DNA of 54,277 bases from Candidatus Nomurabacteria bacterium RIFCSPHIGHO2_01_FULL_41_71 (GTDB lineage: Bacteria; Patescibacteriota; Minisyncoccia; Phycocordibacterales; UBA9973). Shown piece after piece: positions 1-54,277 of this stretch. How positions within the stretch are numbered: the first letter of the stretch is position 1; each line of letters begins with the position of its first letter. The notes under the pieces are model-generated. The model was not told where the DNA came from. It searched no databases and saw only the letters and a program-made list of their open reading frames with translations. Made by a program: the position numbers and the translations under genes. Where the stretch lies: positions 1-54,277 of the forward strand of contig MFTQ01000020.1 in the NCBI GenBank assembly GCA_001785355.1, written 5' to 3'.

Positions 1-2
1 CG

Positions 3-362
3 ACGAGTTACGCTATTCCCGCGGCGCTTGGAAAAACCTGGAACGCGATTTTTCATTCTGTTCCAAAACCAGCGCCGCCGCTCGTCTCCATTTCGCCTGT
101 CGCAACAAATTCGGTTGCGGATGAGATATTTATTGCGTCCGAAAAGAAAAAACCAGTTGTCGTCGCGCCTGCTCGGGTTTCTTTACCCGTCGTTACTTCA
201 AAAATTTCTTTGCCTATTTCCTCAACTCAACAAATGCCGACAAATGTTCTTTTGGCGACGGCGGAAAAAAGCGAAACTCGCATACCCGCGGCAGTCATTG
301 CCGTCGCAGCAATATTTGTCGGTGGTATATTTTTCTTTCGCTTCGCGGGATCAAGCCATTGA
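3..362 (+). CDS. partial CDS (3' end, 5' end off-window): hypothetical Pro/Ala/Val/Ser-rich protein with a C-terminal hydrophobic anchor
   Basis: Frame 3 is open from the window edge to TGA at 360-362 by hand translation; it is absent from the ATG-anchored ORF track. It ends ...IPAAVIAVAAIFVGGIFFFRFAGSSH. Confidence 0.4.
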   Translation, partial: TSYAIPAALGKTWNAIFHSVPKPAPPLVSISPVATNSVADEIFIASEKKKPVVVAPARVSLPVVTSKISLPISSTQQMPTNVLLATAEKSETRIPAAVIAVAAIFVGGIFFFRFAGSSH

Positions 363-386
363 CTTTTACCGGATTATATATATGCT
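359..386 (+). promoter_or_regulatory. sigma70-like promoter TTGACT-N16-TATGCT facing the GC-rich element R1
   Basis: TTGACT at 359-364 and TATGCT at 381-386. The same TTGAC(T/A)-N16/17-TAnnnT pattern recurs at 12082, 22645, 29654(-), 33193 and 50182(-). Confidence 0.4.
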
Positions 387-392
387 TTTTCA

Positions 393-685
393 TTGAAAGG
401 AGGGACTATGCCCTTCTTCTTGTACGTCCGGGCGGGCGGGGGGCAACCCCTGTCCGTCGTTGGAGACTCCGCGGCCGATGCTTTGTCGGCGGCGGAGGGT
501 TTGTTTGGGCGGGGAGGTCGGCTGTTAACAGCCGACCTCCCTCCAGCCACCCTGGCTCAGGTGGCTGACCCCCTCGAGGAGAGGGGGGCAAGAGCCTGGG
601 ATCCGTCCGCGGATCCCAATGGGGACTGAGGTCCCCATTGCGCCGGCGATCCCCTGAAAAGGATCGCCGGCGCATATTAATTTTT
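393..685 (+). ncRNA. R1: GC-rich array of eight near-perfect hairpins; candidate structured RNA of unknown family
   Basis: Hairpins at 433-456 (GCAA loop, two G-U pairs valid only on + strand), 467-497, 512-541 (13 bp), 544-567, 569-587, 598-617 (UCCG loop), 618-639 and 640-673 (13 bp), followed by AUAUUAAUUUUU. About 68% G+C over 421-660 by hand count, in an AT-rich context. Confidence 0.4.
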
Positions 686-714
686 GGCCTAAATTTTGTT
701 TTTTTTGTAAAAAT

Positions 715-732
715 TGCTAGAATGGTTGTATG
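715..732 (+). promoter_or_regulatory. extended -10 (TGcTAGAAT) 6 nt upstream of the ATG; leaderless-type promoter
   Basis: TGc at 715-717, TAGAAT at 718-723, 6-nt spacer, ATG at 730. Confidence 0.4.
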
Positions 733-1155
733 ACATTTCCCGAAGATGTATTGGCGCGGGTGGGGATATTTATTCTGGGAACTTGCGGATTTTTGGTGGC
801 TAGGCATATTTACAATCGCAAAAAGAATGCCCAGCCTTTAATTTGTCCGATCAAGTTTGATTGCAATGCCGTGGTGCACAGCGATTACTCCAAGTTTTTC
901 GGAGTGCCTCTTGAAGTTTTCGGCATGATTTATTACGCGCTTGTCGCTTTAGGTTATTTTTCGCTTATTTTCATTCCGGAAGCCATACCGGGAGCTTTAG
1001 TCAATATCCTGATCTTGGCATCTTCGCTGGCTTTTCTTTTTTCTCTTTATCTCATTTATGTGCAGATCTTTATCCTGAAAAAAGGATGCTCTTGGTGTTT
1101 TATCTCGGCGCTTATTTGTTTTTTTATTTTTTTCCTTACCTTTACGACTGTATAA
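730..1155 (+). CDS. vitamin K epoxide reductase (VKOR) family membrane protein
   Basis: 141-aa multi-pass membrane ORF with paired Cys (CPIKFDC) and a CSWC motif in a late helix, as in VKOR-type thiol oxidoreductases. Confidence 0.6.
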   Translation: MTFPEDVLARVGIFILGTCGFLVARHIYNRKKNAQPLICPIKFDCNAVVHSDYSKFFGVPLEVFGMIYYALVALGYFSLIFIPEAIPGALVNILILASSLAFLFSLYLIYVQIFILKKGCSWCFISALICFFIFFLTFTTV

Positions 1156-1170
1156 AGTCGCAGTATCGGC

Positions 1171-3807
1171 ATGTCCAACAAAAAAAATACAGAAGTCGAA
1201 AACATCTCTCAACCTTGGGCCATGGAAGCGGGGGAAGTGATGGGGGCGCTCGGGGGCGCGGAGCAGGGACTCTCCGATCAAGAGGCGAAAAACCGTCTGA
1301 CAAAATACGGAAACAATACTTTTCATGCGAAAGAAAAAATAAATCCGGTTTTTCTTTTTCTGAAACAATTTTTAAGTCCTCTAATATTCCTACTTATCGG
1401 CGCCGCGGCGCTTACCTTGCTCCTTGGCGAGTTGGCGGATACTCTGGTGATAGTCTTTGCGGTGTTACTCAACGTCTCACTTGGTTTTTATCACGAATAT
1501 CATGCCGAGAATACCCTGGATAAATTAATCACTTACATCAAAGACAGAACCCGGGTTATGAGAGAGGGAATCGAGCAGGAGATAGACTCGGCGCTTCTGG
1601 TGCCCGGAGACACGATCAAGCTCTCTTATGGTTCTCGAGTGCCGGCCGACGCCAGAATTTTGACCGTCAACGATTTTCACGCAGATGAAGCCATTCTGAC
1701 GGGGGAGTCTTTGCCGGTGGCAAAAGTCGTTTCGCCGCAAGCATTTACGACTCTCCCGGCGGAACGCAAAAATATCGCTCACGCCGGCACCTTGGTGGTG
1801 CAGGGATACGCCACCGCGGTGGTTTACGCTACCGGCGGTTTTACGGAAATAGGCAAAATCGCCGGCATTGTTTCCAAGACTTCCAGAATCAAAACCCCTC
1901 TTCAGCGGGGAGTAAGCAGTCTGGCTTGGCTTATTTTTGCCGTTGTGGCAATAATAGTAATCGGCATCTTGATTTTAGGAATTTCTCGCGGAGAAGCCCT
2001 TATCCCGATGCTTTTATTATCTTCCGCGGTGGCGGTCGGCGCGGTTCCGGAGGCTTTGCCTATCGCCCTTACCGTCATCTTAGCTATCGGCGCGGAGCGT
2101 ATTGCCAATAAAAAAGGAATTATCAGAAAACTTACCGCGGCTGAAACTTTGGGTTCCGCCACGCTTATTATGACGGACAAAACAGGAACTCTCACTCTTG
2201 CCGATATGCAACTGGTCGGTGTGCATGAGACGAAGCAAATCACTTCCGGCCGGCAAATTCAAGGGGAAAAAGAATTTTCTTTCGAAGAAAAGAAATTGCT
2301 TGAACTTTCGCTTTTAAATGTCGATGTGTCTATTGAAAATCCGAATGAAGACAAATCCAAATGGGTTTTTCGCGGCAGACCTTTCGAGGTTGATATCGCC
2401 AAGGCCTGTCGGGAGCACAATCTTTCACTCGATATTATTTCTTCTCCGATATCGTATGTGACGTTGCCTTTTAATTCCACCAATAAGTTTTCAGTGGCCG
2501 AGAAGGACGGCAGGTATGTGGTGATGGGGGCGCCCGATATTCTCCTTTCGAGATCGAATGTTTCCCGGGAAGAGTATCTAAAAATCGAATCATTTATCAA
2601 TGAGAAAAGCCGAGACGGAAAAAGACTTATCGGCATCGCCACGGCCTTCAAAGACCATAAAAAGCGTTTTTCCGTAGAAGATGTAACGGGTCTTGATTTC
2701 TTGGGAATGTTTGCTTTTCACGATCCGATTCGCAAGGAAGTGCCGGCCGCTATCAAAAATATAGAATCTCACGGAATAAAAATGGTTTTGGTTACCGGAG
2801 ACTTGGCTGGAACGGCGATAGCAGTGATGAAAGATCTGGATTGGGAAGTAAAAAAAAATGAAATAATAACAGGCGCGGAGCTTGGAGGCATGACGGATGA
2901 ACAGCTACTTTCTGTTATTTCTAAAATAAAAATATTTGCCCGAGTGACGCCGGAAGACAAACTTCGCATCGGCAGGCTTTTCCAGAAGCTCGGAGAAGTG
3001 GTGGCGATGACCGGCGATGGAGTAAATGACGCTCCTTCTCTCAAAGCGATGGATATAGGCATATCGCTCGGATCTGGATCAGACGTGGCAAAGTCGGCCG
3101 CGGATTTGGTTCTCCTGGACGATAATTTCGAGACTATTTCGCTTGCCATAGACGAAGGTCGCAGAATACTTTCCAATATCAAAAAAACCTTTGTATATCT
3201 GATGTCTAATTCTTTCGATGAAGTATTTGTGATAGGGGGAAGCTTGATTGCCGGGATAGCTTTACCGCTTACAGCCCTCCAAATTATCTGGGTTAATCTT
3301 TTTACCGGCAGTCTGCCGGCGCTTGCTTTCGCTTTCGATGAAGATCTGGATAAAGGAGGAAAAAAAGTCGGTGATGATAGAGAATCGAAAGATAAGCATC
3401 TTATTTTTACCACCAGCGTAAAAATATTTATTTTCGGTGTCGGTATTTTGAGTTCACTGATTCTTTTCTTTCTTTATTATTTTCTGATAAAAACGGGCCT
3501 TGAGGTTCACATTGCGCGCAGTATTTTCTTTGTGTGTTTTTCTTCGTATATTTTAATCATTGCGTTTTCTTTCCGCAGTTTACATCGCCCGGTATTTTCT
3601 TATCCGATTTTTTCCAACTGGAAATTAAATGCAAGTATTATCATTGCCATTGTTATACTGGTGGCCACCATGACGGTGCCTTTTATGAGGGATATTTTTG
3701 ATTTGGCGCCAATGCCGCTTGTATGGCTACCCTTTATATTTTTGTGGCTACTTTTAAATATTTTTCTGGTAGAAGGCGCAAAGTATTTAATGCGCTGGGC
3801 GAGATGA
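1171..3807 (+). CDS. P-type cation-transporting ATPase (P2, Ca2+-ATPase-like)
   Basis: 878 aa with the DKTGTLT phosphorylation motif, the TGDGVNDAP hinge, an N-terminal cation-ATPase segment and multiple TM helices. Confidence 0.9.
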   Translation: MSNKKNTEVENISQPWAMEAGEVMGALGGAEQGLSDQEAKNRLTKYGNNTFHAKEKINPVFLFLKQFLSPLIFLLIGAAALTLLLGELADTLVIVFAVLLNVSLGFYHEYHAENTLDKLITYIKDRTRVMREGIEQEIDSALLVPGDTIKLSYGSRVPADARILTVNDFHADEAILTGESLPVAKVVSPQAFTTLPAERKNIAHAGTLVVQGYATAVVYATGGFTEIGKIAGIVSKTSRIKTPLQRGVSSLAWLIFAVVAIIVIGILILGISRGEALIPMLLLSSAVAVGAVPEALPIALTVILAIGAERIANKKGIIRKLTAAETLGSATLIMTDKTGTLTLADMQLVGVHETKQITSGRQIQGEKEFSFEEKKLLELSLLNVDVSIENPNEDKSKWVFRGRPFEVDIAKACREHNLSLDIISSPISYVTLPFNSTNKFSVAEKDGRYVVMGAPDILLSRSNVSREEYLKIESFINEKSRDGKRLIGIATAFKDHKKRFSVEDVTGLDFLGMFAFHDPIRKEVPAAIKNIESHGIKMVLVTGDLAGTAIAVMKDLDWEVKKNEIITGAELGGMTDEQLLSVISKIKIFARVTPEDKLRIGRLFQKLGEVVAMTGDGVNDAPSLKAMDIGISLGSGSDVAKSAADLVLLDDNFETISLAIDEGRRILSNIKKTFVYLMSNSFDEVFVIGGSLIAGIALPLTALQIIWVNLFTGSLPALAFAFDEDLDKGGKKVGDDRESKDKHLIFTTSVKIFIFGVGILSSLILFFLYYFLIKTGLEVHIARSIFFVCFSSYILIIAFSFRSLHRPVFSYPIFSNWKLNASIIIAIVILVATMTVPFMRDIFDLAPMPLVWLPFIFLWLLLNIFLVEGAKYLMRWAR

Positions 3808-3855
3808 AATTAGCCTTTGTTTCTTTTTTTTGCTATAAATAGCGATACACGATAT

Positions 3856-3927
3856 GGAGGTATTGGTGTAGTAGTAGCACAGCAGCTTGTGGAGCTGTTA
3901 GCGAGAGTGCAATCCTCTCATACCTCC
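3856..3927 (+). tRNA. tRNA-His (anticodon GUG) with encoded G-1 opposite C73
   Basis: Hand-folded cloverleaf. G-1 at 3856; acceptor GAGGTAT/ATACCTC; anticodon stem GCAGC/GCTGT with loop TTGTGGA; T arm GAGAG-TGCAATC-CTCTC. CCA is not encoded. Confidence 0.85.
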
Positions 3928-3943
3928 CAAGTGATTTGTTTTT

Positions 3944-3961
3944 TGATATAATACACGTATG
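3944..3961 (+). promoter_or_regulatory. extended -10 (TGaTATAAT) 6 nt upstream of the ATG; leaderless-type promoter
   Basis: TGa at 3944-3946, TATAAT at 3947-3952, spacer acacgt, ATG at 3959. Confidence 0.45.
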
Positions 3962-4489
3962 TCTCAAAATCATGTTTCGTTTTTAAAGGCTTTGTTTGGC
4001 GAGGGCGAAGAGGCTCGAAGGAGAATATTTCGCAGCATCAAAGCAAAAGCCAATGCCAAGAGGACTTTAATGGAAAAAATGGCGGACGCCATGACTTCGC
4101 GTTTCGGGAGCGCTTCCTTTTTGTTAATAAATGCGGCTGCGTTTGTTCTTTGGTTGTTCATCAATACCGGTCAAATAAAAGGAATTCCCATTTTTGATCC
4201 TTATCCTTTTATCTTACTGACGACTTTCGTTTCGCTCGAGGCTATTATTCTCGCCATTTTTGTGCTTATCTCTCAAAATCGCAGTATAAAAATCGATGAT
4301 CTTCGCGAAGAAGTAGATTTGCAAATTAACCTCATTTCCGCAAAAGAAATTACCAAACTTATGAAAATGATAGCCATTCTTTTAGAGAAACAAGGGGTGG
4401 ACCTTTCGCAAGATCCTGAACTGAAAAAAATGTTGAAACCAGTCAGTGAAGAAGAGATAGAAAAAAGATTGGAGAAAGAAATTCTTTAA
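3959..4489 (+). CDS. DUF1003 family membrane protein
   Basis: 176 aa. The two-TM core FGSASFLLINAAAFVLWLFINTG...DPYPFILLTTFVSLEAIILAIFVLISQNR is typical of DUF1003. Confidence 0.6.
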   Translation: MSQNHVSFLKALFGEGEEARRRIFRSIKAKANAKRTLMEKMADAMTSRFGSASFLLINAAAFVLWLFINTGQIKGIPIFDPYPFILLTTFVSLEAIILAIFVLISQNRSIKIDDLREEVDLQINLISAKEITKLMKMIAILLEKQGVDLSQDPELKKMLKPVSEEEIEKRLEKEIL

Positions 4490-4499
4490 ATGAATTTTC

Positions 4500-5051
4500 A
4501 TGTGGAAGAATGAAAACCTAGTAAAAGTGTTGAAAGAAGGCGGAGTGGTCGTGATGCCGACCGATACCTTGTATGGCGTCGTGGGAAGCGCCTTGAATCA
4601 GTTCGTCGTGGAGCGGATTTACAATATCAGAAAGAGAAATCTCGAAAAACCATGCATAATTCTCATCTCTGATATTACCGAACTTGATAAATTTTCGATT
4701 CATCTTTATCCGGGACAGAAGAAAACTCTTTCGGGATACTGGCCAGCGCCAATAAGCGCAGTGATCGACTGCGAAAATGATGATTTCTTTTACCTTCATC
4801 GAGGGACCCGGACGCTTGCTTTCCGGGTGCCGGAAAATGAAGAACTCCGGATTCTGCTTACCGCGACTGGTCCGCTTATCGCGCCTTCAGCCAATTTGGA
4901 GGCAAGGCCTCCAAGTAGAACTATTTCTGAAGCAAAGGAATATTTTGGTGATAAAGTGGATTTATACATTGACGGAGGAGAAATCAGAGGTAAGGCGTCC
5001 AAAGTGATCAAATTGCGCAGAGACGGTTCGATTGAAATCTTACGTGCCTAA
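4500..5051 (+). CDS. tsaC: L-threonylcarbamoyladenylate synthase (TsaC/YrdC domain)
   Basis: 183 aa with the YrdC-domain signature VVMPTDTLYGVVGSA and the conserved PSAN motif. Confidence 0.7.
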   Translation: MWKNENLVKVLKEGGVVVMPTDTLYGVVGSALNQFVVERIYNIRKRNLEKPCIILISDITELDKFSIHLYPGQKKTLSGYWPAPISAVIDCENDDFFYLHRGTRTLAFRVPENEELRILLTATGPLIAPSANLEARPPSRTISEAKEYFGDKVDLYIDGGEIRGKASKVIKLRRDGSIEILRA

Positions 5052-5078
5052 AATTCATACTTGGTGTAGTATCTTCTT

Positions 5079-6092
5079 ATGAAGATTTTGCTGGATTACG
5101 ATCTCACAAATATGAACACTTTCCGGGTACCGGCCCGAGCGAAGTTTTTTACCGAAATCCAAAGCGAGCGGGATTTGTCGGAGCTTTTCGTGGCCCCGGA
5201 ATTTAAAAATAACGAAAAACTTTTTCTAGGCGGGGGGAGCAATGTTCTTTTTACCAAGAATTTTGATGGAATCGTGGTTTTAAATAAATTAAAAGGGATA
5301 GAAATTTTAGACGAGGATACAGAGAGTGTAGAAATAAGAGCGATGAGCGGGGAAATTTGGCATGACTTGGTGACTTTTTCTGTGGAACGCGGATATTGGG
5401 GTATTGAGAATTTATCCCTTATTCCGGGAACAGTCGGGGCGGCGCCGATGCAGAACATCGGCGCCTATGGGGCGGAACTTCAAAATGTTTTAGAAAGTGT
5501 CGAAGCGCTTGAAGTCGAAACGGGAGCCAGAAAAATTTTTAGAAAAGAAGAATGTGATTTTGGCTATCGCAACAGCGTTTTTAAAAATGAAATTAAAGGA
5601 AAGTATTTTATTTCGGCGGCGATTTTACGGCTTAATAAGATTTCAAAACCAAAAATAACATATCGTCATCTCAGAGAATATTTTGATCAAAATAAAACAG
5701 AAGCAAAAAGTTCCAAAGACATAAGTAAGGCGGTGATCGATATTCGCAAAAGCAAGTTGCCCGATCCGGCGGTAATTCCAAATGCCGGGAGCTTTTTTAA
5801 AAATGTTTTTGTCAATGAAAAAGAAATAGAAAAAATTCTTGCAAAATACCCGGACCTGCCGTATTTTGAAGAAAGTGGAACAAAAAAAATTCCAGCGGGA
5901 TGGCTTATTGAGAAGGCTGGATGGAAAGGAAAAAGAACGGGCAATGCGGGGGTGCATGAAAAACACGCGCTGGTTTTGGTCAACTATGGCGGAGCGACCG
6001 GGGAAGAAATAAAAAATCTAGCTGAGCAAATAACAGCCTCGGTCTATGAAAAATTCGGCTTAAAACTTATTCCGGAAGTGAACTTGATTTAA
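5079..6092 (+). CDS. murB: UDP-N-acetylenolpyruvoylglucosamine reductase
   Basis: 337 aa. FAD-binding N-terminal region (LGGGSNVLF) and a MurB C-terminal domain (AGSFFKN, PAGWLIE). Confidence 0.85.
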   Translation: MKILLDYDLTNMNTFRVPARAKFFTEIQSERDLSELFVAPEFKNNEKLFLGGGSNVLFTKNFDGIVVLNKLKGIEILDEDTESVEIRAMSGEIWHDLVTFSVERGYWGIENLSLIPGTVGAAPMQNIGAYGAELQNVLESVEALEVETGARKIFRKEECDFGYRNSVFKNEIKGKYFISAAILRLNKISKPKITYRHLREYFDQNKTEAKSSKDISKAVIDIRKSKLPDPAVIPNAGSFFKNVFVNEKEIEKILAKYPDLPYFEESGTKKIPAGWLIEKAGWKGKRTGNAGVHEKHALVLVNYGGATGEEIKNLAEQITASVYEKFGLKLIPEVNLI

Positions 6093-6119
6093 GAACTTTT
6101 TAGTATATAATTTATTTGC

Positions 6120-6941
6120 ATGGATAATTTAATTAAAGAAAAATCTAATTTAATGAAAGCAGGGCTGGTATTTGTGGTTATTTTATCAGCCTACTTTACC
6201 GTTAAAGCTCTGGCTGAAATAAAATCCTATGGCAGGACGAGCAGCTTGGAGATTAGCACTATTACTCTCTCTGGCCACGGCGAAGTGATAGCTGTGCCGG
6301 ACATTGCCACTATTTCTTTTACCATTTCCAAAGTGGCGAAGACGGCAAAAGAGGCGCAAGAGGCCGTAGCGCAGGTTGAGCAAAAAGCTTTGGAATTTTT
6401 GCGCGGGAATGGCGTGGAGGACAAGGATATAAAAACCGAAAATGCTTCGGTATACCCGAAATACGAATGGAAGCGCACTCCTTGCCCTTTATCTTCTTCC
6501 GGAACAGAGATGATGATCTTTCCTCCTTGTATTTCGGACGGTAAAAATGTCTTGTTGGGATATGAGGCGAACGAAAGTATCACCATGAAAGTTCGCAAAG
6601 TGGATGATGCCGGAGAAATTATGCAAGGACTTGGCGCGGTCGGAGTTTCTAATCTGAATGGTCCAAACTTTGCCATAGACAATGAAGACGGATTGAAAAT
6701 GGAGGCCAGAAAAAAAGCGATTGAAGACGCGCGCGGTAAAGCTAAAATTTTAGCGAAAGATTTAGGAGTGCGTCTGGGTAAAATTGTCAGTTTCAGTGAA
6801 AATGGTTATGATCCATACCCTGTAATGTATGGCAAAGCGATGATGGCCGAAGACGCCGCTTCGCTTCCTCCGGCGCCAGAGCTTCCGAAAGGAGAAAATA
6901 CCATAAGCTCGGATGTCAGCATAACTTACGAGATACGATAA
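6120..6941 (+). CDS. SIMPL/DUF541 domain protein with N-terminal membrane anchor
   Basis: 273 aa with an N-terminal TM helix followed by a SIMPL-like region (ITLSGHGEVIAVPDIATISFTI...). Confidence 0.55.
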   Translation: MDNLIKEKSNLMKAGLVFVVILSAYFTVKALAEIKSYGRTSSLEISTITLSGHGEVIAVPDIATISFTISKVAKTAKEAQEAVAQVEQKALEFLRGNGVEDKDIKTENASVYPKYEWKRTPCPLSSSGTEMMIFPPCISDGKNVLLGYEANESITMKVRKVDDAGEIMQGLGAVGVSNLNGPNFAIDNEDGLKMEARKKAIEDARGKAKILAKDLGVRLGKIVSFSENGYDPYPVMYGKAMMAEDAASLPPAPELPKGENTISSDVSITYEIR

Positions 6942-6983
6942 GAAATTACAAAAACAAAATTCATTAGTTAAAATTATAAACAT

Positions 6984-7406
6984 ATGGCAATAGGAGATGA
7001 ACCAAAACCAAATATACCGCCAGTGGAAGTAAAAGAAAAAAAAGTTGTCAAGATTTTATATGCTGAGGATGATAAAATATGGAGAAGAACTTTACAGGAT
7101 CTGCTTGAATACAGAGGTTGTGTGGTTGAAGCCGTAGAAAACGGAAAAATCCTTCTCGAGAAACTTGCAACTGGTGCGTACGATTTGGTTTTGACGGACA
7201 ATGATATGCCGGTTTTAACCGGGATCCAAGCGCTTAAAAAAATTCGTGAGATGGAGGGCTTGAGAGACTTGCCCGTTATTGTTTTTTCTGGGAGAAGTTC
7301 AGATCTTGAGAAGTATGTTACAGGGTTAGGCGGTACATGCTTGAATAAAGCATCAACAGAAGATCTTTTTCCTGCAATCGAAAGGGCGTTAAAAAGTGAT
7401 AAATAG
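6984..7406 (+). CDS. single-domain response regulator (CheY-like receiver)
   Basis: 140 aa. Acidic pocket EDD, phospho-acceptor context LVLTDNDMP, and a conserved K in LNKA. Confidence 0.75.
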   Translation: MAIGDEPKPNIPPVEVKEKKVVKILYAEDDKIWRRTLQDLLEYRGCVVEAVENGKILLEKLATGAYDLVLTDNDMPVLTGIQALKKIREMEGLRDLPVIVFSGRSSDLEKYVTGLGGTCLNKASTEDLFPAIERALKSDK

Positions 7407-7492
7407 AAATTCAGCCTCTTCCTGTTGTTTTTCAACCACTGTAATATAACAGATATTGTGGTGGGGAATATCAACCCTTTTTTATTTCATTT

Positions 7493-7530
7493 TGTCTACC
7501 GAATTTTACATATGTCTTTTTCGGTAGACA
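7493..7530. repeat. 38-nt palindromic element, copy 1 (TGTCTACCGAA...ACATATGT...TTCGGTAGACA)
   Basis: 11-bp perfect arms at 7493-7503 and 7520-7530. It shares arms, length and a CATATG centre with the perfect palindrome at 27685-27722. Confidence 0.8.
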
Positions 7531-7574
7531 AGACTAAAATTTGACTATTTTTAGCAAAAGGAGTACCTTTAAGG

Positions 7575-7596
7575 AAGCCCTGCGAGGGGCTTTTTT
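7575..7596 (+). terminator. intrinsic terminator candidate
   Basis: AAGCCC-TGCGAG-GGGCTT stem-loop followed by a T run (7592-7596). Confidence 0.5.
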
Positions 7597-7622
7597 ATAG
7601 AAAATTTAATTAAAAATCAGCT

Positions 7623-7808
7623 ATGTCTAAAATCACCGAATATTTCAAAGAAACCAGAGGGGAGCTTAAGCATGTAGTTTGGCCTACTCGCAAGCAGACT
7701 TTCTATTACACTCTGATCGTGATAGCGCTTTCGGTAGTACTGGCTTACTATCTGGGTGTATTTGATTTTATTTTTGGCAGGATCTTGGGAAGAGCGCTCG
7801 TGCTTTAA
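7623..7808 (+). CDS. secE: preprotein translocase subunit SecE
   Basis: 61 aa, single TM, conserved ELKKVVWP-like motif (ELKHVVWPTRKQ); located upstream of nusG. Confidence 0.8.
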   Translation: MSKITEYFKETRGELKHVVWPTRKQTFYYTLIVIALSVVLAYYLGVFDFIFGRILGRALVL

Positions 7809-7821
7809 TTCGCCGTATTTT

Positions 7822-8367
7822 ATGTCTAAACAGGAAACACAGGGAACAAGGAATTGGTATGCTATTCATACTTACGCTGGGTACGAAAATGTGGTATTGC
7901 GCAATTTAAAGCAACGCATCGATTCGCTTGGCATGCACGATAAAATTTTTAACGTCATTGTGCCGGTGGAAAAGAAAATAAAAATCAAAAGCGGGAAAAG
8001 AGTGGAGATGGAAGAGAAAATTTATCCCGGGTATGTTTTAGTGGACATGATCGTGACGGATGATTCGTGGTATGTGGTTCGAAATACTCCGCGAGTGACG
8101 GGGTTTGTCGGTGCCGGGGTAAATCCCGTGCCACTTAGAAAAGATGAAGTGGATTATCTATTCAGCAAGATGGACGCCGGTACACAGAAATACAATATCA
8201 CTCTCTCGACGGGAGAGGTGGTCAGGATTGTAGACGGGCCGTTTAAGGATTTGGAGGGTAAAGTAAACACCGTGGATAATGAGCGCGGAAAGGTAAAAGT
8301 GCTGGTATCTATGTTCGGCCGGGAGACGCCGGTAGAGTTGGATTTCTTGCAAGTTAAGCAGATTTGA
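7822..8367 (+). CDS. nusG: transcription termination/antitermination factor NusG
   Basis: NGN domain (WYAIHTYAGYENVV) and KOW motif (GEVVRIVDGPFKDLEGKV). Start moved to the ATG at 7822, after the secE stop. Confidence 0.9.
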   Translation: MSKQETQGTRNWYAIHTYAGYENVVLRNLKQRIDSLGMHDKIFNVIVPVEKKIKIKSGKRVEMEEKIYPGYVLVDMIVTDDSWYVVRNTPRVTGFVGAGVNPVPLRKDEVDYLFSKMDAGTQKYNITLSTGEVVRIVDGPFKDLEGKVNTVDNERGKVKVLVSMFGRETPVELDFLQVKQI

Positions 8368-8386
8368 GATAATGTTATAAAACTAT

Positions 8387-8812
8387 ATGGCGAAGAAAAT
8401 AATTAAAAATGTAAAACTAAGAGCTGTGGGAGGCAAAGCCACTCCGGCGCCACCGCTTGGCCCCACCTTGGGTCAGGCTGGAATAAATATCGGTGATTTT
8501 ATCACCAAATTTAACATGGCTACTCAAAAAATGGCGGGGGAAACTCTCACCGTACATCTTGCTGTGTATGAAGACCGGACTTATGATTTTGTGGTAAAAA
8601 CTCCGCCAGTTTCCGGATTGATACTCAAAGCGGCCGGAATACCCAAGGGTTCGGGTAGGCCCAATACTTCCAAAATCGGGAAAATTACCCGAAAACAGGC
8701 AGAAGATATTGCAGAGAAGAAAATGAAAGATCTGAACGCCAAGGACATTTCCGGCGCTATTCGCATCGTAGCCGGCTCTGCTCGCTCTATGGGCGTGGAA
8801 GTGCAAAACTAA
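8387..8812 (+). CDS. rplK: 50S ribosomal protein L11
   Basis: 141 aa with clear L11 sequence (PPLGPTLGQAGINIGDF). Confidence 0.95.
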   Translation: MAKKIIKNVKLRAVGGKATPAPPLGPTLGQAGINIGDFITKFNMATQKMAGETLTVHLAVYEDRTYDFVVKTPPVSGLILKAAGIPKGSGRPNTSKIGKITRKQAEDIAEKKMKDLNAKDISGAIRIVAGSARSMGVEVQN

Positions 8813-8850
8813 ATTTGAGAAAAAATTTTCCCTATTTGACAAAGGTTGTT

Positions 8851-9828
8851 ATGAAACTCGCGCCGAAGATTGGCGCGAGGGTGGTGGTGGAGCCGGAGTG
8901 GGGTATTGTCGCGCAGATAATTTATAAAAATGGCGTAGTGCGGTCCTTGCGTATGTACTCGCTTGATTTGAATCATATCGCTTCTTCGGATATTGCAAAA
9001 GATAAAGATTATGCCAAATTTTTTATGCGAGAACGAGGATATCCTGTGGCTCCGGGTAAAACAATTTTCACGAATAATTGGGCGAAAATTGTCAAAAGCA
9101 ATCGAACCATTTCTTATGGCGTAAAATATGCAAAGAAGCTTGGTTATCCGGTTTTAATAAAACCCAACAGTAAAAGCCAGGGAATAGATGTTTTCCTCGC
9201 TTGGAATAAAAAGGAATTATATGCGGCCCTGGCTAAAATATTTCAGGGAGACAAAGTCGCAATAATTGAAAAATATTTGCCCGGGCGAGATTATAGAATA
9301 GTGGTACTGGACGACAAAATTATTTCCGCTTATGAGCGGATGCCATTGTCGGTGAAAGGCGATGGCAAAAATACCATATTAAAATTGCTTGAAGGAAAGA
9401 AGAAACTTTTCGATAAAGAGGAAAGAGATACAAATATAAATTTAAAAGATCCGAGGATAAAAAATAAGTTAAAGAGAGAGGGGTATAGCCTCAAGAGTGT
9501 TTTAGAAAAAGGTAAAAAAGTTTATCTCCTCCACAATGCCAATCTCTCCGCCGGCGGAGATTCCAAAGACGTCACGACAAAAATTCATCCTGGTTTTAAA
9601 AAAATTGCCATGGATATTACTAAAAAAATGGGATTACGGATCTGCGGGGTGGATATTATGGTAACGCACGGTGACATTACAAAAAATCCGAAAAATTGCA
9701 GTTATTACATAATTGAAATAAATTCTACTCCCGGGCTTGATCATTATGTGACTGTCGGCAGAAAACAGAAAAAGATCGTGGAGGATATGTATCTCGAAAT
9801 TCTCAAGGCACTTGGAAAGAAAGATTAA
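8851..9828 (+). CDS. ATP-grasp domain ligase (RimK/cyanophycin-synthetase-like)
   Basis: ATP-grasp motifs (VLIKPNSKSQGIDV, YRIVVLDDKII, YIIEINSTPGL). ATG at 8851 is preceded by AAAGG; the track start at 8815 is a TTG. Confidence 0.65.
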   Translation: MKLAPKIGARVVVEPEWGIVAQIIYKNGVVRSLRMYSLDLNHIASSDIAKDKDYAKFFMRERGYPVAPGKTIFTNNWAKIVKSNRTISYGVKYAKKLGYPVLIKPNSKSQGIDVFLAWNKKELYAALAKIFQGDKVAIIEKYLPGRDYRIVVLDDKIISAYERMPLSVKGDGKNTILKLLEGKKKLFDKEERDTNINLKDPRIKNKLKREGYSLKSVLEKGKKVYLLHNANLSAGGDSKDVTTKIHPGFKKIAMDITKKMGLRICGVDIMVTHGDITKNPKNCSYYIIEINSTPGLDHYVTVGRKQKKIVEDMYLEILKALGKKD

Positions 9829-9847
9829 AATTAGTATAATTTAAGCC

Positions 9848-10177
9848 ATGATAGATCTCAAAAAATTACAAAAAGAAGTAATGCAAAATAAGTTAGAGAA
9901 GGGGTTTAACACGACTGATATTGCGCTGGAGTTTTGTCGGGCACACGAAGAGCTTTCCGAAGCTTTTTCCAAATACAGTAAACGGCAACCAGGAGTAGCC
10001 GAAGAATTTGCCGATGTAGTGATATTCGTGCTCGGCATGTGCGAAACGCTCGGCTTTGATCTTGAGAAGGAACTCCTTCGAAAGATAGAAAAAAATAAAA
10101 AACGAAAATACAAAAAAGAAAAATCTCCGGACGGTAGCGACATATTCATCCGCATCAAAACCCCCGAGGATCCTTAA
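9848..10177 (+). CDS. MazG-like nucleotide pyrophosphohydrolase
   Basis: 109 aa all-alpha NTP-PPase motifs (EELSEA...EEFADVVIFVLGMCE). Confidence 0.65.
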   Translation: MIDLKKLQKEVMQNKLEKGFNTTDIALEFCRAHEELSEAFSKYSKRQPGVAEEFADVVIFVLGMCETLGFDLEKELLRKIEKNKKRKYKKEKSPDGSDIFIRIKTPEDP

Positions 10178-10185
10178 AAACACTT

Positions 10186-10219
10186 GTTTACTATTCTGAC
10201 GGCCGTCAGGATAGTAAAC
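10186..10219. terminator. bidirectional intrinsic terminator between convergent MazG-like gene and folA
   Basis: 17-bp stem GTTTACTATTCTGACGG/CCGTCAGGATAGTAAAC with one T-G pair; T runs on both strands. Confidence 0.6.
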
Positions 10220-10717
10220 TTATTTTTTTTCGTAGATTGAAAAAGTGTACGGAAGGGGATTTTTTTTGTCTGCTTGGTGTTCTTCGCGCGAGATTTCATT
10301 CCAGACGATTGGGATTATTTCCGGTAAAAAAGTGTCTGCTTTGTTGTCTTCCGCATCTATGTGGGTGATATAAAGCTTGTCGGCGATCGGCATAGTCTGT
10401 TTATAAATTTCCGCCCCGCCGATGATGAAAATTTCCTCATCTTGGGCGAGGGGGACCCTCGCTAATTTTAGTGCTTCTTCCAGTGAGTGTGTCACATCTA
10501 TGCCATAGCGTAGATAGTTTTTGTCTCTAGTGATAACTATATTTTTTCTATCTGGCAGTGGTTTGTTCAAAGATTCAAAAGTTTTTCGTCCCATAATCAC
10601 CGTGTGTCCGGATGTCTTGTTGCGAAAATATTTCTGGTCTGCCGGCAGACGCCAAACCAGGTCGTTGCCTTTACCCAACTCGTTATTTTTGCCGATAGCT
10701 GCGATTAAGGAAATCAT
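10220..10717 (-). CDS. folA: dihydrofolate reductase
   Basis: 165 aa with a canonical DHFR N-terminus (ISLIAAIGKNNELGKGNDLVWRLPADQKYF) and GGAEIY. Confidence 0.85.
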   Translation of the reverse strand: MISLIAAIGKNNELGKGNDLVWRLPADQKYFRNKTSGHTVIMGRKTFESLNKPLPDRKNIVITRDKNYLRYGIDVTHSLEEALKLARVPLAQDEEIFIIGGAEIYKQTMPIADKLYITHIDAEDNKADTFLPEIIPIVWNEISREEHQADKKNPLPYTFSIYEKK

Positions 10718-11547
10718 TTAATTATGTTGAGTCCCTCAATCGGACCGTCTGGTTGATAATGGGGAGTGAAAGTTTGATAAATTTCTTCTACCAGCTGCTC
10801 ATCCTTCCGCTCTGCCCGATCAAATACGTTTTGCGGGAGGACAGGGAAAATATTTTTGTGATTGTTTGTCCTTTTTATCAATTCCCGCGCACCATCATAG
10901 TGAATATCATAGATATGAGCGTTAGAAATCGTATGAGTATACATTCCGGGCTTCACTCCGAGCTTCTGCGCCAAAATGCACATCATAAGCGCAAAGCCAA
11001 AAGTATCAAACGGGCATCCCAGCATCATGTCGTTGGACCTTATGATGTTGTGGAGATGCAGGCGTCCACCGATAATATTTATGGTAAAGGCGAAAGGGCA
11101 AGGCACGTTCTTTTTTGCAGTGCCGCCCGGACCGTCATCATTCGGGTCCCAAGTTATAACTACCGCGTGCCGAGAGCTTGGGTCTTCACTCAATAGGTTT
11201 ATAATATTGTCTATCTGGTTTCTTTTGAAATGATGTTTCCAGCGATAGCCGTAAGCGGAGGTGATGGTGCCGTCCGGTTCAATAAATTCATCCCACATTT
11301 TCGTGTATTTTCTCAAAAAATCAGTGTTTTTATCTCCGCTTAAAAACCACACTTGTTCCGCGATGGGTGATTTAATTGGGTTTTTTCTTAAAGTCAGAAC
11401 GGGGAAGCCGTCTTTTTCAATATCAATCTGGAAGGTGATTCCCGGCAGAGCTCTGGTCTTGTGGCCGGTTCTTACGTTTAGTTCTTCTACGCCTTCTTCC
11501 ATTATTTTCTTTAGGATGCCTTGGTAGATTGTATCAAAAGATGTCAT
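10714..11547 (-). CDS. thyA: thymidylate synthase (ThyA family)
   Basis: 277 aa. ThyA fold with catalytic Cys context (VPCPFAF) and RSNDMMLGCPFD; overlaps folA by 4 nt. Confidence 0.8.
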   Translation of the reverse strand: MTSFDTIYQGILKKIMEEGVEELNVRTGHKTRALPGITFQIDIEKDGFPVLTLRKNPIKSPIAEQVWFLSGDKNTDFLRKYTKMWDEFIEPDGTITSAYGYRWKHHFKRNQIDNIINLLSEDPSSRHAVVITWDPNDDGPGGTAKKNVPCPFAFTINIIGGRLHLHNIIRSNDMMLGCPFDTFGFALMMCILAQKLGVKPGMYTHTISNAHIYDIHYDGARELIKRTNNHKNIFPVLPQNVFDRAERKDEQLVEEIYQTFTPHYQPDGPIEGLNIIK

Positions 11548-11570
11548 GTAGTAGAGTATACAATATAATT

Positions 11571-12065
11571 ATGAAAACAAAAGATATCAGCCATACCCCC
11601 CCTTATGTCCCTATAGGACGAAATATTTTATATGTACCGCCAACTAATAAGTATATTGTAGAAGCCAAAGAGCATGCAAAAAAATATTCGTTAGACAAAG
11701 AAATGCCCAATACTAGCGTGATTGTTAAAGACGGAAAAATAATTGGACGAGGAGCCAACGGCAGTACTTACCACGACACTCATGAATGTGAACGCGTAAA
11801 ACGAAATATTCCAACTGGGCAAGGCTACGAACTCTGTGAAGGCTGTCATCCTAAAAATCATGGCGAGTCCCGCGCAATTAAAAATGCAAAAGATGCGGGA
11901 CATAACCCGAAGGGGGCAGACCTGTATATGTGGGGCCACTGGTGGTGCTGTAAACCTTGTTGGGAGGCAATGATTTCTGCCGGCATAAAAAATGTTTATC
12001 TATTAGAAAACAGCGAAATACTTTTTAATAAAAAAGACCCCGATAATATAATCGGAAATAATTGA
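11571..12065 (+). CDS. dCMP/cytidine deaminase family zinc enzyme
   Basis: HGE...CKPC zinc motifs. Start moved to the ATG at 11571, because the track start overlaps the thyA start region. Confidence 0.7.
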   Translation: MKTKDISHTPPYVPIGRNILYVPPTNKYIVEAKEHAKKYSLDKEMPNTSVIVKDGKIIGRGANGSTYHDTHECERVKRNIPTGQGYELCEGCHPKNHGESRAIKNAKDAGHNPKGADLYMWGHWWCCKPCWEAMISAGIKNVYLLENSEILFNKKDPDNIIGNN

Positions 12066-12081
12066 AAAAACTCTGGAGACA

Positions 12082-12110
12082 TTGACAAGTTAATCTATAG
12101 ATGCTAATGT
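12082..12110 (+). promoter_or_regulatory. sigma70-like promoter TTGACA-N17-TAATGT
   Basis: TTGACA at 12082-12087 and TAATGT at 12105-12110, upstream of the helicase gene. Confidence 0.5.
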
Positions 12111-12153
12111 TCAATCATCATTCTCACTAATTACATATTGGGAGTGACCCATT

Positions 12154-13392
12154 ATGTACACACGTTATTCGGGGGATCCGAACAAATTCGGACGACCTAA
12201 GTTTGTCCACAAAGCAAAGCCCCATTTTGGTGGCAGAAAGCCTACATTTAATAGAAACAGCAAAAGATCCCGAGGCGAGCGGATTGATTTTTCTCGTTTC
12301 ATAAAGAAAGGAACTTATACTGAAGAAGCGCCTTATGTTTCCAAACACACTTTCGCTAATTTTTCTTTTAATCCGCAACTACATAAAAATATTACAACGG
12401 CAGGATTTATTCATCCTCGACCCATTCAGGACCAAGCGATACCTTCTGTGATGGAAGGTAAGGATGTTTTCGGCATGGCCAATACGGGCACGGGGAAAAC
12501 TGCGGCTTTTCTTTTGCCTTTGATAGAAAAAATAGTTAGAACAAGAGGCAAAAATATGAGGGAAAAAGTTTTAATAATGGCGCCAACTCGCGAGCTGGCC
12601 CTGCAGATAGAGAGCGATTTTAAAAAACTTGCTTTTGGATTCGGAATGTTTTCAGTGGCTTGTGTCGGAGGACTTCCAATAATGAAGCAAATTAGGGAAA
12701 TAAAAATGGGAGTTTCGTTCATCATCGGTACCCCTGGGAGACTGCGCGATTTGATTGATAAAAAAGTTTTGGATCTCTCTACATGTCATTCGGTAGTTCT
12801 AGACGAAGCTGACAGAATGCTTGATATGGGATTCAGAGACGATATGGTGTACATAATCGGCAAAACTTCTAAAGAACGCCAGACACTTTTCTTCTCGGCG
12901 ACACTTTCGCCGGAGATTAAAAAATTAACAACTCAATTTTTGAAAGACCCCATTTTTATTTCCGTAATTACGGGCGTTACCCTAAAAAATATCGACCAAG
13001 ATGTTATTCGCATTCGAAGCAAAGAAGAAAAATTATCTAAATTGCATGAGGTTTTAAAAAAAGACGGTTCAGATAAAGTTTTGATTTTCCGTGAGATGAA
13101 GCATAGCGTGGACGGCCTCACCAAAGAGCTTTCTCAATTTGGGTTCAAGGTCGGCGCAATTCATGGAGATAAGCGAAGTCGAGAACGTATTCGCATTCTT
13201 GATTCTTTCAAACAAAACAAGATAAATATTCTGATAGCGACCGATGTGGCAGCCAGAGGCCTCGACATTCCGGACGTTACCCATGTCATCAATTACGATG
13301 TCCCCCAAACCTACGACACCTATATTCACCGCATCGGCCGCACCGGCCGAAGCGGCAAAAAGGGAACAGCCCTCACCTTTGTGCCTGCTTAG
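12154..13392 (+). CDS. DEAD-box ATP-dependent RNA helicase with basic N-terminal extension
   Basis: Q motif, Walker A (ANTGTGKTAAF), DEAD (VLDEADRML), SAT and HRIGRTGR motifs. Confidence 0.9.
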   Translation: MYTRYSGDPNKFGRPKFVHKAKPHFGGRKPTFNRNSKRSRGERIDFSRFIKKGTYTEEAPYVSKHTFANFSFNPQLHKNITTAGFIHPRPIQDQAIPSVMEGKDVFGMANTGTGKTAAFLLPLIEKIVRTRGKNMREKVLIMAPTRELALQIESDFKKLAFGFGMFSVACVGGLPIMKQIREIKMGVSFIIGTPGRLRDLIDKKVLDLSTCHSVVLDEADRMLDMGFRDDMVYIIGKTSKERQTLFFSATLSPEIKKLTTQFLKDPIFISVITGVTLKNIDQDVIRIRSKEEKLSKLHEVLKKDGSDKVLIFREMKHSVDGLTKELSQFGFKVGAIHGDKRSRERIRILDSFKQNKINILIATDVAARGLDIPDVTHVINYDVPQTYDTYIHRIGRTGRSGKKGTALTFVPA

Positions 13393-13427
13393 ATCAATCC
13401 AGCTTTGAAGAGCGTGGCATAGGCACC
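13389..13427 (-). pseudogene. relic 3' end of rpmB (L28), diverged duplicate of 14361-14399
   Basis: Minus-strand reading GGT GCC TAT GCC ACG CTC TTC AAA GCT GGA TTG ATC TAA (GAYATLFKAGLI*) compared with functional GGC GCC TAC GCC ACA CTC CTC AAA GCT GAA TTG ATA (GAYATLLKAELI). Differences are mostly at third positions. Confidence 0.6.
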
Positions 13428-13461
13428 GCACTCGTCTTTCTTCTTATTAGATATCACATTG

Positions 13462-13487
13462 CACATTTAAACGGCCGTCTAAATGTG
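13462..13487. repeat. palindrome CACATTTA-AACGGCCGTC-TAAATGTG overlapping the promoter of the PaaX-like gene A (operator candidate)
   Basis: 8-bp arms. The same 10-nt centre recurs at 13999-14026 with a compensatory arm change. Confidence 0.75.
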
Positions 13488-13500
13488 GTATACTATAAAG

Positions 13501-13989
13501 ATGCATAAACATTGGACTGATGAGGCCTCTTTTAGCGATTTTATCATTAGCCATTTATTATCCTGTGGTTCACTTAGAATTCAAAAGCAGGTACTTTATG
13601 AATTGATATGCAAAAAAAGGGAGCTGAATAAACAACTATTCAACAATAATCTACATCGGCTTCGAAAGAAAGGCATATTAAATTATTCTTCTAAAAAAGA
13701 TATTGTCATCAATAAAAGCGCCCTAAGAGCCCATACGCTTTTTTCAAAAATAAGAACAAAGCCGACAGGGGACACTAAAGTCATGGTTTTGTTTGATATT
13801 CCAGAAAAGAAAAGAAAAACCAGAAACTGGCTTCGTTCACAGTTAAAATTATGGGATTTTGAAATGTTACAACAAAGTGTTTGGCTTGGAAAAGGTCCTT
13901 TACTAAAAGAATTCACCGTTCGCCTTCGTTTACTTGACGTTCATAAAGGCGTAAAAATATTTAAAATTCAAAATGTCCGAAAGATGTAA
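13501..13989 (+). CDS. PaaX-like/Cas2-fold winged-helix regulator, paralog A
   Basis: C-terminal VMVLFDIPEKKRKTRNWLRSQLKLWDFEMLQQSVWL matches the PaaX/Cas2-like ferredoxin-fold pattern. Start set to the ATG at 13501, 6 nt after TGgTATACT. Confidence 0.55.
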   Translation: MHKHWTDEASFSDFIISHLLSCGSLRIQKQVLYELICKKRELNKQLFNNNLHRLRKKGILNYSSKKDIVINKSALRAHTLFSKIRTKPTGDTKVMVLFDIPEKKRKTRNWLRSQLKLWDFEMLQQSVWLGKGPLLKEFTVRLRLLDVHKGVKIFKIQNVRKM

Positions 13990-13998
13990 AAATACATA

Positions 13999-14026
13999 CC
14001 ACTTTTAAACGGCCGTCTAAAAGTGG
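13999..14026. repeat. palindrome CCACTTTTA-AACGGCCGTC-TAAAAGTGG downstream of gene A
   Basis: 9-bp arms with a centre identical to 13462-13487. The A-to-T change in the left arm is matched by T-to-A in the right arm. Confidence 0.75.
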
Positions 14027-14104
14027 TGTGGTTGTTATTTTAACAAAATATAACACTATTCAATTAAGTAAACTTAACCCTCATCAGGATAGTCTCTAAG
14101 AAAA

Positions 14105-14350
14105 CTATTTTTTAAAAAATAGAAAATCTATTAAAGTTTGCCTCGCGGAGGTAGTGCTCACGTCTGTAGTATCTAAAGAAGTTTCCGGTTCAATATCATA
14201 TCTACTTTTTATGTAAAACTTAAACCACTCTCTAAATTCATCATCGGTAATCTCTTTTGGATTTAGGGCATTTAAATCTACATATTCGTTTCCCCGTTTT
14301 ATACGAATCGGTAGTTCTCTGTTTGGTTTTCTAAAATCTTCCGGTTTCAT
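14105..14350 (-). CDS. hypothetical protein (81 aa)
   Basis: ORF lies 4 nt downstream of rpmB on the same strand; no motif recognised. Confidence 0.45.
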   Translation of the reverse strand: MKPEDFRKPNRELPIRIKRGNEYVDLNALNPKEITDDEFREWFKFYIKSRYDIEPETSLDTTDVSTTSARQTLIDFLFFKK

Positions 14351-14354
14351 ATCT

Positions 14355-14603
14355 TTAAGCCTTTATCAATTCAGCTTTGAGGAGTGTGGCGTAGGCGCCG
14401 CGTTTTTTTATGGTGCGGAGGCCACGAGTTGAAACTTCAATATTTATTGATTTATTGAGCTCCGGAATAAAAATTTTCTTTTTCTGAAGATTCGGATACT
14501 TCCTTGCCTTGCCGGTAGGATTAAATTTTGTGGCGCGAGTGCGGTTGGAATATCCACCTCCCACTATCGAACCTTTATTTGAAATGACGCATATTTTTAC
14601 CAT
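14355..14603 (-). CDS. rpmB: 50S ribosomal protein L28
   Basis: 82 aa with an L28 pattern (YSNRTRATKFNPT...PNLQKKKIFIPE...VSTRGLRTIKKRG). Confidence 0.85.
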   Translation of the reverse strand: MVKICVISNKGSIVGGGYSNRTRATKFNPTGKARKYPNLQKKKIFIPELNKSINIEVSTRGLRTIKKRGAYATLLKAELIKA

Positions 14604-14631
14604 AATTTTTTTATGTTATCATAGAAACTAT

Positions 14632-15252
14632 ATGAACGCAATCGATACGATTTTTTATGTTTTGGTTCTTTTGTTCTCTATTGTGATACATGAAGTGTCG
14701 CACGGATTTATGGCGGAATATTTCGGAGACAATACTGCCAGGAACGCGGGAAGACTTACTCTTAATCCAATAAGACACCTTGACCTTTTTGGATCGGTAA
14801 TTTTGCCGATTATTCTGATAGTTGTCCGAGCGCCATTTTTATTCGGCTGGGCCAAACCAGTGCCCTATAATCCGGATAATTTGCGTAATTTAAGATGGGG
14901 AACCTTTTTTGTGGCTTTCGCCGGGGTGCTTTCCAATATTTTTTTAGCATTGGTGTTTGGCTTGATAATACGATTTTCTTTTAATTTTTCTCTGTCAGAG
15001 AATTTTTATTTTGTTACTTCTACCATCGTTTTGGTAAATCTGGCTTTGGCGATATTTAACCTTGTGCCTATTCCGCCGCTTGACGGTTCTAAGATCCTTT
15101 TTTCTCTCTTGCCAGGTCAAGCTTCTGCTTTTCAGAAATTTATGGAACGGTATGGGTTTGCCCTACTTTTATTTTTTATCGCCTTTTTTTCCGAATATTT
15201 GTTTCCGATTATTTCTTTTCTCTATATTGCGTTTACCGGCCTTGCCATTTAG
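14632..15252 (+). CDS. site-2 protease family (M50) zinc metalloprotease
   Basis: HEVSHG (HExxH) in TM1, NLVPIPPLDGS motif, multi-pass membrane protein. Start moved to the ATG at 14632 to clear rpmB. Confidence 0.8.
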   Translation: MNAIDTIFYVLVLLFSIVIHEVSHGFMAEYFGDNTARNAGRLTLNPIRHLDLFGSVILPIILIVVRAPFLFGWAKPVPYNPDNLRNLRWGTFFVAFAGVLSNIFLALVFGLIIRFSFNFSLSENFYFVTSTIVLVNLALAIFNLVPIPPLDGSKILFSLLPGQASAFQKFMERYGFALLLFFIAFFSEYLFPIISFLYIAFTGLAI

Positions 15253-15316
15253 AAAGTTTTATAGTACATTGTCCCCATAGTCCTATTGGGGCTATTTTGT
15301 TTCTTTGGCAAAATTT

Positions 15317-15730
15317 ATGCCCACAATCAATCAATTAATCAAAAAAAAGAGAGTGAAAATGCACGCCAAGCATAAAACGGTGGCGCTTGCTCGTGGCTTT
15401 AATGTTCTCAAAAATCGTCCCGTGTATTTCCCGGCGCCCTTCAAGCGTGGGGTGTGCACCAAGGTGACCACCACCACTCCTAAAAAGCCCAACTCCGCCC
15501 TGCGAAAAATTGCGAGGGTTCGCCTTACCAACGGCATGGAGGTAACCGCTTACATTCCCGGCGAAGGACATAATTTACAAGAACATTCGGTGGTAATGCT
15601 TCGAGGGGGTCGTGTGAAAGATTTGATCGGAGTGCGGTATCATATCGTTCGTGGAGTTCTTGATACTCAAGGAGTAGAGAAGAGACGTCAAGGACGGTCA
15701 CTTTATGGAAATAAAAAACCAAAAAAATAA
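15317..15730 (+). CDS. rpsL: 30S ribosomal protein S12
   Basis: Starts [12 protein letters not shown]; [10 protein letters not shown] motif. Confidence 0.95.
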
Positions 15731-15754
15731 TTTTTAATTTCTGATTTCTAAAAA

Positions 15755-16225
15755 ATGCGAAGAAAAATAAAAAATAAAAACGAAATAAGCCCCGATTTTA
15801 TGTACAACTCCGAGAAATTGGAGAAATTTATCAATTACATCATGTGGTCAGGGAAGAAAGAAACCGCCCGAAAGGTAATGTATCGAGCTTTTGACATTAT
15901 CAAAGAAAAAACCGGCAACCCTAACCCGCTTGAAGTTTTTGATCTGGCGCTCCGGAATGCCGGTCCTGCTACCGAAGTAAGGTCCAAGCGTATCGGAGGC
16001 GCCAATTATCAAGTACCGAGAGAGGTAAGGGCGGAACGAAGGCTTGCGCTTGCCATGCGCTGGATTCGGGATGCCGCTCGCGGAGGCAAAGCCCGCCCGA
16101 TGCACCAAAAACTTGCCGATGAAATAATCGCCGCCTCAAACAACGAGGGTTCCGCAATAAAGAAGAAAGAAGATACCCATAAAATGGCCGAGGCCAACAA
16201 GGCCTTTGCGCATTTTGCGTGGTGA
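15755..16225 (+). CDS. rpsG: 30S ribosomal protein S7
   Basis: 156 aa with clear S7 sequence (VRSKRIGGANYQVPREV). Confidence 0.95.
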   Translation: MRRKIKNKNEISPDFMYNSEKLEKFINYIMWSGKKETARKVMYRAFDIIKEKTGNPNPLEVFDLALRNAGPATEVRSKRIGGANYQVPREVRAERRLALAMRWIRDAARGGKARPMHQKLADEIIAASNNEGSAIKKKEDTHKMAEANKAFAHFAW

Positions 16226-16242
16226 TTAACTAGCAAGTAACT

Positions 16243-16269
16243 AGCAAGGACCGTCCTTGCTGATTTTTT
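16243..16269 (+). terminator. intrinsic terminator candidate after rpsG
   Basis: AGCAAGG-ACCGT-CCTTGCT followed by GATTTTTT. Confidence 0.5.
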
Positions 16270-16340
16270 ATATATAAAAAACTATTGCAATGAATAAGTT
16301 TTTGGTGTATATTATTTCCAGCGCTTCCAGCGCTTTTTTT

Positions 16341-18512
16341 ATGGAACGAGACTATCCACTTGAAAAAGTCAGAAATATCGGAATCATCGCGCATATTGAC
16401 GCGGGAAAAACGACCACCACCGAGCGGGTGCTTTTTTATACCGGCGTGTCGCATAAAATAGGAGAAGTGCATGAGGGAGAAACCGTTACCGACTGGATGG
16501 AACAGGAGAGAGAGCGCGGCATTACCATCACTTCCGCTGCCGTCACTTGTTTCTGGACACCGACATACTTGTCCGCCGAAGTCTTGGCGAAGGCGGATGT
16601 AAAATCCAAATTCAAGCATCGTTTTAATATCATTGATACCCCCGGGCATATAGATTTTACCGTAGAAGTAAAGCGGTCTCTGCGCGTTTTGGACGGCGCG
16701 GTGGTTGTGTTTGACGGGGTGGCCGGAGTGGAACCTCAATCAGAGACTAATTGGCGCTACGCAGATGAAGCGAAAGTACCCAGAATTTGTTTTATAAACA
16801 AACTGGACCGCACCGGAGCGTCATTCGAACATTCTTATTCGACTATTTTAGAGAGGCTTTCTCGACATGCCGTCCGTATGCACATCCCCATCGGACTCGA
16901 AGAGAAATTCGAAGGAGTGATAGATCTTCTCCGTATGAAAGCTTATTACTTTGAAGGCGAGATGGGTAATTCCGTGGTGGAAAAAGAAATTCCCGAAAAT
17001 CTGAAAGCGGACGCGGAAAAATACAGAAACGAACTTGTGGAAAAAATAGTGGAGACGGATGATGTTCTCATGAATGAATACTTGGAGGGTATGACGCCGG
17101 ATTTAGAAACTCTCAAGAAAACTCTCCGCAAAGCCGTAATCGCAAATATTATCTTTCCGGTTTTTGCCGGGTCCGCGCTCAAAAACAAGGGTGTCCAACT
17201 GGTGCTCGACGCGGTGGTGGACTATTTGCCGTCTCCTGTCGATATTCCTCCGATTCCGGGCATAGACCCGAATACCGAAGAACACGCCGTCCGAAATGCT
17301 TCTGACGCGGAACCTTTCGCGGCGCTTGCCTTCAAAGTCGCCACCGATCCCTTTGTCGGCCAGATTATTTTTTTTCGGGTTTATTCAGGCACGCTCTCTG
17401 CCGGAAGCTATATTTACAATCCGCGCACTCGCAACAAAGAACGCATCGGGCGAATATTGCGCATGCACGCCAACGATCGGGAAGAAGTGAAAAAAGTTTT
17501 TGCCGGAGAAATCGCCGCTGCGGTGGGGCTCAAGGATACTATAACTTCAGATACTCTCTGCGATGAAGATCGTCCCATCGAGCTCGACAGGATAGTGTTT
17601 CCGGAGCCTGTCATCTCTCTTCGCATCGAGCCGAAAACCAAAGCTGATCAGGAGAAAATGGGCATGGCGCTCAATCGTCTGGCGCAGGAAGATCCGACTT
17701 TTAAAGTTTCCACCGATCAAGAAACAGGCGAGACCATTATCGCCGGAATGGGGGAATTACATCTTGAAATAATTGTAGACCGTATGAAGCGGGAATTTAC
17801 GGTGGAGGCGAATGTGGGTAAGCCCCAGGTCGCGTATCGGGAAACTATTACCGGAAATTCGGAGGCCGAAGGAAAATATATCAAACAGTCCGGTGGCCGA
17901 GGAAACTATGGACATGTAAAAATCAGAGTCAAACCGATGCAAGCGCTTAACAAAGAAGAATTGGAAGATCTGCCAAAAAATGTGAAACGTTCCGAAGGAT
18001 TTGAATTTATAAACAACATAAAAGGAGGAGTAATTCCACAGGAATATATTGTGCCGTGCGAGAAAGGATTCAAAGAGGGGCTTGACCGCGGGGTGTTGGC
18101 GGGATTTAGGATGGTAAATGTGTCGGTAGATTTGTGGGATGGAAGCTATCATGAGGTGGATTCAAATGAAATGGCCTTCAAAATTGCGGCTTCTATGGCG
18201 GTCCAAGATGCTTGCAAGCGCGCCAATCCGGTGATATTGGAGCCGATGATGAAGGTGGAAGTGGTAACTCCGGAGAAATTTATGGGGGACATTACCGGTA
18301 ACCTCTCGAGCAAGCGCGGACTTATCGAAGGGATGGAAGATCGCGGAATGAATAAAACGCTGAAGGCCATTGTCCCGCTTTCCGAAATGTTCGGCTATAT
18401 GACGGGTCTGCGTTCCATGACCGAAGGCCGAGCTTCTTTCACCATGGAATTCGTGAGATATGATATAGTACCTAATAATGTCGCTGAGACTATTATCACC
18501 GCAAGAAAATAA
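16341..18512 (+). CDS. fusA: elongation factor G
   Basis: [19 protein letters not shown]-domain motifs; full-length EF-G. Start set to [14 protein letters not shown]. Confidence 0.95.
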
Positions 18513-19185
18513 AATTCTTCAATATATTGCTCTGCCTTTAATTGTTTTAGTTTTTTACGTCGGACTTATTTATTTGTATAAATTTTTAGGTTTGCCTTCT
18601 TCCGGAGAGATAATTAATTTCGCCAAAAGATATTACGAAAATTACGGTTATTGGGTTGTGTTGGTGGGCGCTCTAGTGGAAGGCGCTTTATTTATAAACT
18701 GGTATTTGCCAGGGTCGGTGGTGGTGGCGCTCGGAGTAGTTTTTGCCCGGTCGGCCGGACTGAATGTTTTTTTTATGCTTTTCTTGGTAATTACGGGATT
18801 CTTTCTGACGGCTCTTCTGAATTATGCCTTGGGACGTTTCGGCTGGTATCATATTTTTTTAAAACTGGGATTGGAAGGACCACTTCTTAAGATACAGGCC
18901 AAGGTAAAAGACCAAGGCCTCCGGGCATTGTTTACCGCTTATGTTCATCCGAATTTCGGAGCCTTAGCGGCTACCGCCGCTGGAATTTTACGTCTTTCTT
19001 TTTATGAATTTTTCTTTTACTCGCTTATTTCCATAATAACCTGGAATAGTTTCTGGACATTGATATTTTATTATTTCGGGTCGGCACTTTTAAATCACTT
19101 AAATTTTCTTATCATTTTGGGCGGGATATTCGTGTATTTTATGTTTGTGAAGAATTTTAGGAAATCAAGCGTCAACATTCCATAA
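18478..19185 (+). CDS. DedA/SNARE-associated family membrane protein (start uncertain)
   Basis: Multi-pass membrane ORF with a DedA-like segment ([24 protein letters not shown]); overlaps the fusA end by 35 nt. Confidence 0.5.
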
Positions 19186-19217
19186 TTATTAGAGACTTGA
19201 TATTATATTGGTTGGAA

Positions 19218-20288
19218 ATGCTTTACATACCCTTTTATGATCCGGGAAAAAGCTACGAGGAAAATTTTAAGGAAGGCCCTTTTGGGATTTTTGCTGATGG
19301 GAAAATGTTTCGACAGGAAGAATCTTTACCCAAGTATGATTTTCTGGGGGTGAAAGTGAATTCCCCTTTTGGCATTCCGGCCGGGCCGCTTTTGAATTCC
19401 GATTTTTGCAAAGGTGCATTTGATAAAAGTTTCGATATCTGTGTTTACAAGACTGTCCGATCCGAAATTTTTCCCTGTCATCCTTTTCCCAATGTTCTTT
19501 CGATAAAAGTTGGAGGCGATCTGACTTATGAAAAAGCGCAGGGAAAGTTTGTAGCGGACGCGAATTTTGAGGAACCCATCTCCATCACTAATTCTTTCGG
19601 CGTGCCTTCTCGGGACCCTAAAATTTGGCAAGAGGATGTAAAAAAAGCTATTTCTTATACCCACAAAGGACAAGTCTTGGTTTTGAGCTTTATGGGAACA
19701 GTAAGAGAAAATCAAACAGTCGACGAATTTGTGTCCGACTATGCGTTGGCCGCGAGGCAAGCAATAGAAACGGGAGCTAAAGTGCTGGAGACAAATCTAT
19801 CTTGTCCGAATATCGGCAACGAAGGGTTGGTCTGTTACAATTTGGATATGACTGAAAGAGTCTGTAAAGCAATCAGGGCGGAAATCGGCGGCATGCCTTT
19901 GGTTTTGAAAGTCGGTTATTATAAAAATAATGAAGACATAAAAAAATTGGCGGAAATTGCCAATAAATACGCGCAAGCGATCTCTCTCATCAATACTATT
20001 CAAGTGGAGGTAGTGGATAAAGATGGCAAGCCGGCTCTGCCGGGAAAGAACCGTTTGCGTTCGGGAGTTTGCGGAGCTTCTATCAAGTGGGCAGGTTTGG
20101 AAATGGTAAGAAAATTAAAAAAGATTCGCGAAGAGTCGGGTTATAAATTCACTATTATCGGGGTGGGTGGAGTGATGAACGCGGATGACTTTTTTGAATA
20201 CCGCGAAGCCGGGGCGGATGTAGTGATGTCCGCAACCGGAGCGATGTGGAACCCCTACCTTGCAAAGGAAATAAGGGAAAGGTTATGA
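19218..20288 (+). CDS. pyrD: dihydroorotate dehydrogenase-like flavoenzyme (class 1 type)
   Basis: NLSCPN active-site Cys motif and C-terminal GGV...GA..V FMN-binding pattern. Start set to the ATG at 19218, downstream of TGaTATTAT. Confidence 0.65.
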   Translation: MLYIPFYDPGKSYEENFKEGPFGIFADGKMFRQEESLPKYDFLGVKVNSPFGIPAGPLLNSDFCKGAFDKSFDICVYKTVRSEIFPCHPFPNVLSIKVGGDLTYEKAQGKFVADANFEEPISITNSFGVPSRDPKIWQEDVKKAISYTHKGQVLVLSFMGTVRENQTVDEFVSDYALAARQAIETGAKVLETNLSCPNIGNEGLVCYNLDMTERVCKAIRAEIGGMPLVLKVGYYKNNEDIKKLAEIANKYAQAISLINTIQVEVVDKDGKPALPGKNRLRSGVCGASIKWAGLEMVRKLKKIREESGYKFTIIGVGGVMNADDFFEYREAGADVVMSATGAMWNPYLAKEIRERL

Positions 20289-20295
20289 TAAAAAG

Positions 20296-20958
20296 ATGAA
20301 TAAAAAATTGCAAAAAATAGCGCTGGATTTTTATAGACTCAAAGCCGTAAAGTTTTCAAAAAAGGGATTTAAGTTCAATCTTCACACAAAATATCCCAAA
20401 GTGCCCCCAAGTCCGAATTATTTGAACCTTCGGGATGTTTTTCGTGATCCGAAAATTAGAAAAAATATTGCCAGCCAGATTGCGCCTATCGTTAAAAAAT
20501 TAAAACCGGATATTTTGGTTGATTTGCCTCAGTCAATTTCTCCGATCACGACGACCGTTTCGGACATGACCAAGATCCCGATGATTTCTGTCAGATCGGA
20601 AGCTCTTAAAGGAATTAAAAAAAATCATGGAGTCAAGCAAAGCATAAATGGCGTTTTTAGGAAAGGGCAAAAAGTTCTTATCATTGATGATGTTGTTTCG
20701 AGTCATGCTTTTACTAAAATTAAAGCGATAGAGGTTTTGAAAGAAAGCGGTCTTAAAGTTATGTCTGAAATTATAGTGGTGGTAGATAGGGAAGAGGGGG
20801 GAAAGGAAAATTTGAAAAAATTAAAATATACTTTAATAAGTATTTTAGAATTTAGAGACATTTTAAACTTTTTTCTTTCCAGGAAATTAATAACTAATCA
20901 GGATTATGAAAAATCGATAGAATACGGAAAATTCGCAAAAGTCCATGCATTGAAATAA
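20296..20958 (+). CDS. pyrE: orotate phosphoribosyltransferase-like (type I PRTase)
   Basis: PRPP-binding motif VLIIDDVVSSHAFT; sits between pyrD and pyrF. Confidence 0.55.
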   Translation: MNKKLQKIALDFYRLKAVKFSKKGFKFNLHTKYPKVPPSPNYLNLRDVFRDPKIRKNIASQIAPIVKKLKPDILVDLPQSISPITTTVSDMTKIPMISVRSEALKGIKKNHGVKQSINGVFRKGQKVLIIDDVVSSHAFTKIKAIEVLKESGLKVMSEIIVVVDREEGGKENLKKLKYTLISILEFRDILNFFLSRKLITNQDYEKSIEYGKFAKVHALK

Positions 20959-20998
20959 ATTAAATAATGTTATTATCAAAACTGACGACCGAACTGAA

Positions 20999-21814
20999 AT
21001 GATAATAGACAAATACAACCAAAGAGCCAAGAAAATAAATTCGCTACTTTGCGTTGGCTTGGATTCGGATTTTGATAAATTGCCGGAGAGGTTTAAGGCA
21101 CGGAAGTTTCCGCAGTTTGAATTTAATAAATGGGTTATAGAGGAGACACATGAATACGCGGCGGCTTTCAAAATGAATAGTGCTTTCTTTGAAGCGCGGG
21201 GTGATGCCGGTATGAAAGAGCTGAAAATGACGATGGATTATTTGATAAAAAATCATCCGGATATTTTTACAATTCTGGATGCCAAGCGGGCGGATATTGG
21301 CAATACGAACAAAGGGTATGTGAATGCGATTTTTGACTGGCTTGGATTTGACGCCGTGACTCTGCATCCGTACCTCGGGAAGGAAGCCTTGCTTCCGTTT
21401 TTGGAAAGAAAAAATAAAGGTTGCATAATCCTCTGCCGGACTTCCAATCCGGGAGCAGGTGAATTACAAGATTTAAAAATTGTAGACGTCGGACGTCTAC
21501 AAAAGCCATTTTGGCAGATTGTCGCAGAAAAAGTTTCCAAAGAATGGAATAAAAATAATAACTGCCTGCTGGTGGTTGGGGCGACTTATCCGGAAGAAAT
21601 GCAAAAAATCCGTTCACTAGTGGGCGATATGACTTTTCTGGTTCCCGGCGTCGGTCCACAGGGGGGAAGTGTGGCGGAAGTAATGCAGGCCGGCTTAAAT
21701 AGTGTTGGCCTTGGTCTCATCATCAACACTTCTCGCGGTATTATTTTTGCCGCCGACCCCAAAGCCAAAGCCCAAAAACTTTGCGAGGAGATTAGAAAGT
21801 ATGGTATAAAATGA
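20999..21814 (+). CDS. pyrF: orotidine 5'-phosphate decarboxylase (long/type 2 form)
   Basis: LCVGLDSD and LDAKRADIGNT catalytic motifs. Confidence 0.8.
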   Translation: MIIDKYNQRAKKINSLLCVGLDSDFDKLPERFKARKFPQFEFNKWVIEETHEYAAAFKMNSAFFEARGDAGMKELKMTMDYLIKNHPDIFTILDAKRADIGNTNKGYVNAIFDWLGFDAVTLHPYLGKEALLPFLERKNKGCIILCRTSNPGAGELQDLKIVDVGRLQKPFWQIVAEKVSKEWNKNNNCLLVVGATYPEEMQKIRSLVGDMTFLVPGVGPQGGSVAEVMQAGLNSVGLGLIINTSRGIIFAADPKAKAQKLCEEIRKYGIK

Positions 21815-21817
21815 GAT

Positions 21818-22075
21818 ATGCGCTTGGAACGAAATTCGAGTAATCCGAATAAAAAAATAGAACCAAAGAGGAAAATACCGAATTATTGGTTTTCCCCGAC
21901 TGAAGGACCCCAAAGATCTTGCGCTTATTCTTCGGAATTTATTGAAAAATTTGGCGGAGAAATTGTCGAAGATATAATAAATAAAGACGAGGAAAGTGTA
22001 AAAAAGAAAACTGGTTTTAGTATTGCAGAATTAAAAGCGAAAATAAAAGAATTGGAAAGAGAGTGGAAAAAATAA
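21818..22075 (+). CDS. hypothetical protein (85 aa)
   Basis: ORF only; charged and lysine-rich; no motif recognised. Confidence 0.35.
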   Translation: MRLERNSSNPNKKIEPKRKIPNYWFSPTEGPQRSCAYSSEFIEKFGGEIVEDIINKDEESVKKKTGFSIAELKAKIKELEREWKK

Positions 22076-22078
22076 AAA

Positions 22079-22615
22079 TCAGCTCAAATCTTTAGGATCT
22101 ACGAAAAACTCAAAATCTTTTTCCGGCACAATGCCGCACTCTCTCATTTTATTTGCCGCTTCTTCCAAAAGCGGATTCAATGTTGCCCAGGCCGCATTTC
22201 TTATTTTTTCTGATTCCGATTGAATTTTAGCAATATCTGTGAAAGCTTTTGGTTCATCGAGACGCATAAGTTCCAGAGTATTTTCAACAATCTTTTGATT
22301 AATTTCGAGCGCGTTCAACGTCGGATCCATTTTTGAAATCAGATTTTTATTTTGCGCAAGAAAATTTGTCCACTTTTCGCCCAATTTCTGCGCTTGTTTC
22401 AAGTATAATTCGGTGTGTCCTTCGCTTGCCGATCTTAAAGCTAAAAAAAGGATAAAAAAATTGTTTTTAAATTGTTTTGGTTTACCTTCAGCCCTTGCAG
22501 TTCCGGGTTGTATTGCCAAGACTTTTAGAGCTGATGCTACTAATGTATTTATTTCTGTAAGAATTCGAATATACTTTTGCTCTTTTGTTTCTTGCGCGCC
22601 GGGTGTTGTTTCCAT
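22079..22615 (-). CDS. hypothetical protein (178 aa, helical)
   Basis: ORF only; no motif recognised. Confidence 0.45.
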   Translation of the reverse strand: METTPGAQETKEQKYIRILTEINTLVASALKVLAIQPGTARAEGKPKQFKNNFFILFLALRSASEGHTELYLKQAQKLGEKWTNFLAQNKNLISKMDPTLNALEINQKIVENTLELMRLDEPKAFTDIAKIQSESEKIRNAAWATLNPLLEEAANKMRECGIVPEKDFEFFVDPKDLS

Positions 22616-22644
22616 GTGTCCAACTTTAGCATGGTAATGTTAAT

Positions 22645-22672
22645 TTGACAATATTTTTTGATTTGCTAGTAT
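22645..22672 (+). promoter_or_regulatory. sigma70-like promoter TTGACA-N16-TAGTAT for tuf and the S10 operon
   Basis: TTGACA at 22645-22650 and TAGTAT at 22667-22672. Confidence 0.5.
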
Positions 22673-22780
22673 GAATGGAACTGCACTTTGGCAGTTTTTT
22701 TATCAATAATATCGTTAGTGATTAAGCCCCAGCGACTGGTAATCGTACGTTGAGTTTTAATCACTAGCAAAATCAATCGT

Positions 22781-23974
22781 ATGGCAGAAGAATTTAAAAG
22801 AGACAAGCCGCATATCAATGTCGGCACCATTGGTCACGTGGATCACGGTAAAACCACGCTGACTGCGGCAATATTGCATGTCCTAAACATGGCTGGCAAG
22901 CAAGTGCGTCTAAAGGGTGTTGATCAGATTGACAATGCCCCGGAAGAGAAGGCTCGGGGAATCACTATCAATATTTCGCATAATGAATATGCCACCGATG
23001 CCCGTCACTATGCGCATATCGATGCCCCGGGACACGCCGATTATATTAAAAACATGATTACGGGCGCCGCTCAAATGGACGGTGCTATCCTTGTGGTTGC
23101 GGCGACTGACGGAGCGATGCCCCAGACTCGCGAACACGTGCTTTTGGCAAAACAAGTCGGCGTGCCGAAGATTATTGTTTTCCTCAACAAGTGCGACATG
23201 GTTGACGACAAAGACATGATTGATTTGGTGGAAGAAGAAATTCGAGAGCTCTTGACCAAGCAGGGATTCGACGGCGCCGGGGCTCCGGTTATTCGCGGTT
23301 CGGGACTCAAAGCTCTTGAATCCAAGTCTGTTGACGACGAATGGGCCAAGAAAATTCTTGAGCTCACCAATGCTCTTGACACATACATTCCGATTCCGGA
23401 ACGAGACACCACCAAGCCTTTTCTTATGCCTGTCGAAGATATTTTCTCCATCGAAGGCCGTGGCACGGTAGTAACCGGAAAGATTGAAAGAGGAATAGTG
23501 AAAGTCGGAGAGGAAGTGGAGATTGTGGGTATTAAGCCCAACCAAAAGACCACAGTCACCGGCATTGAAATGTTCAACAAAAATCTACAGGAAGGCATGG
23601 CCGGAGACAACGCCGGAGTGCTTCTCCGTGGTTTGAAAAAAGAAGACATTACCCGCGGTCAGGTGCTTGCCAAGCCGGGTACTGTTACTCCGCATGATAA
23701 TTTTACTTGCGAGATATATGTTCTAAAAAAAGAAGAAGGTGGTCGGCATACGCCTTTCTTTAAAGGATACAAGCCTCAATTCTATATTCGCACCACAGAT
23801 GTAACGGGGGATGTGGCTCTTGCCGAAGGAACAGAAATGGTGATGCCTGGAGATACGGTAAAGATTACAGTTAAGCTTGTTACTCCGGTAGCGCTCGAAG
23901 AGTCTCAAAGATTCGCTATTCGAGAAGGGGGCAAAACTGTAGGAGCAGGGGTGGTAACGAAGATTTTGGCTTAG
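22781..23974 (+). CDS. tuf: elongation factor Tu
   Basis: [18 protein letters not shown]; full-length EF-Tu. Confidence 0.97.
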
Positions 23975-23987
23975 TTTGGTTTTTCAA

Positions 23988-24461
23988 ATGCATAGTTCTA
24001 TGACAACAGGATCCACAAAAACGAGAAAGCCTGCGCGTAGCGTGGCAGATGGCGCTACAAGCAAACCCAAGGTTCCCTCCGCAGGTGCTAAGAAAAAAGC
24101 TGTTCTTTCCAAGAAAGACAAGCCCGTTCGCGTTTCTGTCGTAAAGGGCGATACCGAAGTGATATTGCGCATACGTGTCCGGGCCTATGAAAGCAAAATT
24201 CTCGATAGTTCCGTCAAACAGATCATGGATACCGCCGAGCGGTATGATGCCGTGATCTCGGGTCCTGTGCCTCTTCCCACTGAAATAAAAAAATACACGG
24301 TTAATCGTAGCTCTTTCATTTACAAGAATACTCGGGAGCAATTTGAGATAAGAGTTCATAAAAGATTGATCGATATCATAAATCCGAATGCCAAGACCAT
24401 CGAAGCCTTGACTAATTTATCTTTGCCTTCCGGAGTGGATATCGATGTAAAAATGTTATGA
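23988..24461 (+). CDS. rpsJ: 30S ribosomal protein S10 with a basic N-terminal extension of about 55-60 aa (start uncertain)
   Basis: The S10 core begins at LRIRVRAYESKILD. The upstream in-frame part is Lys/Ala/Ser/Pro-rich. ATG candidates at 23988 and 24000. Confidence 0.85.
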   Translation: MHSSMTTGSTKTRKPARSVADGATSKPKVPSAGAKKKAVLSKKDKPVRVSVVKGDTEVILRIRVRAYESKILDSSVKQIMDTAERYDAVISGPVPLPTEIKKYTVNRSSFIYKNTREQFEIRVHKRLIDIINPNAKTIEALTNLSLPSGVDIDVKML

Positions 24462-25072
24462 AGTTTATTTTAGGAACAAAAGTAAACATGACCGAATTTT
24501 TTTCCGAAAACGGAGAAGTTGTTCCCGTTACGGTGGTTTCTGCCGGACCGGTCGAGCTTCTGCGAATTTTTAAAAAAAAGAAAGACGGATATGATGCCGT
24601 GCAGATAGGGTTTCAAGCAGTTACGAAAGCGCGGGGAAAAAATAAAAAGAGCTACAAAATTCTGAAAGAATTTAAGCTCGGGCCTGCCGATATCTCAGAT
24701 GCGAAGATTGGGGATATAGTGGATGTTTCTATTTTTGCGCCGGGTGACAAAGTTCAAATTTCAAGTGTTTCCAAGGGCAAAGGATTTCAGGGTGTGGTCA
24801 AGCGCCATGGCTTTCATGGAGGACCCCGCACCCATGGCCAGAAACATTCCGAGCGGGAACCGGGGTCTATCGGCGGAGGGCTTCGCACCCATGTGCCGCG
24901 CGGTATGAGAATGGCGGGACGAATGGGAGGGGATCGGATTACTCAAAAAAATTTAAAAGTTATTTTAGTGGATAAAGAAAATAATTTAATGTTGATCAAG
25001 GGAGCAATCGCCGGTCGTCGCGGGACGTTGGTGGAAATGGTCAGTAAAGACAGCGCCTTAGGCACTGGCTAG
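24458..25072 (+). CDS. rplC: 50S ribosomal protein L3
   Basis: 204 aa with clear L3 sequence (FQGVVKRHGFHGGPRTHG); the last 7-8 codons lie inside a palindrome. Confidence 0.95.
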   Translation: MKFILGTKVNMTEFFSENGEVVPVTVVSAGPVELLRIFKKKKDGYDAVQIGFQAVTKARGKNKKSYKILKEFKLGPADISDAKIGDIVDVSIFAPGDKVQISSVSKGKGFQGVVKRHGFHGGPRTHGQKHSEREPGSIGGGLRTHVPRGMRMAGRMGGDRITQKNLKVILVDKENNLMLIKGAIAGRRGTLVEMVSKDSALGTG

Positions 25073-25092
25073 CCAGTGCCTAAGGCGCTGTC
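25049..25092. repeat. perfect 44-bp palindrome related to the RAYT-associated REP
   Basis: GACAGCGCCTTAGGCACTGGCT/AGCCAGTGCCTAAGGCGCTGTC. It shares the 16-mer AGCCAGTGCCTNAGGC with the hairpins at 44996, 45213 and 45700. Confidence 0.8.
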
Positions 25093-25105
25093 GAGGTAAA
25101 AAATA

Positions 25106-25765
25106 ATGCAAGCGAAAATTTACAATCAAAAAGGAGCTGAAGCGGGGATGATAACTCTTCCTGAAAAAGTTTTTGCCGCTAAGTGGCGCAGTGATTTGGT
25201 GCATCAAGTGGTGGAAGGAATGCGCAGCAACAAACGCGCCGGCACGGCGGATACCAAGGACCGTGGAGAAGTGCGAGGAGGCGGCAAGAAACCCTGGAAA
25301 CAGAAAGGCACCGGTCGGGCCAGACATGGATCGATTCGCAGTCCCATCTGGGTGGGCGGAGGGGTGACTCATGGACCCTTGGCGGAGAAAAACTATAAAA
25401 AGAAAATTTCCAAAAAGATGCGGGCTCAGGCTTTGTTTTCTGTTTTGTCCAAGAAGTGGAAAGATGGGGAAATTATTTTTATGGAGACGCTTTCAATGCC
25501 GAAAATGAACACGCAAGCCGGCCTCGAAGCGGTAAAGAATGTGGCGAAAGCGGCGGGGGTCGGGAATGTCGCGGTTTCCAAAAAACCGAGAATATTGACG
25601 GCTCTATTCAGCAGAAACGAAAATGCGGAAAAAAGCCTTCGGAATATCCCGGCTCTGGAAATAGTCTTTTCCAGGAATTTAAATCCGAAAGACGTGCTTG
25701 ATTATAAATATCTCCTGATAGAAAATCCGGCTGAAAGCGTTAAATTTTTGGAATCCAGAGGATAA
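25106..25765 (+). CDS. rplD: 50S ribosomal protein L4
   Basis: 219 aa; L4 motif KPWKQKGTGRARHGS. Confidence 0.95.
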   Translation: MQAKIYNQKGAEAGMITLPEKVFAAKWRSDLVHQVVEGMRSNKRAGTADTKDRGEVRGGGKKPWKQKGTGRARHGSIRSPIWVGGGVTHGPLAEKNYKKKISKKMRAQALFSVLSKKWKDGEIIFMETLSMPKMNTQAGLEAVKNVAKAAGVGNVAVSKKPRILTALFSRNENAEKSLRNIPALEIVFSRNLNPKDVLDYKYLLIENPAESVKFLESRG

Positions 25766-25774
25766 TTAAAAAAT

Positions 25775-26077
25775 ATGGCAACTAAAAAAGATAAAATAAA
25801 AGATCCGAAGACAGTTGTAAAATTGACCGCGCGAATTACGGAAAAAGCTAGCAACGCCACGGCTTTGAATATCTACACATTCGATTTGTTGTCTCCGCTT
25901 AATAAGACGGAAGTCAAGAAGGAAATTTCCAAAATTTACAAAGTGCGTCCAGTCAAAGTAAATATTTTATCAGTGCCGGCCAAGCGGGTCTCCTGGAAAG
26001 GTAAGCCGGGCAAGCAGGGTGAAGGCAGGAAAGCGTTTGTTTATCTGAAAGTCGGAGACAAAATAGAATTTGCGTAA
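25775..26077 (+). CDS. rplW: 50S ribosomal protein L23
   Basis: 100 aa; L23-like; correct operon position. Confidence 0.9.
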   Translation: MATKKDKIKDPKTVVKLTARITEKASNATALNIYTFDLLSPLNKTEVKKEISKIYKVRPVKVNILSVPAKRVSWKGKPGKQGEGRKAFVYLKVGDKIEFA

Positions 26078-26084
26078 AAATAGG

Positions 26085-26924
26085 ATGAAAACATACAAAC
26101 CCACAAGTAAATCACGAAGACAAATGACCCATGTTTCTTATCGGGACGTTATTACTCGCATTTCTCCGGAAAAATCCCTGACTCATGGGTTAAGGAGATC
26201 GGTAGGAAGAAACAGCCAGGGACGCATCACCATGCGCCATAAAGGAGGTGGACACAAGCGCCTTTATCGGGAGGTGGATTTTTTATATAACAAAAAAGAA
26301 ATTCCGGCTAAAATAAAATCTGTCGAATATGACCCCAATCGTTCGGCTTTCATCGGGCTTGCGGTATATCGGGATGGAGAGAAGAGATATGTAATATTGC
26401 CAAAATCCATAAAGCCCGGAGACTCTTTTTTGGTATCCGACAAGGCGGAACTCAAGCCGGGGAACAGGCTTCCGCTTAAAAATATTCCGGTCGGGACTTT
26501 TGTCTACAATATAGAGCTTAAGCCCAGGGGCGGGGCGAAAATTGGGCGCGGAGCGGGCGTTTTCGCTCAAGTGGTGGCTAATGCCGAGGGCTATACCAAT
26601 ATAAAAATGCCTTCGTCGGAAATAAGGAAAATAAACGAAAATGCCTGGGCCTCGATCGGAGTGGTCTCAAACGAAGAATACCATTTGCAAAATTTCGGCA
26701 AGGCGGGCCGGAGCCGGTGGAAGGGAATTCGTCCGACCGTTCGCGGCACGGCCATGAATCCGGTGGACCATCCCTACGGAGGAGGCGAAGGCCGTCAGGG
26801 CCGGGGTACTAAGCGCCCGAAGACTATGTGGGGAAAAATTACCGGCGGACGCAAAACTCGCAGTCCGAAAAAGTATTCAAATGTTTTTATCGTTTCTCGC
26901 CGGGTAAAGAAGGGGAAGAAGTAA
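26085..26924 (+). CDS. rplB: 50S ribosomal protein L2
   Basis: Clear L2 sequence (GRNSQGRITMRHKGGGHKR, MNPVDHPYGGGEG). Start set to the ATG at 26085. Confidence 0.95.
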   Translation: MKTYKPTSKSRRQMTHVSYRDVITRISPEKSLTHGLRRSVGRNSQGRITMRHKGGGHKRLYREVDFLYNKKEIPAKIKSVEYDPNRSAFIGLAVYRDGEKRYVILPKSIKPGDSFLVSDKAELKPGNRLPLKNIPVGTFVYNIELKPRGGAKIGRGAGVFAQVVANAEGYTNIKMPSSEIRKINENAWASIGVVSNEEYHLQNFGKAGRSRWKGIRPTVRGTAMNPVDHPYGGGEGRQGRGTKRPKTMWGKITGGRKTRSPKKYSNVFIVSRRVKKGKK

Positions 26925-26980
26925 AAAAGGGAGGGCGCTGTACTTGTTGCGTAATATAAGTAGTATGGTATATTTTACTT

Positions 26981-27277
26981 ATGGCCATTCAAAAACATAC
27001 GAAAACCAATGTCCTAAATTTAACCTTAACAGTTCAAGTCTTTAAGGAAGGTAAATACTTTGTTTCCTACAATCCTGAACTAAAAGTTGCAAGTTGTGGC
27101 AAGAATATTGATGAAGCAAAGGAAAAATTAAAGGAAGCAATATCCGGCTTTTTGAAATCGGCCAAAGCGATGAATACCCTAGACGAAATAATGGAAGAAG
27201 CCGGCTTTTCTTATAAAAAGCATCAATGGTTTACCCCAGACCTTTTAGTTATGGATCGTCTGTCCTTGGCGTTTTAA
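26981..27277 (+). CDS. hicB: HicB-family antitoxin
   Basis: 98 aa with a UPF0150/HicB N-terminal fold pattern (VFKEGKYFVSYNPELKVASCGKNIDEAKEKLKEAI), followed 4 nt later by hicA. Confidence 0.75.
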   Translation: MAIQKHTKTNVLNLTLTVQVFKEGKYFVSYNPELKVASCGKNIDEAKEKLKEAISGFLKSAKAMNTLDEIMEEAGFSYKKHQWFTPDLLVMDRLSLAF

Positions 27278-27281
27278 TTTT

Positions 27282-27512
27282 ATGCCAAAAGTAACTCCGA
27301 TTCATTATAAAAAATTAGTGAAGGTTTTTGAATATTTGAATTTTCATTTTGATAGGCAAGAGGGTGATCATTTGATTTATGTTAAAAATGGAATAAAGAG
27401 ACCTGTGGTAATACCCATGTATGATGATGTGCCTGTTTTCATCATCAAAAATGATATAAAGTTAGCCGGTGTTTCGCGAAGCGAATACATGAAAATTTTA
27501 GCAAAAATTTAG
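27282..27512 (+). CDS. hicA: HicA-family mRNA interferase toxin
   Basis: 76 aa with a YcfA/HicA pattern (KKLVKVFEYLNFHFDRQEGDHLIY). Confidence 0.75.
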   Translation: MPKVTPIHYKKLVKVFEYLNFHFDRQEGDHLIYVKNGIKRPVVIPMYDDVPVFIIKNDIKLAGVSRSEYMKILAKI

Positions 27513-27523
27513 AATTTTTTTAA

Positions 27524-27649
27524 GGCCGGGGAACTAAATGGCCAAAAACAATGTGGGGCAAAGTAACCGGCGGCAGAAAAACCAGACGCCCCAAAAAGTA
27601 TTCAAATATTTTCATCGTTTCTCGCCGGGTAAAGAAGGGGAAGAAGTAA
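27524..27649 (+). pseudogene. second, diverged copy of the last 41 codons plus stop of rplB
   Basis: Codon-by-codon alignment with 26799-26924. 16 of 42 codons differ, 12 of them synonymously. The final 36 nt are identical and the frame is intact to the TAA. Confidence 0.85.
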
Positions 27650-27684
27650 AAAAAGAGAAATTAAAAATTAAACAGAATTTTCCT

Positions 27685-27722
27685 TGTCTACCGAAATGAA
27701 CATATGTTCATTTCGGTAGACA
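27685..27722. repeat. perfect 38-nt palindrome, copy 2 (TGTCTACCGAAATGAACATATGTTCATTTCGGTAGACA)
   Basis: Every position pairs. It is followed by TTTT on the + strand, so it may also act as a terminator for hicBA. Confidence 0.85.
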
Positions 27723-27885
27723 TTTTGAAATAAGACTTTTCCACATTTTGATTTGCGTTATGTGTAGATATTGGTAGTCTCTTAAATGGATCCGGCCCTT
27801 TCAGGGGTATCCCAGCCCCCGGCCGGGTCCAGAAGGAGATTATAGGATGTGTTGTAGGCGGCGCGCCCGTTCTAGGAACGGACGC

Positions 27886-27910
27886 AAAAAGGCGCTCCGA
27901 AAGGAGCGCC
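27886..27910 (-). terminator. intrinsic terminator (distal) for the 506-aa gene
   Basis: GGCGCTCC-TTTC-GGAGCGCC followed by TTTTT on the minus strand. Confidence 0.6.
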
Positions 27911-27932
27911 GCCGGCAACTTGGGCTGCCGGC

Positions 27933-27970
27933 AAAAAAAAGGCGGGGGGGGGCTAGCTAGACCCCCCGCC
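27933..27970 (-). terminator. intrinsic terminator (proximal) for the 506-aa gene
   Basis: GGCGGGGGG...CCCCCCGCC followed by T8 on the minus strand. Confidence 0.6.
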
Positions 27971-28098
27971 TCCTCCCGCCGGGCTGGCGCGTTCTAAGCT
28001 AGCCCCAAAATCCACGGCCGGGCCTCGACGCAAGTCGGGCCCGGCCATTCTATTTTTACCCCAACGGCTCATCTCCCGCCATTTGAGCCGTATGAAAT

Positions 28099-29619
28099 TT
28101 ATCCTCTTTTTGCCTGATTCGCCAGATATTCCGCAAGAAGCGCCCGCGCTCCGGCCGACTTCCTCAGCCATTCCGGAAATTGGGACATATTTGGGACGGA
28201 AATCTTGTTTGTTTTCAGGGCTTCTGTTGCCGCTCCGGCGGTGCCGACTACTTCCAACTGCTCGCTACCTCTTTTACTTGTTGTCATTTTTATAAGTACC
28301 ACCCCCGGCATCATTCTTGTTGTTTTTTTCTTTCCCTCTCTTTCCACTACCGGCACATTTACCTCAAAACCGCCTTTTTCGATCAGGCTCTTTATCTCCT
28401 CCGTCACTTTTCCTTTTTTTTCCGAATCGGGAGCGCGTCCCGGAGCTTTCTCCGCTCCGGCAGCAGAGCCGTCTTTCTTTTTTTCTCCTGATTTTTTCTT
28501 GGCAAACATGTATTCTTCTCCGTTGCCGAGTAACTGGCGGAGAATCTGCTGGCCGGTAATCGCCCGCCCCAACTCTTCCAGAAGTTTTTTCATAGACTCG
28601 TCTTCCTCTTTTACTCCGGCATCCAAAGCTTCCCGTTCCGGTTTTTTCTTATCTTGAAGAAAGCTAAGAGTTTGACCGTAATGCACCCCCATCATCATCC
28701 AGGGAGCCACTTCGTTTTCTTTAATTTTTTTGTCCCGATACGCTTCCGCCAATTTTTTTCTTATTTCTTCAAAAATTCCGGGAGTTTTCCCCTGTTCGCC
28801 AAGGGCTGATTTTAGCTTAGTCTCAATATCTTGGTCATCTATTACTTCTTTGATTTTTTTAAAGGCCCTGTTTTGCCGGCTCCGGACGGATTTGAGATCC
28901 GGGATAAACTTTGCTTGGAGGAGTTTTAGCCTTCCTTCTTTTAAAACTTTGGCCGCCGCCGTCCGCTTTTCCGCCTCTCTGGCTTCGATATATCCGAGAA
29001 CTCGGGGATTTGCTTCTATCTCCCGGATCGTCGCTTCGGTCTCTTCGGTTCTTCGTTTGTAAACCGCCAGGGTCCTTTCGATTATTTCTCCCCGCCGGGT
29101 TGAAATTCTATTTTGTTCTTCCAATATTCTTCTCTTTATTTCCTCTCGGAATTTTTCTCGAATGGTAAAAAGTTTAGCCAATGTTTGAGCTTCATCAGGG
29201 GATAGACTTTTTATGCTCTGGAATCTATACAGGACTGTGTCCATATTTTCCAAAATTCTTTTTTGAAGCGGATCTTTCGAATCGCGATCGATTATTTTTT
29301 CTTCTGCCAGGGCTCCATAGTCTCCCGGATTCAGATTTTCCATCGGAGACAATTGCCCGAGCCACTTCAAATATTCTTCGAAGGCACGCAGATACCTGAG
29401 CTGTTCTACTTGTTTTTCCCTCTCATTCACCCTTTTCCCTATTTCTTCTTCGGTGACCAGAGCTTCGGTCGCCATCTTATCCGCCTCTTTCAGTAAATCT
29501 CCCATTTCTTCGGGACTTGGGAAGGAGAACGTTTCTTCTTGCGGAACATCATTATTTTGTTTATTTTCCACCGGGGGCTCATTTGGTTTGGGTATATTGG
29601 AATTTATTCCTTCATTCAT
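28099..29619 (-). CDS. hypothetical 506-aa charged, coiled-coil-rich protein (orphan), antisense to the ribosomal operon
   Basis: Long ORF with its own promoter and terminators. No catalytic, TM or nucleic-acid-binding motif recognised by eye. Confidence 0.7.
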   Translation of the reverse strand: MNEGINSNIPKPNEPPVENKQNNDVPQEETFSFPSPEEMGDLLKEADKMATEALVTEEEIGKRVNEREKQVEQLRYLRAFEEYLKWLGQLSPMENLNPGDYGALAEEKIIDRDSKDPLQKRILENMDTVLYRFQSIKSLSPDEAQTLAKLFTIREKFREEIKRRILEEQNRISTRRGEIIERTLAVYKRRTEETEATIREIEANPRVLGYIEAREAEKRTAAAKVLKEGRLKLLQAKFIPDLKSVRSRQNRAFKKIKEVIDDQDIETKLKSALGEQGKTPGIFEEIRKKLAEAYRDKKIKENEVAPWMMMGVHYGQTLSFLQDKKKPEREALDAGVKEEDESMKKLLEELGRAITGQQILRQLLGNGEEYMFAKKKSGEKKKDGSAAGAEKAPGRAPDSEKKGKVTEEIKSLIEKGGFEVNVPVVEREGKKKTTRMMPGVVLIKMTTSKRGSEQLEVVGTAGAATEALKTNKISVPNMSQFPEWLRKSAGARALLAEYLANQAKRG

Positions 29620-29625
29620 ACTTTT

Positions 29626-29654
29626 ATGCTAAGATTTTTTCATTTTAAAGTCAA
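29626..29654 (-). promoter_or_regulatory. promoter TTGACT-N17-TAGCAT with the ATG 6 nt after the -10 (leaderless)
   Basis: Minus strand: TTGACT at 29654-29649, TAGCAT at 29631-29626, spacer aaaagt, ATG at 29619. Confidence 0.55.
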
Positions 29655-29667
29655 ATCATATTTTCCC

Positions 29668-29695
29668 TTGCTTTTATATTTAAATTTGATATTAT
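29668..29695 (+). promoter_or_regulatory. promoter TTGCTT-N16-(TGa)TATTAT restarting rpsS and downstream genes
   Basis: TTGCTT at 29668-29673 and TATTAT at 29690-29695 with TG at 29687-29688. Confidence 0.45.
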
Positions 29696-29747
29696 AAATC
29701 CAAGCTCGCTAAGGGCTTATTTTAATGTCTGCCGAATAATTTTTATC

Positions 29748-30098
29748 ATGACCAGAAGCATAAAAAAAGGGATGTATGTTGATGAACGGCTCCTGAAAAA
29801 GGTTGCCGGCAAAAATCCGCTTCAAACCCCCATGATCAAGACTTGGAATCGGGCTTCAGTGGTGTCCCCGGAGATGCTCGGTTTTATCTTCGGCGTTTAT
29901 AACGGTAAGACGCATGTGGAAGTGTTGGTCACGGAGGACATGGTGGGTCACAGACTGGGAGAATTTTCCCCAACCAAGAAATTTATTAAGCATGGCGGAA
30001 AGATGCAGAAAGAACTCGAGCAGAAAAAGAAAGAGGCCGAAATAGCGGCCGCCCAGGGAGCGAAAGCCGCCGCGACGGATGCCAAGGGAACGAAATAG
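29748..30098 (+). CDS. rpsS: 30S ribosomal protein S19 with C-terminal Lys/Ala-rich extension
   Basis: S19 core (GKTHVEVLVTEDMVGHRLGEFSPTKKF) plus a tail of about 25 aa. Confidence 0.93.
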   Translation: MTRSIKKGMYVDERLLKKVAGKNPLQTPMIKTWNRASVVSPEMLGFIFGVYNGKTHVEVLVTEDMVGHRLGEFSPTKKFIKHGGKMQKELEQKKKEAEIAAAQGAKAAATDAKGTK

Positions 30099-30228
30099 GA
30101 ATATGAATCCTGTTAAAAGCCGCGATCGCAATTTAAAATACAAACAAAAATATGAAATTAAATATTAGAAAAATTAGTAACATAAAATATCAGACACGCG
30201 AGTTGATCGCGGTCTGCTTCTAAACGGG

Positions 30229-30564
30229 ATGAAAGCATTTTTAAAAAATTACAGACAATCTCCGAGAAAGGTCCGCGCGGTGGCTGACCTGGTGAGGGGT
30301 AAGAAAGCGGAGGCCGCCATGGCCGAACTCGGTTTTCTTCCCAAGAGAGCCGGAGTTCCGCTTAAGAAACTTCTTTCTTCGGCGGTAGCCAATGCGAAAA
30401 ACATCGGAGTTCAGGCGGAAAATCTTTTCATTAAGGAATTCCGAGTGGACAAGGGCATTACCATGAAGCGAATGATGCCGGCGGCCATGGGTAGCGCGCA
30501 TCGGATCAACAAACGCACTAGCAATATCACCCTTGTTTTAGCGGAGAAGGCAAATAAGAAATAA
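30229..30564 (+). CDS. rplV: 50S ribosomal protein L22
   Basis: 111 aa; L22 pattern (SPRKVRAVADLVRGK). Confidence 0.93.
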   Translation: MKAFLKNYRQSPRKVRAVADLVRGKKAEAAMAELGFLPKRAGVPLKKLLSSAVANAKNIGVQAENLFIKEFRVDKGITMKRMMPAAMGSAHRINKRTSNITLVLAEKANKK

Positions 30565-30565
30565 T

Positions 30566-31255
30566 ATGAGCAAGATCGTTCATCCATACGCGCATAGATT
30601 GGTAATACTTCGGGACTGGAAGTCCAGATGGTTTGCCGATCCTAAAAAGTATGTGACATATTTGAAAGGCGATGTTTTGATCCGGGAATATCTGGAGAAA
30701 AAGTTGCGCGGATTGTATGTTTCCTCTATCGAAATCGAGAGAAGAGAGAAGGCGACTAGAGTAATCATCCGCACTTCGCGACCCGGGCTTTTAATAGGCC
30801 GGAGTGGCGAAGGCGCCACCAAACTCAAGGCGGATATTTTAAAAAAAATGGAAAACCTCAAGTTGCCAAAGCCTGAAGAATTCAAGCTTGAAATCATTGA
30901 AATTTCCAATCCCGAAGCGGATGCGTCCATCGTGGCCTATATGATCGCGGAAGGACTCGAGAAGCGCATGCCATATCGGCGAGTAATCAAGCAGATTTTG
31001 GAGAAAGTAATGTCCGCGCGCGGAGTGGAGGGGGCAAAAGTGGTACTCTCCGGCCGTTTGGGCGGCGCGGAAATCGCCCGCACCGAAGAGCTCAAACGAG
31101 GATCCATTCCGCTTCAGACTTTTCGAGCGGATATAGATTTTAAAAGAGAGCGAGCCGTCATGTCTTACGGGACCATAGGCATCAAGGTATGGATATATCG
31201 GGGTAAGATTTTTTCAGATCGGAAGAAAGACAATAAAGACGCGGATAATAATTAA
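30566..31255 (+). CDS. rpsC: 30S ribosomal protein S3
   Basis: 229 aa; KH domain and S3 C-terminal domain (GRLGGAEIARTE). Confidence 0.95.
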   Translation: MSKIVHPYAHRLVILRDWKSRWFADPKKYVTYLKGDVLIREYLEKKLRGLYVSSIEIERREKATRVIIRTSRPGLLIGRSGEGATKLKADILKKMENLKLPKPEEFKLEIIEISNPEADASIVAYMIAEGLEKRMPYRRVIKQILEKVMSARGVEGAKVVLSGRLGGAEIARTEELKRGSIPLQTFRADIDFKRERAVMSYGTIGIKVWIYRGKIFSDRKKDNKDADNN

Positions 31256-31264
31256 TTTAAACAT

Positions 31265-31693
31265 ATGTTGCTTCCCAAAAAAGTAAAATTTAGAAAATGG
31301 CAGACAGGTCGCAAGAATCGGAAGGCGATAAGTTCCGATACCAGAGGTACCAGGCTTGCCTTCGGATCTTTCGGACTCAAATCTGAAACTCAAGCCCGTG
31401 TTAAATCCACTCAAATCGAATCTGCCAGAAAAGTAATTTCCCGCACCCTCACCAAATCAGGCAAATACTGGGTGCGTATTTTTCCGGATCGTCCTTATAC
31501 GGCCAAAGCGGCCGAAGTGGGCATGGGAAAGGGTAAGGGAGACCCGCAAGGATATTGTTTTGATGTTCTGCCGGGAAGAATTATCTTTGAAGTGGATGGC
31601 GTGGAGGACAAGGTGGCCAAGGAAGCGCTCCGCAAGGCCGGAAGCAAGCTTCCGGTAAAAGCGAAGATAATAAGCAGGGCTTACGCGGAATAA
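31265..31693 (+). CDS. rplP: 50S ribosomal protein L16
   Basis: 142 aa starting [16 protein letters not shown]. Confidence 0.95.
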
Positions 31694-31697
31694 AATT

Positions 31698-31973
31698 ATG
31701 GCGAATAAAACAAATAAAACCAAAGAAGAAGTAGAAAAGGGTGTCGGAGCAAAGATGCTTTCGGGTGTGGTGGTGTCGGACAAGATGGACAAAACCGTGA
31801 TTGTCTCCGTTTCGCGTTTTGTGAAGCATCCGCTGTATGGCAAATTCTACAAAGTCAGTAAAAAGTATAAAGCGCATGATGAAGATAACAAATACAAAGT
31901 CGGCGATATTGTGGAAATAGTGTCCACTAGGCCGATTTCCAAGGATAAGCGGTTTAGAGTAGTAAGTAAATAA
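31698..31973 (+). CDS. rpsQ: 30S ribosomal protein S17
   Basis: 91 aa; [16 protein letters not shown]...HPLYGK pattern. Confidence 0.92.
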
Positions 31974-31977
31974 AACC

Positions 31978-32349
31978 ATGATTCAACCACGATCTTTAGT
32001 AAAAATAACTGACAATACCGGAGGCGTTCTTGGCGCGGTTTTTAAAGTTTTGGGGTCTTCCAAAAAAAGATACGCCAAGCTTGGCGATATCGTGGTAATT
32101 TCGATAAAATCCGCCAGTCCCAGAAAGGCGGTAAAAAAGAAAGAGGTGCATCAGGCGGTGGTAGTGCGCACCAGAAATGCCGAGCGTCGTCGCGACGGGT
32201 CCTATATCCGTTTTGACGACAATGCGGTGGTTATACTGGAGAAAGGCAAACTCGATCCCAAGGCCGGGCGCGTATTCGGTCCCATACCGCGAGAGCTTGC
32301 CGAGAAAGGATTCCAAAAAATTATTTCTTTGGCGCCAGAAGTGATATAA
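31978..32349 (+). CDS. rplN: 50S ribosomal protein L14
   Basis: 123 aa starting MIQPRSLVKITDNTG. Confidence 0.95.
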   Translation: MIQPRSLVKITDNTGGVLGAVFKVLGSSKKRYAKLGDIVVISIKSASPRKAVKKKEVHQAVVVRTRNAERRRDGSYIRFDDNAVVILEKGKLDPKAGRVFGPIPRELAEKGFQKIISLAPEVI

Positions 32350-32377
32350 AAATTGTGAAGTTCATAAAACGAATGTT

Positions 32378-32596
32378 ATGAAAATAAAAAAAGGAGACAA
32401 TGTGACGGTGATAGCTGGCAAGGATAAGGGAAAATCCGGCAAGATTTTGAAGTCTTTGCCCGCGCTTGATAAAGTGGTGGTGGAAGGACTTAATATGGCG
32501 AAAAAACACAAGCGTCCGAGAAAATCAAATGAAAAAGGATCCATGGTAAATATCGCTATGCCGATTCATGTTTCCAATGTGAAGAAGATAAGTTAA
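32378..32596 (+). CDS. rplX: 50S ribosomal protein L24 (short, 72 aa)
   Basis: KOW motif MKIKKGDNVTVIAGKDKGKSGKI. Confidence 0.9.
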   Translation: MKIKKGDNVTVIAGKDKGKSGKILKSLPALDKVVVEGLNMAKKHKRPRKSNEKGSMVNIAMPIHVSNVKKIS

Positions 32597-32598
32597 AT

Positions 32599-33156
32599 AT
32601 GAAAAATCAAACCATAAAAGAAAAAGAAGCGGGCGCGTATGAAAAAATGAAAAGCGCTTTTCATTACAAGAATGCTTTAGCCGCGCCGCGTCTTCAGAAA
32701 ATAGTGATCAATGTCGGCACCGGCACCTTGATGAAAAAGGATAAAAATAAAAATGAAGCCGTAGCTACGCGTCTTTCCAAGATTACCGGACAGAAGGCCG
32801 CCATGCGGGGAGCCAAGCAGTCCATTTCATCTTTTAAAGTAAGACAAGGCGACCCCATCGGAATCATAGTCACTCTCCGTGGCAAGAGGATGTATGCATT
32901 TCTCGAAAAATTTCTGAATATTGCGCTTCCGCGCACCAAAGATTTTCGCGGCATTTCTCCCGGCGCGGTGGATAACGTAGGCAATCTTTCCATTGGTGTC
33001 AAAGAACACACTATTTTCCCGGAAACGGCGGATGAAGATATTCGGGATGTTTTCGGTCTCTCTGTTACTATTGTTTCTGCGGCGAAAAACAAAGAAGAAG
33101 GCAAGACCTTTTTCGAACTCTTGGGCGTGCCTTTCAAGAAGGAGGAGAATAAATAA
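32599..33156 (+). CDS. rplE: 50S ribosomal protein L5
   Basis: 185 aa with clear L5 sequence (PRLQKIVINVGTG, RDFRG). Confidence 0.95.
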   Translation: MKNQTIKEKEAGAYEKMKSAFHYKNALAAPRLQKIVINVGTGTLMKKDKNKNEAVATRLSKITGQKAAMRGAKQSISSFKVRQGDPIGIIVTLRGKRMYAFLEKFLNIALPRTKDFRGISPGAVDNVGNLSIGVKEHTIFPETADEDIRDVFGLSVTIVSAAKNKEEGKTFFELLGVPFKKEENK

Positions 33157-33192
33157 AATTATTAAAACACCCCTCGGGGATTTTTTATTTAT

Positions 33193-33221
33193 TTGACTAT
33201 TTTGCCCTGTTTTGCTAGCAT
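33193..33221 (+). promoter_or_regulatory. internal promoter TTGACT-N17-TAGCAT upstream of rpsN
   Basis: TTGACT at 33193-33198 and TAGCAT at 33216-33221, giving a leader of about 95 nt to the rpsN ATG. Confidence 0.45.
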
Positions 33222-33323
33222 GTGAATGCCTCGAGACAGGCTGATCCGTGTTTCTTCTTAAGGCTTGAAAGCAGGTTTTAAGAAAAAATACGCGATATCA
33301 CCTCTTGAAAATGGCATTTTCAC

Positions 33324-33509
33324 ATGGCAAAAACATCCGTAGTGGCGAGATCAAAAAAGAAACCGAAATTTTCCACCCGACGTAAGAATCGATGTTTTCG
33401 GTGTGGTCGAGGAAATGCCTTTATGCGGGATTTCGGCATTTGTCGCATTTGTTTTAGAGAGCTTGCCAATGAAGGAATGCTTCCCGGAGTTCGAAAATCA
33501 AGTTGGTAG
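33324..33509 (+). CDS. rpsN: 30S ribosomal protein S14, zinc-binding type Z
   Basis: 61 aa with CFRCGR...CRIC. Confidence 0.92.
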   Translation: MAKTSVVARSKKKPKFSTRRKNRCFRCGRGNAFMRDFGICRICFRELANEGMLPGVRKSSW

Positions 33510-33568
33510 ATAGCAGAAGCCCGACATTTAGGTGTCGGACACCTAAATTACTTAAATAATTACATTTT

Positions 33569-33955
33569 ATGGATCCTATTTCCAATATGCTTATAATGAT
33601 CAAAAATGCTTCACTCTCCGGAAAAGAGTCTGTCTTGGTACCCTTTTCGAAGATTAAATTTTCCATAAGTGAATGTTTGGCTAAAGAGGGTTATATTAAA
33701 AGTGTTGCGAAAAAAGTTAGAAAGGATCACCCAGTATTAGAGCTTGAACTTCAGTATATTGGCAAGGAGCCGAAAATTAAAGAAGTGGAAAGAATTTCCA
33801 AGCAATCCAGACGAGTTTATTTCGGCATGAAAGACATTCATCCGGTGAAGGGAGGGACGGGTGTATTAGTGCTTTCGACTCCAAAAGGGATTCTTTCTGG
33901 CAGGAATGCCAGAAAGGAACAGGTCGGCGGGGAAGCGTTGTTTAGGCTTTGGTAA
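33569..33955 (+). CDS. rpsH: 30S ribosomal protein S8
   Basis: 128 aa starting MDPISNMLIMIKNA. Confidence 0.95.
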   Translation: MDPISNMLIMIKNASLSGKESVLVPFSKIKFSISECLAKEGYIKSVAKKVRKDHPVLELELQYIGKEPKIKEVERISKQSRRVYFGMKDIHPVKGGTGVLVLSTPKGILSGRNARKEQVGGEALFRLW

Positions 33956-34002
33956 TCAAGACAAGTGAAAAGTTATAAAGTAGAAAGTTTATAAATAAAA
34001 TT

Positions 34003-34536
34003 ATGTCAAGAATCGGTAAACAAGAAATATTAATACCAGTAGGAATCAAGGTGAGTTTTGACGGCAACGCTATCGTGGTCGCTGGTCCGAAGGGGACGCT
34101 ATCGAAAACTTTTCGGGACGATATTGCCATTACCGTTACCGACAAAAATATAACTTTGAATATCAAAAGAAATGACAAATTTTCAAAATCTCTCTGGGGC
34201 ACTTATGCTTCGCATATCAAAAATATGCTCTCGGGCGTAGTAACTCCGTATCAGAAAAAATTAATTTTAGAAGGAGTTGGTTTTAAGTCAGAAGTAAAGG
34301 GAAAAGAAATACACTTTGCTTTGGGTTTCTCTCATCCGGTAGTGGTAAAAATACCGGAAGGTATCAATGTTACTGCGGATAAAAATAATATAACCATTTC
34401 TGGTCCGGATAAAGAATTGGTGGGCAGTTTTACCGCGGGATTGCGCGCTCTTAAAAAGCCGGAACCGTATAAGGGCAAAGGAATGCGCTATGAAGACGAA
34501 GTAATCAGACGCAAGCAGGGCAAGAAAGTTGCATAA
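34003..34536 (+). CDS. rplF: 50S ribosomal protein L6
   Basis: 177 aa starting MSRIGKQEILIP. Confidence 0.95.
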   Translation: MSRIGKQEILIPVGIKVSFDGNAIVVAGPKGTLSKTFRDDIAITVTDKNITLNIKRNDKFSKSLWGTYASHIKNMLSGVVTPYQKKLILEGVGFKSEVKGKEIHFALGFSHPVVVKIPEGINVTADKNNITISGPDKELVGSFTAGLRALKKPEPYKGKGMRYEDEVIRRKQGKKVA

Positions 34537-34540
34537 AAAT

Positions 34541-34903
34541 ATGAATAAAAAAACCGACAAAAGAATCAGATTAAAAAAAAGAATCAAAGCCAAGATCCGA
34601 GGTTCTTCGGGTCGTCCGCGTCTTTCCGTTTTTCGATCGAATAAATTTATTTACGCTCAAGTGATAGATGATGTTTCCGGCAAGGTTTTGGCGCAAGCAA
34701 GCGACTTGCCAAAAAGAGGAAAGGTGGAAAATAAAACCAAAAGCACCAAGACAGAACGGGCCAAAGAGGTGGGAAGAATTATCGCGGGAATCTGCAAAAC
34801 GGCGAAAATAGAAAAAGTGGTTTTTGACCGGAATGGATTCAAATATACCGGGTGCATAAAGACTTTGGCGGATACGGCTCGAGAGTCAGGACTTAAATTT
34901 TAA
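34541..34903 (+). CDS. rplR: 50S ribosomal protein L18
   Basis: RPRLSVFRSNKFIYAQVIDD. Start set to the ATG at 34541, after the rplF stop. Confidence 0.92.
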   Translation: MNKKTDKRIRLKKRIKAKIRGSSGRPRLSVFRSNKFIYAQVIDDVSGKVLAQASDLPKRGKVENKTKSTKTERAKEVGRIIAGICKTAKIEKVVFDRNGFKYTGCIKTLADTARESGLKF

Positions 34904-34914
34904 ATTAAAAATAT

Positions 34915-35508
34915 ATGGATAAATCAAACGAAAAAAGAAATAATAACCGCCGATCTTCTTTCTCAAGACCCAAGCCGGAATTCGATCAGAAAATTTTGGA
35001 TATCCGCCGAGTTACCAGAGTGGTGGCCGGGGGACGCAGATTTTCATTCAGCGTGTCTCTGGTTGCCGGAGACAGAAAAGGAGCGGTGGGGCTTGGATTA
35101 GGGAAAGCAGGAGACACCTCTCTTGCTATCAACAAGGCTCTTCGAAACGCCAAGAAAAACATGGTGCGACTTAAGCTTACCAAGAATATGTCCATTCCAC
35201 ACGAAGTTACGGCTAAATTCGGAAGTGCCAGAGTCACTCTTTTGCCCAATCGCGGTCGGGGATTGGTGGCTGGATCGGTTGTTCGTGATATCATTAAGTT
35301 TGCCGGTATTCGAGATATTACCGGGAAAATTCTGGCCGGCACAAAAAATAAATTAAACAACGCCAAAGCGGTGATGAAAGCACTTTCCGGCATTTCCGAG
35401 AAATATTCTTTACCGGTTGATGCTTTGGCATCGAACAACAAAGCTCAAATTTCTGAAGTAGCTGAAGTATCATCCATAAGCGTAGAAAAAGTCGGGAATA
35501 ATTTGTAA
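34915..35508 (+). CDS. rpsE: 30S ribosomal protein S5
   Basis: 197 aa; RVTRVVAGGRRFSFSVSLVAGDRKGAVGLGLGKA. Confidence 0.95.
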   Translation: MDKSNEKRNNNRRSSFSRPKPEFDQKILDIRRVTRVVAGGRRFSFSVSLVAGDRKGAVGLGLGKAGDTSLAINKALRNAKKNMVRLKLTKNMSIPHEVTAKFGSARVTLLPNRGRGLVAGSVVRDIIKFAGIRDITGKILAGTKNKLNNAKAVMKALSGISEKYSLPVDALASNNKAQISEVAEVSSISVEKVGNNL

Positions 35509-35516
35509 AATCAATT

Positions 35517-35831
35517 ATGCAAATACACGACCTAAAAAGATCTCATAAGAATAAAAAGGACCGAATGGTGGGTCGCGGGGGAAAGCATGCCAAGACTTCC
35601 GGTCGCGGAGGCAAGGGCCAGACGGCCCGCGCCGGCAACAAACGCCGCCCCGAGCTTCGAGATATCATTAAAAAACTGCCGAAGAATCGCGGATATAGAT
35701 TTAAGTCCGCCCAAAAAGCATATCTTCTTAAAACGGAAAAGCTGGTTCCCGGGTTGGGAGGGAAAAGAGAGAAATTTTCCGAAATTCGCAAGCGTCTCGG
35801 CATTAGAGGAAGGAAAATAGTTATTCGATAA
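35517..35831 (+). CDS. rplO: 50S ribosomal protein L15 (short, 104 aa)
   Basis: N-terminal L15 pattern (GRGGKHAKTSGRGGKGQTAR). It follows rpsE directly, with no L30 gene between them. Confidence 0.85.
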   Translation: MQIHDLKRSHKNKKDRMVGRGGKHAKTSGRGGKGQTARAGNKRRPELRDIIKKLPKNRGYRFKSAQKAYLLKTEKLVPGLGGKREKFSEIRKRLGIRGRKIVIR

Positions 35832-35837
35832 TAATTT

Positions 35838-37109
35838 ATGCAGAATTTTTTCTCCAAAATAAAATTAATTTGGACAGACAAAAGCCTCCGCCGAAAGGTG
35901 ATTTTCGTGCTTTTTTCGCTTATTATTTTTAGATTGCTTTCCGCTATTCCGATCCCGGGTATCGATACTCTGGCGCTTGAGAGATTTCTTTCCAGCAACC
36001 AATTTTTCGGGATTTTGAACATTTTTTCGGGTGGCGGGTTGTCTAACCTTTCCATCATCATGCTCGGGGTGGGGCCGTATATCACAAGCTCTATCATTAT
36101 GCAGCTCCTTACTATTATGGTTCCGGCTTTAAAGAAAATTTATCATGAGGAAGGGGAAGCTGGGCGCAGGAAATTCACCCAGTATTCCAGATTTCTCACT
36201 GTGCCTCTGGCCGCTATTCAGGGATTTTCTCTTTTGGCTATTTTGGAAAATCAGAATATTCTGATGAATCTAACCGCTTTTGATCGAATTTTAAACTTAA
36301 TCATTGTAATTGCGGGTTCTATGCTTCTCATGTGGCTCGGGGAGCTTGTTTCTGAATTTGGCATCGGGAACGGTGTTTCTCTGATTATTTTTGCTGGGAT
36401 AGTGGCCGCTCTGCCTTCCCAAATTGCGGGGCTTGTATTTACCTTTGATCCTTCCCAGATCCCGCTTTATCTTGGATTTTTGGTGGTTGGGGTGCTGGTT
36501 GTGGCCGGAGTAGTGATGGCGACCGAAGCGGAACGGCCTATTCCGGTCACTTATGCAAAGCAAGTGCGGGGAATGAAAATGTACGGGGGAGGCTCTACTT
36601 ATCTTCCGCTTCGGGTGAATCAAGCCGGGGTAATTCCTATTATTTTTGCTCTATCCATTTTGCTTTTTCCGCAAATGATTGGCGCTTTTCTTTCGCGATT
36701 TGACGGCGCTGTTGTGTCAAAGATTTCGGATATTTTACTTTCTTTTTCCCAGACTAGTGTCCTCTATGCCGTGCTTTACTTTGTGTTGGTTTTTCTTTTC
36801 ACTTATTTCTATACTGCCGTTACCTTCGATCCTGAAGCGCTTTCCACCAATCTCCAGAAAAATGGCGCGTTTATTCCGGGTATCCGTCCGGGAAGTTCCA
36901 CCTCGGATTATATTTCAAAAGTTTTAAGCCGGATTACTCTTCTCGGCGCCGGGTTCTTGGGTTTTGTGGCGGTACTTCCGCTTATTATGCAATATTTTAC
37001 CGGTATTTCCACTTTAGCTTTGGGTGGAACCACTCTCCTCATCGTGGTTTCCGTAGTTCTCGATCTTATCAAGAAAATAGACGCCCAAGTTTCTATGCGG
37101 GAGTACTGA
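35838..37109 (+). CDS. secY: preprotein translocase subunit SecY
   Basis: 423 aa, 10-TM SecY pattern (GGGLSNLSIIMLGVGPYITSSIIMQLL). Confidence 0.95.
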   Translation: MQNFFSKIKLIWTDKSLRRKVIFVLFSLIIFRLLSAIPIPGIDTLALERFLSSNQFFGILNIFSGGGLSNLSIIMLGVGPYITSSIIMQLLTIMVPALKKIYHEEGEAGRRKFTQYSRFLTVPLAAIQGFSLLAILENQNILMNLTAFDRILNLIIVIAGSMLLMWLGELVSEFGIGNGVSLIIFAGIVAALPSQIAGLVFTFDPSQIPLYLGFLVVGVLVVAGVVMATEAERPIPVTYAKQVRGMKMYGGGSTYLPLRVNQAGVIPIIFALSILLFPQMIGAFLSRFDGAVVSKISDILLSFSQTSVLYAVLYFVLVFLFTYFYTAVTFDPEALSTNLQKNGAFIPGIRPGSSTSDYISKVLSRITLLGAGFLGFVAVLPLIMQYFTGISTLALGGTTLLIVVSVVLDLIKKIDAQVSMREY

Positions 37110-37159
37110 AGTTTTGTCTCAATTTTCGGTAAGAATTAAAAATAACCATTATAAATTTT

Positions 37160-37188
37160 TTGTTGTTAAATCTAGCATATGCTATAAT
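37160..37188 (+). promoter_or_regulatory. promoter TTGTTG-N17-TATAAT with palindrome TAGCATATGCTA spanning the spacer and the first two bases of the -10 (operator candidate)
   Basis: -35 at 37160-37165, -10 at 37183-37188, ATG 9 nt downstream (37198), palindrome at 37173-37184. Confidence 0.55.
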
Positions 37189-37197
37189 TAGCGGCAT

Positions 37198-37734
37198 ATG
37201 AAAAATAAAGATGTTCTGGAATATCGTGAACTTTTTTTGTCAAGAAACAAGAAGCTTCATCTAGCGAAGCGTATTTTATATGGGATAGCCACTGGTGAAG
37301 CCCTTTTTCCTCAATTTTATAGTAGGCGGCAAGAGGCTCAAGCTCTGTATGGACTTCGGCGTTATAAATTTATCAGGCATACGAGAAAGGATGACGAGAA
37401 TTTTTATTCTCTTACCGCAAAAGGCAAAAATAGGTTGCGCCATATTATTATTGACGAGATTAAAATAAAAAATTCTAAAAAATGGGACGGGGAATGGTGG
37501 CTGGTCATATATGATTTACCAATCAGGTTTAAAAAAGCTCGTGATGCGTTTCGTTTTAAATTACGGGATCTGGGATTTTTCCAATTTCAAAAAAGTGCCT
37601 GGATTTACCCGTATCCCTGTGAAGGAGAAATACTTCTCGTGGCAAATTTTTTCGGAGTTCGGAAGTATATAGAAATTTTAAAGGTAGACAAAATTCTAGA
37701 TGACAAAAAAATCAGAGATCATTTTGGTCTATAA
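37198..37734 (+). CDS. PaaX-like/Cas2-fold winged-helix regulator, paralog B
   Basis: WWLVIYDLPIRFKKARDAFRFKLRDLGFFQFQKSAWIYP parallels paralog A (13501-13989). It is inserted between secY and adk. Confidence 0.55.
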   Translation: MKNKDVLEYRELFLSRNKKLHLAKRILYGIATGEALFPQFYSRRQEAQALYGLRRYKFIRHTRKDDENFYSLTAKGKNRLRHIIIDEIKIKNSKKWDGEWWLVIYDLPIRFKKARDAFRFKLRDLGFFQFQKSAWIYPYPCEGEILLVANFFGVRKYIEILKVDKILDDKKIRDHFGL

Positions 37735-37740
37735 AGTTTA

Positions 37741-37785
37741 TTGTTGTTAAAATCCGCATATGCGTAATCTAACAACAAATTTTTT
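37741..37785 (+). repeat. hairpin TTGTTGTTA...CGCATATGCG...TAACAACAA followed by a T run; a second copy of the gene-B upstream element and a terminator candidate
   Basis: It shares TTGTTGTTAAA and the GCATATGC core with 37160-37188. The flanking core bases change from TA/TA to CG/CG, so the palindrome is preserved. Confidence 0.6.
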
Positions 37786-37831
37786 ACAAATATAAGCAAA
37801 TATGGATATATAAACATACAAATCCTGTTTT

Positions 37832-38398
37832 TTACTTTTCTCTCCACTTTTTGTATTCAGAAATAATAATATTGACGACTTGTTCGAGATTGTTTTTATT
37901 TGTGTCTATCACCAAGTCAAACTGGTTTTTGTCCGTATTATTTATTTTATATAAATCCCAATACCTTTTTTGCTCGCTTTGGAAGCGCTCGTGCATTTTT
38001 TTGAATACTTCTTCGCTGGTTGATACTTGCTCGGATACCTTCCGTAATTTGTCTATTTTGGCGCTATTCAAGATTCTGCCTTTGGCTATGTCGACAGGCA
38101 AATCCAAGTAAATTTTAAAAGACTCCGGTATCCAATGGTAAGCGGTGCGAGAGTCTATGACAACTTTATTTTCTTTACCCATATCGCGCAGTTTCTGATC
38201 AGTAATTTCATCTATTTTGGGGTCAGTCTCGGCCCGGATATTTACTTCGTTTACGGAAAGCCCAAGTTTGAGTCCCACTTCCCGAAAAAAGTCTCCGGAC
38301 GAAAAATGCTTGTAGCCTAAAATTTGCGCCACTTTTTTCGCAGTGCTGGATTTGCCGCTTCCGAGTCCTCCGCAGATGGTGATGATTTCTTTTTTCAT
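37832..38398 (-). CDS. cytidylate kinase-like P-loop NMP kinase
   Basis: Starts MKKEIITICGGLGSGKSST (Walker A). Start moved to the ATG at 38398. Confidence 0.65.
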   Translation of the reverse strand: MKKEIITICGGLGSGKSSTAKKVAQILGYKHFSSGDFFREVGLKLGLSVNEVNIRAETDPKIDEITDQKLRDMGKENKVVIDSRTAYHWIPESFKIYLDLPVDIAKGRILNSAKIDKLRKVSEQVSTSEEVFKKMHERFQSEQKRYWDLYKINNTDKNQFDLVIDTNKNNLEQVVNIIISEYKKWREK

Positions 38399-38400
38399 GA

Positions 38401-38421
38401 TTTGTGTTATTATAACACAAA
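38401..38421. promoter_or_regulatory. perfect 21-bp palindrome holding two divergent extended -10 boxes
   Basis: TTTGTGTTAT-T-ATAACACAAA. The + strand reads TGtTATTAT-N7-ATG (adk). The - strand reads TGtTATAAT-N10-ATG (kinase-like gene). Confidence 0.5.
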
Positions 38422-39008
38422 TGCAACCGCAGACTTTCGTATTTTTTGGAATAGTGGGTTCCGGCAAGGGCACGCAGGTAAAACTCTTAATGGAGTTTTT
38501 GAAAGCGCGAGACGGGCGCGAGACGGTATATGCTTATCCCGGGGATGAATACAGAAAAATTATAAATTCAGATAGTTTTACGGCAAAATTGATGAGAGAT
38601 TCAGTTTCCAGAGGGGAACTTCAACCTGGGTTTTTCTCTGATGCAATAGTAACCAATATTTTAATTTCTTCTTTGACCAAGGTTAGTCATTTAATCACCG
38701 ATGGATATCCTCGCGCGATAGATCAATCGCAGAGTTTTGAAAAAATGATGAAATGGTATGGAAGAAAAAATATCAAGATTATTTATCTAGAAGTAGGAAA
38801 GGAGGAATCAATGAAAAGAAACTTGCTCCGTGGTCGGCACGATGATACTCCGGAGGGGATTGAAAAAAGATTCGATGAATACATAAAGAGCGTAATTCCA
38901 GCGATGAATTATTTCAAGGACAAATCGGACTATACAATTTACACGATAAATGGCGAACAAACCATTGATAATGTCCATAAAGATATAATCGCCGCCCTTG
39001 GATTTTAA
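38421..39008 (+). CDS. adk: adenylate kinase
   Basis: FFGIVGSGKGTQ P-loop; canonical position between secY and map. Start set to the ATG at 38421. Confidence 0.8.
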   Translation: MQPQTFVFFGIVGSGKGTQVKLLMEFLKARDGRETVYAYPGDEYRKIINSDSFTAKLMRDSVSRGELQPGFFSDAIVTNILISSLTKVSHLITDGYPRAIDQSQSFEKMMKWYGRKNIKIIYLEVGKEESMKRNLLRGRHDDTPEGIEKRFDEYIKSVIPAMNYFKDKSDYTIYTINGEQTIDNVHKDIIAALGF

Positions 39009-39010
39009 TT

Positions 39011-39775
39011 ATGATCATTATCAAGACCAAAGAGGAAATCCAAATCCTGCGCGAGGGGGGTAAACGCCTGGCTACCATTTTGCATAAAGTAAAAGAGAAA
39101 GTAACACCCGGGGTTTCTACCAGAGATCTCGACATTTATGCCTTAAAGCTGATTCGGGAGATGGGCGACGAACCGGCGTTTCTCAATTACCGTCCGGCGG
39201 GGGCCAAAATTCCTTTTCCCGCGTCGCTGTGCGTTTCGGTCAATGATGAAGTGGTGCATGGCATTCCGCGCAAAAATAAAATTTTAAAAGAAAGGGATAT
39301 CGTCTCCATTGATCTGGGCCTTAAGCATCGAGGACTCTTTACCGATATGGCTTTAACTGTGCCGGTGGGTGATCCTGATCCAGTGGTGGTTAAACTTTTA
39401 CAAACTACACAAGAGGCACTTAGTGTGGCTATTAATGCGGCGGAGGTGGGTAATACTATAGGTGATATTGGCAATGCGGTAGAGAGTTTTGTGGGTGGTA
39501 GGTATGGTATTGTGGAAGTTTTAGCGGGACATGGCGTGGGGCGAGCAATACACGAAGATCCTTTTATTCCAAATTTTGGTAAAGCAGGCAAAGGCACCAA
39601 ATTGGTTCCCGGTATGGTTATAGCCCTTGAGCCGATGATAAATCTTGGTACAAAAAATGTTGCCCTAGATTCCGATGGCTACACTTTTCGCACCGCAGAC
39701 GGTAAACCGAGCGCGCATTTTGAACATACGATTCTTATAACGGAAGAAGGGCCTGAGATTTTAACCTATCCGTGA
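39011..39775 (+). CDS. map: type I methionine aminopeptidase
   Basis: 254 aa with metal ligand pattern (VSIDLG, HGVGRAIHE, LEPM, EHT). Confidence 0.93.
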   Translation: MIIIKTKEEIQILREGGKRLATILHKVKEKVTPGVSTRDLDIYALKLIREMGDEPAFLNYRPAGAKIPFPASLCVSVNDEVVHGIPRKNKILKERDIVSIDLGLKHRGLFTDMALTVPVGDPDPVVVKLLQTTQEALSVAINAAEVGNTIGDIGNAVESFVGGRYGIVEVLAGHGVGRAIHEDPFIPNFGKAGKGTKLVPGMVIALEPMINLGTKNVALDSDGYTFRTADGKPSAHFEHTILITEEGPEILTYP

Positions 39776-39788
39776 TACAATACTTAGA

Positions 39789-42554
39789 ATGGAGCCGTCT
39801 TTTCTTAAAGAAATGCCTAAATTTAAATCTCCCGAAGAGGAGCTCGCCTATCTGCGCGAGCATGTGGCCAAGAAAGAAGAAGAACTGATGAAAAAAGGGC
39901 GTTTTGAGCATCCTTCGGAAAAAGCGGTTCTTGATGTAATCAATCGGTATAGAGAAATACCCGGAAGCGATGTTTTAGCCAGAGAAAATATTTTGAGCGC
40001 AAAAGAAGAAAAGGGTATAGTGCTAGCTTTAAAACCGGAGTCTCATGACAGTATTATGGAAGAATTATTGGGCTTGGTTATCACTAAAGGTATAAAGAAT
40101 GCCATGTCTGTAGCGGGGGCGATGGGGAATCCCCATGTGGATGATGATTTTCATAGGATATTGATTCAATATCTAAAATCAGGAACAGAAGTTTCCAATT
40201 TTAAAGAAGGCGTTCCGGCATACAAGTCTCTCAATATGACCCTCTTTGAAATTACCCTTCCCCCGGGAGAAGACGACGCCGAAAAACAAAAAGGTTTTAA
40301 AGAATTTATCGGCGCCATGGAACAGTTCTACGCCGGTATGCAGTCTATTTCCGAAGGCAAGAATAATGAAAAAGAAAATTATTTTACTCTCGAAGTGGCT
40401 CTTTCCGGAGATACTGACGAAGTGGTGGTTTATGCGGCAGTGTTCAATAAGCACATTTCTCTTTTTGAAAAACAGGTTCTGGCATTTTATCACAATGCCA
40501 AAGTTCGCGAATTGGCGGATGACTATAATATTTTTAATCCGGAAGGAGAGTCGGCGGGAGCCTACGCCGCACTTTCCGAACGTGGAGTAATGCCGATCAA
40601 GACTTATGACAATATAGATCACGATCCGATGAATCCGATTTTGAACGTATTTTCTAAATTAAAAACTAAAGGAGAAGGAGCGGCTATTCAAATCTTGGTG
40701 GCGCCGGCGGGAGATAAATTTATCAATGAATTTCACATGATTCTTGATGATGTAAAGGATGGTATTTCCGTCAAACATGCGGCGGATAATTTTTATAAAT
40801 TCAACAGGGCCTTGATGAAAGCGGGTAAGGATCTGGTTTTCGGCGTAAAGCGTAAAGAGGAGGAAAAAAAAGAAAAATATATGAAAGGTCGCCGAGCGGT
40901 GGATGAAGGCGCGGTGGAGAAGATAGGCAACAAGATAAAAAGCACTATTATGAAAGCCAACATCCGGGTAATCACTTCGGCTGATACCAAGGATAGAGCG
41001 CGGGCGATTCTCCGGGAGATTGAGTCTTCCTTCAATCAATTTACCGAAGCGGCCTCGAACTCTGTTCTTTTTCATGAAACAGAGGGAGGAGAACTGAAAA
41101 ATCTTTTTCACGAATTTTCCTATCGTTCTTTTTCAAGTGAAAAAATAATACCCCTCAATCTCAAAGAGCTTGCCTCGGTATTTCATTTTCCCATAGGGCT
41201 TACCAACCAGCCTCAGCTTAAAGAAGCCAAATCCGGCATTGCTCCGGCTCCTATCGAAATTGGCGCCGAGGGCATACTCCTTGGGATAAACAGTTACAGA
41301 GGCAAAGATACGCCTATTCATATGACTCGAGAAGATCGCATGAGGCATTTCTATGTTATCGGACAGACCGGAACGGGTAAGACCAATATTTTGCTCAACA
41401 TGATTACTCAAGATATCAGAAATGGAGACGGGTGTTGTTATATCGATCCGCATGGCACAGACATTCAGACTATCCTGTCTCGTATTCCGAAAGAGCGCAT
41501 TGATGATGTCATTTATTTCGATCCGGCTTATACGGCGCGTCCCATGGGGCTTAATATGCTCGAATATGATCCTAAATATCCGGAACAAAAAACTTTTGTG
41601 GTAAATGAAATGATGGGGATTTTCAACAAACTTTTTGATATGAAAGTGGGTGGAGGAGCGATGTTTGAACAATATTTCCGAAACAGCGCTTTCCTGGTGA
41701 TGGAGGATCCGGAATCCGGCTCCACACTGCTTGAAATTACCAGAGTGCTTGCGGACAAAGAGTTTCGCGATATGAAGCTTGCTCGTTGCAAAAATCCCAT
41801 TATCAAACAATTCTGGGTGGCGGCAGAACAGACTACGGGGGATCAGTCGCTCGCTAATTTCGTTCCGTATATTTCTTCTAAATTCGATAATTTCATTTCC
41901 AACGACATTATGCGTCCGGTAGTGCTTCAGCAGAATTCGGTTTTTAATTTTAGGAAAATTATGGATGAAAAGAAAATTCTTTTGGTCAATCTTTCCAAGG
42001 GTCGATTGGGGGATATTAATGCCAATTTGATCGGTCTGGTTTTAGTGGGCAAAATACAGATGGCGGCGCTTTCCCGAGTGGATATGTTCGGCAAGCCGAT
42101 GAATGATTTTTATCTGTATATCGATGAATTTCAAAATGTTACCACTGATTCCATTTCTTCTATTTTATCCGAGGCTCGCAAATACAGACTCTCGCTCAAT
42201 ATTGCGCATCAATATATCACTCAGCTGGAAGAGAATATCAAGAATGCCGTTTTCGGCAATGTCGGTTCCATGGCGATTTTTCGGGTTGGCACGGAAGATG
42301 CGAATTTTCTGGAACAAAAATTCAAGCCGATATTTACGGCTCAAGATATAGCAAAACTCGACAATTTCAACGCCTATATGAGTATGCTGGTGCGTGGTCA
42401 GCCGACCAAACCATTCAATTTGCGTACTTTGGCGCCGGAGAAAGGCAATCCAAACATCGTAGATAGTCTGAAAGAACTTTCCTATGTCAAATACGGTCGC
42501 GACCGCGCCGAAGTGGAAGCGGAAATTATGGAGAGATATCAGACGATGGAGTAA
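39789..42554 (+). CDS. VirD4/TraD/TraG-like (FtsK-HerA superfamily) P-loop NTPase, 921 aa, with an uncharacterised N-terminal half
   Basis: Walker A at VIGQTGTGKTN and Walker B at FYLYIDEFQNV, with TraD/TraG-type C-terminal architecture. No N-terminal TM segment seen. Confidence 0.6.
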   Translation: MEPSFLKEMPKFKSPEEELAYLREHVAKKEEELMKKGRFEHPSEKAVLDVINRYREIPGSDVLARENILSAKEEKGIVLALKPESHDSIMEELLGLVITKGIKNAMSVAGAMGNPHVDDDFHRILIQYLKSGTEVSNFKEGVPAYKSLNMTLFEITLPPGEDDAEKQKGFKEFIGAMEQFYAGMQSISEGKNNEKENYFTLEVALSGDTDEVVVYAAVFNKHISLFEKQVLAFYHNAKVRELADDYNIFNPEGESAGAYAALSERGVMPIKTYDNIDHDPMNPILNVFSKLKTKGEGAAIQILVAPAGDKFINEFHMILDDVKDGISVKHAADNFYKFNRALMKAGKDLVFGVKRKEEEKKEKYMKGRRAVDEGAVEKIGNKIKSTIMKANIRVITSADTKDRARAILREIESSFNQFTEAASNSVLFHETEGGELKNLFHEFSYRSFSSEKIIPLNLKELASVFHFPIGLTNQPQLKEAKSGIAPAPIEIGAEGILLGINSYRGKDTPIHMTREDRMRHFYVIGQTGTGKTNILLNMITQDIRNGDGCCYIDPHGTDIQTILSRIPKERIDDVIYFDPAYTARPMGLNMLEYDPKYPEQKTFVVNEMMGIFNKLFDMKVGGGAMFEQYFRNSAFLVMEDPESGSTLLEITRVLADKEFRDMKLARCKNPIIKQFWVAAEQTTGDQSLANFVPYISSKFDNFISNDIMRPVVLQQNSVFNFRKIMDEKKILLVNLSKGRLGDINANLIGLVLVGKIQMAALSRVDMFGKPMNDFYLYIDEFQNVTTDSISSILSEARKYRLSLNIAHQYITQLEENIKNAVFGNVGSMAIFRVGTEDANFLEQKFKPIFTAQDIAKLDNFNAYMSMLVRGQPTKPFNLRTLAPEKGNPNIVDSLKELSYVKYGRDRAEVEAEIMERYQTME

Positions 42555-42585
42555 AATGGAAGAATTTTAAATAAAGCGTTCTGTA

Positions 42586-42603
42586 TGATACAATACGAGA
42601 ATG
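42586..42603 (+). promoter_or_regulatory. extended -10 (TGaTACAAT) 6 nt upstream of the ATG of the second hicB
   Basis: TGa at 42586-42588, TACAAT at 42589-42594, spacer acgaga, ATG at 42601. Confidence 0.45.
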
Positions 42604-42855
42604 AAGAAAGTAACCCCAAAACTTCAATTTAATGTGGTATTTCGCCCTGAAAAAGAGGGGGGTTTTACCGCGACGGTACCCCTTTTGCCCGGTTGTATCA
42701 GTTATGGAAAAACCTTAAATGAGGCGAAAGAGATGATTGTCGACGCTATTGATGGCTATCTTTTATCTAAGAAGAAACGAGGGGAAGTTGTGGAGACTGA
42801 TGCTAACAGTTTTATCAGCACTCTCAGTGTGAGCGACAGAAAAATATATGCCTAA
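42601..42855 (+). CDS. hicB: HicB-family antitoxin (second locus)
   Basis: 84 aa; FRPEKEGGFTATVPLLPGCISYGKTLNEAKEMIVDAI. Confidence 0.75.
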   Translation: MKKVTPKLQFNVVFRPEKEGGFTATVPLLPGCISYGKTLNEAKEMIVDAIDGYLLSKKKRGEVVETDANSFISTLSVSDRKIYA

Positions 42856-43063
42856 GCTTCCGGTTCTCAACCCGAAGAAACTTATAAAAATTTTTCTCAA
42901 AGAGGGTTTCATCATTGATCACATTACTGGTAGTCATTATGTGATGTTTAATTCTGTCTCTAATAAGACAATAACCATACCATTTCACACCAAAGATCTT
43001 CCGAAGGGAACCACCCATACTATAATTAAATTGTCCGGCATTAATCTTAAAAAATTTCCTTAA
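42848..43063 (+). CDS. hicA: HicA-family toxin (second locus)
   Basis: 71 aa; KKLIKIFLKEGFIIDHITGSHYVM; overlaps hicB by 8 nt. Confidence 0.75.
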   Translation: MPKLPVLNPKKLIKIFLKEGFIIDHITGSHYVMFNSVSNKTITIPFHTKDLPKGTTHTIIKLSGINLKKFP

Positions 43064-43077
43064 TTAATTAAAAGCTT

Positions 43078-43641
43078 ATGGAAGAATATGAAATAAAATT
43101 TTTAGAGGTGGATGTGCCGGAGGTTGAGAAAAAACTCATCCAGATTGGCGCAGAGAAAGTGGGGGAATACGATTATCTTCGAGTGATTTTGGATTATCCG
43201 GATGGAGCTTTGCACAAAAAACATAGCTGGATACGATTGCGTACAGACGGTAAGGAAGTTACTCTTACTTACAAGCAAAGCAAAAAAGATGAAAGTGGCA
43301 ACAATATCGGCATGAAAGAAATAGAAGTTGGGGTCGAAGAGTACGAAAAGACCCTGCAGTTTCTTCAGGCGATCGGGCTTATCGTCAAAATGGAAGAAAA
43401 AAATAAAAGAATAAGGTATGAAAAAGGTGATGTTGTTTTTGATATAGATTCTTGGCCACAGATTCCGACTTATCTCGAGATCGAATCTGATTCATATGAA
43501 AAAGTTAAAAATGCCGCCAAAGCACTTGATTTTAATCCTGACAATGGCATAATAGGCACGGCTGGAAGCGTATATAAAAAATATGGCATCGACATAGATG
43601 AATATTCCTCCATAACTTTTGACAGAATGATTAAAAAATAA
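43078..43641 (+). CDS. CYTH-domain (triphosphate tunnel metalloenzyme) protein, copy 1
   Basis: N-terminal EIKFL (ExExK) motif; size typical of CYTH proteins. Confidence 0.6.
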   Translation: MEEYEIKFLEVDVPEVEKKLIQIGAEKVGEYDYLRVILDYPDGALHKKHSWIRLRTDGKEVTLTYKQSKKDESGNNIGMKEIEVGVEEYEKTLQFLQAIGLIVKMEEKNKRIRYEKGDVVFDIDSWPQIPTYLEIESDSYEKVKNAAKALDFNPDNGIIGTAGSVYKKYGIDIDEYSSITFDRMIKK

Positions 43642-43751
43642 ATTATTTTTTAATACTATGAAAAAATGAGGTCGTCTTGTTTTATAGTATGGTTAAGTAC
43701 GGTCTAAAAGAATTTTTGCAAAATTTATTTTTTTCTGTTAAAATGGTCAAT

Positions 43752-44342
43752 ATGAAACATCCGAAAGAAGAAAAGACATATGTGATGATCAAGCCGGACG
43801 GAGTCAGGAAAGGCTTAATTGGTGAAGTTATTAAACGTTTCGAACAACATGATCTCAAGATTGTAGCGCTTGAGATGTTTCAGCCCACACATGAGCAAAT
43901 TCATGATCATTATCCCAAGGATGAGGCTTGGATTACTCGCTTGGGGGAAAAAACAAAATCAACTTACGAAAAGTATGGCTACGATATGATGGCGGACTTT
44001 GGCACAGTCGAAACTGCCAAGATCGGGCCGGAAGTAAGAAAATGGTTGGTGGATTACATGAGGTCTGCTCCACTAGTTCGCATGATAGTTCAAGGTGTTC
44101 ATGCGGTAGATATTGTACGTAAACTTGCCGGAGACACTTTACCTTATAGGGCGGCAGTAGGAACTATCCGTGGCGATTTTTCCATTGATTCTCCGATTTT
44201 GGCCAATAAAGAAAAAAGAGCAGTCGCCAATGTTATTCACTGCTCGGAAACTCCCGAGGAGGCGGAGCACGAAATTAAGCACTGGTTTGGTTCTGCAAAA
44301 ATTTACGACTACAAGCGTTTCGGTGTGGATGAATCCCGTTAG
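43752..44342 (+). CDS. ndk: nucleoside diphosphate kinase (long form)
   Basis: TYVMIKPDGVRKGLIGEVIKRFE and the catalytic-His context NVIHCSE. Start set to the ATG at 43752, 7 nt after TGtTAAAAT. Confidence 0.8.
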   Translation: MKHPKEEKTYVMIKPDGVRKGLIGEVIKRFEQHDLKIVALEMFQPTHEQIHDHYPKDEAWITRLGEKTKSTYEKYGYDMMADFGTVETAKIGPEVRKWLVDYMRSAPLVRMIVQGVHAVDIVRKLAGDTLPYRAAVGTIRGDFSIDSPILANKEKRAVANVIHCSETPEEAEHEIKHWFGSAKIYDYKRFGVDESR

Positions 44343-44405
44343 AAGTCTCGCTCGCGCTAGAAGCGCGAGTCCAAAGGACTTTGGCGGGGTTACTTCTAAC
44401 GGGAT
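44333..44405 (+). other. 73-nt three-way-junction element spanning the ndk stop and the maf start
   Basis: A 14-bp outer stem (44333-44346 with 44392-44405) encloses hairpins CTCGCGC-TAGAA-GCGCGAG (44351-44369) and CCAAA-GGAC-TTTGG (44371-44384). Confidence 0.55.
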
Positions 44406-44994
44406 GAATAAGAAAAAGAAAATTAAATTAATTCTCGGGTCAGCCTCTTCCTTCCGAAAAAAACTTCTAGAGGACGCTGGTTTTGTTTTTGACGTGAAGA
44501 CTGCCGATATAGACGAAAAGCAAATACGTCATGAAGATTTTAAGGAATTAGTTTTAAGACTTGGTTTGGCCAAAAGGGACGCGATTCTGGCGAAGAATAA
44601 ATTTAGTAAAAATACCATTTTAATAACTTCTGATTTAGTAGTTTCTCACAATGGAAAATTAAGAGAAAAACCAGTGTCAAAAGAAGAGGTTATCGCCTGG
44701 CACAAAGAATACCCGAAAGGGGAGACGGTTGTTTTTTGTTCAATTGTGGTTTATCATATTGGACTTAATAAAACCCTGAAAGCTGTAGATGTTGTTTCTA
44801 TAAAATGGGGGAAAATTCCAACTCGAGTTATTCACCAAATGGCAGATGACCCTATGACATATAAAGGAGCAGGATTTGTAGGTAGAGCTTTTTTCCATTA
44901 TGCAAAAAGTACAAAAGGAGCTATTGATACTGTGATAGGTGTTCCCGTAAGAATTCTTGAAGATTTTTTAGAAAAATTAGGATATTACAAGTAA
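44404..44994 (+). CDS. maf: Maf-like nucleoside triphosphate pyrophosphatase
   Basis: LILGSASSFRKKLLEDAGFVFDVKTADIDE. Start set to the ATG at 44404. Confidence 0.75.
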   Translation: MNKKKKIKLILGSASSFRKKLLEDAGFVFDVKTADIDEKQIRHEDFKELVLRLGLAKRDAILAKNKFSKNTILITSDLVVSHNGKLREKPVSKEEVIAWHKEYPKGETVVFCSIVVYHIGLNKTLKAVDVVSIKWGKIPTRVIHQMADDPMTYKGAGFVGRAFFHYAKSTKGAIDTVIGVPVRILEDFLEKLGYYK

Positions 44995-44995
44995 T

Positions 44996-45032
44996 TGCCC
45001 ACAGCCAGTGCCTCAGGCACTGGCTGTGGGCA
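44996..45032. repeat. REP hairpin, 5' flank of RAYT (17-bp stem)
   Basis: TGCCCACAGCCAGTGCC-TCA-GGCACTGGCTGTGGGCA. Confidence 0.85.
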
Positions 45033-45048
45033 GTGCTATACTTGCACT

Positions 45049-45723
45049 ATGAGAAAGCAACCAATTATAACAGGTGAATATTATCACATATATAATCGTG
45101 GTGTAGATAAGCGAGATATTTTTAAAAACAAAAAAGATATTGATCGTTTCTTTGAGAGTATAATTGAATTTAATCAAACTGAAATTATAGGGAGCATACG
45201 AGATGTAAGAAAGCATCAACCAGTGCCTCAGGCACTGGCTGATGCCACTAAAGATCCATTAGTTTCTTTTGTGGTATATTGTTTAAATCCTAATCATTTT
45301 CATTTTGTTTTGAAGCAGTTAGTGGACGGTGGAATAGCCAAGTTTATGCAAAAACTGCAAGCAGGGTACACTTATTATTTTAATGTCAAGTATTCTCGCA
45401 CTGGATCTCTTTTCCAAGGACCTTTTAAATCACAAGTTATGGCTAGTGAAAATTATTTTAACAAAATTCTTGGATATGTGAATAAAAATTACAAAGTTCA
45501 TTATATTCCAAAAAATAAATCTCATCTTGTCTATGCTAGCGACTATGAATATGAGAATAATAATTTGAAAATTGTTTCAAAAGAAGAAGGAAAAAGATTT
45601 TTGAACATTTTCAGTGGTAATAAGAATTTCAAAAAACACTGCGAAGAAATTATTGATATTATAAGAGCAGAAAGAGGAAGGGTTTCTCTTTTAGAAAAAG
45701 ATGCTCCCCCAGCCAGTGCCTGA
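45049..45723 (+). CDS. REP-associated tyrosine transposase (RAYT; IS200-like Y1/HUH)
   Basis: YHIYNRG N-terminus and HUH motif (NHFHFVL), with downstream Tyr-containing region YTYYFNVKYSRTGSLFQGPFKS. Start set to the ATG at 45049, 6 nt after TGcTATACT. Confidence 0.75.
   Translation: MRKQPIITGEYYHIYNRGVDKRDIFKNKKDIDRFFESIIEFNQTEIIGSIRDVRKHQPVPQALADATKDPLVSFVVYCLNPNHFHFVLKQLVDGGIAKFMQKLQAGYTYYFNVKYSRTGSLFQGPFKSQVMASENYFNKILGYVNKNYKVHYIPKNKSHLVYASDYEYENNNLKIVSKEEGKRFLNIFSGNKNFKKHCEEIIDIIRAERGRVSLLEKDAPPASA
45213..45245. repeat. REP hairpin copy inside the RAYT coding sequence
   Basis: GCATCAACCAGTGCC-TCA-GGCACTGGCTGATGC (one mismatch). In frame, it encodes ...HQPVPQALADA... Confidence 0.8.
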
Positions 45724-45744
45724 GGCACTGGCTGGGGGAGCATC
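45700..45744. repeat. REP hairpin, 3' flank of RAYT (21-bp stem)
   Basis: GATGCTCCCCCAGCCAGTGCC-TGA-GGCACTGGCTGGGGGAGCATC. The RAYT stop codon is the TGA loop. Confidence 0.85.
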
Positions 45745-45756
45745 TAATATAATTTT

Positions 45757-46296
45757 ATGCACGAAATTGAAACAAAAATTCTGAAAGTTGATGTTGAAGC
45801 AATCAAAAATAAACTGAAAAAGTTGGGTGCTAAAGAAATTCAAAATACACGACTTTACGTGGATTGGTATTGTGTAGAGGAAGCAGTAAAGGGAAATCAC
45901 CCTTGGTATTTACGTGTCCGTAAAACAAGCGACGGCAAAACCGAGATAAGCTGGAAGTCATTGGGGAAATTTGTGGGCAAGACCCGGCAATCCGCTGAAA
46001 TAAATATCAATGTTTCGGATTTTGACAAGGTAAAATTACTGTTTGAAGAGATTGGGCTGGTTCATTATGCGCATCAAGAAAAAGATAGAATATCTTTTGT
46101 TTTGGAAAATTGGAATTTTGACTTAGATCAGTATCCCGGAATGCCGGCGTATCTTGAAATTGAGGGCAATAGCGAAAATCATATTAACGAGGCTATAAAA
46201 TTACTGGAATTGCAAGATTATGAAGCTTTATCAGAGGGAGAAACGAAACTGATAAAAGAAAAATACGGACTGAATTGGAACGATATGCGGTTTTAA
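45757..46296 (+). CDS. CYTH-domain protein, copy 2
   Basis: N-terminal EIETKIL (ExExK) motif; paralog of 43078-43641. Confidence 0.6.
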   Translation: MHEIETKILKVDVEAIKNKLKKLGAKEIQNTRLYVDWYCVEEAVKGNHPWYLRVRKTSDGKTEISWKSLGKFVGKTRQSAEININVSDFDKVKLLFEEIGLVHYAHQEKDRISFVLENWNFDLDQYPGMPAYLEIEGNSENHINEAIKLLELQDYEALSEGETKLIKEKYGLNWNDMRF

Positions 46297-46513
46297 AATG
46301 TTTTATCAGTAAAATTATTCTGAAACAAAAAAAAGGTTTCGTCTATATTGCGAAAAATCTTTAAAAGCATACACTAAAGGCAGGGTTATTTTCAATTATT
46401 ACCTAGAACACTAATTTATGGGAGAGTCGATTGTGTTTGACCTTGGTCTCATGCATCTCTCACCCACCTAAGCGTCAAGCTACGGTAATACATTGGAGAT
46501 AGTCCTAAGAAGA

Positions 46514-46551
46514 ATTCCGTCCGCCTTTGGGCAGAGCGGATTTTTTCTTAA
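46514..46551 (+). terminator. intrinsic terminator candidate ending an orphan intergenic region of about 200 nt
   Basis: TCCGCC-TTTG-GGC..GCGGA imperfect stem followed by TTTTTT. Confidence 0.4.
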
Positions 46552-46568
46552 CATATTGTCCTGTTTTA

Positions 46569-46586
46569 TGGTAAAATAATCCCATG
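46569..46586 (+). promoter_or_regulatory. extended -10 (TGgTAAAAT) 6 nt upstream of the ATG
   Basis: TGg at 46569-46571, TAAAAT at 46572-46577, spacer aatccc, ATG at 46584. Confidence 0.45.
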
Positions 46587-46982
46587 AACAGGAAAAAGCT
46601 TTTAAAACATCTGGTCTTTCTGATGTTTTTTATTTTTGGGCTTTATATTATGTCAGAAAGGTTTTATTGGTATTCTTTACTTTGGTATTTCGATATGATT
46701 ATGCATTTTCTGGGAGGATTGTGGGTGGGGATGTTCTTTTTGTATGTTTTTTCGATAGAAAAGCCCGTTTCCAAAAATACAACACTTTCTTTGAAAGTAT
46801 TTCTGGCTACATTTCTTATCGGAATTTTATGGGAGTTCTATGAGCTTGCTCTTGATATGATAAGCAGAACGGATTTCGATTTTCCGGATACTTTTTCCGA
46901 TATGCTCTTTGATGTGCTAGGCGTTCTTCTTGCGACTTTTTATTACCTAAAAGGAACAATATGGATGACTCGGCAAAAATAA
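46584..46982 (+). CDS. hypothetical 4-TM membrane protein (132 aa)
   Basis: Hydrophobic ORF; no family recognised. Confidence 0.55.
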   Translation: MNRKKLLKHLVFLMFFIFGLYIMSERFYWYSLLWYFDMIMHFLGGLWVGMFFLYVFSIEKPVSKNTTLSLKVFLATFLIGILWEFYELALDMISRTDFDFPDTFSDMLFDVLGVLLATFYYLKGTIWMTRQK

Positions 46983-48376
46983 CATTTCATGGGGGGACGG
47001 GCACGGTAACCGGCGCGAATTTTCTTCTGGAAGCGGACGGCAAAAAAATCCTCGTTGATTGCGGACTTACCCAGGGGGTAAGGCTTGCGGATGATATCAA
47101 TTGGGATCCATTCCCGTATGATCCGAAAGAGATAGATTTTCTTTTTATCACTCACGCTCATGTGGACCACTTGGGCAGGGTGCCGAAACTAATCCATGAG
47201 GGTTTTCGGGGAAGAATTTATTCTACCGGGCCCACCAAATCTCTTGCTCCTCTAATGCTGGAAGATACGGCTGGGATCTTGGAAAAGAATAAAGACTTTC
47301 ATCTGGATAAAATTTATTCTCCGGAAAATATCCGAGCGGCCATTACTCTATGGGAAGGATTCGAATATCATCAGGAAATACAAATAACAGAAAAGCTGAA
47401 AGTTTCTTTTCTGGACGCCGGGCATATTATGGGTTCTGCCATGATATGTTTTGTTTTTAACGGAAAAAAAATTCTTTTTACGGGTGATTTGGGCAACAGT
47501 CCGTCGCCAATTCTGCCGGATACCGAAAAAATAACAGACATTGATTATTTGATAATGGAATCCGTGTATGGAGACCGCAATCACGAGTCCAAGGGAGATC
47601 GTAAGAAATTTCTGGAGCAAACCATTGAAGATAATTATAAGAGAAAAGGAGTTTTGCTTATTCCGACTTTTTCTCTGGAGCGTTCCCAGGAACTTCTCTT
47701 TGAATTAAACAGCTTGGTGGAGAATGATCGCATTCCCGTTATGCCCATATTTTTAGACTCGCCATTGGCTATACGGCTGACGGAGGTTTTTAAGCGGTAT
47801 AAAGAATATTTAAATGAAGCGGCTCAAAAAGTTATGTCTAAAGACAAGTATTTGTTTGATTTCCCAGGCTTGCATTCCACTCTTCATTCTGACGAATCCA
47901 GAAAGATAAACGAAGTGCCCAATCCGAAAGTAATTATTGCCGGCTCCGGCATGTCTTCGGGCGGACGCATCGTGCATCACGAAAAGCAATATTTGCCGGA
48001 TCCGAACAATACTCTTCTTTTGATCGGCTATCAGGCGGTGGGTTCGCCAGGCAGACTTATTCAAGAAGGGGTAAAAACAGTGCGCATAGTGGGGGAATAC
48101 ATCACTGTGCGCGCCAGAGTAGTCACCATCTCCGGATATTCCGGGCATAAAGATTCCGACGGTTTGCTTGATTTTGTTTCTCTTATGCAGGATAGTGTGA
48201 AAAAAGTTTTTGCCGTAATGGGAGAGCCGAAAAGCTCGATGTTTCTGGTGCAAAAGCTTCGGGACAATCTCGCCATCGATGCCAGCGCGCCTGAAGAAGG
48301 AGAAAGTGTTGTGCTTCCTTGTCCGGTGGTGCATAATGAAAACATTAATATTGCTAAAATCAATGAACACGCATAA
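46961..48376 (+). CDS. MBL-fold beta-CASP ribonuclease (RNase J/CPSF-like)
   Basis: HAHVDH motif plus beta-CASP and C-terminal RNA-metabolising MBL region; 471 aa. Confidence 0.8.
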   Translation: MDDSAKITFHGGTGTVTGANFLLEADGKKILVDCGLTQGVRLADDINWDPFPYDPKEIDFLFITHAHVDHLGRVPKLIHEGFRGRIYSTGPTKSLAPLMLEDTAGILEKNKDFHLDKIYSPENIRAAITLWEGFEYHQEIQITEKLKVSFLDAGHIMGSAMICFVFNGKKILFTGDLGNSPSPILPDTEKITDIDYLIMESVYGDRNHESKGDRKKFLEQTIEDNYKRKGVLLIPTFSLERSQELLFELNSLVENDRIPVMPIFLDSPLAIRLTEVFKRYKEYLNEAAQKVMSKDKYLFDFPGLHSTLHSDESRKINEVPNPKVIIAGSGMSSGGRIVHHEKQYLPDPNNTLLLIGYQAVGSPGRLIQEGVKTVRIVGEYITVRARVVTISGYSGHKDSDGLLDFVSLMQDSVKKVFAVMGEPKSSMFLVQKLRDNLAIDASAPEEGESVVLPCPVVHNENINIAKINEHA

Positions 48377-48983
48377 TTACGCCAAACACGGTCATAATCA
48401 GATAAAAATTTGCGTTTCCGGCGCGGCTGAGACGGGTCATTGCGGGATCGATGCATTGGAAAAGGCCAAAGAACTCGGCAAAGAAATAGCTCGCCAGGGA
48501 GCCGTGCTTTTAACCGGAGCGACTACCGGTTTTCCGTTGTGGGTAGCCATGGGAGCCAAAGAGGCTGGAGGTTTTTCTATCGGGTTTTCTCCGGCGGCCT
48601 CCGAGCGCGAACATGTGGAAGTTTATAAGCTTCCGCTTGATTATCTGGATTTGATCGTTTATACCGGCTTTGGTTATCCCGGCAGGGATCTTCTTTTAAC
48701 CCGTTCTTCGGATGCGGTTATTTGCGGATGCGGGCGGGTGGGCACGATTCATGAATTTACCATTGCCTTTGAAGATGGCAAGCCGATTGGGATTTTCGAG
48801 GGTCCATGGGAAATGGGAGAACAGCTAAAAGAAATAATTAAGAAAGGGCATCGCTCAATCGGCAAGATTGTTGTCGGTTCTAATCCTAAAAAACTAGTTG
48901 AAGGTGTGTTTGAGCTCGTGAAAAAGGAAAAAACAGGAGAGTATAAGATAAGTTCTTCTTCGTCTCCGGATACAGCCCAATAA
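48363..48983 (+). CDS. TIGR00725/LOG-SLOG-like Rossmann-fold nucleotide-binding protein (start uncertain)
   Basis: KICVSGAA...LLTGATTGFPLWVAMGAKEAGG...GCGRVGTIHEF pattern. Confidence 0.6.
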   Translation: MNTHNYAKHGHNQIKICVSGAAETGHCGIDALEKAKELGKEIARQGAVLLTGATTGFPLWVAMGAKEAGGFSIGFSPAASEREHVEVYKLPLDYLDLIVYTGFGYPGRDLLLTRSSDAVICGCGRVGTIHEFTIAFEDGKPIGIFEGPWEMGEQLKEIIKKGHRSIGKIVVGSNPKKLVEGVFELVKKEKTGEYKISSSSSPDTAQ

Positions 48984-48991
48984 AAAGACGC

Positions 48992-49336
48992 TCACTTTAC
49001 ACTCTCGAGAATTCTAGCAAAAGTGTTCGGATGATTTTGCGCCAGATCAGACAATATCTTGCGATCCAGCGTTATTTTCTTTTTATTCAAAGCTCCGATG
49101 AGCCTGGAGTAAGACATGCCGAGCTCGCGGGCTCCGGCGTTTATCTTTATATTCCAAAGTTTGCGATTATGGGATTTTTTATCTCTGCGGTGAGCAAAGG
49201 CATAAGCTCCGGCATGGAGCAGGGCGTCCTTTGCCTGGCGTTCTTTGCTTTTTCGTCCATGGCGGAAGCCCTTTGTCTGTTTCAAGACACTCCTTCTTCT
49301 TTTTAACGCATGCACTCCTTTTTTTACTCTTGTCAT
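48992..49336 (-). CDS. rplT: 50S ribosomal protein L20
   Basis: Starts MTRVKKGVHALKRRRSVLKQTKGF. Confidence 0.95.
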   Translation of the reverse strand: MTRVKKGVHALKRRRSVLKQTKGFRHGRKSKERQAKDALLHAGAYAFAHRRDKKSHNRKLWNIKINAGARELGMSYSRLIGALNKKKITLDRKILSDLAQNHPNTFARILESVK

Positions 49337-49378
49337 ATTAGTAGCGAAAAGTTATTAAGTTTATAAAATTATAAAGCA

Positions 49379-49573
49379 TTAAGAAAACGGAAGCAGATGC
49401 GACTTGGGTTTGTTTTTTATTCTGAACTTCCGTCCTTTTCTGCCGGCAAGTTGGGTAGCGCGCGATTGTTTGGCGTTGAAATGATTAAAACCGGGTTTTC
49501 TGGAAAAAATCTTGCCGTTTTTGGTAAATTTCAATCTTTTGCTGTATGATTTATTTGTTTTCATTCCTTTCAT
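49379..49573 (-). CDS. rpmI: 50S ribosomal protein L35
   Basis: 64 aa, basic; KTNKSYSKRLKFTKNGKI. Confidence 0.9.
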   Translation of the reverse strand: MKGMKTNKSYSKRLKFTKNGKIFSRKPGFNHFNAKQSRATQLAGRKGRKFRIKNKPKSHLLPFS

Positions 49574-49618
49574 GTGTTTTTCTCGCGATTTATAGTTTTA
49601 AACTTTGCATTTTTTAAT

Positions 49619-50125
49619 TTACTTTGCTCTCTCTATGGTGGTAATCAATCCTTTCGGACCTCTCTTGTATGGATCGGATATCTTGTATTCTTCGGTAATC
49701 AGATGAAGCAGTCTGTCTAAACGTTCTCTTAGGAATTTTTCATCCATGTATTTGGCTCGGCCGGATAGAAAAAGCTCTATCTTAATCCTGTGTCCCTCTT
49801 TGAGCCACTTGGAAGCGGTTTTGGATTTCAATTCCAAATCATGGCCTCCGGTGCCGATTTTCACCTGGATTGATTTGGTTTCGGTGGCTTTTGTCCCAGC
49901 CTTGGCCTTTTTGAGCTTTTTGGCCATTTCGTATTGATACTTGCCGAAATCCATTATTTTCCCTATCGGAGGAACGGAATTTGGAGATATCTCTATGAGA
50001 TCCAGGCCTTCCTTTTGAGCTAGTTCCAGAGCGTCTTTGATGCTCATTATTCCGAGATTCTGGTTTCCGTTGTCTATGATCCGAAGCTCTTTTACCCTTA
50101 TTTGGTTGTTTATTCTTTCTCGCAA
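49619..50125 (-). CDS. infC: translation initiation factor IF-3 (non-ATG start; exact start uncertain)
   Basis: The IF-3 core begins INNQIRVKELRIID. The track ORF start at 50224 lies upstream of a TTGACT-N17-TATATT promoter, so only the in-frame TTG at 50125 or the ATA at 50113 are plausible starts. Confidence 0.8.
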   Translation of the reverse strand: MRERINNQIRVKELRIIDNGNQNLGIMSIKDALELAQKEGLDLIEISPNSVPPIGKIMDFGKYQYEMAKKLKKAKAGTKATETKSIQVKIGTGGHDLELKSKTASKWLKEGHRIKIELFLSGRAKYMDEKFLRERLDRLLHLITEEYKISDPYKRGPKGLITTIERAK

Positions 50126-50153
50126 ATGACGTAAATGATATCCTGACTCTAAA

Positions 50154-50182
50154 AATATAGCGTATTTCAGTCCGAAAGTCAA
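50154..50182 (-). promoter_or_regulatory. promoter TTGACT-N17-TATATT for infC-rpmI-rplT
   Basis: Minus strand: TTGACT at 50182-50177 and TATATT at 50159-50154. Confidence 0.5.
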
Positions 50183-50231
50183 GGAAAAATGTGGTTTGTA
50201 AGTTTTCCCGCTTGAGTGACGCAATATTTTT

Positions 50232-50634
50232 TGTGGAACTGGGGGGAAATGAGCCCCCGTGCAGAAGGTTTCTGCCTTGATTTCTACATGTTTAGCAAGC
50301 TTTTTGTTTTAGGTTAAAGAATTTTTAAGCGTGCCAAATATTTTTTAACCGAGCCTCTGTGTTTTCGGAAGTTAGCCGAGGCGGTCCTCTTCCTAATCCC
50401 GATAATATTGCGCCTCAACTCATATATCGGAAGTCTATGAGAGAGACGTCAGCTTACGCCGAAGCGCTCACTGAAGCGAAAGCGAAGTCATTCATACCGA
50501 AGTATGGGAAGACCGCCGCCTTCACCTTGGAAGCTAATTTTGCAATTAGACATTTGAACAAATTTTAACGAGATTATGTTCATGCTCGACATGCGTCAAG
50601 AGCCGAAGGCCCGCTGTCTATGCCTTTCAGTCCC
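50232..50634 (-). ncRNA. ssrA: tmRNA (SsrA)
   Basis: 5' end GGGACUGAAAGGCAUAGACAGCGGG...GCAUGUCGAGC. 3' T-arm GGGGG-CUCAUUU-CCCCC, then acceptor CAGUUCC-A, giving a G3-U70 pair. Candidate tag frame runs 50543 to 50454. smpB lies immediately upstream. Confidence 0.85.
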
Positions 50635-50659
50635 ATGTTTTTCTTTTTTCAAAGTCCTT

Positions 50660-51106
50660 TTACTTACCCTTATATTCCCTTTGAAGATTGCGCTCAGCTT
50701 CGCGCTTTTTAATGGCCTCGCGTTTATCGCGCTTTTTCTTGCCTTTTACGAGAGCTATCTCCAGCTTTATCTTCTTGCCTTTATTATACACTTTCATCGG
50801 TATTATTGTCAAGCTTTTATTTTTCTCGCTTCCGAAAAGTTCGGCAATTTCTTTTTTTGTCAACAGAAGTCTTCTGTTGCGAAGAGGGTCATAATCCTTT
50901 GGCGTGTTTTTTGCCTGATATGGAGGAATATTCGCGTTTATAAGATATGCTTCGCTTCCGCGGACAATGACAAAAGACCCTTCTAGGGACATTTGTCCGC
51001 TCCGGATGGATTTTACTTCCGTGCCCAAAAGTTCGATGCCCGCCTCGTATTTTTTCAAGGTCTCATAATTGAATCTTGCTTTTCTGTTTTCCGCATAGTT
51101 TGACAT
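50660..51106 (-). CDS. smpB: SsrA-binding protein SmpB
   Basis: 148 aa; NRKARFNYETLKKYEAGIELLGTEVKS. Confidence 0.93.
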   Translation of the reverse strand: MSNYAENRKARFNYETLKKYEAGIELLGTEVKSIRSGQMSLEGSFVIVRGSEAYLINANIPPYQAKNTPKDYDPLRNRRLLLTKKEIAELFGSEKNKSLTIIPMKVYNKGKKIKLEIALVKGKKKRDKREAIKKREAERNLQREYKGK

Positions 51107-51153
51107 ATTTCAATATTACCATAAATTAAAGTCTTTTCTTCCGTGATTTTTTG

Positions 51154-51171
51154 TGCTAGTCTAACGGAATG
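51154..51171 (+). promoter_or_regulatory. extended -10 (TGcTAGTCT) 6 nt upstream of the ftsH ATG
   Basis: TGc at 51154-51156, TAGTCT at 51157-51162, spacer aacgga, ATG at 51169. The divergent smpB has TGgTAATAT-N6-ATG on the minus strand (51121-51104). Confidence 0.45.
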
Positions 51172-53094
51172 GATTTCAACTTGATGCCCAAAAATAAAGA
51201 GATAAAAAGAGGGAATAAGGATAAAAAAAATTCCAACTTTTCTTCTAGCATCGCCGGAGCGGTGTTTATTTTTATGCTTCTTGCGGCGCTGTATTTGGTG
51301 ATTTCGGATTCTTCAGAGAAAAAAGAGGAAGTGCCTATTTCCGATCTGGCCAAAAGTGTTGTTTTGGGCGAAGTGAAAAGCATCGTGATAGAAGGAGAGA
51401 AGCTTACTGTTACTTATCAAGACGATAGTGTGAAGATATCAAAAAAAGAAATCGGATCCTCGCTTTCCCAGACTCTTTCTAATTATGGAGTAGAGCCAAA
51501 GGCGTTAGCCACTACTAAAATAGAAGTGAAAGGAGAGAGCGGTTTTATGTACTGGCTGTTTAATATCCTGCCTTTTTTAGTGCCGATCCTTTTTGTGGTA
51601 TTTTTTTTCTGGTATCTCTCTCGGCAGGTTAGGGGCGCCGGCATGCAGGCATTTTCTTTCGGTCAGTCCAAGGCGCGCATTACCGATCCGAATGACAAGA
51701 ACAACAAAGTTACTTTTAAAGATGTAGCCGGTTGCAAGGAAGCGAAAGAAGAACTAAAGGAAATCGTGGATTTTTTGAAGAGCCCGAAGAAGTTTTTGGA
51801 TATCGGCGCCAGAATTCCAAAAGGAGTGATACTGACCGGCGCTCCGGGCACGGGCAAGACTCTGCTTGCCAGGGCGGTGGCCGGAGAAGCGGGGGTGCCG
51901 TTTTTCCATCTCTCCGGCAGTGAATTTGTGGAAATGTTTGTCGGAGTCGGGGCCAGCCGCGTGCGGGATCTTTTCAAAATGGCCAAAAAGGCGGCTCCGG
52001 CCATAATTTTCGTGGATGAGATAGATGCCATAGGCCGAACCCGCGGAGGCGGGTTCGGCGGAGGGAACGACGAGCGAGAGCAGACCCTAAATCAAATTCT
52101 GGTGGAGATGGACGGATTTGAGCCGAATGACAAAGTAATAGTGATGGCGGCGACCAACAGACCGGATGTGCTTGATCCGGCCCTTATTCGCCCGGGGAGA
52201 TTTGACCGGAAAGTAATACTCGATCTGCCGGATCGCGCCGATCGGGAAGAAATATTAAAGATTCATGCGGAGAAAAAACCTTTGGCAGAAGACATAAATC
52301 TGAAACTTATCGCCGAGCGCACTCCCGGCTTCTCTGGAGCGGATTTGTATTCCCTGATGAACGAAGGGGCGATATTGGCCGCCAGAGAGAACCGCAAAAA
52401 AGTTTTCCAGTTTGATCTGATTCGCGCCATCGAGAAAGTCATGTTGGGCCCGGAACGTAAAAGTCACTTGCTTTCCAAGAAGGAAAAAGAAATCACGGCG
52501 TATCATGAAGCGGGGCACGCTATTGTGGCTTCCGTGCTTCCACATGCGGATCCGGTGCATAAAGTTTCTATTATTGCCCGCGGAAATGCCGGAGGTTATA
52601 CCCTGAAGCTACCTCTTGAAGAGCGCAAACTTCAGTCCAAGAAAGAATTTATAGATGACATTGCCATGTCTCTCGGAGGATATGTGGCGGAGAAAATTGT
52701 ATTTGGCGACATAACTACCGGTCCATCGAGCGATCTGTCGGTAGCTACCAATTTAGCCAGAGCCATGGTAACCCGCTGGGGAATGTCCGAGGTCATCGGG
52801 CCGGTCGCCCTTGCGGACGGAGGCGGTAGAACCCAATGGGGTGAAGGTACCGATAAAGAATACTCTGAAACAGTGGCTACCAAGGTGGATGCAGAAATTT
52901 TGCGAATTATAAATGACGGCATAAAGTCTGCGGATAAAGTGTTGACCGAGCACCGAAAGGTCTTCGATGCTATTGCTCACAAGCTCATAGAAGTGGAAAC
53001 TCTCGAAAAAGAGGAGTATGAAAAGATATTGACTGCTCATGGTATTTTGCTAAAGAAAAAAGACGAACCAGCAAAACTTGAAGTTGCGGGATAG
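51169..53094 (+). CDS. ftsH: ATP-dependent zinc metalloprotease FtsH
   Basis: Two N-terminal TM helices, AAA+ Walker A (GAPGTGKT), Walker B (DEIDA), SRH, and HEAGHA zinc site. Confidence 0.95.
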
Positions 53095-53169
53095 AGTCTC
53101 CCTACTTGTTTGTCGCACCCGAACCATGGTATACTATACCAGTACCTACTATTTGCAGGTTCATGATTT

Positions 53170-53850
53170 ATGGCAAGAAAACACGATAAACAAAAAGCTC
53201 TAGCGATGCGCCACAAAGGCATGAGCTATAGCCAGATCAAAGAGAAACTCGGCATTAGTAAAAGCACCTTAAGTGGCTGGCTTCATGATTTTCCATTGAG
53301 TGAAAAGAGGATTCGTGAATTGAGAGCTGATAGCCCGATTCGTATTGAGCGTTATCGAAATACAATGCGAGCGAAGCGTGATGCAAAAAATAAAATTGCA
53401 TATCAAAAAATTGCAAATAGGATTGGAAATATTTCTGACCGAGAATTTTTGATTGCCGGACTGTTTTTATATTGGGCTGAAGGATCCAAGACGAAGGCTT
53501 TTTCAATTGGATTAACCAATACAAATCCCAAAATGCTAATATTTTTTATCCTCTGGCTAAAATTTTTCAATGTCCCTAAATTTAAACTCAAAGTTCATCT
53601 CCATCTATATTCAGATATGAAGATTAAAAAGCAAATACATTTTTGGTCAAAAATGCTCAAAATACCCATTTCACAATTCAGAAAACCATATATAAAAAAG
53701 ACTACTTTATCATCAGTTACATATAAAAATGGTTTTGGACAAGGCACCTGTTCAGTGATTGTTGAAAATGGGCCTATTTCTGATCAAGTATTGATGGGGG
53801 TACAGTATGTTCAAGATGTATTATTGGGTAAGCAGAAAATTGCTCTTTAA
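53170..53850 (+). CDS. HTH plus LAGLIDADG-like (homing-endonuclease-like) protein
   Basis: N-terminal resolvase-type HTH (MSYSQIKEKLGISKSTLSGWL) and a LAGLIDADG-like motif (LIAGLFLYWAEGSK). Confidence 0.5.
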   Translation: MARKHDKQKALAMRHKGMSYSQIKEKLGISKSTLSGWLHDFPLSEKRIRELRADSPIRIERYRNTMRAKRDAKNKIAYQKIANRIGNISDREFLIAGLFLYWAEGSKTKAFSIGLTNTNPKMLIFFILWLKFFNVPKFKLKVHLHLYSDMKIKKQIHFWSKMLKIPISQFRKPYIKKTTLSSVTYKNGFGQGTCSVIVENGPISDQVLMGVQYVQDVLLGKQKIAL

Positions 53851-53884
53851 CCTTATTTTGCTATAGTTATTAGTGTTTCTTCAT

Positions 53885-53958
53885 CCGCCTGTAGCTCAGC
53901 TGGTTAGAGCATCTAGCTTATACCTAGAGGGTCCTACGTTCGAATCGTAGCAGGCGGA
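53885..53958 (+). tRNA. tRNA-Ile (anticodon UAU)
   Basis: Hand-folded: acceptor CCGCCTG/CAGGCGG, D arm GCTC-AGCTGGTTA-GAGC, anticodon stem TCTAG/CTAGA with loop CTTATAC, T arm CTACG-TTCGAAT-CGTAG, discriminator A. Confidence 0.85.
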
Positions 53959-54014
53959 CACGTTTGGACTTCTCCGAAAAAATGGGTCGCGCGCTTGCGC
54001 GCAATAGTGGAAAA

Positions 54015-54044
54015 GGGGTGGGCGAATGTAAGTACCCCTTTTTT
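54015..54044 (+). terminator. intrinsic terminator candidate downstream of tRNA-Ile
   Basis: GGGGT...ACCCC stem with a long loop, followed by TTTTTT. Confidence 0.4.
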
Positions 54045-54277
54045 AAGACAGAAAATCAACTAATTAATTTAAGTTTAACCTGAAGCGATTTTTTTTTAGC
54101 AAATTCGCGTGGCGACATTTTTAATACTGTATGGATTCGTGTCGTATTGTAGACATGTATCGAGTGTATACATGGCATTTTATTGTTTTGAAAATTCTGT
54201 ATGACAGGTACCCCAAATTTAAGACACAAATTCAACCAAGATTAGCGGTATAATAGTCGAATATACCAATAATTTTA

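Follow-up and report, generated by a model that had tools for sequence, protein, structure and literature searches.

A strain-variable array of GC-rich hairpins between two operons of a Candidatus Nomurabacteria lineage

The locus and the fold of the array

The window analyzed in this study is a stretch of 54,277 nt, contig MFTQ01000020.1, from Candidatus Nomurabacteria, an uncultured groundwater bacterium. Close to its beginning a GC-rich region, referred to below as R1 (393-685), lies between two operons. A conserved operon linked to B12 ends directly before it, encoding class II ribonucleotide reductase, cobalamin adenosyltransferase, a DUF4430 protein, and, as its last gene, a prenyltransferase-like protein of 624 aa; downstream of R1 is a separately promoted, leaderless operon encoding VKOR and a P-type ATPase. 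R1 starts 31 nt past the stop codon of the 624-aa gene, which has no other terminator than that of R1, and this terminator ends 45 nt before the VKOR ATG. The coordinates of all features are collected in Table 1.

The G+C content of R1 is 0.683 at 421-660, reproducing the GC-rich stretch claimed in an earlier note on this DNA, and 0.642 at 393-685, compared with 0.423 for the whole window. In 240-nt windows, values of at least 0.65 are reached only by R1 and by a second array, R2. On the plus strand, the region 387-690 folds with -197.2 kcal/mol versus -134.2 +/- 5.6 for shuffled sequences (z = -11.3), and none of 100 shuffles folds as well; the minus strand of R1 yields -171.5 kcal/mol (z = -8.3). 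Folding had been proposed in the earlier note as a check, and the strong structure obtained bears it out. R1 is a real, exceptionally structured GC-rich unit made of ten consecutive local helices with 98 pairs, arranged back-to-back and near-perfect. The array described in the earlier note, including three directly abutting hairpins, the GNRA loop (GCAA), and the UNCG-type loop (UCCG), is present as stated, but the count of eight hairpins rises to ten, the extras being the hairpin with the Shine-Dalgarno (SD)-like run and a 2-bp mini-stem. In helix 1 the SD-like run AAGGAGGG is paired with CCCUUCUU, and AUG 408 lies in the loop. The last hairpin is indeed a GC stem of the terminator type, with 14 pairs at 639-674 instead of the 13 bp given before. 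It is the top-listed terminator-like site of positions 1-20000 and the only helix of the array with the build of an intrinsic terminator, the stem being followed by TATTAATTTT.

Table 1. Coordinates of R1, its flanking signals, the open frame, and the second array
Feature	Position	Strand	Description
Promoter-like TTGACT-N16-TATGCT	359-386	+	9/12 match, no TG extension
Helix 1	397-404/411-418	+	8 pairs, invariant in 4 haplotypes
Helix 2	427-442/447-464	+	16 pairs; GCAA (GNRA) loop 443-446; four G-U pairs
Helix 3	467-479/485-497	+	12 pairs; 1x1 G-G internal loop; 5-nt apical loop
Helix 4	511-524/529-542	+	14 pairs; main polymorphic spot
Helix 5	544-551/560-567	+	8 pairs, 8-nt loop
Helix 6	569-575/581-587	+	7 pairs, loop GAGGA
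Helix 7	588-589/594-595	+	2-bp mini-stem
Helix 8	597-605/610-618	+	9 pairs, UCCG loop
Helix 9	619-626/631-638	+	8 pairs; loop UGAG holds the TGA stop of the 73-codon frame
Helix 10 and U-tract	639-652/661-674, to 685	+	intrinsic terminator; 14 pairs (11 G-C), 8-nt loop, then TATTAATTTTT
73-codon open frame (74 in variant strains)	408-629	+	hypothetical protein in public annotations
Extended -10 TGCTAGAAT, six bases, then VKOR ATG	715-732	+	promoter of the leaderless VKOR-ATPase operon
R2, second GC-rich hairpin array	27780-28060		sequence unrelated to R1, build alike

The plus strand, for which the earlier note had argued, is favored by the interior G-U pairs in 427-464, by the terminator, and by strain changes toward G-U. 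Helix 2 is stable on this strand only (-64.4 versus -39.2 on the minus strand over 401-520), and the plus-strand stems have no interior A-C mismatches; the 3' half of R1 folds equally well on either strand. The ten hairpins have no common loop motif, and none is common with R2. Hexamer palindromes are mildly enriched in R1 (10 versus 5.6 +/- 2.5), and GC hexamer palindromes occur window-wide; R1 as a concentration of restriction-type palindromes was rejected.

R1 had previously been described as promoter-driven. The site at 359-386 does exist, overlapping the TGA stop (359-361) of the 624-aa gene, but it carries little weight as an ordinary match: two equally good matches are found in 1.5 kb, and 1.4 are expected in shuffles. 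The clear promoters of this genome are extended -10 elements (TGnTAnAAT) before tRNA genes and leaderless genes, and no such element occurs at 359-386. Since the promoters of the genome differ from this site and the upstream gene lacks its own terminator, R1 may be the 3' end of that gene. Other operons of the genome end in a single hairpin, so 290 nt of hairpins are far beyond the needs of termination; a comparable array is missing from most boundaries between co-directional operons of the window.

R2 is located between convergent transcription units, ends in a bidirectional terminator, and folds equally well on both strands. It behaves similarly to R1. Both lie at breaks of synteny, and several assemblies break at these arrays. 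They are not copies of one element, as they share no sequence and their common k-mers do not exceed the shuffle expectation. Four 11-mers of R1 recur elsewhere in the 54 kb, isolated and forming no repeated unit. The genome encodes a RAYT-like transposase, the ORF at 45049-45723 matching Y1_Tnp (PF01797) with 25.7 bits at a cut-off of 23. The REP-like palindromes of the genome have unique, perfectly complementary outer arms, and their core GCCAGTGCCTnAGGCACTGGC is absent from R1.

Strain variation and the search for relatives

In a comparison of near-identical strains over 4.1 kb, nearly all differences fall within R1 (3.3-3.6% versus ~0.03%). Within the 304 nt of R1, 10-11 columns differ, compared with 0-2 in ~3850 nt of flanks; counted as events, six are in R1 and one in the flanks (Fisher p = 1e-6). 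The variation is restricted to ~180 nt of otherwise identical strains, and the local mutation density of the arrays is 20-100 times that of their flanks.

The hairpins are kept in all four near-identical haplotypes, with 99.2% of cells paired and folding energies from -192.9 to -197.2 kcal/mol. Nine random substitutions cost +17.6 +/- 6.6 kcal/mol, whereas the observed cost is +3.0 to +4.3, a value found in 1.5-1.9% of simulations. Three of ten variable columns fall in paired bases, though 67% of bases are paired (binomial p = 0.019; p = 0.17, not significant, if clustered changes are taken as single events). Helix 4 varies at positions 525, 527, 528, 530, and 540. In the strain of the window, 512-541 is a perfect 30-nt palindrome, whereas the other allele has a tight cluster of changes at the apex and keeps 14 of 14 pairs via U-A>U-G and G-C>G-U, the changes at 530 and 540 converting local stem pairs to G-U on the plus strand. 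C425>T likewise results in G-U, in the long-range pair 425-511 of the full minimum free energy (MFE) fold only. The A568>G variant gives helix 5 a ninth pair, G605>A opens only the loop-closing pair of helix 8, and the loop of helix 7 has a complex change and a 3-nt insertion in variant strains. In R2, a quasi-palindrome becomes a perfect palindrome of 22 nt through the variant G27952>T. No pair is changed on both sides, as only four near-identical haplotypes exist, and the case for structure is made by thermodynamics together with a few changes on one side of a pair.

Searches in Rfam 15 at the gathering score detected only tmRNA (50231-50634) and two tRNAs in the whole window and no family in R1, in agreement with the earlier failure to recognize tmRNA, RNase P, SRP, or 6S RNA there. 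At E <= 10 over 300-760, the best matches were sX13 (RF02232; 27.8 bits, gathering 50) and BjrC80 (24.8 bits, gathering 80), and no riboswitch was matched even at E = 10. A synteny search by the ATPase among 185,579 species genomes gave 29 loci, in 15 of which VKOR is near the ATPase. None of these 15 relatives has an R1-like element at this site, where homologous intergenic regions had been suggested for comparison, and nhmmer with R1 against the 29 loci returned self matches only. Homologs of the upstream operon in four relatives are followed by spacers of 27-48 nt, with no R1 homolog; in one Nomurabacteria genome the ATPase directly follows this operon. The nearest relative of VKOR has just 69% identity, and no close sister species is found in the databases.

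A GC-rich island at a similar place in one relative (L011) proved to be an ordinary unstructured ORF (z = -1.1). In ~250 kb of related loci scanned for similar arrays, none is as strong; the strongest match is a small palindrome-built hydrophobic ORF (L027), and weak ones occur in L020 and L034. A metagenome scan with peptide patterns gave, among the matches listed, a single candidate (L040), which is not a homolog: it lies inside an unrelated 404-aa gene and reflects the chance match VVGDSAAD. Comparison of R1 with phage and plasmid collections by blastn produced only 30-nt chance matches. The stem sequence of helix 9 recurs in 49 unrelated viral contigs, but these matches to AATGGGGAC-N4-GTCCCCATT are generic stand-alone terminators with unrelated flanks. 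No relevant report on structured RNAs or hairpin RNAs of this radiation emerged from our literature search. All nine strain contigs covering the site carry R1, which is confined to one species-level Nomurabacteria lineage. The candidate novel structured RNA of the earlier note is not supported as a conserved class: it has neither a homolog outside one species nor a compensatory change, and relatives lack it at the syntenic site.

Interpretation of the array and its alternatives

R1 occurs in a single species and changes far faster than the sequence around it, with its hairpins kept. Its most likely identity is therefore that of a young non-coding RNA or a terminator element, rather than of a conserved RNA gene or a protein gene. 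More specifically, our preferred though tentative reading is a lineage-specific non-coding insert of ~290 nt that acts as a plus-strand RNA array of ten stem-loops. Transcripts from the upstream operon, and possibly short ones from the weak 359-386 promoter, would end at the 639-685 terminator. The GC-rich stack may stop read-through into the leaderless VKOR-ATPase operon and, by analogy with REP/BIME arrays in enterobacteria, could shield the 3' end from exonucleases. Its role would accordingly be in termination, insulation, or 3' protection, or that of a young small RNA (sRNA). What is kept in R1 is pairing rather than sequence, and the hairpins seem to be young. Template switching at quasi-palindromes probably made them and has perfected them again and again, and it would also create a mutation hotspot; selection at the RNA level would then permit only those changes that keep plus-strand pairs.

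R1 may alternatively be an independent trans-acting sRNA of a new class, running from the 359-386 promoter to 685 and presenting its loops to a specific protein or RNA partner. The promoter-like site, the defined terminator, the plus-strand polarity, and the retention of structure under sequence change all fit this proposal; moreover, the length and the multi-hairpin build resemble those of protein-sponging sRNAs, and the best sub-threshold Rfam match, sX13, is a three-hairpin sRNA. However, the ten hairpins lack a common loop motif, and their apical loops vary freely among strains (UUAA versus GUGC). The promoter match is not of the usual type of the genome, no homolog occurs in related genomes or in metagenomes among the matches listed, and perfect bulge-free stems are unlike most old functional RNAs. 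We consider such an sRNA unlikely, though worth keeping in view.

A purely DNA-level process could also keep the hairpins with no RNA function at all. R1 would then be a selfish or neutral cluster of palindromes generated by template switching or by a palindrome-handling enzyme, comparable in bacteria to REP/BIME arrays or to the GC clusters that AT-rich mitochondrial genomes of yeast contain. This agrees with GC-rich, strain-hypervariable palindromes in an AT-rich genome, with the strand-symmetric folding of R2 and of the 3' half of R1, with a perfect palindrome in one allele and a quasi-palindrome in the other, with the Y1/RAYT-like transposase and REP palindromes of the genome, and with the placement of both arrays at synteny breaks where several assemblies end. 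Nevertheless, all hairpins differ and form no repeat family, since the k-mers common to R1, R2, and the remainder of the 54 kb do not exceed chance. R1 lacks the REP core GCCAGTGCCT and is present in every strain covering the site, and no target-site duplication, terminal inverted repeat, or flanking direct repeat is visible. Finally, a DNA-level process does not predict interior G-U pairs in plus-strand stems only, or stem changes toward plus-strand G-U. We consider this explanation as unlikely as the independent sRNA.

According to the third alternative, R1 would be the mRNA of a small orphan protein (73-74 aa) that evolves fast, or an RNA with a dual function, with AAAGGAGG-N4-ATG as the translation start. 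The ATG at 408 and the frame ending at 629 were reproduced as described in the earlier note, and the SD-like run was found as well, one base off, at 396-403 rather than 397-404. The frame is annotated by gene callers and is intact in all four haplotypes, its sole indel being 3 nt long and in-frame; its G+C by codon position (0.74/0.58/0.72) has a coding-like dip at position 2, and AlphaFold without an alignment produces a compact beta-beta-alpha-beta-alpha-beta model of moderate confidence (pLDDT 68, pTM 0.52). On the other hand, Foldseek with this model against PDB gave nothing significant (best E = 0.17, a de novo designed protein), and the 73-aa frame has no Pfam or NCBIfam match. A word-indexed search of 5.8 billion clustered proteins retrieved its own cluster only, and exhaustive phmmer against 1.84 billion representatives found no relative beyond the cluster of its own species. 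Its codon index is 0.605, similar to the other two frames (0.61-0.63) and under all real genes (0.69-0.74), and four other frames are likewise open over most of R1 at 68% G+C. The strain changes in the frame (T>P, D>G, P>S, L>V, and R>KM; five non-synonymous and two synonymous) have an approximately neutral ratio and give no clear sign of purifying selection at this low divergence. The strong SD, offered earlier as an argument for a small protein, fails as such: an SD-like match of even four bases precedes only 7 of 58 genes and many genes are leaderless, so this SD is atypical, and helix 1 sequesters it. Stems with as many as 14 G-C-rich pairs would take up about two-thirds of the coding bases. 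The frame is probably not a genuine gene, and we regard the coding alternative as rather doubtful.

A more far-reaching proposal unites the two arrays. R1 and R2 might be the first strain-hypervariable GC-rich multi-hairpin RNA class in the Candidate Phyla Radiation, with stems under selection and loops and sequence diversifying, either as an RNA system of phage or host interaction or as an RNA-co-opted equivalent of mitochondrial GC clusters. This would be a long shot.

A diversity-generating retroelement or other targeted diversification is very improbable as the source of the hypervariability: bacteria of this radiation commonly carry such retroelements and the variation is confined to a short segment, but the 54-kb window has no second (template) copy of R1, the changes are not limited to one base type and include an indel, and R1 does not form the 3' part of any larger target gene. 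Equally remote, and nearly refuted, is a cis-regulatory leader (riboswitch or attenuator) of the VKOR-ATPase operon, which was considered by analogy with Mg2+-sensing mgtA-type leaders for the position upstream of a cation ATPase and close to its operon: VKOR is leaderless with a separate extended -10 promoter, which means that R1 is not its leader, the TATAnT-N6-9-ATG layout precedes VKOR in 15 related genomes with VKOR beside the ATPase and no such element, riboswitch matches are missing in Rfam, and all ten helices are local, with no apparent fold competing with the 14-bp terminator stem.

Should R1 indeed be a plus-strand array of this kind, it would illustrate the de novo assembly of a transcription-unit boundary out of GC-rich palindromes in a minimal genome that is AT-rich and SD-less, as well as the rapid turnover of such elements, and it would offer a natural case of structure kept without sequence. 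Its most unusual point is the 100-fold local enrichment of strain differences. If borne out by the reads, this enrichment would point to an extreme palindrome-driven mutation hotspot or to diversifying selection acting there, in a lineage of uncultured episymbionts. The wider significance of R1 is limited, as nothing found makes it a conserved new RNA class. A practical warning also follows: gene callers turn such arrays into hypothetical proteins, and it is there that assemblies of metagenomes differ or are interrupted.

Comparison with known systems

Various aspects of R1 are encountered in systems described previously. Quasi-palindromes are template-switch hotspots that grow more perfect (PMC7202029), and R1 resembles them in the clustering of changes at hairpin apices and in the pair of perfect and imperfect alleles. 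They are a mutational mechanism and not a functional element; they explain how R1 changes, leaving aside the 290-nt array at this particular site and the one-strand G-U stem changes.

Terminator-proximal sRNAs derived from 3'-UTRs, including sX13 (RF02232), share with R1 a promoter-like site overlapping the end of the upstream gene and several stem-loops followed by an intrinsic terminator. However, the score of R1 is well below the gathering threshold of sX13, the C-rich loop motifs of sX13 are absent from R1, and R1 has no counterparts in other species and far longer, more perfect stems.

The REP/BIME elements of enterobacteria are, like R1, intergenic tandem arrays of stable hairpins that close a transcription unit at its 3' end, with plausible roles in termination and in protection of the upstream mRNA. 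The 3'-end intergenic position and a RAYT gene in the genome both agree with this class, whereas a repeated unit is not found in the 54 kb: REP/BIME arrays consist of one unit repeated at many loci, in contrast to the ten different hairpins of R1, which lack the REP core. R1 also differs in being strongly GC-rich against an AT-rich background.

In that respect R1 is similar to the GC clusters of fungal mitochondria, short GC-rich palindromes in AT-rich intergenic DNA that undergo rapid substitution, merging, and shuffling (PMC4478555). Fast remodeling between close strains and merging into larger structured blocks are common to both, and R1 has the palindromes and the rapid diversification expected of a mobile GC cluster. 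The fungal clusters form multi-copy families with presence/absence polymorphism and target-site features such as duplications, none of which was found for R1; R1, in turn, is distinguished by its plus-strand RNA polarity, seen in the G-U pairs, and by its terminator end.

Fold, signals and setting of the array R1

The sequence-based statements of the earlier note on the GC-rich hairpin array R1 (composition, fold, loops, abutting hairpins and terminator) all hold. G+C content reaches 0.683 over 421-660, compared with 0.423 in the whole window, and 240-nt windows of at least 0.65 occur only in R1 and at one other place. Folding of 387-690 gives -197.2 kcal/mol on the plus strand (dinucleotide shuffles: -134.2 +/- 5.6; z = -11.3) and -171.5 kcal/mol on the minus strand (z = -8.3). 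With the pair span limited to 45 nt, 98 pairs form ten helices in succession, numbered 5' to 3' on the plus strand, and the GCAA loop, the UCCG loop and the three abutting 3' hairpins are all present. Helix 2 contains interior G-U pairs on the plus strand and is unstable on the minus strand. Helix 10 ranks top among the terminator-like sites listed for the first 20 kb.

R1 had also been called promoter-driven. The motif TTGACT-N16-TATGCT exists, but its standing as a promoter of R1 could not be upheld: it is weak evidence, since 9/12 matches occur with similar frequency in shuffles and the readable promoters of this genome (two tRNA genes and leaderless genes) have the extended -10 box TGnTAnAAT without a clear -35. 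The failure to match known RNAs was confirmed. An Rfam search of the window at gathering scores returned only a tmRNA and two tRNAs, and permissive settings gave no family for R1; the best matches are sX13 (27.8 bits against a gathering score of 50) and BjrC80 (24.8 bits against 80), both of them generic alignments to hairpins rich in G+C and a terminator. Compared with the Rfam consensus, the tmRNA (107 bits) carries a long insertion, of about 36 nt, in the region that follows the resume codon.

The window derives from an uncultured Candidatus Nomurabacteria of the Rifle aquifer. In relatives, the first gene of the operon upstream of R1 encodes a class II ribonucleotide reductase. A VKOR protein identical to that of the window is encoded on contigs including GCA_001786055.1 and GCA_001785595.1, and the R1 frame is publicly annotated as a hypothetical protein in a Candidatus Nomurabacteria bin.

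Features of the window discussed in the text (variable sites are differences among strains)
Feature	Position	Strand	Description
Upstream operon	stop codon 359-361		cobalamin adenosyltransferase, DUF4430 protein, 624-aa prenyltransferase/squalene-cyclase-like protein (last gene)
C425>T	425		long-range pair 425-511, full MFE fold only; G-C to G-U
A530>G	530		helix 4; U-A to U-G
C540>T	540		helix 4; G-C to G-U
G605>A	605		helix 8; loop-closing pair opened
Helix 10 terminator	639-674	+	14 pairs, then TATTAATTTT
VKOR gene	730-1155		downstream of R1
P-type cation ATPase	1171-3807		after VKOR
REP palindrome, fourth copy	25049-25092		perfect; between ribosomal-protein genes
Island	26981-29619		interrupts ribosomal-protein operon between rplB and rpsS; 98-aa ORF, HicA toxin, 53-aa ORF, R2, convergent 506-aa protein
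HicA toxin	27282-27512		PF07927
R2 variable sites	27833, 27952, 27968
REP palindromes flanking RAYT-like ORF	44996-45032, 45699-45745		perfect
RAYT-like Y1 transposase ORF	45049-45723		PF01797, 25.7 bits
REP palindrome inside RAYT-like gene	45213-45245		near-perfect, 94% complementary
tmRNA	50231-50634	-

Variation among strains and restriction to one lineage

The window was aligned with six near-identical strain contigs over about 4155 nt. The 304 nt of R1 hold 10-11 differing columns against 0-2 in the other 3850 nt; with clusters counted as single events the numbers are 6 and 1 (Fisher p = 1e-6). Relaxed constraint alone cannot explain this 100-fold difference, since the flanks hold about 1000 effectively neutral sites. 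Identical R1 alleles recur across independent assemblies from different assemblers, which argues against random error; inverted repeats rich in G+C could still cause a systematic artefact. Several independent metagenome assemblies (L010, L042-L045) break inside or beside R1 or R2, a second GC-rich array, which differences between strains or a drop in coverage at GC-rich hairpins could explain.

The four haplotypes, or strain versions of R1, form the same helices at -192.9 to -197.2 kcal/mol. Nine random substitutions simulated in R1 with a matched transition/transversion mix cost +17.6 +/- 6.6 kcal/mol, versus an observed +3.0 to +4.3 that was reached in 1.5-1.9% of simulations. Paired bases make up 67% of R1 but only 3 of the 10 variable columns (p = 0.019, or 0.17 with clusters collapsed). 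Four changes touch a predicted pair, and three of them yield G-U on the plus strand; together with the strand asymmetry of helix 2, they support an RNA-level constraint on the plus strand.

Searching species-representative genomes for the ATPase gave 29 loci (30-74% identity), 15 of which carry a VKOR gene on the same stretch. In all 15, a -10 box lies a few bases ahead of the VKOR ATG and the upstream genes are unrelated; none has a GC-rich structured element ahead of VKOR, and nhmmer with R1 over the 29 related loci found nothing. The sole GC-rich island at a comparable place (66-476 of L011, a locus of related Nomurabacteria, upstream of msrB-VKOR-ATPase) was rejected as an ordinary ORF without excess structure (z = -1.1). 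This 136-aa ORF has a G+C content of about 0.6-0.69, an SD-like GGAGG and no Pfam match, and a GC-rich hairpin lies behind it at 481-530.

Behind four homologs of the upstream operon the spacer measures just 27-48 nt, and in one Nomurabacteria genome the ATPase directly follows such a homolog. Since these spacers are short and lack R1, the array was inserted or arose de novo, adding about 300 nt to a spacer that is otherwise short. The nearest relatives in the entire protein collection reach only 69% identity for VKOR and 61% for the upstream gene, so that it offers no sister species. R1 gave no blastn match in phage and plasmid collections, its hairpin patterns matched only generic terminators in viral contigs, and peptide patterns run against metagenomes gave, among the matches listed, a single spurious one inside an unrelated gene. 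Across these comparisons R1 is confined to one species-level lineage. The proposal of a novel structured RNA, in the sense of a conserved new class, is not sustained: the relatives compared contain no homolog, and the four haplotypes contain no two-sided pair change.

Possible roles of R1

Tentatively, we favour the view that R1 is a young, lineage-specific, non-coding hairpin array of the plus strand. Transcription of the upstream B12-linked unit would stop in the array, which would also act as an insulator of the leaderless VKOR-ATPase operon and as 3'-end protection; R1 transcripts may in addition arise from its own weak promoter. Palindrome-driven mutation would keep reshaping R1, with RNA-level selection favouring pairing. 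A weak point is that the structure exceeds the needs of termination. We assign a low probability to two alternatives: a specific trans-acting sRNA, and DNA palindromes without function.

A DNA-level process is suggested by helix 4, which is a perfect 30-nt palindrome in the window allele and has four closely spaced changes at its apex in the other allele; by the change at 27952, which turns a quasi-palindrome of R2 into a perfect 22-nt palindrome; and by the RAYT-like Y1 transposase and REP palindromes of this genome.

The 73-codon frame 408-629 is quite unlikely to stand for a small orphan protein or an RNA of dual function, and most evidence indicates that R1 is not a protein gene. The frame is unbroken in all haplotypes (the sole indel is 3 nt), its G+C by codon position is 0.74/0.58/0.72 with a dip at position 2, and AlphaFold without alignment predicts, with moderate confidence, a compact beta-alpha fold (pLDDT 68, pTM 0.52); the structure closest to it is that of a protein designed de novo (E = 0.17). 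However, a search of 5.8 billion clusters with the 73-aa product recovers just the 90% cluster to which it belongs (74 aa, 92% identity, 12 contigs), an exhaustive phmmer search of 1.84 billion representatives adds no relatives, and neither Pfam nor NCBIfam gives a match. Four further frames are open across most of this 68% G+C stretch, and the codon-adaptation index, referenced to eleven real genes of the window, is 0.605, compared with 0.61-0.63 for the other two plus-strand frames and 0.69-0.74 for real genes. The argument from a strong SD before an ATG is weakened as well. The SD-like AAAGGAGG is foreign to the translation starts of this genome, since only 7 of the 58 gene starts in the window have an SD-like match of even 4 bases, many genes are leaderless (beginning 6-9 nt after a TGnTAnAAT -10 box) and operon-internal genes have A/T-rich sequence ahead of the start; moreover, it pairs with CCCUUCUU in helix 1 in every haplotype.

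That R1 is the leader of the ATPase operon, or a target of targeted diversification, is highly improbable.

R2, other palindromes and known systems

R2 (27780-28060; G+C about 0.66) consists of near-perfect hairpins unrelated in sequence to R1. Its two strands fold equally well (z = -7.8 and -7.7), a bidirectional terminator closes it and an AAGGAG...ATG motif precedes it. R2 too is enriched in strain differences, with 3 sites in its 281 nt compared with 3 in 7240 nt (p = 9e-4). A strong terminator for both directions is plausible here, since R2 lies between convergent units inside an island of the ribosomal-protein operon. Residues 401-458 of the 506-aa island protein match the NusG N-terminal domain PF02357 (24.3 bits, cut-off 22.2). 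Palindromes at 7485-7538 and 27685-27722 share TGTCTACCGAA / TTCGGTAGACA, one of them being perfect, 38 nt long and just upstream of R2; they are possibly an operator for a DNA-binding protein.

The RAYT-like transposase and its palindromes look like a REPtron. The REP palindromes share the core GCCAGTGCCTnAGGCACTGGC and have unique yet perfectly complementary outer arms, and the 3' one takes in the last codons of the transposase gene. A small family of AT-rich palindromes with the core ACGGCCGT (10186-10219, 13462-13487, 13995-14030) lies at gene ends and probably represents bidirectional terminators. On another compared contig (L027, 9296-9433), a 45-codon ORF with largely palindromic segments, followed by a terminator, encodes the hydrophobic peptide MNIMAILWGGGLAGILIAWALPKQYGPLVGLVVFTIAALIAAMVK, perhaps a toxin or a small peptide of the membrane.

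K-mer sharing among R1, R2 and the remaining window does not exceed chance, and neither a strain lacking R1 nor a target duplication was seen. Quasi-palindromes are template-switch hotspots that mutate towards perfection (PMC7202029), and in the AT-rich mitochondrial genomes of yeast, clusters of GC-rich palindromes are remodelled rapidly, much as R1 is (PMC4478555). In contrast to these clusters and to REP palindromes, the hairpins of R1 belong to no repeat family. Overall, the structured, strand-polarised character of R1 and its place outside known families stand, whereas its promoter is only putative, the SD/ORF argument is weakened and R1 does not qualify as a new conserved RNA class. R1 is a variant among known kinds of intergenic hairpin arrays, and its structure-preserving hypervariability is the main point of note.

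What the first reader, a model, noticed from the sequence alone, without database searches (positions are those of the whole stretch)
13389..14399. A second cassette of the same style sits at the 3' end of rpmB (L28)
Immediately after the helicase stop, and overlapping it, the minus strand reads GAYATLFKAGLI-stop (13427-13389). This is a diverged copy of the functional L28 C-terminus GAYATLLKAELI (14399-14364), with mostly third-position differences. Between the two copies lie an 81-aa ORF and the PaaX/Cas2-fold gene A with its two flanking palindromes. So two unrelated cargo modules, hicBA at rplB and this one at rpmB, are each bracketed by direct diverged repeats of an r-protein gene 3' end. 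That suggests a general, possibly undescribed route for small integrase-less cassettes to enter conserved gene termini in this lineage.
Basis: seen in the sequence. Interest (0 to 1): 0.75.

Follow-up and report, generated by a model that had tools for sequence, protein, structure and literature searches.

The report
Gene-end repeats bracket inserted cassettes
A leftover copy of the end of ribosomal protein gene rpmB marks where about 1 kb of foreign DNA was inserted between two abutting genes, at a spot that collects small recombinase-less gene cassettes across this group of ultra-small bacteria.

Summary
Window 13389-13429 (minus strand) is an orphan copy of the rpmB 3' end (32/37 nt identical; p about 8e-7). 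It sits where rpmB ends in insert-free relatives, with its stop overlapping the helicase stop.

The lineage is Candidatus Nomurabacteria. Of 76 related species, 26 have helicase and rpmB converging with a spacer of 51 nt or less. The other 50 carry inserts of 0.1-4.4 kb with varied cargo, and no integrase was found. In 17 loci, including the window, the cargo is bracketed by orphan copies of the last 32-93 nt of rpmB and/or of the helicase gene.

Differences between orphan and working copies fall 72% on third codon positions, the same as between orthologues. So the two ends in a pair mostly diverged while both were part of working genes, which points to horizontal transfer.

When both orphans are present, the order is always helicase | rpmB-end | cargo | helicase-end | rpmB. 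That is the footprint of single-crossover (Campbell-type, att-like) insertion.

The window insert holds two units: an autoregulated PaaX-like (winged-helix plus Cas2-fold) gene with its two binding-site palindromes, and an ORFan co-transcribed with rpmB.

The pattern resembles known att-flanked, decayed integrative elements. The recombinase is unknown.

The parts
12154..13392 (+). DEAD-box helicase gene; the left flank of the insertion site. Its stop overlaps the orphan's stop.
   Evidence: Pfam DEAD 2e-48 and Helicase_C 4e-35. Orthologues at 76-91% identity in 80 Nomurabacteria/Paceibacterota loci.
13389..13429 (-). Orphan copy of the rpmB 3' end (GAYATLFKAGLI-stop), in the position where rpmB ends in insert-free relatives.
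   Evidence: 32/37 nt identical to 14365-14401; p about 8e-7. Same 4-nt stop overlap with the helicase gene as L006 and L018. No terminator-like fold.
13462..13491 (.). 5' palindrome of gene A (CACATTTAAACGGCCGTCTAAATGTG), lying across the predicted promoter; a probable operator.
   Evidence: Inverted repeat. Promoter-like TTTAAA-17-TATACT at 13466-13494. Conserved next to TATACT in all 11 full-length orthologous loci examined.
13501..13989 (+). Gene A: a winged-helix plus Cas2-fold protein (a short PaaX-like regulator). The longest ORF starts at 13483.
   Evidence: Pfam PaaX_M 1.6e-12; TIGR01573 cas2 28 bits over the first 38 model positions. AF2 model pLDDT 75 with wHTH plus a beta-alpha-beta-beta-alpha-beta domain. 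Best fold hits are E. coli PaaX 8a39 and Cas2 structures. Conserved start at M7.
13996..14027 (.). 3' site of gene A (ACCACTTTTAAACGGCCGTCTAAAAGTGGT). Second copy of the binding-site motif, and possibly a terminator for the minus-strand rpmB-orf81 transcript.
   Evidence: Direct repeat of the 5' site, 88% over 34 nt. Right half conserved in all orthologous loci, but the left arm is often not complementary. Terminator-like on the minus strand.
14105..14350 (-). orf81: a lineage-restricted small ORF 4 nt downstream of rpmB; a separate insertion unit.
   Evidence: No Pfam or NCBIfam hit. Only 4 hits among 1.8e9 representative proteins. Shared at 48% identity only with L047, at the same place.
14355..14603 (-). 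Working rpmB (L28). Its last 47 nt (14355-14401) hold the second repeat copy (repeat core 14365-14401).
   Evidence: Pfam Ribosomal_L28 2e-11. Its C-terminus KAELIKA is unique; all 76 relatives have KAG (one KAR).
26799..26928 (+). Working rplB 3' end; first copy of the 130-nt repeat of the companion case.
26981..27512 (+). hicBA-type toxin-antitoxin pair between the two rplB-end copies.
   Evidence: HicA_toxin 3.5e-10 for 27282-27512. The upstream 98-aa ORF has no Pfam hit but resembles the HicB-like protein of L015.
27524..27653 (+). Orphan copy of the rplB 3' end with an intact frame and stop.
   Evidence: 84% identity over 130 nt; 15 of 21 differences at third codon positions.

Best explanation
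**What is shown**
- The helicase/rpmB convergent junction, which has no spacer in the ancestral state, is a clade-wide insertion hot spot.
- In the window, about 970 bp (13430-14364) has been inserted about 47 nt inside the end of rpmB.
- The insertion left a complete working rpmB end at 14355-14401 and a displaced orphan end at 13389-13429, still abutting the helicase stop.

**What is inferred**
- The insertion happened by a single-crossover (Campbell-type) event between the chromosomal gene end and a circular or permuted incoming DNA that carried its own copy of that gene end.
- Such an event duplicates the shared segment as direct, att-like repeats on both sides of the cargo.
- The incoming copy came from another Nomurabacteria lineage. 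That is why the two copies differ mainly at synonymous positions.
- Once bracketed by repeats, a cassette can be looped out and re-inserted at the same conserved gene end in a relative. Further cassettes can be added next to it (accretion).

**Not determined**
- The enzyme. No recombinase is encoded in cis. It is either a site-specific recombinase acting in trans, which would make the cassettes decayed, CIME-like derivatives of integrative elements, or the host's own homologous recombination after DNA uptake.

**The cargo**
- One unit is an autoregulated PaaX-like repressor gene (gene A) with an operator palindrome over its promoter and a second site after its stop.
- The other is a separate ORFan (orf81) that rides on the rpmB transcript.
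For: - Empty sites exist. L006 and L018 have the same 4-nt stop overlap, and 26 of 76 relatives have a spacer of 51 nt or less.
- The site is often occupied: 50 relatives carry 94-4411 nt of varied cargo, including hicBA, Fic, GNAT, patatin, a kinase, a phosphoesterase, DUF3800 and IS200-like Y1 genes.
- Orphans of the locus's own rpmB end (12 loci) or helicase end (8 loci) score far above shuffled controls.
- L082 is a minimal case: helicase | about 50-57-nt rpmB orphan (48/50 nt identical in the aligned core) | palindrome-gene A-palindrome | rpmB.
- In all 3 loci with both orphans (L030, L036, L077) the order is helicase | rpmB-end | cargo | helicase-end | rpmB. Duplication of the whole junction predicts this order. 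Two successive one-sided replacements predict the opposite.
- Degraded helicase-end remnants follow gene A in L009 and L047 as well.
- Pooled orphan-versus-working differences by codon position are 23/12/88, or 72% at third positions. The orthologue baseline is 69%. The value expected for an in-place duplicate whose orphan drifts neutrally is about 45% (binomial p = 2e-9).
- In about half of the loci the orphan is no closer to its own working copy than to rpmB of unrelated species.
- Gene A is scattered over the helicase tree, often next to empty-site sisters, and gene A identity does not track helicase identity (Spearman -0.06).
- L132 has a toxin-antitoxin-like ORF pair (mazEF type by sequence motifs, not profile-scanned) flanked by a perfect 70-nt rplB-end repeat, so the process is recent or ongoing.
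- Literature: integrative elements target the 3' ends of ribosomal-protein genes, leave such repeats, decay to integrase-less CIMEs and accrete in tandem (PMC5704250). Patescibacteria keep homologous recombination and DNA-uptake genes and exchange genes mostly among themselves (PMC12455944).
Against: - No recombinase was found in any of the occupied sites scanned, in the 20 window ORFs profile-scanned here, or on a viral contig carrying these genes. No intact parent element is known.
- The repeats are short (37-57 nt) and 77-98% identical. In the window the longest identical run is 9 nt, which is poor substrate for RecA.
- The same kind of repeat occurs at three unrelated genes (rpmB, helicase, rplB). 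That argues against a single site-specific integrase.
- rpmB orphans end within a roughly 15-nt zone around a T-run, 40-57 nt from the stop, in 10 of 12 loci. The model does not explain this clustering.
- No circular form or excision junction has been seen.
- Which of the two window copies is the foreign one could not be determined. All available relatives are only 75-85% identical in DNA.
Confidence: 0.5

Rival explanations
1. In-place duplication. The insertion event itself copied 35-130 nt of the target, either as a very long target-site duplication from staggered breaks or by a template switch at the replication fork. Both copies are then native. Later differences come from evolution of the working gene, including allelic replacement, while the orphan is kept nearly unchanged.
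For: Near-identical repeats in L132 (70/70), L082 (48/50 aligned) and L027 (45/47). In L082, L019, L030 and L059 the orphan's best match is its own working copy. The topology is the same as for Campbell insertion.
Against: The pooled third-position share (72%) equals the orthologue baseline. It rejects a neutrally drifting orphan (p = 2e-9). The window orphan shows no terminator-like fold or other visible reason for constraint. Orphans next to gene A in different species are as diverged from one another as unrelated rpmB genes are. No known bacterial transposase makes duplications of this length (own knowledge).
Confidence: 0.2
2. One-ended homologous recombination after DNA uptake (homology-facilitated illegitimate recombination). 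Donor DNA pairs through rpmB and the genes beyond it. Its far, non-homologous end is joined by microhomology inside the recipient's own rpmB end. The orphan is then the native end, and the working end plus cargo is foreign.
For: No recombinase is needed, and Patescibacteria are credited with competence and recombination genes. Joints lie in or next to T-runs on both sides, which fits microhomology. The orphan keeps the native stop overlap with the helicase gene. The window orphan carries the clade-consensus G, and the F shared with L015, its neighbour in the helicase tree, while the working copy has a unique E.
Against: Successive one-ended events predict helicase-end orphans to the left of rpmB-end orphans. 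All 3 two-orphan loci show the reverse order. Random illegitimate joints should be spread along the 250-nt gene, not clustered at 40-57 nt. Textbook cases of this mechanism delete recipient DNA rather than duplicate it (own knowledge).
Confidence: 0.15
3. Gene A moves itself. Its Cas2-fold domain and its two directly oriented palindromes would act as nuclease and terminal sites, either like an IS200/IS605-type palindrome element or like a Cas1-Cas2-style integrase that duplicates its target.
For: L082's insert is essentially just palindrome-gene A-palindrome. Both sites are conserved in every orthologue. A paralogous Cas2-like gene at S7-fusA also sits between its own pair of palindromes. IS200-like Y1 genes flanked by hairpins occur in the same hot spot (L077) and elsewhere in the window.
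Against: All orthologues found sit at this one junction, which is not how a transposon is distributed. The same orphans flank unrelated cargo that has no such palindromes. The 5' site spans the -35/-10 of a promoter, as an operator does. The left arm of the 3' site is often not complementary, so a hairpin is not conserved. The best structural match is the repressor PaaX. There is no Cas1 and no HUH motif in gene A.
Confidence: 0.05
4. Chance similarity or a metagenome assembly artefact.
For: The repeat is short, and the sequence comes from a metagenome.
Against: p is about 8e-7. The same structure appears in 14 independent assemblies at 99.9-100% identity. The same kind of orphan appears in 16 other loci from unrelated studies.
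Confidence: 0.01

Closest known systems
Site-specific integrative elements that target the 3' end of housekeeping genes (IMEs, ICEs and prophages in rpsI, rpmG, rpmE, rplL, guaA and tRNA genes) and their decayed, integrase-less derivatives (CIMEs) that accrete in tandem
   Same: [quoted passage not shown] Empty sites exist in relatives. Several units lie in tandem at one site. Small units lack integration genes. Cargo includes toxin-antitoxin pairs (PMC5704250).
   Different: No integrase was found in any of about 50 occupied sites. The units are one or two genes (0.5-1 kb), not 5-100 kb. The ends of both converging genes can be duplicated. The same footprint occurs at unrelated genes. The two repeat copies share no long identical core in the window. 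The host is a candidate-phyla-radiation bacterium, where I found no description of such elements.
Tycheposons and tRNA-flanked islands of Prochlorococcus (streamlined genomes)
   Same: Streamlined genomes with hot spots where cargo modules pile up between partial copies of the target gene. Some modules lack their own recombinase (own knowledge; preprint 10.1101/2020.12.28.424599 appeared and was not read in full).
   Different: Those elements use tyrosine recombinases and tRNA genes. Here the targets are protein-gene ends at a convergent junction, and no recombinase is seen.
Homology-facilitated illegitimate recombination during natural transformation
   Same: Foreign DNA enters next to a conserved anchor gene without any element-encoded enzyme, with joints at microhomology (own knowledge).
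   Different: The described cases usually delete recipient DNA. Here the target is duplicated, and the order of the two orphans contradicts successive one-ended events.
Integron gene cassettes
   Same: Single-gene, often promoter-poor or toxin-antitoxin cassettes stacked at one site, each bounded by a recombination site.
   Different: No IntI, attI or attC. The boundaries are copies of neighbouring gene ends, not attC hairpins. Most cargo carries its own promoter.
PaaX-family repressors (E. coli PaaX, PDB 8a39) and Cas2
   Same: Gene A has the N-terminal winged helix and the central Cas2-like ferredoxin-fold domain of PaaX. It also has a palindromic site over its own promoter.
   Different: Gene A lacks the PaaX C-terminal domain and any phenylacetate genes. 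It is 162 aa against about 305 aa. It is not next to cas1 or a CRISPR array, so it is not a CRISPR Cas2.

Membership tests
att-flanked integrated element / CIME | Direct repeats that include the 3' end of the target gene flank the insert, and the target gene stays intact | tested here: met
   13393-13429 versus 14365-14401, with a complete rpmB. The same holds in 16 other loci.
att-flanked integrated element / CIME | Unoccupied target site in related genomes | tested here: met
   L006 and L018 have overlapping stops; 26 of 76 relatives have a spacer of 51 nt or less.
att-flanked integrated element / CIME | An integrase or recombinase in the element, or in an intact related element at the same site | tested here: not met
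   Pfam and NCBIfam scans of about 45 cargo ORFs from about 30 occupied loci found none. None among the 20 window ORFs scanned. Nothing relevant in IMG/VR. Only 80 of 384 helicase-bearing genomes were inspected.
att-flanked integrated element / CIME | Identical core (crossover) sequence shared by the two repeats | tested here: inconclusive
   The longest identical run in the window is 9 nt (CAGCTTTGA). L082 has 48/50 in the aligned core and L132 70/70.
att-flanked integrated element / CIME | Excision to a circle and re-integration | not testable with these tools
   Needs read-level data or an experiment.
Integron cassette | attC site at the cassette boundary, with an intI/attI platform | tested here: not met
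   No tyrosine recombinase was found. The boundaries are gene-end copies. The palindromes belong only to the gene A family.
IS200/IS605 or palindrome-associated element | Subterminal hairpins at both ends, a Y1 (HUH) transposase in cis or trans, and no target duplication | tested here: not met
   Gene A is not a Y1 protein. The hairpin of the 3' site is not conserved. A 37-57-nt target duplication is present. The window's own Y1 gene has unrelated hairpins.
PaaX family (for gene A) | N-terminal winged helix plus a central Cas2-like domain | tested here: met
   PaaX_M 1.6e-12 (47.7 bits, cutoff 24). AF2 secondary structure. Top fold hit is 8a39 PaaX over 153 columns, probability 0.99 but E = 4e-3.
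PaaX family (for gene A) | PaaX C-terminal domain and control of phenylacetate catabolism | tested here: not met
   The protein ends after the Cas2-like domain (162 aa). Its neighbours are helicase and rpmB.
CRISPR Cas2 (for gene A) | Cas2 profile match above threshold, with cas1 and a CRISPR array nearby | tested here: not met
   Pfam CRISPR_Cas2 scores 23.0, below the 23.8 cutoff. TIGR01573 scores 28 bits, but over only 38 of 96 model positions. No tandem or array-like repeats in the window. No cas1 was found in the window.
HicAB toxin-antitoxin (companion rplB cassette) | HicA toxin next to a HicB antitoxin | tested here: met
   HicA_toxin 3.5e-10. The upstream 98-aa ORF has no Pfam hit but aligns with the HicB-like protein of L015 (E = 3e-7 pairwise).

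The most novel reading that the evidence does not exclude
Nomurabacteria, and perhaps other ultra-small competent bacteria, may move single-gene cassettes without any dedicated recombinase. The last 35-130 nt of highly conserved genes would serve as portable homology. A cassette that has picked up such a gene end could loop out, be taken up by a relative, and re-insert by a single crossover at the same conserved gene end. This would build integron-like stacks at junctions that have no spacer. Toxin-antitoxin pairs and small regulators would spread this way, even into the middle of ribosomal-protein operons.
Probability: 0.3. Interest if true: 0.75.

Novelty: new variant of a known kind. Interest (0 to 1): 0.55.

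Why it matters
Candidate-phyla-radiation bacteria have tiny genomes and few recognisable mobile elements, yet they exchange genes often. How they do so is an open question.

This locus offers a concrete, countable footprint of acquisition: orphan gene ends next to the intact gene. It occurs at a site present in every member of the clade. Empty, singly occupied and stacked states all exist across species.

If no recombinase is involved, conserved gene ends themselves would act as attachment sites. That would be a minimal form of cassette mobility. It would also explain how toxin-antitoxin and regulator genes come to sit inside ribosomal-protein operons.

If a trans-acting integrase is found instead, the site identifies the target of a family of CPR integrative elements for which I found no description. 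It would also show how fast such elements decay to one-gene remnants.

A practical point for annotation: the orphans are easily mistaken for pseudogenes or small ORFs.

Tried and rejected
- **Which window copy is foreign.** I compared the orphan and working ends with all relatives, and ran sliding-window DNA identity against the nearest helicase relatives. The available species are only 75-85% identical in DNA, so synonymous sites are saturated and no call is possible. Exact-protein look-ups returned only the same clonal population.
- **Search for an integrase.** I ran Pfam and NCBIfam on cargo ORFs and on 20 window ORFs, and scanned IMG/VR with L28 and with the gene A alignment. Nothing relevant was found; the one IMG/VR locus returned (L099) only carries a distant Cas2-like ORF.
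- **Orphan kept as the helicase terminator.** No terminator-like site was called there. Fold energies of the orphan and of native junctions are ordinary (z between -0.1 and -1.4). L059 and L070 already have a canonical terminator hairpin between the helicase stop and the orphan. I rejected this as the main explanation.
- **CGGCCG as a restriction or cleavage motif that defines the break points.** The hexamer is not avoided: 21 sites against about 5 expected from base composition. Rejected.
- **Palindromes as conserved hairpins.** The one compensatory change seen in the window does not generalise. The right half-site sequence is conserved, not the pairing.
- **orf81 function.** No family and almost no homologues.
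- **Control spacers.** S7-fusA and rplB-rpsS are also variable but rarely carry orphans. Orphans are therefore not a universal signature of insertion in this clade.
- **Rfam.** Nothing in or near the finding.


Full report
**1. The observation**

The sequence is as described.
- The helicase gene (12154-13392, plus strand) ends with TAG at 13390-13392.
- On the minus strand, 13427-13389 reads GAYATLFKAGLI-stop.
- rpmB (14355-14603, minus strand) ends ...GAYATLLKAELIKA-stop.
- The repeat finder reports 13393-13429 versus 14365-14401, 37 nt at 86% identity. In the whole 54-kb window the only comparable nearby direct repeats are the rplB repeat and the two gene A palindromes.
- Aligning the last 60 nt of rpmB against the 3 kb beyond its stop gives a score of 49. 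Five hundred shuffles gave a mean of 19.6 (sd 3.4), for a Gumbel p of about 8e-7.
- Fourteen contigs assembled independently from other samples reproduce the 1.35-kb region at 99.9-100% identity. It is therefore not an assembly artefact.

**2. Where the window comes from, and the empty site**

The helicase protein retrieves 80 loci from Candidatus Nomurabacteria and other Paceibacterota at 76-91% identity. The gene order helicase > < rpmB, M50 peptidase >, S12 >, S7 > is conserved.

After extending both genes to their stops, the spacer between helicase and rpmB ranges from -4 nt to 4411 nt.
- L006 and L018 have overlapping stops (spacer -4), on a TTAG/TTAA tetranucleotide; the window's helicase/orphan junction reads TTAG, as in L006.
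- 26 of 76 relatives have 51 nt or less, often a single bidirectional terminator hairpin.
- The other 50 have 94 nt or more.

The orphan sits where rpmB ends in unoccupied genomes.

**3. The same footprint recurs**

For each occupied locus I aligned the last 150 nt of its own rpmB and of its own helicase gene against its own spacer, with shuffled controls.
- Fourteen of the 51 occupied loci, counting the window, hold a significant orphan.
- Three further loci (L062, L081, L082) also do.
- rpmB-end orphans: the window, L005, L008, L011, L019, L030, L036, L059, L070, L077, L081, L082.
- Helicase-end orphans: L004, L015, L027, L030, L036, L062, L077, L080.

The rpmB orphans start at the stop codon. 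In 10 of 12 loci they end 40-57 nt further on, in or beside the T-run that is the antisense of the Lys-Lys codons of MKK(N/R)GAY. L008 (87 nt aligned) and L030 (about 95 nt) are longer. In the seven loci aligned, the helicase orphans start 36-57 nt before the stop; the L062 copy appears longer.

L082 is the cleanest case: helicase stop, an rpmB orphan of about 50-57 nt (48/50 nt identical to the working copy in the aligned core), 16 nt, palindrome-gene A-palindrome, 11 nt, rpmB.

**4. What the cargo is**

Spacer ORFs fall into many unrelated families:
- hicBA (L015; the related ORFs of L008 were grouped with them by sequence clustering, not profile-scanned);
- Fic (L059);
- patatin plus a metallopeptidase-like protein (L019);
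- a kinase-like protein (L068), GNAT (L076), a phosphoesterase (L073), DUF3800 (L054), a hydrolase (L008, with a related ORF in L010 by clustering);
- IS200-like Y1 transposase-like genes (L003 and L077; L080 by clustering);
- many ORFans.

No tyrosine, serine or DDE recombinase was found. About 80% of the cargo ORFs lie on the helicase strand.

**5. The window insert is two units**

*Gene A*
- It has 94 homologue clusters at 45-90% identity. Every gene A locus examined lies between helicase and rpmB.
- The conserved start is M7, ATG at 13501.
- Pfam gives PaaX_M (1.6e-12).
- The AlphaFold model (pLDDT 75) shows a winged helix followed by a beta-alpha-beta-beta-alpha-beta domain.
- The best fold matches are E. 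coli PaaX (8a39) and Cas2 proteins.
- All 11 full-length orthologous loci examined have a near-perfect palindrome (consensus CCATATTTAGACGGCCGTCTAAATATGG). It is followed directly by TATACT and, a few bases later, by the start codon. The site therefore spans the -35 to -10 region of the promoter.
- All of them also have a second site after the stop (ACGGCCGTCTRAAAGTGGTGT). Its left arm is often not complementary (L030, L034, L040). What is conserved is a sequence, not a hairpin.
- I read gene A as an autoregulated repressor. This is an inference.

*orf81*
- It starts 4 nt after rpmB.
- It has no family and almost no homologues.
- It is shared only with L047, at the same place.

*Flanking orphans*
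- In relatives, gene A is followed by a helicase-end orphan. It is clear in L062, L030 and L036, and degraded in L009 and L047.
- It is preceded by an rpmB-end orphan in the window, L082, L081, L030 and L036.
- The recurrent unit is therefore rpmB-end | site-gene A-site | helicase-end.
- In the window the right-hand orphan is no longer recognisable, and orf81 occupies that side.

**6. How the orphans arose**

Three results constrain the mechanism.

(a) *Codon positions.* Over 19 orphan/working pairs, the 123 differences fall 23/12/88 on codon positions 1/2/3.
- The third-position share (72%) matches that between orthologous rpmB ends of different species (69%).
- It is far from the roughly 45% expected if a copy made in place had then drifted neutrally (p = 2e-9).
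- The rplB pair behaves the same way, with 15 of 21 differences at third positions and an intact frame and stop.
- So the two members of a pair mostly diverged while both were ends of working genes. In other words, they come from different lineages.
- In agreement, about half of the orphans are no closer to their own working copy than to rpmB of unrelated species.
- Gene A is scattered over the helicase tree beside empty-site sisters, with no correlation between gene A and helicase distances.

(b) *Order of the orphans.* In all three loci with both orphans the order is helicase | rpmB-end | cargo | helicase-end | rpmB.
- Duplication of the whole junction on both sides of the cargo gives this order. 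That is what a single crossover with a circle carrying a junction copy would produce.
- Two successive one-ended replacements would place the helicase-end orphan to the left of the rpmB-end orphan.

(c) *Identity range.* Pairs range from 100% identical (L132, a toxin-antitoxin-like pair of mazEF type by sequence motifs, between 70-nt rplB-end repeats) to 77%. This is expected if donors range from siblings to other species.

Together these favour Campbell-type, att-like insertion of horizontally moving cassettes that carry a copy of the gene end.

**7. What remains unexplained**
- No recombinase is seen.
- The repeats are short and diverged for RecA.
- Three unrelated genes serve as targets.
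- The rpmB orphans end in a narrow zone around a T-run.

I tested whether the orphan is retained as the helicase terminator.
- No terminator-like site is called.
- Fold energies are ordinary.
- L059 and L070 keep an orphan even though a canonical terminator hairpin already follows the helicase gene.

So the boundary looks mechanistic, possibly microhomology in T-runs, but this is not shown.

Two control spacers in the same genomes are also variable but rarely carry orphans.
- S7-fusA: 24 of 60 loci occupied; orphans in L015 and weakly in L063.
- rplB-rpsS: 85-4428 nt in CPR relatives against 60 nt or less in most loci from other phyla; orphans in the window and L132 only.

Orphan-forming insertion is thus a minority route. 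It becomes conspicuous where two genes abut, and only insertions that rebuild both gene ends can survive there. This last step is inference.

**8. Comparison with what is known**

The footprint is that of site-specific integrative elements that enter the 3' end of housekeeping genes, including ribosomal-protein genes, and of their decayed derivatives.
- The direct repeats contain the gene end.
- The elements decay to integrase-less, att-flanked CIMEs.
- They accrete in tandem (PMC5704250).

Membership fails on the defining recombinase, which was looked for and not found. It is inconclusive on an identical crossover core.

Patescibacteria are reported to retain homologous recombination and DNA-uptake genes and to exchange genes mainly among themselves, with ribosomal-protein genes frequent in acquired regions (PMC12455944). 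A host-recombination version is therefore plausible.

I found no description of gene-end-flanked cassettes in these bacteria. The search covered open-access text only.

**9. Verdict**
It is a general, recurrent, recombinase-less-looking way of entering gene termini. It is not restricted to ribosomal-protein genes. It is not the only insertion route. It closely resembles a known class of footprints.
- I rate it a new variant of a known kind, with interest 0.55.
- The most novel reading not excluded is cassette mobility driven purely by conserved gene ends and host recombination. I give it about 0.3.

Noticed in passing
window 44997-45741: An IS200-like Y1 (HUH) transposase-like gene (ATG 45050; Pfam Y1_Tnp 1.8e-5; 38% identical to the Y1 gene in the helicase/rpmB spacer of L077). 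It is flanked by GC-rich hairpins at 44997-45031 and 45703-45741. A third hairpin copy lies inside its own coding region at 45213-45245. The layout resembles a REP/RAYT arrangement.
   Followed up: partly
window 27740-28100: A 64-66% GC island in a 42% GC genome, just after the rplB orphan. It has no convincing ORF and no Rfam match at or near threshold. The predicted fold is -187 kcal/mol, with z about -8.9 (plus strand) and -8.3 (minus strand). It is a candidate unassigned structured RNA.
   Followed up: partly
window 10186-10219: A 30-nt palindrome (TTACTATTCTGACGGCCGTCAGGATAGTAA) with the same GACGGCCGTC centre as the gene A sites. It lies between the converging MazG-like and DHFR genes. 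A similar palindrome lies a comparable distance upstream of the helicase gene in L006, L012, L021, L027 and L030, most of which lack gene A.
   Followed up: partly
L047 9747-10223; L006 8231-8720: The S7-fusA spacer is occupied in 24 of 60 relatives. The occupant is often a 124-aa Cas2-like (PaaX_M 5e-13) paralogue that lacks the winged helix and sits between its own pair of about 30-nt palindromes (TACATATTTACGCTATxGCGTATATATGTA). The window lacks it.
   Followed up: partly
window 26925-29747; L100-L135: rplB and rpsS, adjacent in most loci from other phyla (60 nt or less apart), are 2.8 kb apart in the window. Between them lie hicBA, the orphan, the GC island and a 506-aa protein with a NusG-like domain on the opposite strand. 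In CPR relatives the two genes are 85-4428 nt apart. This is a second hot spot inside the S10 operon.
   Followed up: partly
L132 5780-6530: A toxin-antitoxin-like ORF pair (AbrB-like 84 aa plus PemK-like 111 aa, judged from sequence motifs, not profile-scanned) directly after rplB. It is bracketed by a perfect 70-nt repeat of the rplB 3' end plus an 11-nt repeat of the downstream spacer. This looks like a very recent event of the same kind.
   Followed up: partly
L015, S7-fusA spacer: A significant copy of the fusA 5' end (score 62 against a null of 27) lies in the S7-fusA spacer. Gene starts as well as gene ends can therefore be duplicated.
   Followed up: no
protein P0004 (homologue of gene A): A mosaic protein. 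Its C-terminal half is almost identical to the window's gene A, while its N-terminal half resembles P0027. This indicates recombination inside gene A between lineages.
   Followed up: no
L086 6585-7376: In a contig 99.9% identical to the window over the rpmB region, an inositol-monophosphatase-family gene and a 47-aa ORF replace the deaminase gene upstream of the helicase gene. This is another strain-level variable spot.
   Followed up: no
window 50231-50634, 3857-3927, 53885-53958: A tmRNA gene (minus strand) and two tRNA genes. These were the only Rfam matches at gathering threshold in the window.
   Followed up: no

Follow-up and report, generated by a model that had tools for sequence, protein, structure and literature searches.

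In Candidatus Nomurabacteria bacterium RIFCSPHIGHO2_01_FULL_41_71, the gene for ribosomal protein L2 (rplB) is followed by a toxin-antitoxin cassette and then by a second copy of its own 3' end. The resulting 130-nt repeat is a mosaic, in which 90 nt that have diverged as between genera precede 40 nt that are identical. General homologous recombination, not a dedicated integrase, may here have fused a native rplB allele with a foreign one and left the displaced copy of the gene end behind, an explanation to which we give roughly even chances. The window, by which the whole analysed stretch of 54,277 nt is meant, contains the S10 operon of this organism. The features of its rplB-rpsS region are given below, copy A being the functional end of rplB and copy B the displaced one.

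26085-26924, forward strand: rplB, ribosomal protein L2, 279 amino acids, intact; gene order rpsJ-rplC-rplD-rplW-rplB.
26799-26888, forward strand: diverged 5' block of copy A, 30 codons of the functional rplB end; 69 of 90 nt identical to copy B.
26889-26928, forward strand: identical 3' block of copy A, running from 11 codons before the stop codon to 4 nt past it; 40 of 40 nt identical to 27614-27653.
26929-26980, forward strand: cassette leader with a promoter-like TTGCGT-16 nt-TATATT at 26947-26974, read from the sequence.
26981-27277, forward strand: hicB-like antitoxin gene, 98 amino acids; structure-model matches to HicB.
27282-27512, forward strand: hicA toxin gene, 76 amino acids; Pfam HicA_toxin (PF07927).
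27524-27613, forward strand: diverged 5' block of copy B, a displaced fragment of the rplB end with intact frame and no upstream gene.
27614-27653, forward strand: 3' block of copy B, identical to 26889-26928.
27684-27722, no strand assigned: terminator-like palindrome with perfect 16-bp arms, between copy B and a convergent ORF.
27780-28098, reverse strand: G+C-rich (~66%) hairpin cluster downstream of ORF506, with a terminator-like site at 27910-27891.
28099-29619, reverse strand: orphan ORF506, 506 amino acids, one component of the 2.8 kb that separate rplB from rpsS.
29680-30098, forward strand: rpsS leader (~29680-29730) and rpsS (29748-30098; Pfam Ribosomal_S19), the right edge of the hotspot described below.

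The rplB product carries both L2 domains (Pfam Ribosomal_L2_N, E 1e-31; Ribosomal_L2_C, E 2e-49) and aligns over its full length with homologues of 279 aa at 85-88% identity. Its coding end (26799-26924) and the segment 27524-27649 align codon for codon as the preliminary description had it, without gaps and with the frame intact (105 of 126 nt identical). The hand count made there was reproduced, with 16 differing codons, 12 of them synonymous and four not (R/W, I/V, S/R, V/I), as was the identity of the last 36 nt. Since four more nucleotides beyond the stop codon are also identical, the true repeat is 130 nt long (26799-26928 and 27524-27653), and no other long direct repeat occurs in the 54 kb of the window. 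Of the 21 base differences, 15 are at third and 6 at first codon positions, with none at the second. Over the first 30 codons, pS between the copies is 0.70 and pN 0.094 (Nei-Gojobori), which equals the divergence of the rplB of this genome from that of other Nomurabacteria (pS 0.68-0.82, pN 0.09-0.11); the dN/dS comparison that had been proposed gives an omega of ~0.05 for these 90 nt, with synonymous sites saturated. When 21 random substitutions were placed in the first 90 nt, four or fewer amino-acid changes were obtained in 0 of 100,000 simulations, and nonsynonymous changes as few as those observed have a probability of 3.6e-6 with both copies neutral (omega=1) and of 0.0017 with one neutral (omega=0.5). 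Both the simulation and the Nei-Gojobori analysis show a codon-structured divergence beyond chance. The earlier contention that in-place duplication followed by decay does not explain the pattern is thereby sustained: over the 5' 90 nt the copies look like two rplB alleles that were both functional, and their saturated silent sites and low omega bear out the proposal that alleles of different lineages were joined. A run of 40 identical nucleotides beside 23% divergence has a probability of ~2e-5 (~2e-4 when only third positions are counted), and this sharp switch marks a junction that agrees with the suggested recombination within the conserved gene end.

Contigs of several samples and assemblers that are 99.2-99.95% identical to the window show the same A-hicBA-B structure, down to each of the 21 differences. 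Four or more independent data sets and assemblers give it as one uninterrupted stretch with a unique flank at either end, and no strain polymorphism was seen between 26232 and 27832 across the contigs of the same species. As the structure recurs in more than 20 independent assemblies, an assembly artefact is excluded, and the collapsed strain variants that had earlier been raised as a possible source are not what these contigs display. An apparent deletion in one locus (L003) turned out to be a scaffold gap of Ns.

Between the two copies lie hicB and hicA only, which, to judge from the sequence, form a compact addiction cassette of ~0.6 kb directly after rplB, with a putative promoter of its own. 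HicA was recognised by PF07927 (E 3.5e-10, 40.3 bits vs a cut-off of 27 bits). The hicB-like product had no Pfam or NCBIfam match; its AlphaFold model (pLDDT 84.5) found its best PDB matches in the N-terminal domain of Burkholderia HicB (6g1c) and in a HicAB complex (6g26), with a probability of 0.93-1.0, an E value of just 0.03-0.1 and coverage of about 50 of the 98 residues. Its homologues are labelled 'HicB family' by JGI. The gene for the antitoxin comes first and is spaced 4 nt from hicA, the reverse of the gene order in hicAB of E. coli. A stretch of ~36 nt of the leader is recognisably conserved 5' of hicB in the related locus L181. A consensus promoter scan did not flag the element at 26947-26974, and the cassette promoter is therefore given as putative.

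Beyond copy B, the palindrome has a related copy at 7492-7530 on the opposite strand (self-match). No Rfam match of any weight identified the G+C-rich stretch 27780-28098 as an RNA gene; several independent contigs stop within this hairpin cluster. ORF506 showed only a weak NusG (NGN) match (E 4.7e-5) and one distant homologue, with 24% identity, among 5.8 billion proteins. It was not found at the corresponding loci of relatives, in which the rpsS leader is kept just 5' of rpsS.

Few gene arrays of bacteria are as conserved as the S10 ribosomal operon. In this clade of the Candidate Phyla Radiation its rplB-rpsS junction is an insertion hotspot: the gap measures 67 nt to more than 5 kb in ~110 related loci (median ~0.7 kb), as against 0-23 nt in other phyla. 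Toxin-antitoxin cassettes flanked by an rplB-end repeat of 36-130 nt occur in the window and in five other lineages. The search for hicBA cassettes with such flanks that had been suggested was thus successful, L181 carrying one of the window's family and L116 and L154 a second hicBA family, while L072 has mazEF (Pfam E 1e-7 and 9e-23) and L015 a UPF0150-like gene between the repeats. The repeat limits of the six cassettes are -126..+4, -72..+34, -71..0, -69..+1, -20..+34 and -3..+51, and they differ even inside the window's hicBA family (-126..+4 vs -20..+34). In L072, L116 and L181, three of the six, the repeat copies are 100% identical. L154 is a second mosaic, its repeat being diverged in the 5' block and identical in the 3' block; in the copy B of L154, an invariant proline is changed (P->L). 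The repeats of L154, L072 and L015 also take in the promoter or terminator usually found after rplB. In all six cases copy B starts 0-11 nt past the last stop codon of the cassette. A search for a shared motif at the cassette junctions gave nothing convincing, and four cassettes sited at ribosomal gene ends have no repeat. Other direct repeats in the operons of relatives were set aside, being mostly repeated promoters, paralogous gene starts and intergenic elements.

The hicBA cassette is mobile. The window's family follows rplB in at least four lineages and rplC in L182, and it lies in two unrelated contexts besides, which confirms the mobility assumed in the preliminary description. Between L116 and L154, pS is 0.24 for hicA and 0.39 for hicB vs 0.49-0.67 for 14 host genes, and the cassette is younger than the split of its hosts; the left boundary of copy B is the same in both. 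Within the window's hicBA family, amino-acid identity is 73-88%, equal to or above that of L3, L4 and L23, and pS is 0.48-0.70 vs 0.60-0.92, a comparison blunted by silent-site saturation and by the A+T-richness of the cassettes (34% G+C). The allele-level divergence of the 5' block, the L116/L154 pS values and the several contexts all fit a lateral origin of the incoming gene end and its cargo.

No integrase was found in the window or beside any of the six repeat-flanked cassettes, and the earlier statement that no integrase or recombinase is present thus extends to the five analogous loci. The families listed for 187 ORFs in the gaps, up to 25 per list, included no integrase; they did include a single small resolvase-like ORF and a single reverse transcriptase. 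Neither did the ~170 loci examined hold a full-size integrative element at the rplB-rpsS site. Neither the rplB tail pattern nor HicB gave a match in IMG/VR, and HicB gave none among plasmid and phage records. As in integrative islands, end repeats are present of which one copy restores the target (a 130-nt repeat and an intact rplB). An integrase inside the element by an att site is lacking (hicB and hicA only, and none in the five analogous loci), and independent insertions do not use the same core position, all six limits being different. The likeness to tRNA-targeting islands that had been drawn earlier could, insofar as it implies a site-specific integrase and a fixed att core, not be maintained in view of the differing limits, the lack of an integrase and the lack of a phage or plasmid copy. 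Features of transposons or IS elements were not found either: there is no transposase, terminal inverted repeats are missing at 26929/27523 as they are in the other five cassettes, and the duplication of 36-130 nt is variable. What the window and the five loci do have is the rhs-type arrangement of an intact gene, cargo and a displaced 3' fragment of variable length (36-130 nt).

Copy B, the displaced one, may be the donor allele, albeit on weak evidence from 12 codons and two variable residues, which give odds of ~10:1. An rplB end of the B type would read ...GKVTGGRKTRRPKKYSNIFIVSRRVKKGKK followed by the stop codon. Measured against the codon choice of the window's ribosomal-protein genes, the log-likelihood is -12.9 for copy A and -15.2 for copy B. 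The 3' block of copy A encodes the unusual tail IVSRRVKKGKK followed by the stop codon; with P0049 set aside, an SRRVKKG tail occurs outside the species in one of ~260 related L2 sequences (P0102), and this sequence has the V and I residues of copy B. Relaxed constraint on copy B is suggested by its R->W change, since all relatives otherwise keep the arginine concerned (GTKRPKT). The comparison proposed for assigning each copy to a lineage was carried out by nucleotide identity with 139 related rplB ends. It separated no lineage, both copies being equally distant: the best matches were 76/90 for copy A and 73/90 (81%) for the 5' block of copy B.

None of the collections searched contained a relative with more than 88% L2 identity, and hence neither a true empty site nor a donor lineage was found; short rplB-rpsS gaps of 67-150 nt do exist in relatives such as L104, L118 and L100, all with at most 88% L2 identity to the window. 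An exact protein look-up with the window's L2 (two start choices) returned no record. The degenerate tail pattern VSRRVKKGKK plus stop had no match in metagenome contigs, so that contig collection does not hold this species. The L2 sequence P0049 corresponds to the L101 lineage over residues 1-192 and to the window over 188-279. It was rejected as a natural recombinant, the two rplB genes sharing at most 17 identical nt in a row, and is a probable assembly chimera; no contig was found for it, and its source, the SRC catalogue, is presumably assembled at the protein level.

The most likely course would be that a cassette already flanked by a gene-end repeat was imported from another Nomurabacteria lineage, with a crossover inside the tail ~36 nt before the rplB stop codon. 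Copy A would then consist of a native 5' block and a donor 3' block, encoding a hybrid yet functional L2, and copy B would be the donor tail, now an untranslated and slowly decaying fragment. The repeat itself may have originated by displacement of the gene end, either when a circular or permuted fragment carrying a piece of the tail and the cassette entered by a single crossover, or through two junctions of which one was homologous and the other illegitimate. An essential gene can tolerate insertion into its end only where that end is regenerated, and toxin-antitoxin addiction would protect the insert against recombinational loss. Recombination between alleles of just 77% identity is inefficient in model bacteria, which counts against this course. 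The start of copy B right at the toxin stop in six independent cases also lies outside the model, and its regularity hints at a more precise mechanism.

The same two blocks would result if the cassette had inserted duplicatively into the rplB end of its own host, with a perfect 130-nt target duplication, and an allele from a cassette-free relative had then replaced the gene up to 36 nt before the stop codon. Copy B would in that case be the ancestral native end and the 5' block of copy A the import. We consider this course unlikely. For the identical 3' block and the pattern at silent sites it is as good an explanation as import of a repeat-flanked cassette, and the fully identical repeats in three of the six loci look like fresh target duplications; the crossover would have been forced into the tail because recombinants that delete the cassette are killed by the toxin. 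The variation of repeat limits inside one hicBA family also speaks for it, since repeats must then arise de novo. Against it, no known bacterial insertion mechanism gives target duplications of 36-130 nt, the codon choice of copy A suits the host slightly better than that of copy B, and the rare VKKG tail accompanies B-like residues in P0102. Moreover, L116 and L154 have the same left boundary although the cassette was transferred, as would be expected of a repeat that moves along with its cassette. A site-specific integration, with the repeats as attL and attR at the 3' end of rplB and the integrase supplied in trans or deleted from an island of which an addiction-protected remnant survives, seems quite improbable. 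Integrative and conjugative elements enter the 3' ends of tRNA genes and, in streptococci, those of ribosomal protein genes such as rplL, rpsI and rpmG. Such elements are characterised by direct repeats that regenerate the 3' end of the target, and when islands decay, toxin-antitoxin modules are typically the last part to survive; the att core would here be the identical block of 40 nt. The varying repeat limits speak against it, as do the missing integrase at the six examples and among the gap-ORF families listed, the missing full-size element, and the absence of tail and cassette from the phage and plasmid collections searched.

Retention of copy B for a function, whether it acts in cis on the expression of what lies downstream or encodes a 32-aa peptide that starts with the ATG at 27551, has very little probability. 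The silent pattern would then reflect selection on copy B, and the intact frame without indels and the inclusion of a promoter or terminator in three of the repeats would be understandable. Both copy B mutations at invariant residues, in the window and in L154, contradict it; moreover, the window has a terminator-like palindrome and a convergent ORF after copy B instead of rpsS, and four cassettes at ribosomal gene ends do without any repeat. In-place duplication with neutral decay, or an artefact of collapsed strain variants, has next to no credibility: it accounts for the existence of a repeat and nothing else. The neutral models are rejected by the probabilities and simulations given above, and an artefact by the contiguous, unpolymorphic structure in independent data sets.

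Recurrent cassettes with a displaced rplB end and no recombinase would point to selfish spread by host recombination and core-gene conservation alone. Tentatively, and with some doubt, they may be regarded as a class of recombinase-free mobile toxin-antitoxin cassettes that use an rplB 3'-end fragment as a portable homology arm. Excision and re-integration by the homologous recombination of the host would move such cassettes between diverged lineages of the Candidate Phyla Radiation, regenerating the gene end and leaving a displaced copy. If so, the rplB-rpsS junction would be a self-sustaining gene-entry site in genomes with few classical mobile elements. This bears on how tiny, mobile-element-poor genomes acquire genes, on the movement of toxin-antitoxin pairs, and on whether single-copy ribosomal markers used for phylogeny or binning can be hybrid; the last 12 codons of the window's L2 probably have an origin different from that of the remainder. 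Displaced rplB-end copies would also be dated fossils of recombination events that can be mined at scale.

Literature searches for this architecture found no description of it, although several known systems share parts of it. Integrative islands and conjugative elements at the ends of tRNA, tmRNA and ribosomal protein genes likewise have direct repeats that bracket the insert, an element-side copy that restores the gene, and two copies that differ because one of them stems from the element; here, there is no integrase, no fixed core and no large element but a 0.6-kb cassette whose repeats vary in length and offset. The minimal mobile elements of Neisseria, a concept cited in PMC3787668, are small cassettes between conserved genes that are swapped by homologous recombination in the flanks. 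They resemble the present case in that one site between two conserved genes holds different small cassettes depending on the lineage, but they do not duplicate the end of a flanking gene, and the flanks here are adjacent genes of the S10 operon, an array that other bacteria hardly ever interrupt. In the hybrid atp6 gene of Allomyces, a mobile ORF brings a foreign C-terminal segment, the event being driven by a homing endonuclease encoded by the element. Such fungal mitochondrial ORFs also yield a functional hybrid gene with a foreign 3' end and the original end downstream as a pseudo-copy with mostly silent differences; HicA and MazF, in contrast, are RNases, and no DNA endonuclease is encoded in the cassette. 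In homology-facilitated illegitimate recombination during natural transformation, a single homologous anchor in a conserved gene admits foreign DNA, which ends abruptly at its other junction (PMC3240628). The usual outcome is a deletion of recipient DNA and not a duplication, and the process would not predict a junction at the toxin stop in six cases. For rhs loci, homologous recombination via a circular intermediate after lateral transfer was proposed to displace the 3' end of a gene downstream (Jackson et al. 2009, PMC2935791). Differences from rhs are that the target here is an essential ribosomal protein gene and not a toxin gene, that the new and old ends encode nearly the same peptide so that there is no functional swap, and that the cargo is an unrelated toxin-antitoxin pair in a bacterium of the Candidate Phyla Radiation. 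Common to rhs or polymorphic-toxin displacement and the present loci are the intact gene, the cargo, the displaced 3' fragment with a conserved direct repeat of variable length and the lack of a dedicated recombinase; on the best reading, the structure would be closer to rhs C-terminal displacement than to tRNA-island integration.

In this genome of Candidatus Nomurabacteria (Paceibacteria, Candidate Phyla Radiation), the structure is part of the S10 ribosomal protein operon, in which tuf, rpsJ, rplC, rplD, rplW and rplB are followed by 2.8 kb of extra DNA, rpsS and the remaining operon:

26085-26924, rplB
26981-27277, hicB, part of the 2.8-kb extra DNA
27282-27512, hicA, part of the 2.8-kb extra DNA
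27524-27653, second copy of the rplB end (copy B), 3' of hicA
27684-27722, perfect palindrome, 3' of copy B
27780-28100, hairpin cluster of 66% G+C, between the palindrome and the orphan ORF
28099-29619, orphan ORF of 506 amino acids, opposite (-) strand
29748, start of rpsS, right of the 2.8-kb extra DNA

HicA gave a clear Pfam match. No family matched the 98-amino-acid protein encoded upstream of it, the model of which (pLDDT 84.5) most resembles solved HicB N-terminal domains. The G+C content is 34% in the cassette, 49% in rplB and 42% in the window. The orphan ORF has only a weak NusG (NGN) match (residues 401-458) and a single homologue, 24% identical, among 5.8 billion proteins. Several independent assemblies break or turn chimeric at the hairpin cluster, which is G+C-rich for a genome of 42% G+C and matched none of the Rfam families. 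The 39-nt palindrome (TTGTCTACCGAA...TTCGGTAGACA) recurs, 85% identical and likewise intergenic, at 7492-7530, and could be a terminator present in two copies or an element of the REP type. Elsewhere in the window, a 33-nt palindromic repeat (..CCAGTGCCTCAGGCACTGG..) occurs three times within 750 nt (44998-45030, 45213-45245 and 45706-45738), and ARAGORN predicts a tRNA-Ile (anticodon TAT) at 53885-53959. This is unusual, as bacteria normally decode AUA by a lysidine-modified CAU tRNA.

An assembly artefact was ruled out, since the same structure recurs in data from several studies and several assemblers. HicA and HicB are encoded without any change on at least 23 contigs from these sources. 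Identity to the window is 99.2-99.95% in the contigs that cover the region from end to end, and in these both copies are present and differ at the same 21 positions; between 26232 and 27832 no polymorphism was observed among them. An apparent deletion in one scaffold proved to be a run of Ns. The L2 (RplB) sequence P0049 (SRR3989344_269506), of which residues 1-192 are identical to the L101 lineage and residues 188-279 to the window, was considered as a natural recombinant but discarded as evidence, being the probable product of chimeric assembly at the protein level; it calls for caution with catalogues built in this way.

The hand count of the preliminary description proved exact: the functional rplB end (copy A) and copy B share 105 of 126 nt without gaps, and 16 codons differ, 12 of them silently and four by R/W, I/V, S/R and V/I replacements. 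Of the 21 differences, 6 are at codon position 1, none at position 2 and 15 at position 3. Identity continues for 4 nt beyond the stop codon, so that the repeat, the sole long direct repeat in the window, measures 130 nt. Over the first 30 codons pS is 0.70 and pN 0.094, which gives an omega of ~0.05; divergence is thus codon-structured rather than random, and none of 100,000 random-change trials gave as few amino-acid replacements. Duplication followed by decay does not fit, as had been argued before, since neutral drift of one copy was rejected (P=0.0017, with silent-site saturation still uncorrected). The divergence of this first block equals that between the rplB of the window and those of other Nomurabacteria (pS 0.68-0.82, pN 0.09-0.11). 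The last 40 nt of the repeat are without differences, and the probability of 40 identical bases beside such a diverged block lies between 2e-5 and 2e-4. This makes the repeat a mosaic whose junction lies 36 nt before the rplB stop codon.

In five further lineages, a small cassette lies directly 3' of rplB and has a repeated rplB end on its far side.

Cassettes flanked by rplB-end repeats in related loci (locus; cassette; repeat limits relative to the rplB stop; identity)
L072; mazEF; -69..+1; 100%
L116; second hicBA family; -71..0; 100%
L154/L156; second hicBA family, as in L116; -72..+34; about 87%
L181; hicBA family of the window (84% HicB identity); -20..+34; 36 nt at 100%
L015; UPF0150-like gene; -3..+51; 82%

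The second copy begins 0-11 nt past the last stop codon in 6/6 cases, the window included. L154 is a mosaic like that of the window: its copies are identical in the 3' block and differ, mostly by silent changes, in the 5' block. An invariant proline is changed (P->L) in its displaced copy, which recalls the R->W of copy B. Cassettes without a detectable repeat also follow rplB (the hicBA family of the window in L091-L097, mazEF in L043). In L182 this hicBA family (78% HicB identity) lies between rplC and rplD (1241-1753) with no rplC-end repeat beside it, and in L099 and one further contig it adjoins unrelated genes. In L181, each rplB-end copy has a G+C-rich hairpin element (GACCTCACCCC...GGGGTGAGGTG) after it (1853-1950 and 2549-2640), and a related sequence lies 3' of copy B in L116. 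Repeated elements of 80-150 nt, which may be promoters/leaders or small mobile elements, separate successive ribosomal protein genes in L116, L017, L125, L160 and L042 (several copies per operon, 72-93% identity); repeated elements of L116 are at 3121-3255, 3849-3981 and 7292-7424, and at 9435-9574 and 9983-10123.

Sequence comparison indicates horizontal movement of the cassettes. For L116 against L154, pS is 0.24 for hicA and 0.39 for hicB, against 0.49-0.67 for 14 flanking host genes, and despite this copy B has an identical left limit in the two loci. In the hicBA family of the window silent sites are almost saturated (pS 0.48-0.70 vs 0.60-0.92), and the proteins are conserved as well as or better than L3, L4 and L23. 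The rplC-site cassette is as close to rplB-site cassettes as these are to each other; similarity within the family is independent of genomic position.

The rplB-rpsS site is a hotspot in related loci: in ~110 non-redundant loci from genome and metagenome collections the distance ranges from 67 nt to >5 kb (median near 0.7 kb), as opposed to 0-23 nt in Firmicutes, Actinobacteria and other phyla in the same search. These gaps contain 187 ORFs of mixed kinds, among them diacylglycerol kinase (7), GIY-YIG (4), NUDIX (4), MazF (3), HicA (3), MazE (2), Phd/YefM (1), one small resolvase-like ORF and one reverse transcriptase; no integrase is among the families listed for them. Homing-type nucleases could help to make the site a hotspot. 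The four GIY-YIG ORFs are small, and one T5orf172 ORF was also seen beside the reverse transcriptase among the gap genes of relatives. In some Paceibacteria (L072 6638-7547, L061) rplJ and rplL (L10, L7/L12) are unusually placed between rplB and rpsS.

The earlier proposal that two alleles were joined within the gene end is supported by the allele-like 5' block and the junction in the tail, while its likening to tRNA-targeting islands is not. The data do not fit a site-specific integrase that uses a fixed core, because repeat boundaries vary among cassettes at the rplB end, no recombinase occurs in or near any example or among the families listed for the other genes of the window (as had been noted), the window cassette lacks terminal inverted repeats, and no phage or plasmid copy was found with the rplB tail pattern and HicB in IMG/VR or with HicB in plasmid and phage records. 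The mosaic has a simple explanation in ordinary homologous recombination. A cassette from another lineage would have had an identical repeat on its flanks before it was imported, and its left crossover would have fallen within the rplB tail. This would give a functional copy with a native 5' block joined to a donor 3' block and a displaced copy that is wholly donor, leaving identical 3' blocks and 5' blocks that differ like two selected alleles. A crossover further upstream would keep both copies identical, as in L072, L116 and L181. This explanation accounts neither for where the first repeat came from nor for the start of copy B right at the toxin stop.

The mirror image, in which the duplication arose in place and rplB up to position -36 was later replaced from a cassette-free relative while toxin-antitoxin addiction forced the crossover into the rplB tail, is rather unlikely. 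On weak evidence, copy B is the likelier donor allele: outside the species the rare SRRVKKG tail was found only in P0102, one of ~260 related L2 sequences (the probable chimera P0049 set aside), which also has the V and I residues of copy B, and the silent codons of copy A are closer to those of host ribosomal genes by ~10:1, from 12 codons. No relative exceeded 88% L2 identity in the collections searched, hence neither a true empty site nor a donor lineage was found.

In the literature, no description was found of toxin-antitoxin cassettes between duplicated ribosomal-protein gene ends or of an rplB-rpsS hotspot in Patescibacteria. The rplB-end repeats resemble the att repeats of islands that integrate at the 3' ends of genes, but the structure qualifies neither as an integrase element nor as a transposon. 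Its closest precedent is rhs C-terminal displacement, modelled as excision and re-insertion through homologous recombination of a circle bearing a conserved fragment and cargo (PMC2935791); by analogy, the structure in the window would work like a gene-end displacement.

Follow-up and report, generated by a model that had tools for sequence, protein, structure and literature searches.

A block of about 270 nt in the S10 ribosomal-protein operon of a Candidatus Nomurabacteria bacterium is rich in G+C and consists of a chain of strong hairpins. It raises the question of what such a block encodes, on which strand it is read and whether it is native to its genome. CPR bacteria have tiny genomes and, to our knowledge, almost no small RNAs or micro-proteins have been described from them; a literature search on G+C-rich hairpin RNAs or Arg-rich small proteins of CPR bacteria returned nothing relevant. 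The block, here named R2, was analysed within a window of 54,277 nt (the whole stretch of DNA under study, from whose first letter all positions are counted) and compared with the same locus in other assemblies and in related species.

Genomic context and features of R2

R2 is located between rplB (encoding L2; 26070-26924) and rpsS (encoding S19; 29748-30098). The L2 protein shows affinity to Candidatus Nomurabacteria (Paceibacteria, CPR), with a best match of 87% in species-representative genomes. The source is an organism of groundwater metagenomes, and its contigs were seen in ERZ27254752, ERZ27254767, JGI 3300002502 and SRR3989344. In the order from rplB to rpsS, the insert between the two ribosomal-protein genes contains a hicB-like gene, hicA, the old rplB terminator, R2 and a convergent gene for a protein of 506 aa. 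A duplicate of the final 130 nt of rplB, 84% identical, arrived together with the hicB-like gene and hicA. The features of R2 and its immediate neighbours are the following.

27685-27722, plus strand: old rplB terminator, a perfect palindrome of 38 nt with TTTT behind it; left border of the R2 unit (from the sequence and the Rfam alignment display)
27753-27780, plus strand: R2 promoter with the -35 element TTGCGT (27753-27758), a 16-nt spacer and the extended -10 element TGGTAGTCT (27772-27780)
27787-27831, plus strand: H1, 5'-terminal stem-loop; outer stem of 11 bp including one U.G pair, inner hairpin GGGG/CCCC
27833-27838, plus strand: Shine-Dalgarno (SD) sequence AAGGAG, predicted to be unpaired, 8 nt ahead of the ATG at 27847
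27847-27960, plus strand: ORF of 37 codons encoding MCCRRRARSRNGRKKALRKERRRQLGLPAKKRRGGAS (17 K/R, 1 D/E)
27863-27885, plus strand: H2, hairpin of 10 pairs, one of which is a C.A mismatch on the plus strand and G.U on the minus strand
27891-27910, both strands: H3, perfect 8-bp stem with a GAAA loop (27899-27902) on the plus strand, followed by T5 on the minus strand
27911-27940, plus strand: H4, hairpin GCCGGCA/TGCCGGC (stem 27911-27932), then A8
27941-27970, both strands: H5, hairpin GGCGGGGGG../..CCCCCCGCC with the centre CTAGCTAG, followed by T8 on the minus strand
27997-28006, plus strand: duplicate of the 3' arm of H5, offering an alternative 10-bp pairing with 27949-27958
28016-28057, plus strand: H7, terminal hairpin; stem of 13 bp, one bulged U, GCAA loop (28030-28033), then ATTCTATTTTT; plus-strand intrinsic terminator
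28099-29619, minus strand: 506-aa orphan gene, convergent, with a weak NusG-NTD match

The RNA start is predicted at about 27785-27788, at the foot of the first hairpin. A8 and G9 runs lie just ahead of the stop codon of the ORF. A preliminary description of this DNA had listed the hairpins, the GAAA and GCAA loops and the U.G pair, as well as an AAGGAG placed 8 nt before the ATG of a 37-codon Arg-rich frame, and all of these were found in the sequence. It had also proposed that the loop of 27941-27970 pairs with 27997-28006 over 10 bp. The 10 bp hold, but they trace back to a duplicated arm: the complementarity between 27949-27958 and 27997-28006 is 10/10 because a second copy of the 3' arm AGCTAGACCC occurs 42 nt downstream as AGCTAGCCCC, which is thus an alternative arm for H5.

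R2 is a discrete and exceptionally structured unit

The G+C content of R2 was 0.647 (27787-28058), or 0.643 over 27781-28080, versus 0.34 in the 300 nt to its left, 0.50 in the right flank and a window mean of 0.42. Only two islands in the window came near 0.7 G+C, R2 and a second block, R1 (393-690); the window's tmRNA is not rich in G+C. Within the unit, G+C was 0.32 in the promoter versus 0.67 in the body, the G+C-rich part beginning exactly at the predicted start site and ending at the terminator. Folding of the plus strand yielded -158 to -161 kcal/mol (z = -6.9 to -7.9 versus shuffles), folding of the minus strand -159 to -162 kcal/mol (z = -5.9 to -7.4), and no dinucleotide shuffle matched the fold energy of R2 on either strand. 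Per nucleotide, the fold energy was -0.58 kcal/mol for R2 and -0.66 kcal/mol for R1, the best values elsewhere, in about 74 kb of the same species and about 1.2 Mb from relatives, being about -0.47. Regression of fold energy on G+C placed R1 and R2 among the strongest outliers of the window, together with the REP-flanked region 45631-45810. The preliminary estimate of about 64% G+C in a hairpin chain of about 270 nt was borne out by the measured 0.643 and by z values of about -7 on both strands.

The same locus was retrieved from other assemblies through the 506-aa neighbour and HicA. An identical R2 block with identical junctions on both sides was present in the window and in three further assemblies (L001, L176, L177) from different samples and assemblers, apart from only two variable sites, 27833 A/G and 27952 G/T. 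Both are neutral for structure, and the A>G allele at 27833 retains the GGAG of the SD sequence. Two variable sites in 272 nt stand against about 0.1 expected from the background rate. Many other contigs end, or hold Ns or poly-G/poly-C noise, inside R2 at the G9 run of H5, in which the SNP at 27952 also falls. A misassembled, chimeric or foreign fragment, raised beforehand as a possible origin of the block, is rejected by junctions that are identical in at least four independent assemblies. R2 is hard to assemble, yet it is no chimera. These results demonstrated that R2 is a real, discrete and exceptionally structured G+C-rich unit.

Orientation of R2 and terminators on both strands

The fold itself gives no strand preference, its energies being equal. 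The orientation of R2 is read as plus because a promoter shared across species aligns at 27753-27780, and promoter and terminator together point to a plus-strand transcription unit. On the plus strand a U-run follows only the last hairpin (28016-28046). On the minus strand two hairpins are terminator-like, 27910-27891 with T5, detected by the terminator scan, and 27970-27941 with T8, read from the sequence. Three of the seven R2 hairpins, and not the whole block, have the form of an intrinsic terminator.

The plus orientation had been proposed before on the strength of a GAAA loop and a U-G pair. It stands, on the cross-species promoter and the terminator and not on GNRA loops. The double use of two hairpins as minus-strand terminators (T5 at 27891-27910, T8 at 27941-27970) and the better fit of 27863-27885 to the minus strand, with C.A on plus and G.U on minus, had been recognized correctly. 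The further suggestion that the region may be read on both strands was retained in part: the R2 unit lies on the plus strand, and its two-strand appearance arises because H3 and H5 carry minus-strand terminators, with which an antisense overlap of the 3' end of the 506-aa gene is plausible. The 506-aa gene has its stop at 28099 and no good terminator before R2, the nearest good ones lying inside R2, so that its transcript most likely extends into R2, antisense, over 130-200 nt. The equally good fold on both strands can be understood because this transcript likely enters R2. Mutual interference of the R2 and 506-aa transcripts is likewise plausible.

A shared promoter and layout in the rplB-rpsS spacer of related species

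With L2 as query, about 150 loci were collected from genomes and metagenomes. The rplB-rpsS spacer spans 3-50 nt in most bacteria and 70-4400 nt in Nomurabacteria and relatives. Within the Nomurabacteria clade it is hypervariable, differing in every species with a body that cannot be aligned. All-against-all BLAST of the spacers aligned three things only: the rplB terminator, a second promoter after it and the rpsS promoter/leader. The terminator hairpin occupies the same place after rplB in the relatives as the palindrome at 27685-27722. The second promoter of the relatives, TTGC(A/C)TTATTT-N-TG(T/G)TATAAT, matches window positions 27753-27780 column for column in an alignment that covers 9-10 related species (L009, L091, L089, L014, L096, L100, L101, L011 and L015). 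The R2 promoter is degenerate and weaker than those of the relatives, and was missed by a consensus promoter scan; given this degeneration, the R2 unit could be decaying.

After the promoter, a common layout follows: a 5' stem-loop, an SD sequence, a start codon, an ORF of 20-83 codons and a strong terminator. It was seen in L009, L089, L091, L100, L101, L011, L015, L014, L096 and L007. Comparison of the 5' hairpins revealed a register GGA...UCC followed by AGAA(A)GG that is common to R2, L009, L089 and L091; in these four the outer GGA..UCC stem is kept and the sequence of the inner stem is different in each species. The units of L007, L009, L014 and L096 are G+C-rich relative to their own genomes. 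The relatives carry their units without any convergent gene. R2 shares with the same-locus units the promoter TTGC.TTATTT..TG.TA...T directly after the rplB terminator and, behind it, the 5' hairpin, the SD sequence and start codon, an ORF in the most basic frame and the terminator. No sequence homology of the ORF or of the RNA body was found across the units. R2 is taken as a plus-strand transcription unit also because its layout is the same as in these relatives.

Evidence for and against translation of the 37-codon frame

The preliminary description had treated R2 as a hairpin array with the SD sequence and ATG as a side remark. The structured unit was confirmed, and the SD-ATG pair proved to be a feature shared across species. 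Because SD and ATG are common to the same-position units of the relatives, a purely noncoding hairpin array fits less well than an mRNA for a small protein or a dual-function RNA.

The SD-led frame of R2 contains 17 K/R, versus 7 and 7 in the other two plus-strand frames. Among 11 locus units, the SD-led frame had the highest K+R of the three same-strand frames in nine and was tied in one more, R2 being the most extreme (binomial p ~1e-3 under equal chances). A strict SD-ATG pair is present near the 5' end of both R2 and R1; on the mostly antisense minus strand of the 54 kb only 4 such pairs occur, which shows how seldom they arise where no gene starts. The related unit of L007 has a clear coding signature (GC3 = 0.91).

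Other observations are neutral or speak against coding. The G+C of the R2 ORF by codon position is 0.62/0.68/0.65, showing no periodicity, and an open frame of 37 codons is expected by chance at 65% G+C, according to calculation. The ORF is packed with perfect stems, including zero-loop palindromes; very stable hairpins and zero-loop palindromes are unusual inside coding sequence. Comparison of its codon usage with that of host genes gave no discrimination, and a loose census of SD-led ORFs on both strands of the spacers produced too many false ORFs.

Searches with the peptides were negative. Pfam and NCBIfam contained no family for the 37-aa peptide or for ten same-locus peptides (E up to 10), models of bL34, bL36, bS21 and other small ribosomal proteins did not match the R2 peptide, and no homolog of it came out of 1.8 billion representatives searched exhaustively with HMMER, which gave one low-complexity match only. 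A search with the L009 peptide gave no match, and the L009 ORF is itself absent from the protein collection. Leave-one-out peptide HMM scores versus shuffles yielded p from 0.04 to 0.98 (R2, p = 0.05), so that most members scored no higher than their shuffles. The peptides of different species are alike in composition, with no demonstrable common order.

Comparison with known families

The Rfam 15 gathering scan of the window recovered only the tmRNA and two tRNAs. A permissive Rfam scan of 27400-28400 gave sub-threshold chance matches, the best of 25 bits versus a threshold of 74, and ARAGORN predicted no tRNA-like gene; a known RNA family was rejected on these results. Neither the exact R2 hairpin patterns in species-representative genomes and viral contigs, nor blastn and nhmmer searches of R2 in 1.57 Mb of related loci, nor BLAST against phage and plasmid collections yielded a match. 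PADLOC and PHROGs, applied to the peptides and the 506-aa protein, found nothing beyond HicA/HicB, and a defence or phage module was rejected accordingly. A DGR target was rejected as well, with no template copy in the window and no RT domain among the neighbours examined. By these searches, R2 falls into no described RNA or protein family.

A link between R2 and the 506-aa gene was also rejected. The protein is an orphan whose single distant homolog (P0002) is found in a different context with no R2-like neighbour.

R1 resembles R2 in style only

R1 and R2 had been described as sharing no primary sequence, only composition, size and architecture. The absence of common primary sequence was confirmed by comparison. 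The same style was found, but the layout of R1 is different and a single RNA family is not supported. R1 has its own promoter, no 5' hairpin, an SD sequence paired with codons 2-4 and an acidic 73-aa ORF, and it lies between co-directional genes with no minus-strand T-runs. Two alleles of R1 differ at 10 sites and by an in-frame 3-nt indel within 180 nt, in surroundings of about 10 kb that are almost identical between the alleles; R1 is thus a hotspot of strain-level variation. All changes fall in loops or linkers or turn Watson-Crick pairs into G.U on the plus strand only, and the plus strand of R1 folds 26-33 kcal/mol better than the minus strand. Because the changes avoid stems or give G.U on the plus strand only, there is good evidence in the two alleles that selection acts on the RNA structure of R1. 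At the codon level 5/7 changes are non-synonymous, and protein-level constraint is not evident.

Further G+C islands or copies, which the preliminary description had looked to for a joint alignment, did not turn up: neither about 74 kb of the same species nor about 1.2 Mb of sequence from relatives contained another R2-like island. In the species itself, the 10 kb lying outside the window start gave no island, the sole candidate being a tRNA, and an island of L006 was rejected as a further copy, being a tRNA cluster. At the R1 locus, no G+C island was found upstream of the VKOR gene in 23 related species.

Proposed function of R2 and alternative explanations

We propose, with a probability of roughly 0.5, that R2 gives rise to a hyper-structured RNA, serving as mRNA or with a dual function, that encodes an Arg-rich peptide of 37 aa. 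In this model, the sigma-70-type promoter at 27753-27780 would start a plus-strand RNA of about 270 nt at the foot of the stem-loop 27787-27831, which would probably shield the RNA from 5'-end-dependent decay. An exposed SD sequence and AUG would then open the 37-codon frame, whose product would carry a net charge of +16, and the RNA would run on through very stable hairpins to the intrinsic terminator at 28016-28057. R2 would be the local form of a fast-evolving, species-specific gene for a small basic peptide in the rplB-rpsS slot, with a transcript that in this species is exceptionally rich in G+C and dense in hairpins. On the opposite strand two of its hairpins would terminate the 506-aa gene, the two transcripts probably overlapping in antisense. 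That the peptide binds nucleic acid or the ribosome is a guess.

A purely noncoding role is rather unlikely, though it is a serious alternative. R2 would then be a structured plus-strand RNA, such as a protein-binding scaffold or decoy, whose SD sequence, ATG and ORF are leftovers or coincidence. The extreme fold (z about -7 to -8) agrees with this, exceeding that of the same-locus islands of the relatives (-1.4 to -6.3), as do the exact coincidence of the G+C-rich block with the transcribed part, the GNRA loops GAAA and GCAA on the plus strand, the lack of codon periodicity and the signature of selection on RNA structure in the companion R1. However, the fold is equal on both strands and so carries no RNA-specific signal, no Rfam family was matched, and for the R2 body, represented by one sequence with 2 SNPs, neither homolog nor covariation was found. 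Moreover, what is conserved at the locus is the promoter, the 5' hairpin, the SD sequence and start codon and the basic frame, and not the RNA body.

A further alternative is a module like type I toxin-antitoxin systems, with a tightly folded, stable mRNA for a harmful Arg-rich peptide kept in check by its structure and by an antisense RNA or the antisense 3' end of the 506-aa transcript. Small, fast-evolving ORFs confined to one species are typical of such modules, and R2 has one. Two structural features would fit, the stability of the 5' hairpin and a clamp of 7 bp that is predicted to join the AUG region (27843-27849) to the 3' tail (28047-28053); the same goes for minus-strand terminators that could end an antisense RNA and for the sequestration of the R1 SD by codons 2-4. 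Against this, almost all type I toxins are hydrophobic and have a membrane helix, whereas the peptide, with 17 K/R among 37 residues, has neither a hydrophobic stretch nor such a helix. Folding predicts an unpaired SD in R2, the minus strand offers a lone TAGAAT at 28052-28047 and no convincing promoter, and the relatives have the unit without a convergent gene. We therefore regard a toxin as improbable.

R2 might instead be mainly a bidirectional terminator stack or insulator between the rplB-side genes and the 506-aa gene, with no product of its own. Its position between convergent genes suggests this, together with H7 ending the plus strand, H3 (T5) and H5 (T8) ending the minus strand and a fold energy that is equal on both. 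Seven hairpins in 270 nt, however, far exceed the needs of termination, and R2 has its own conserved promoter, SD sequence and ATG. R1, of the same style, lies between co-directional genes and has no T-runs on the minus strand. Termination is not the whole story for R2 because the units of the relatives exist where no convergent gene does, and as a full explanation it has only a slight chance of being correct.

A selfish or foreign origin was considered in view of a Y1 (RAYT/IS200-like) transposase at 45049-45723, which is flanked by perfect G+C-rich palindromes. Diverged copies of the REP palindrome are found between rplC and rplD, and the REP core CCAGTGCCTSAGGCACTGG occurs at 45005, 45220, 45713 and 25050/25073. 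R2 as REP/BIME palindromes of this transposase, or as a recently acquired G+C-rich fragment, is very improbable: perfect palindromes abound in both R1 and R2, R1 is a hotspot of variation and R2 exceeds its expected number of variable sites, but the REP core is absent from both even with 3 mismatches allowed, their hairpins all differ from one another and none of them recurs in the window, phages, plasmids, viral contigs and species-representative genomes gave no match, and the borders are a native promoter and terminator, not repeats or target duplications.

The proposal of a structured mRNA or dual-function RNA can be extended to a broader idea, which we put forward as a speculation with a low chance of being true. 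Nomurabacteria would express a family of rapidly diversifying Arg/Lys-rich micro-proteins from the conserved promoter within the S10 operon. In this species the gene would have become a hyper-stable G+C-rich RNA whose GNRA-capped hairpins are bound by its own peptide, as a self-contained RNA-peptide particle, and R1 would be a second hyper-structured coding RNA of independent origin. If this were the case, the particle might act on the ribosome, on transcription (in view of the NusG-domain neighbour) or on a host or competitor cell.

At the level of the locus, the results define a new, reproducible and testable site: a conserved promoter within the most conserved operon of the cell, followed in every species by its own small basic ORF or structured RNA. 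Provided that the products are real, standard annotation overlooks a rapidly evolving layer of CPR biology here, with ribosome or nucleic-acid binding and host interaction as candidate roles. There is also a practical side. The ribosomal-protein marker operon is widely used for CPR phylogeny and binning, and the G+C-rich hairpin form of R2 breaks many metagenome assemblies inside it.

Comparison of R2 with known systems

Reportedly, in work of Klein, Misulovin and Eddy from 2002, G+C-rich islands mark structural RNA genes in A+T-rich genomes. Like these genes, R2 is a sharp G+C island that coincides with a predicted transcribed and strongly folded unit. However, the island signal is known for hyperthermophiles and conserved RNAs, whereas R2 belongs to a groundwater organism and its RNA is not conserved.

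With REP/BIME elements R2 shares G+C-rich intergenic palindromes between convergent genes that are able to terminate transcription. REP/BIME elements, however, are many copies of one consensus, whereas the R2 hairpins are unique and lack the local REP core.

Arg-rich-motif peptides that act with GNRA-type hairpins are known from lambda/P22 N with boxB. R2 likewise combines an Arg-rich peptide (..ALRKERRRQL..) with G+C stems capped by GNRA loops, next door to a NusG-domain protein. This likeness is compositional only, with no nut-site context and no phage, and is a lead rather than a finding.

Type I toxin mRNAs such as hok, tisB, fst and others are, like R2, compact, folded and lineage-specific and encode a peptide of <60 aa; R2 may also have a 5'-3' clamp and an antisense overlap. 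Unlike theirs, the R2 peptide is hydrophilic and basic and does not form a membrane helix, and no antitoxin RNA gene was identified.

The 5' end of R2 resembles the leaders of ompA, ermC and aprE, whose 5'-terminal stem-loops stabilise the mRNA, in that a hairpin lies within a few nt of the predicted 5' end and an accessible ribosome-binding site comes next. In contrast to these leaders, the start of R2 is only predicted and its stabilisation is putative.

Small-protein genes and dual-function sRNAs are represented by SgrS/SgrT, RNAIII/hld and SR1/SR1P. Like the SgrS/SgrT-type RNAs, the R2 RNA would be short and transcribed on its own, from its own promoter to its own intrinsic terminator; it would be heavily structured and has a short ORF behind a good SD sequence. 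The SgrS/SgrT-type RNAs, however, base-pair with known targets and are conserved within genera, whereas R2 is species-specific with no identified target or seed, and it differs from them further by its 65% G+C in a 42% genome and by its Arg-rich low-complexity peptide. Comparison across species lends the R2 body no support. R2 itself is a variant of a small-protein gene, dual-function sRNA or stabilised mRNA and not a demonstrably new class; what is new is the locus-level pattern.

The rplB-rpsS spacer

Comparison with loci fetched from genomes and metagenomes of the same or related species (L-numbers) revealed that the rplB-rpsS (L2-S19) spacer, 70-4400 nt long, is a hypervariable hotspot. 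Each spacer contained one or two small promoter-ORF-terminator units, which were different in every species (L007, L008, L009, L014, L089, L090, L091, L096 and others). The L007 spacer carried two overlapping ORFs whose GC3 was 0.91 in a genome of 45% G+C, suggesting that they were acquired from a high-G+C source.

The spacer of the window contained the following features besides the G+C-rich hairpin block R2:

within 26981-27699: hicB-like gene (98 aa) and hicA (76 aa), immediately 3' of rplB
27538-27699: 53-aa "ORF"
28099-29619, minus strand: gene of the 506-aa protein, convergent to R2

The last 130 nt of rplB were duplicated at 84% identity (26799-26928 versus 27524-27653). The hicB-like/hicA insertion brought along a duplicate of the rplB end, and the 53-aa "ORF" is the original rplB 3' end, displaced.

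The gene rpsS possesses its own promoter, TTGACATTTT..ATTTGCTAnTAT, strongly conserved in the clade (29669-29725 in the window; L007-L015 and L089-L104). The hairpin in its leader (AAGCTCG-N4-GAGCTT), which precedes a T-run, was conserved at the same position in these relatives and may function as an attenuator or as a site of ribosomal-protein autoregulation. The S10 operon is thus divided in two downstream of rplB.

In metagenome assemblies (L002, L178-L183), the G9/hairpin region of R2 (27941-27952) was frequently the site of breaks, inserted Ns and poly-G/poly-C noise. Assembly failure at this region fragments the ribosomal marker operon of the species.

The 506-aa protein

Residues 401-458 of the 506-aa protein, a near-orphan, weakly match NusG-NTD. 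Besides the window gene, this observation covers L208 (97-1803) and L006 (6639-8216). Its sole distant homolog, P0002 (24% identity), adjoins a pseudouridine synthase gene and rplS; an unannotated 568-aa gene occupying the same context in the window's species may therefore be a paralog.

R1 alleles

The other G+C-rich hairpin island, R1 (393-690), occurred as two alleles with 10 differing sites and a 3-nt in-frame indel, all within 180 nt, whereas the surrounding 10 kb were nearly identical. All allelic changes kept the plus-strand RNA fold. In R1 the Shine-Dalgarno site pairs with codons 2-4, and the loop holds the AUG.

A window-wide scan also found 33181-33330 to be locally over-structured: at 41% G+C, its fold residual had a z of about -4.

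Y1 transposase and palindromes

A RAYT/IS200-like Y1 transposase gene was located at 45049-45723 (Pfam Y1_Tnp, E=1.3e-5). Perfect G+C-rich palindromes were present both around and inside it (44996-45745); their core, CCAGTGCCTSAGGCACTGG, lies at positions 45005, 45220 and 45713. Two diverged palindrome copies formed an inverted pair in the rplC-rplD interval (25050-25091). In this CPR genome, the Y1 transposase and its palindromes thus appear to form a REPtron.
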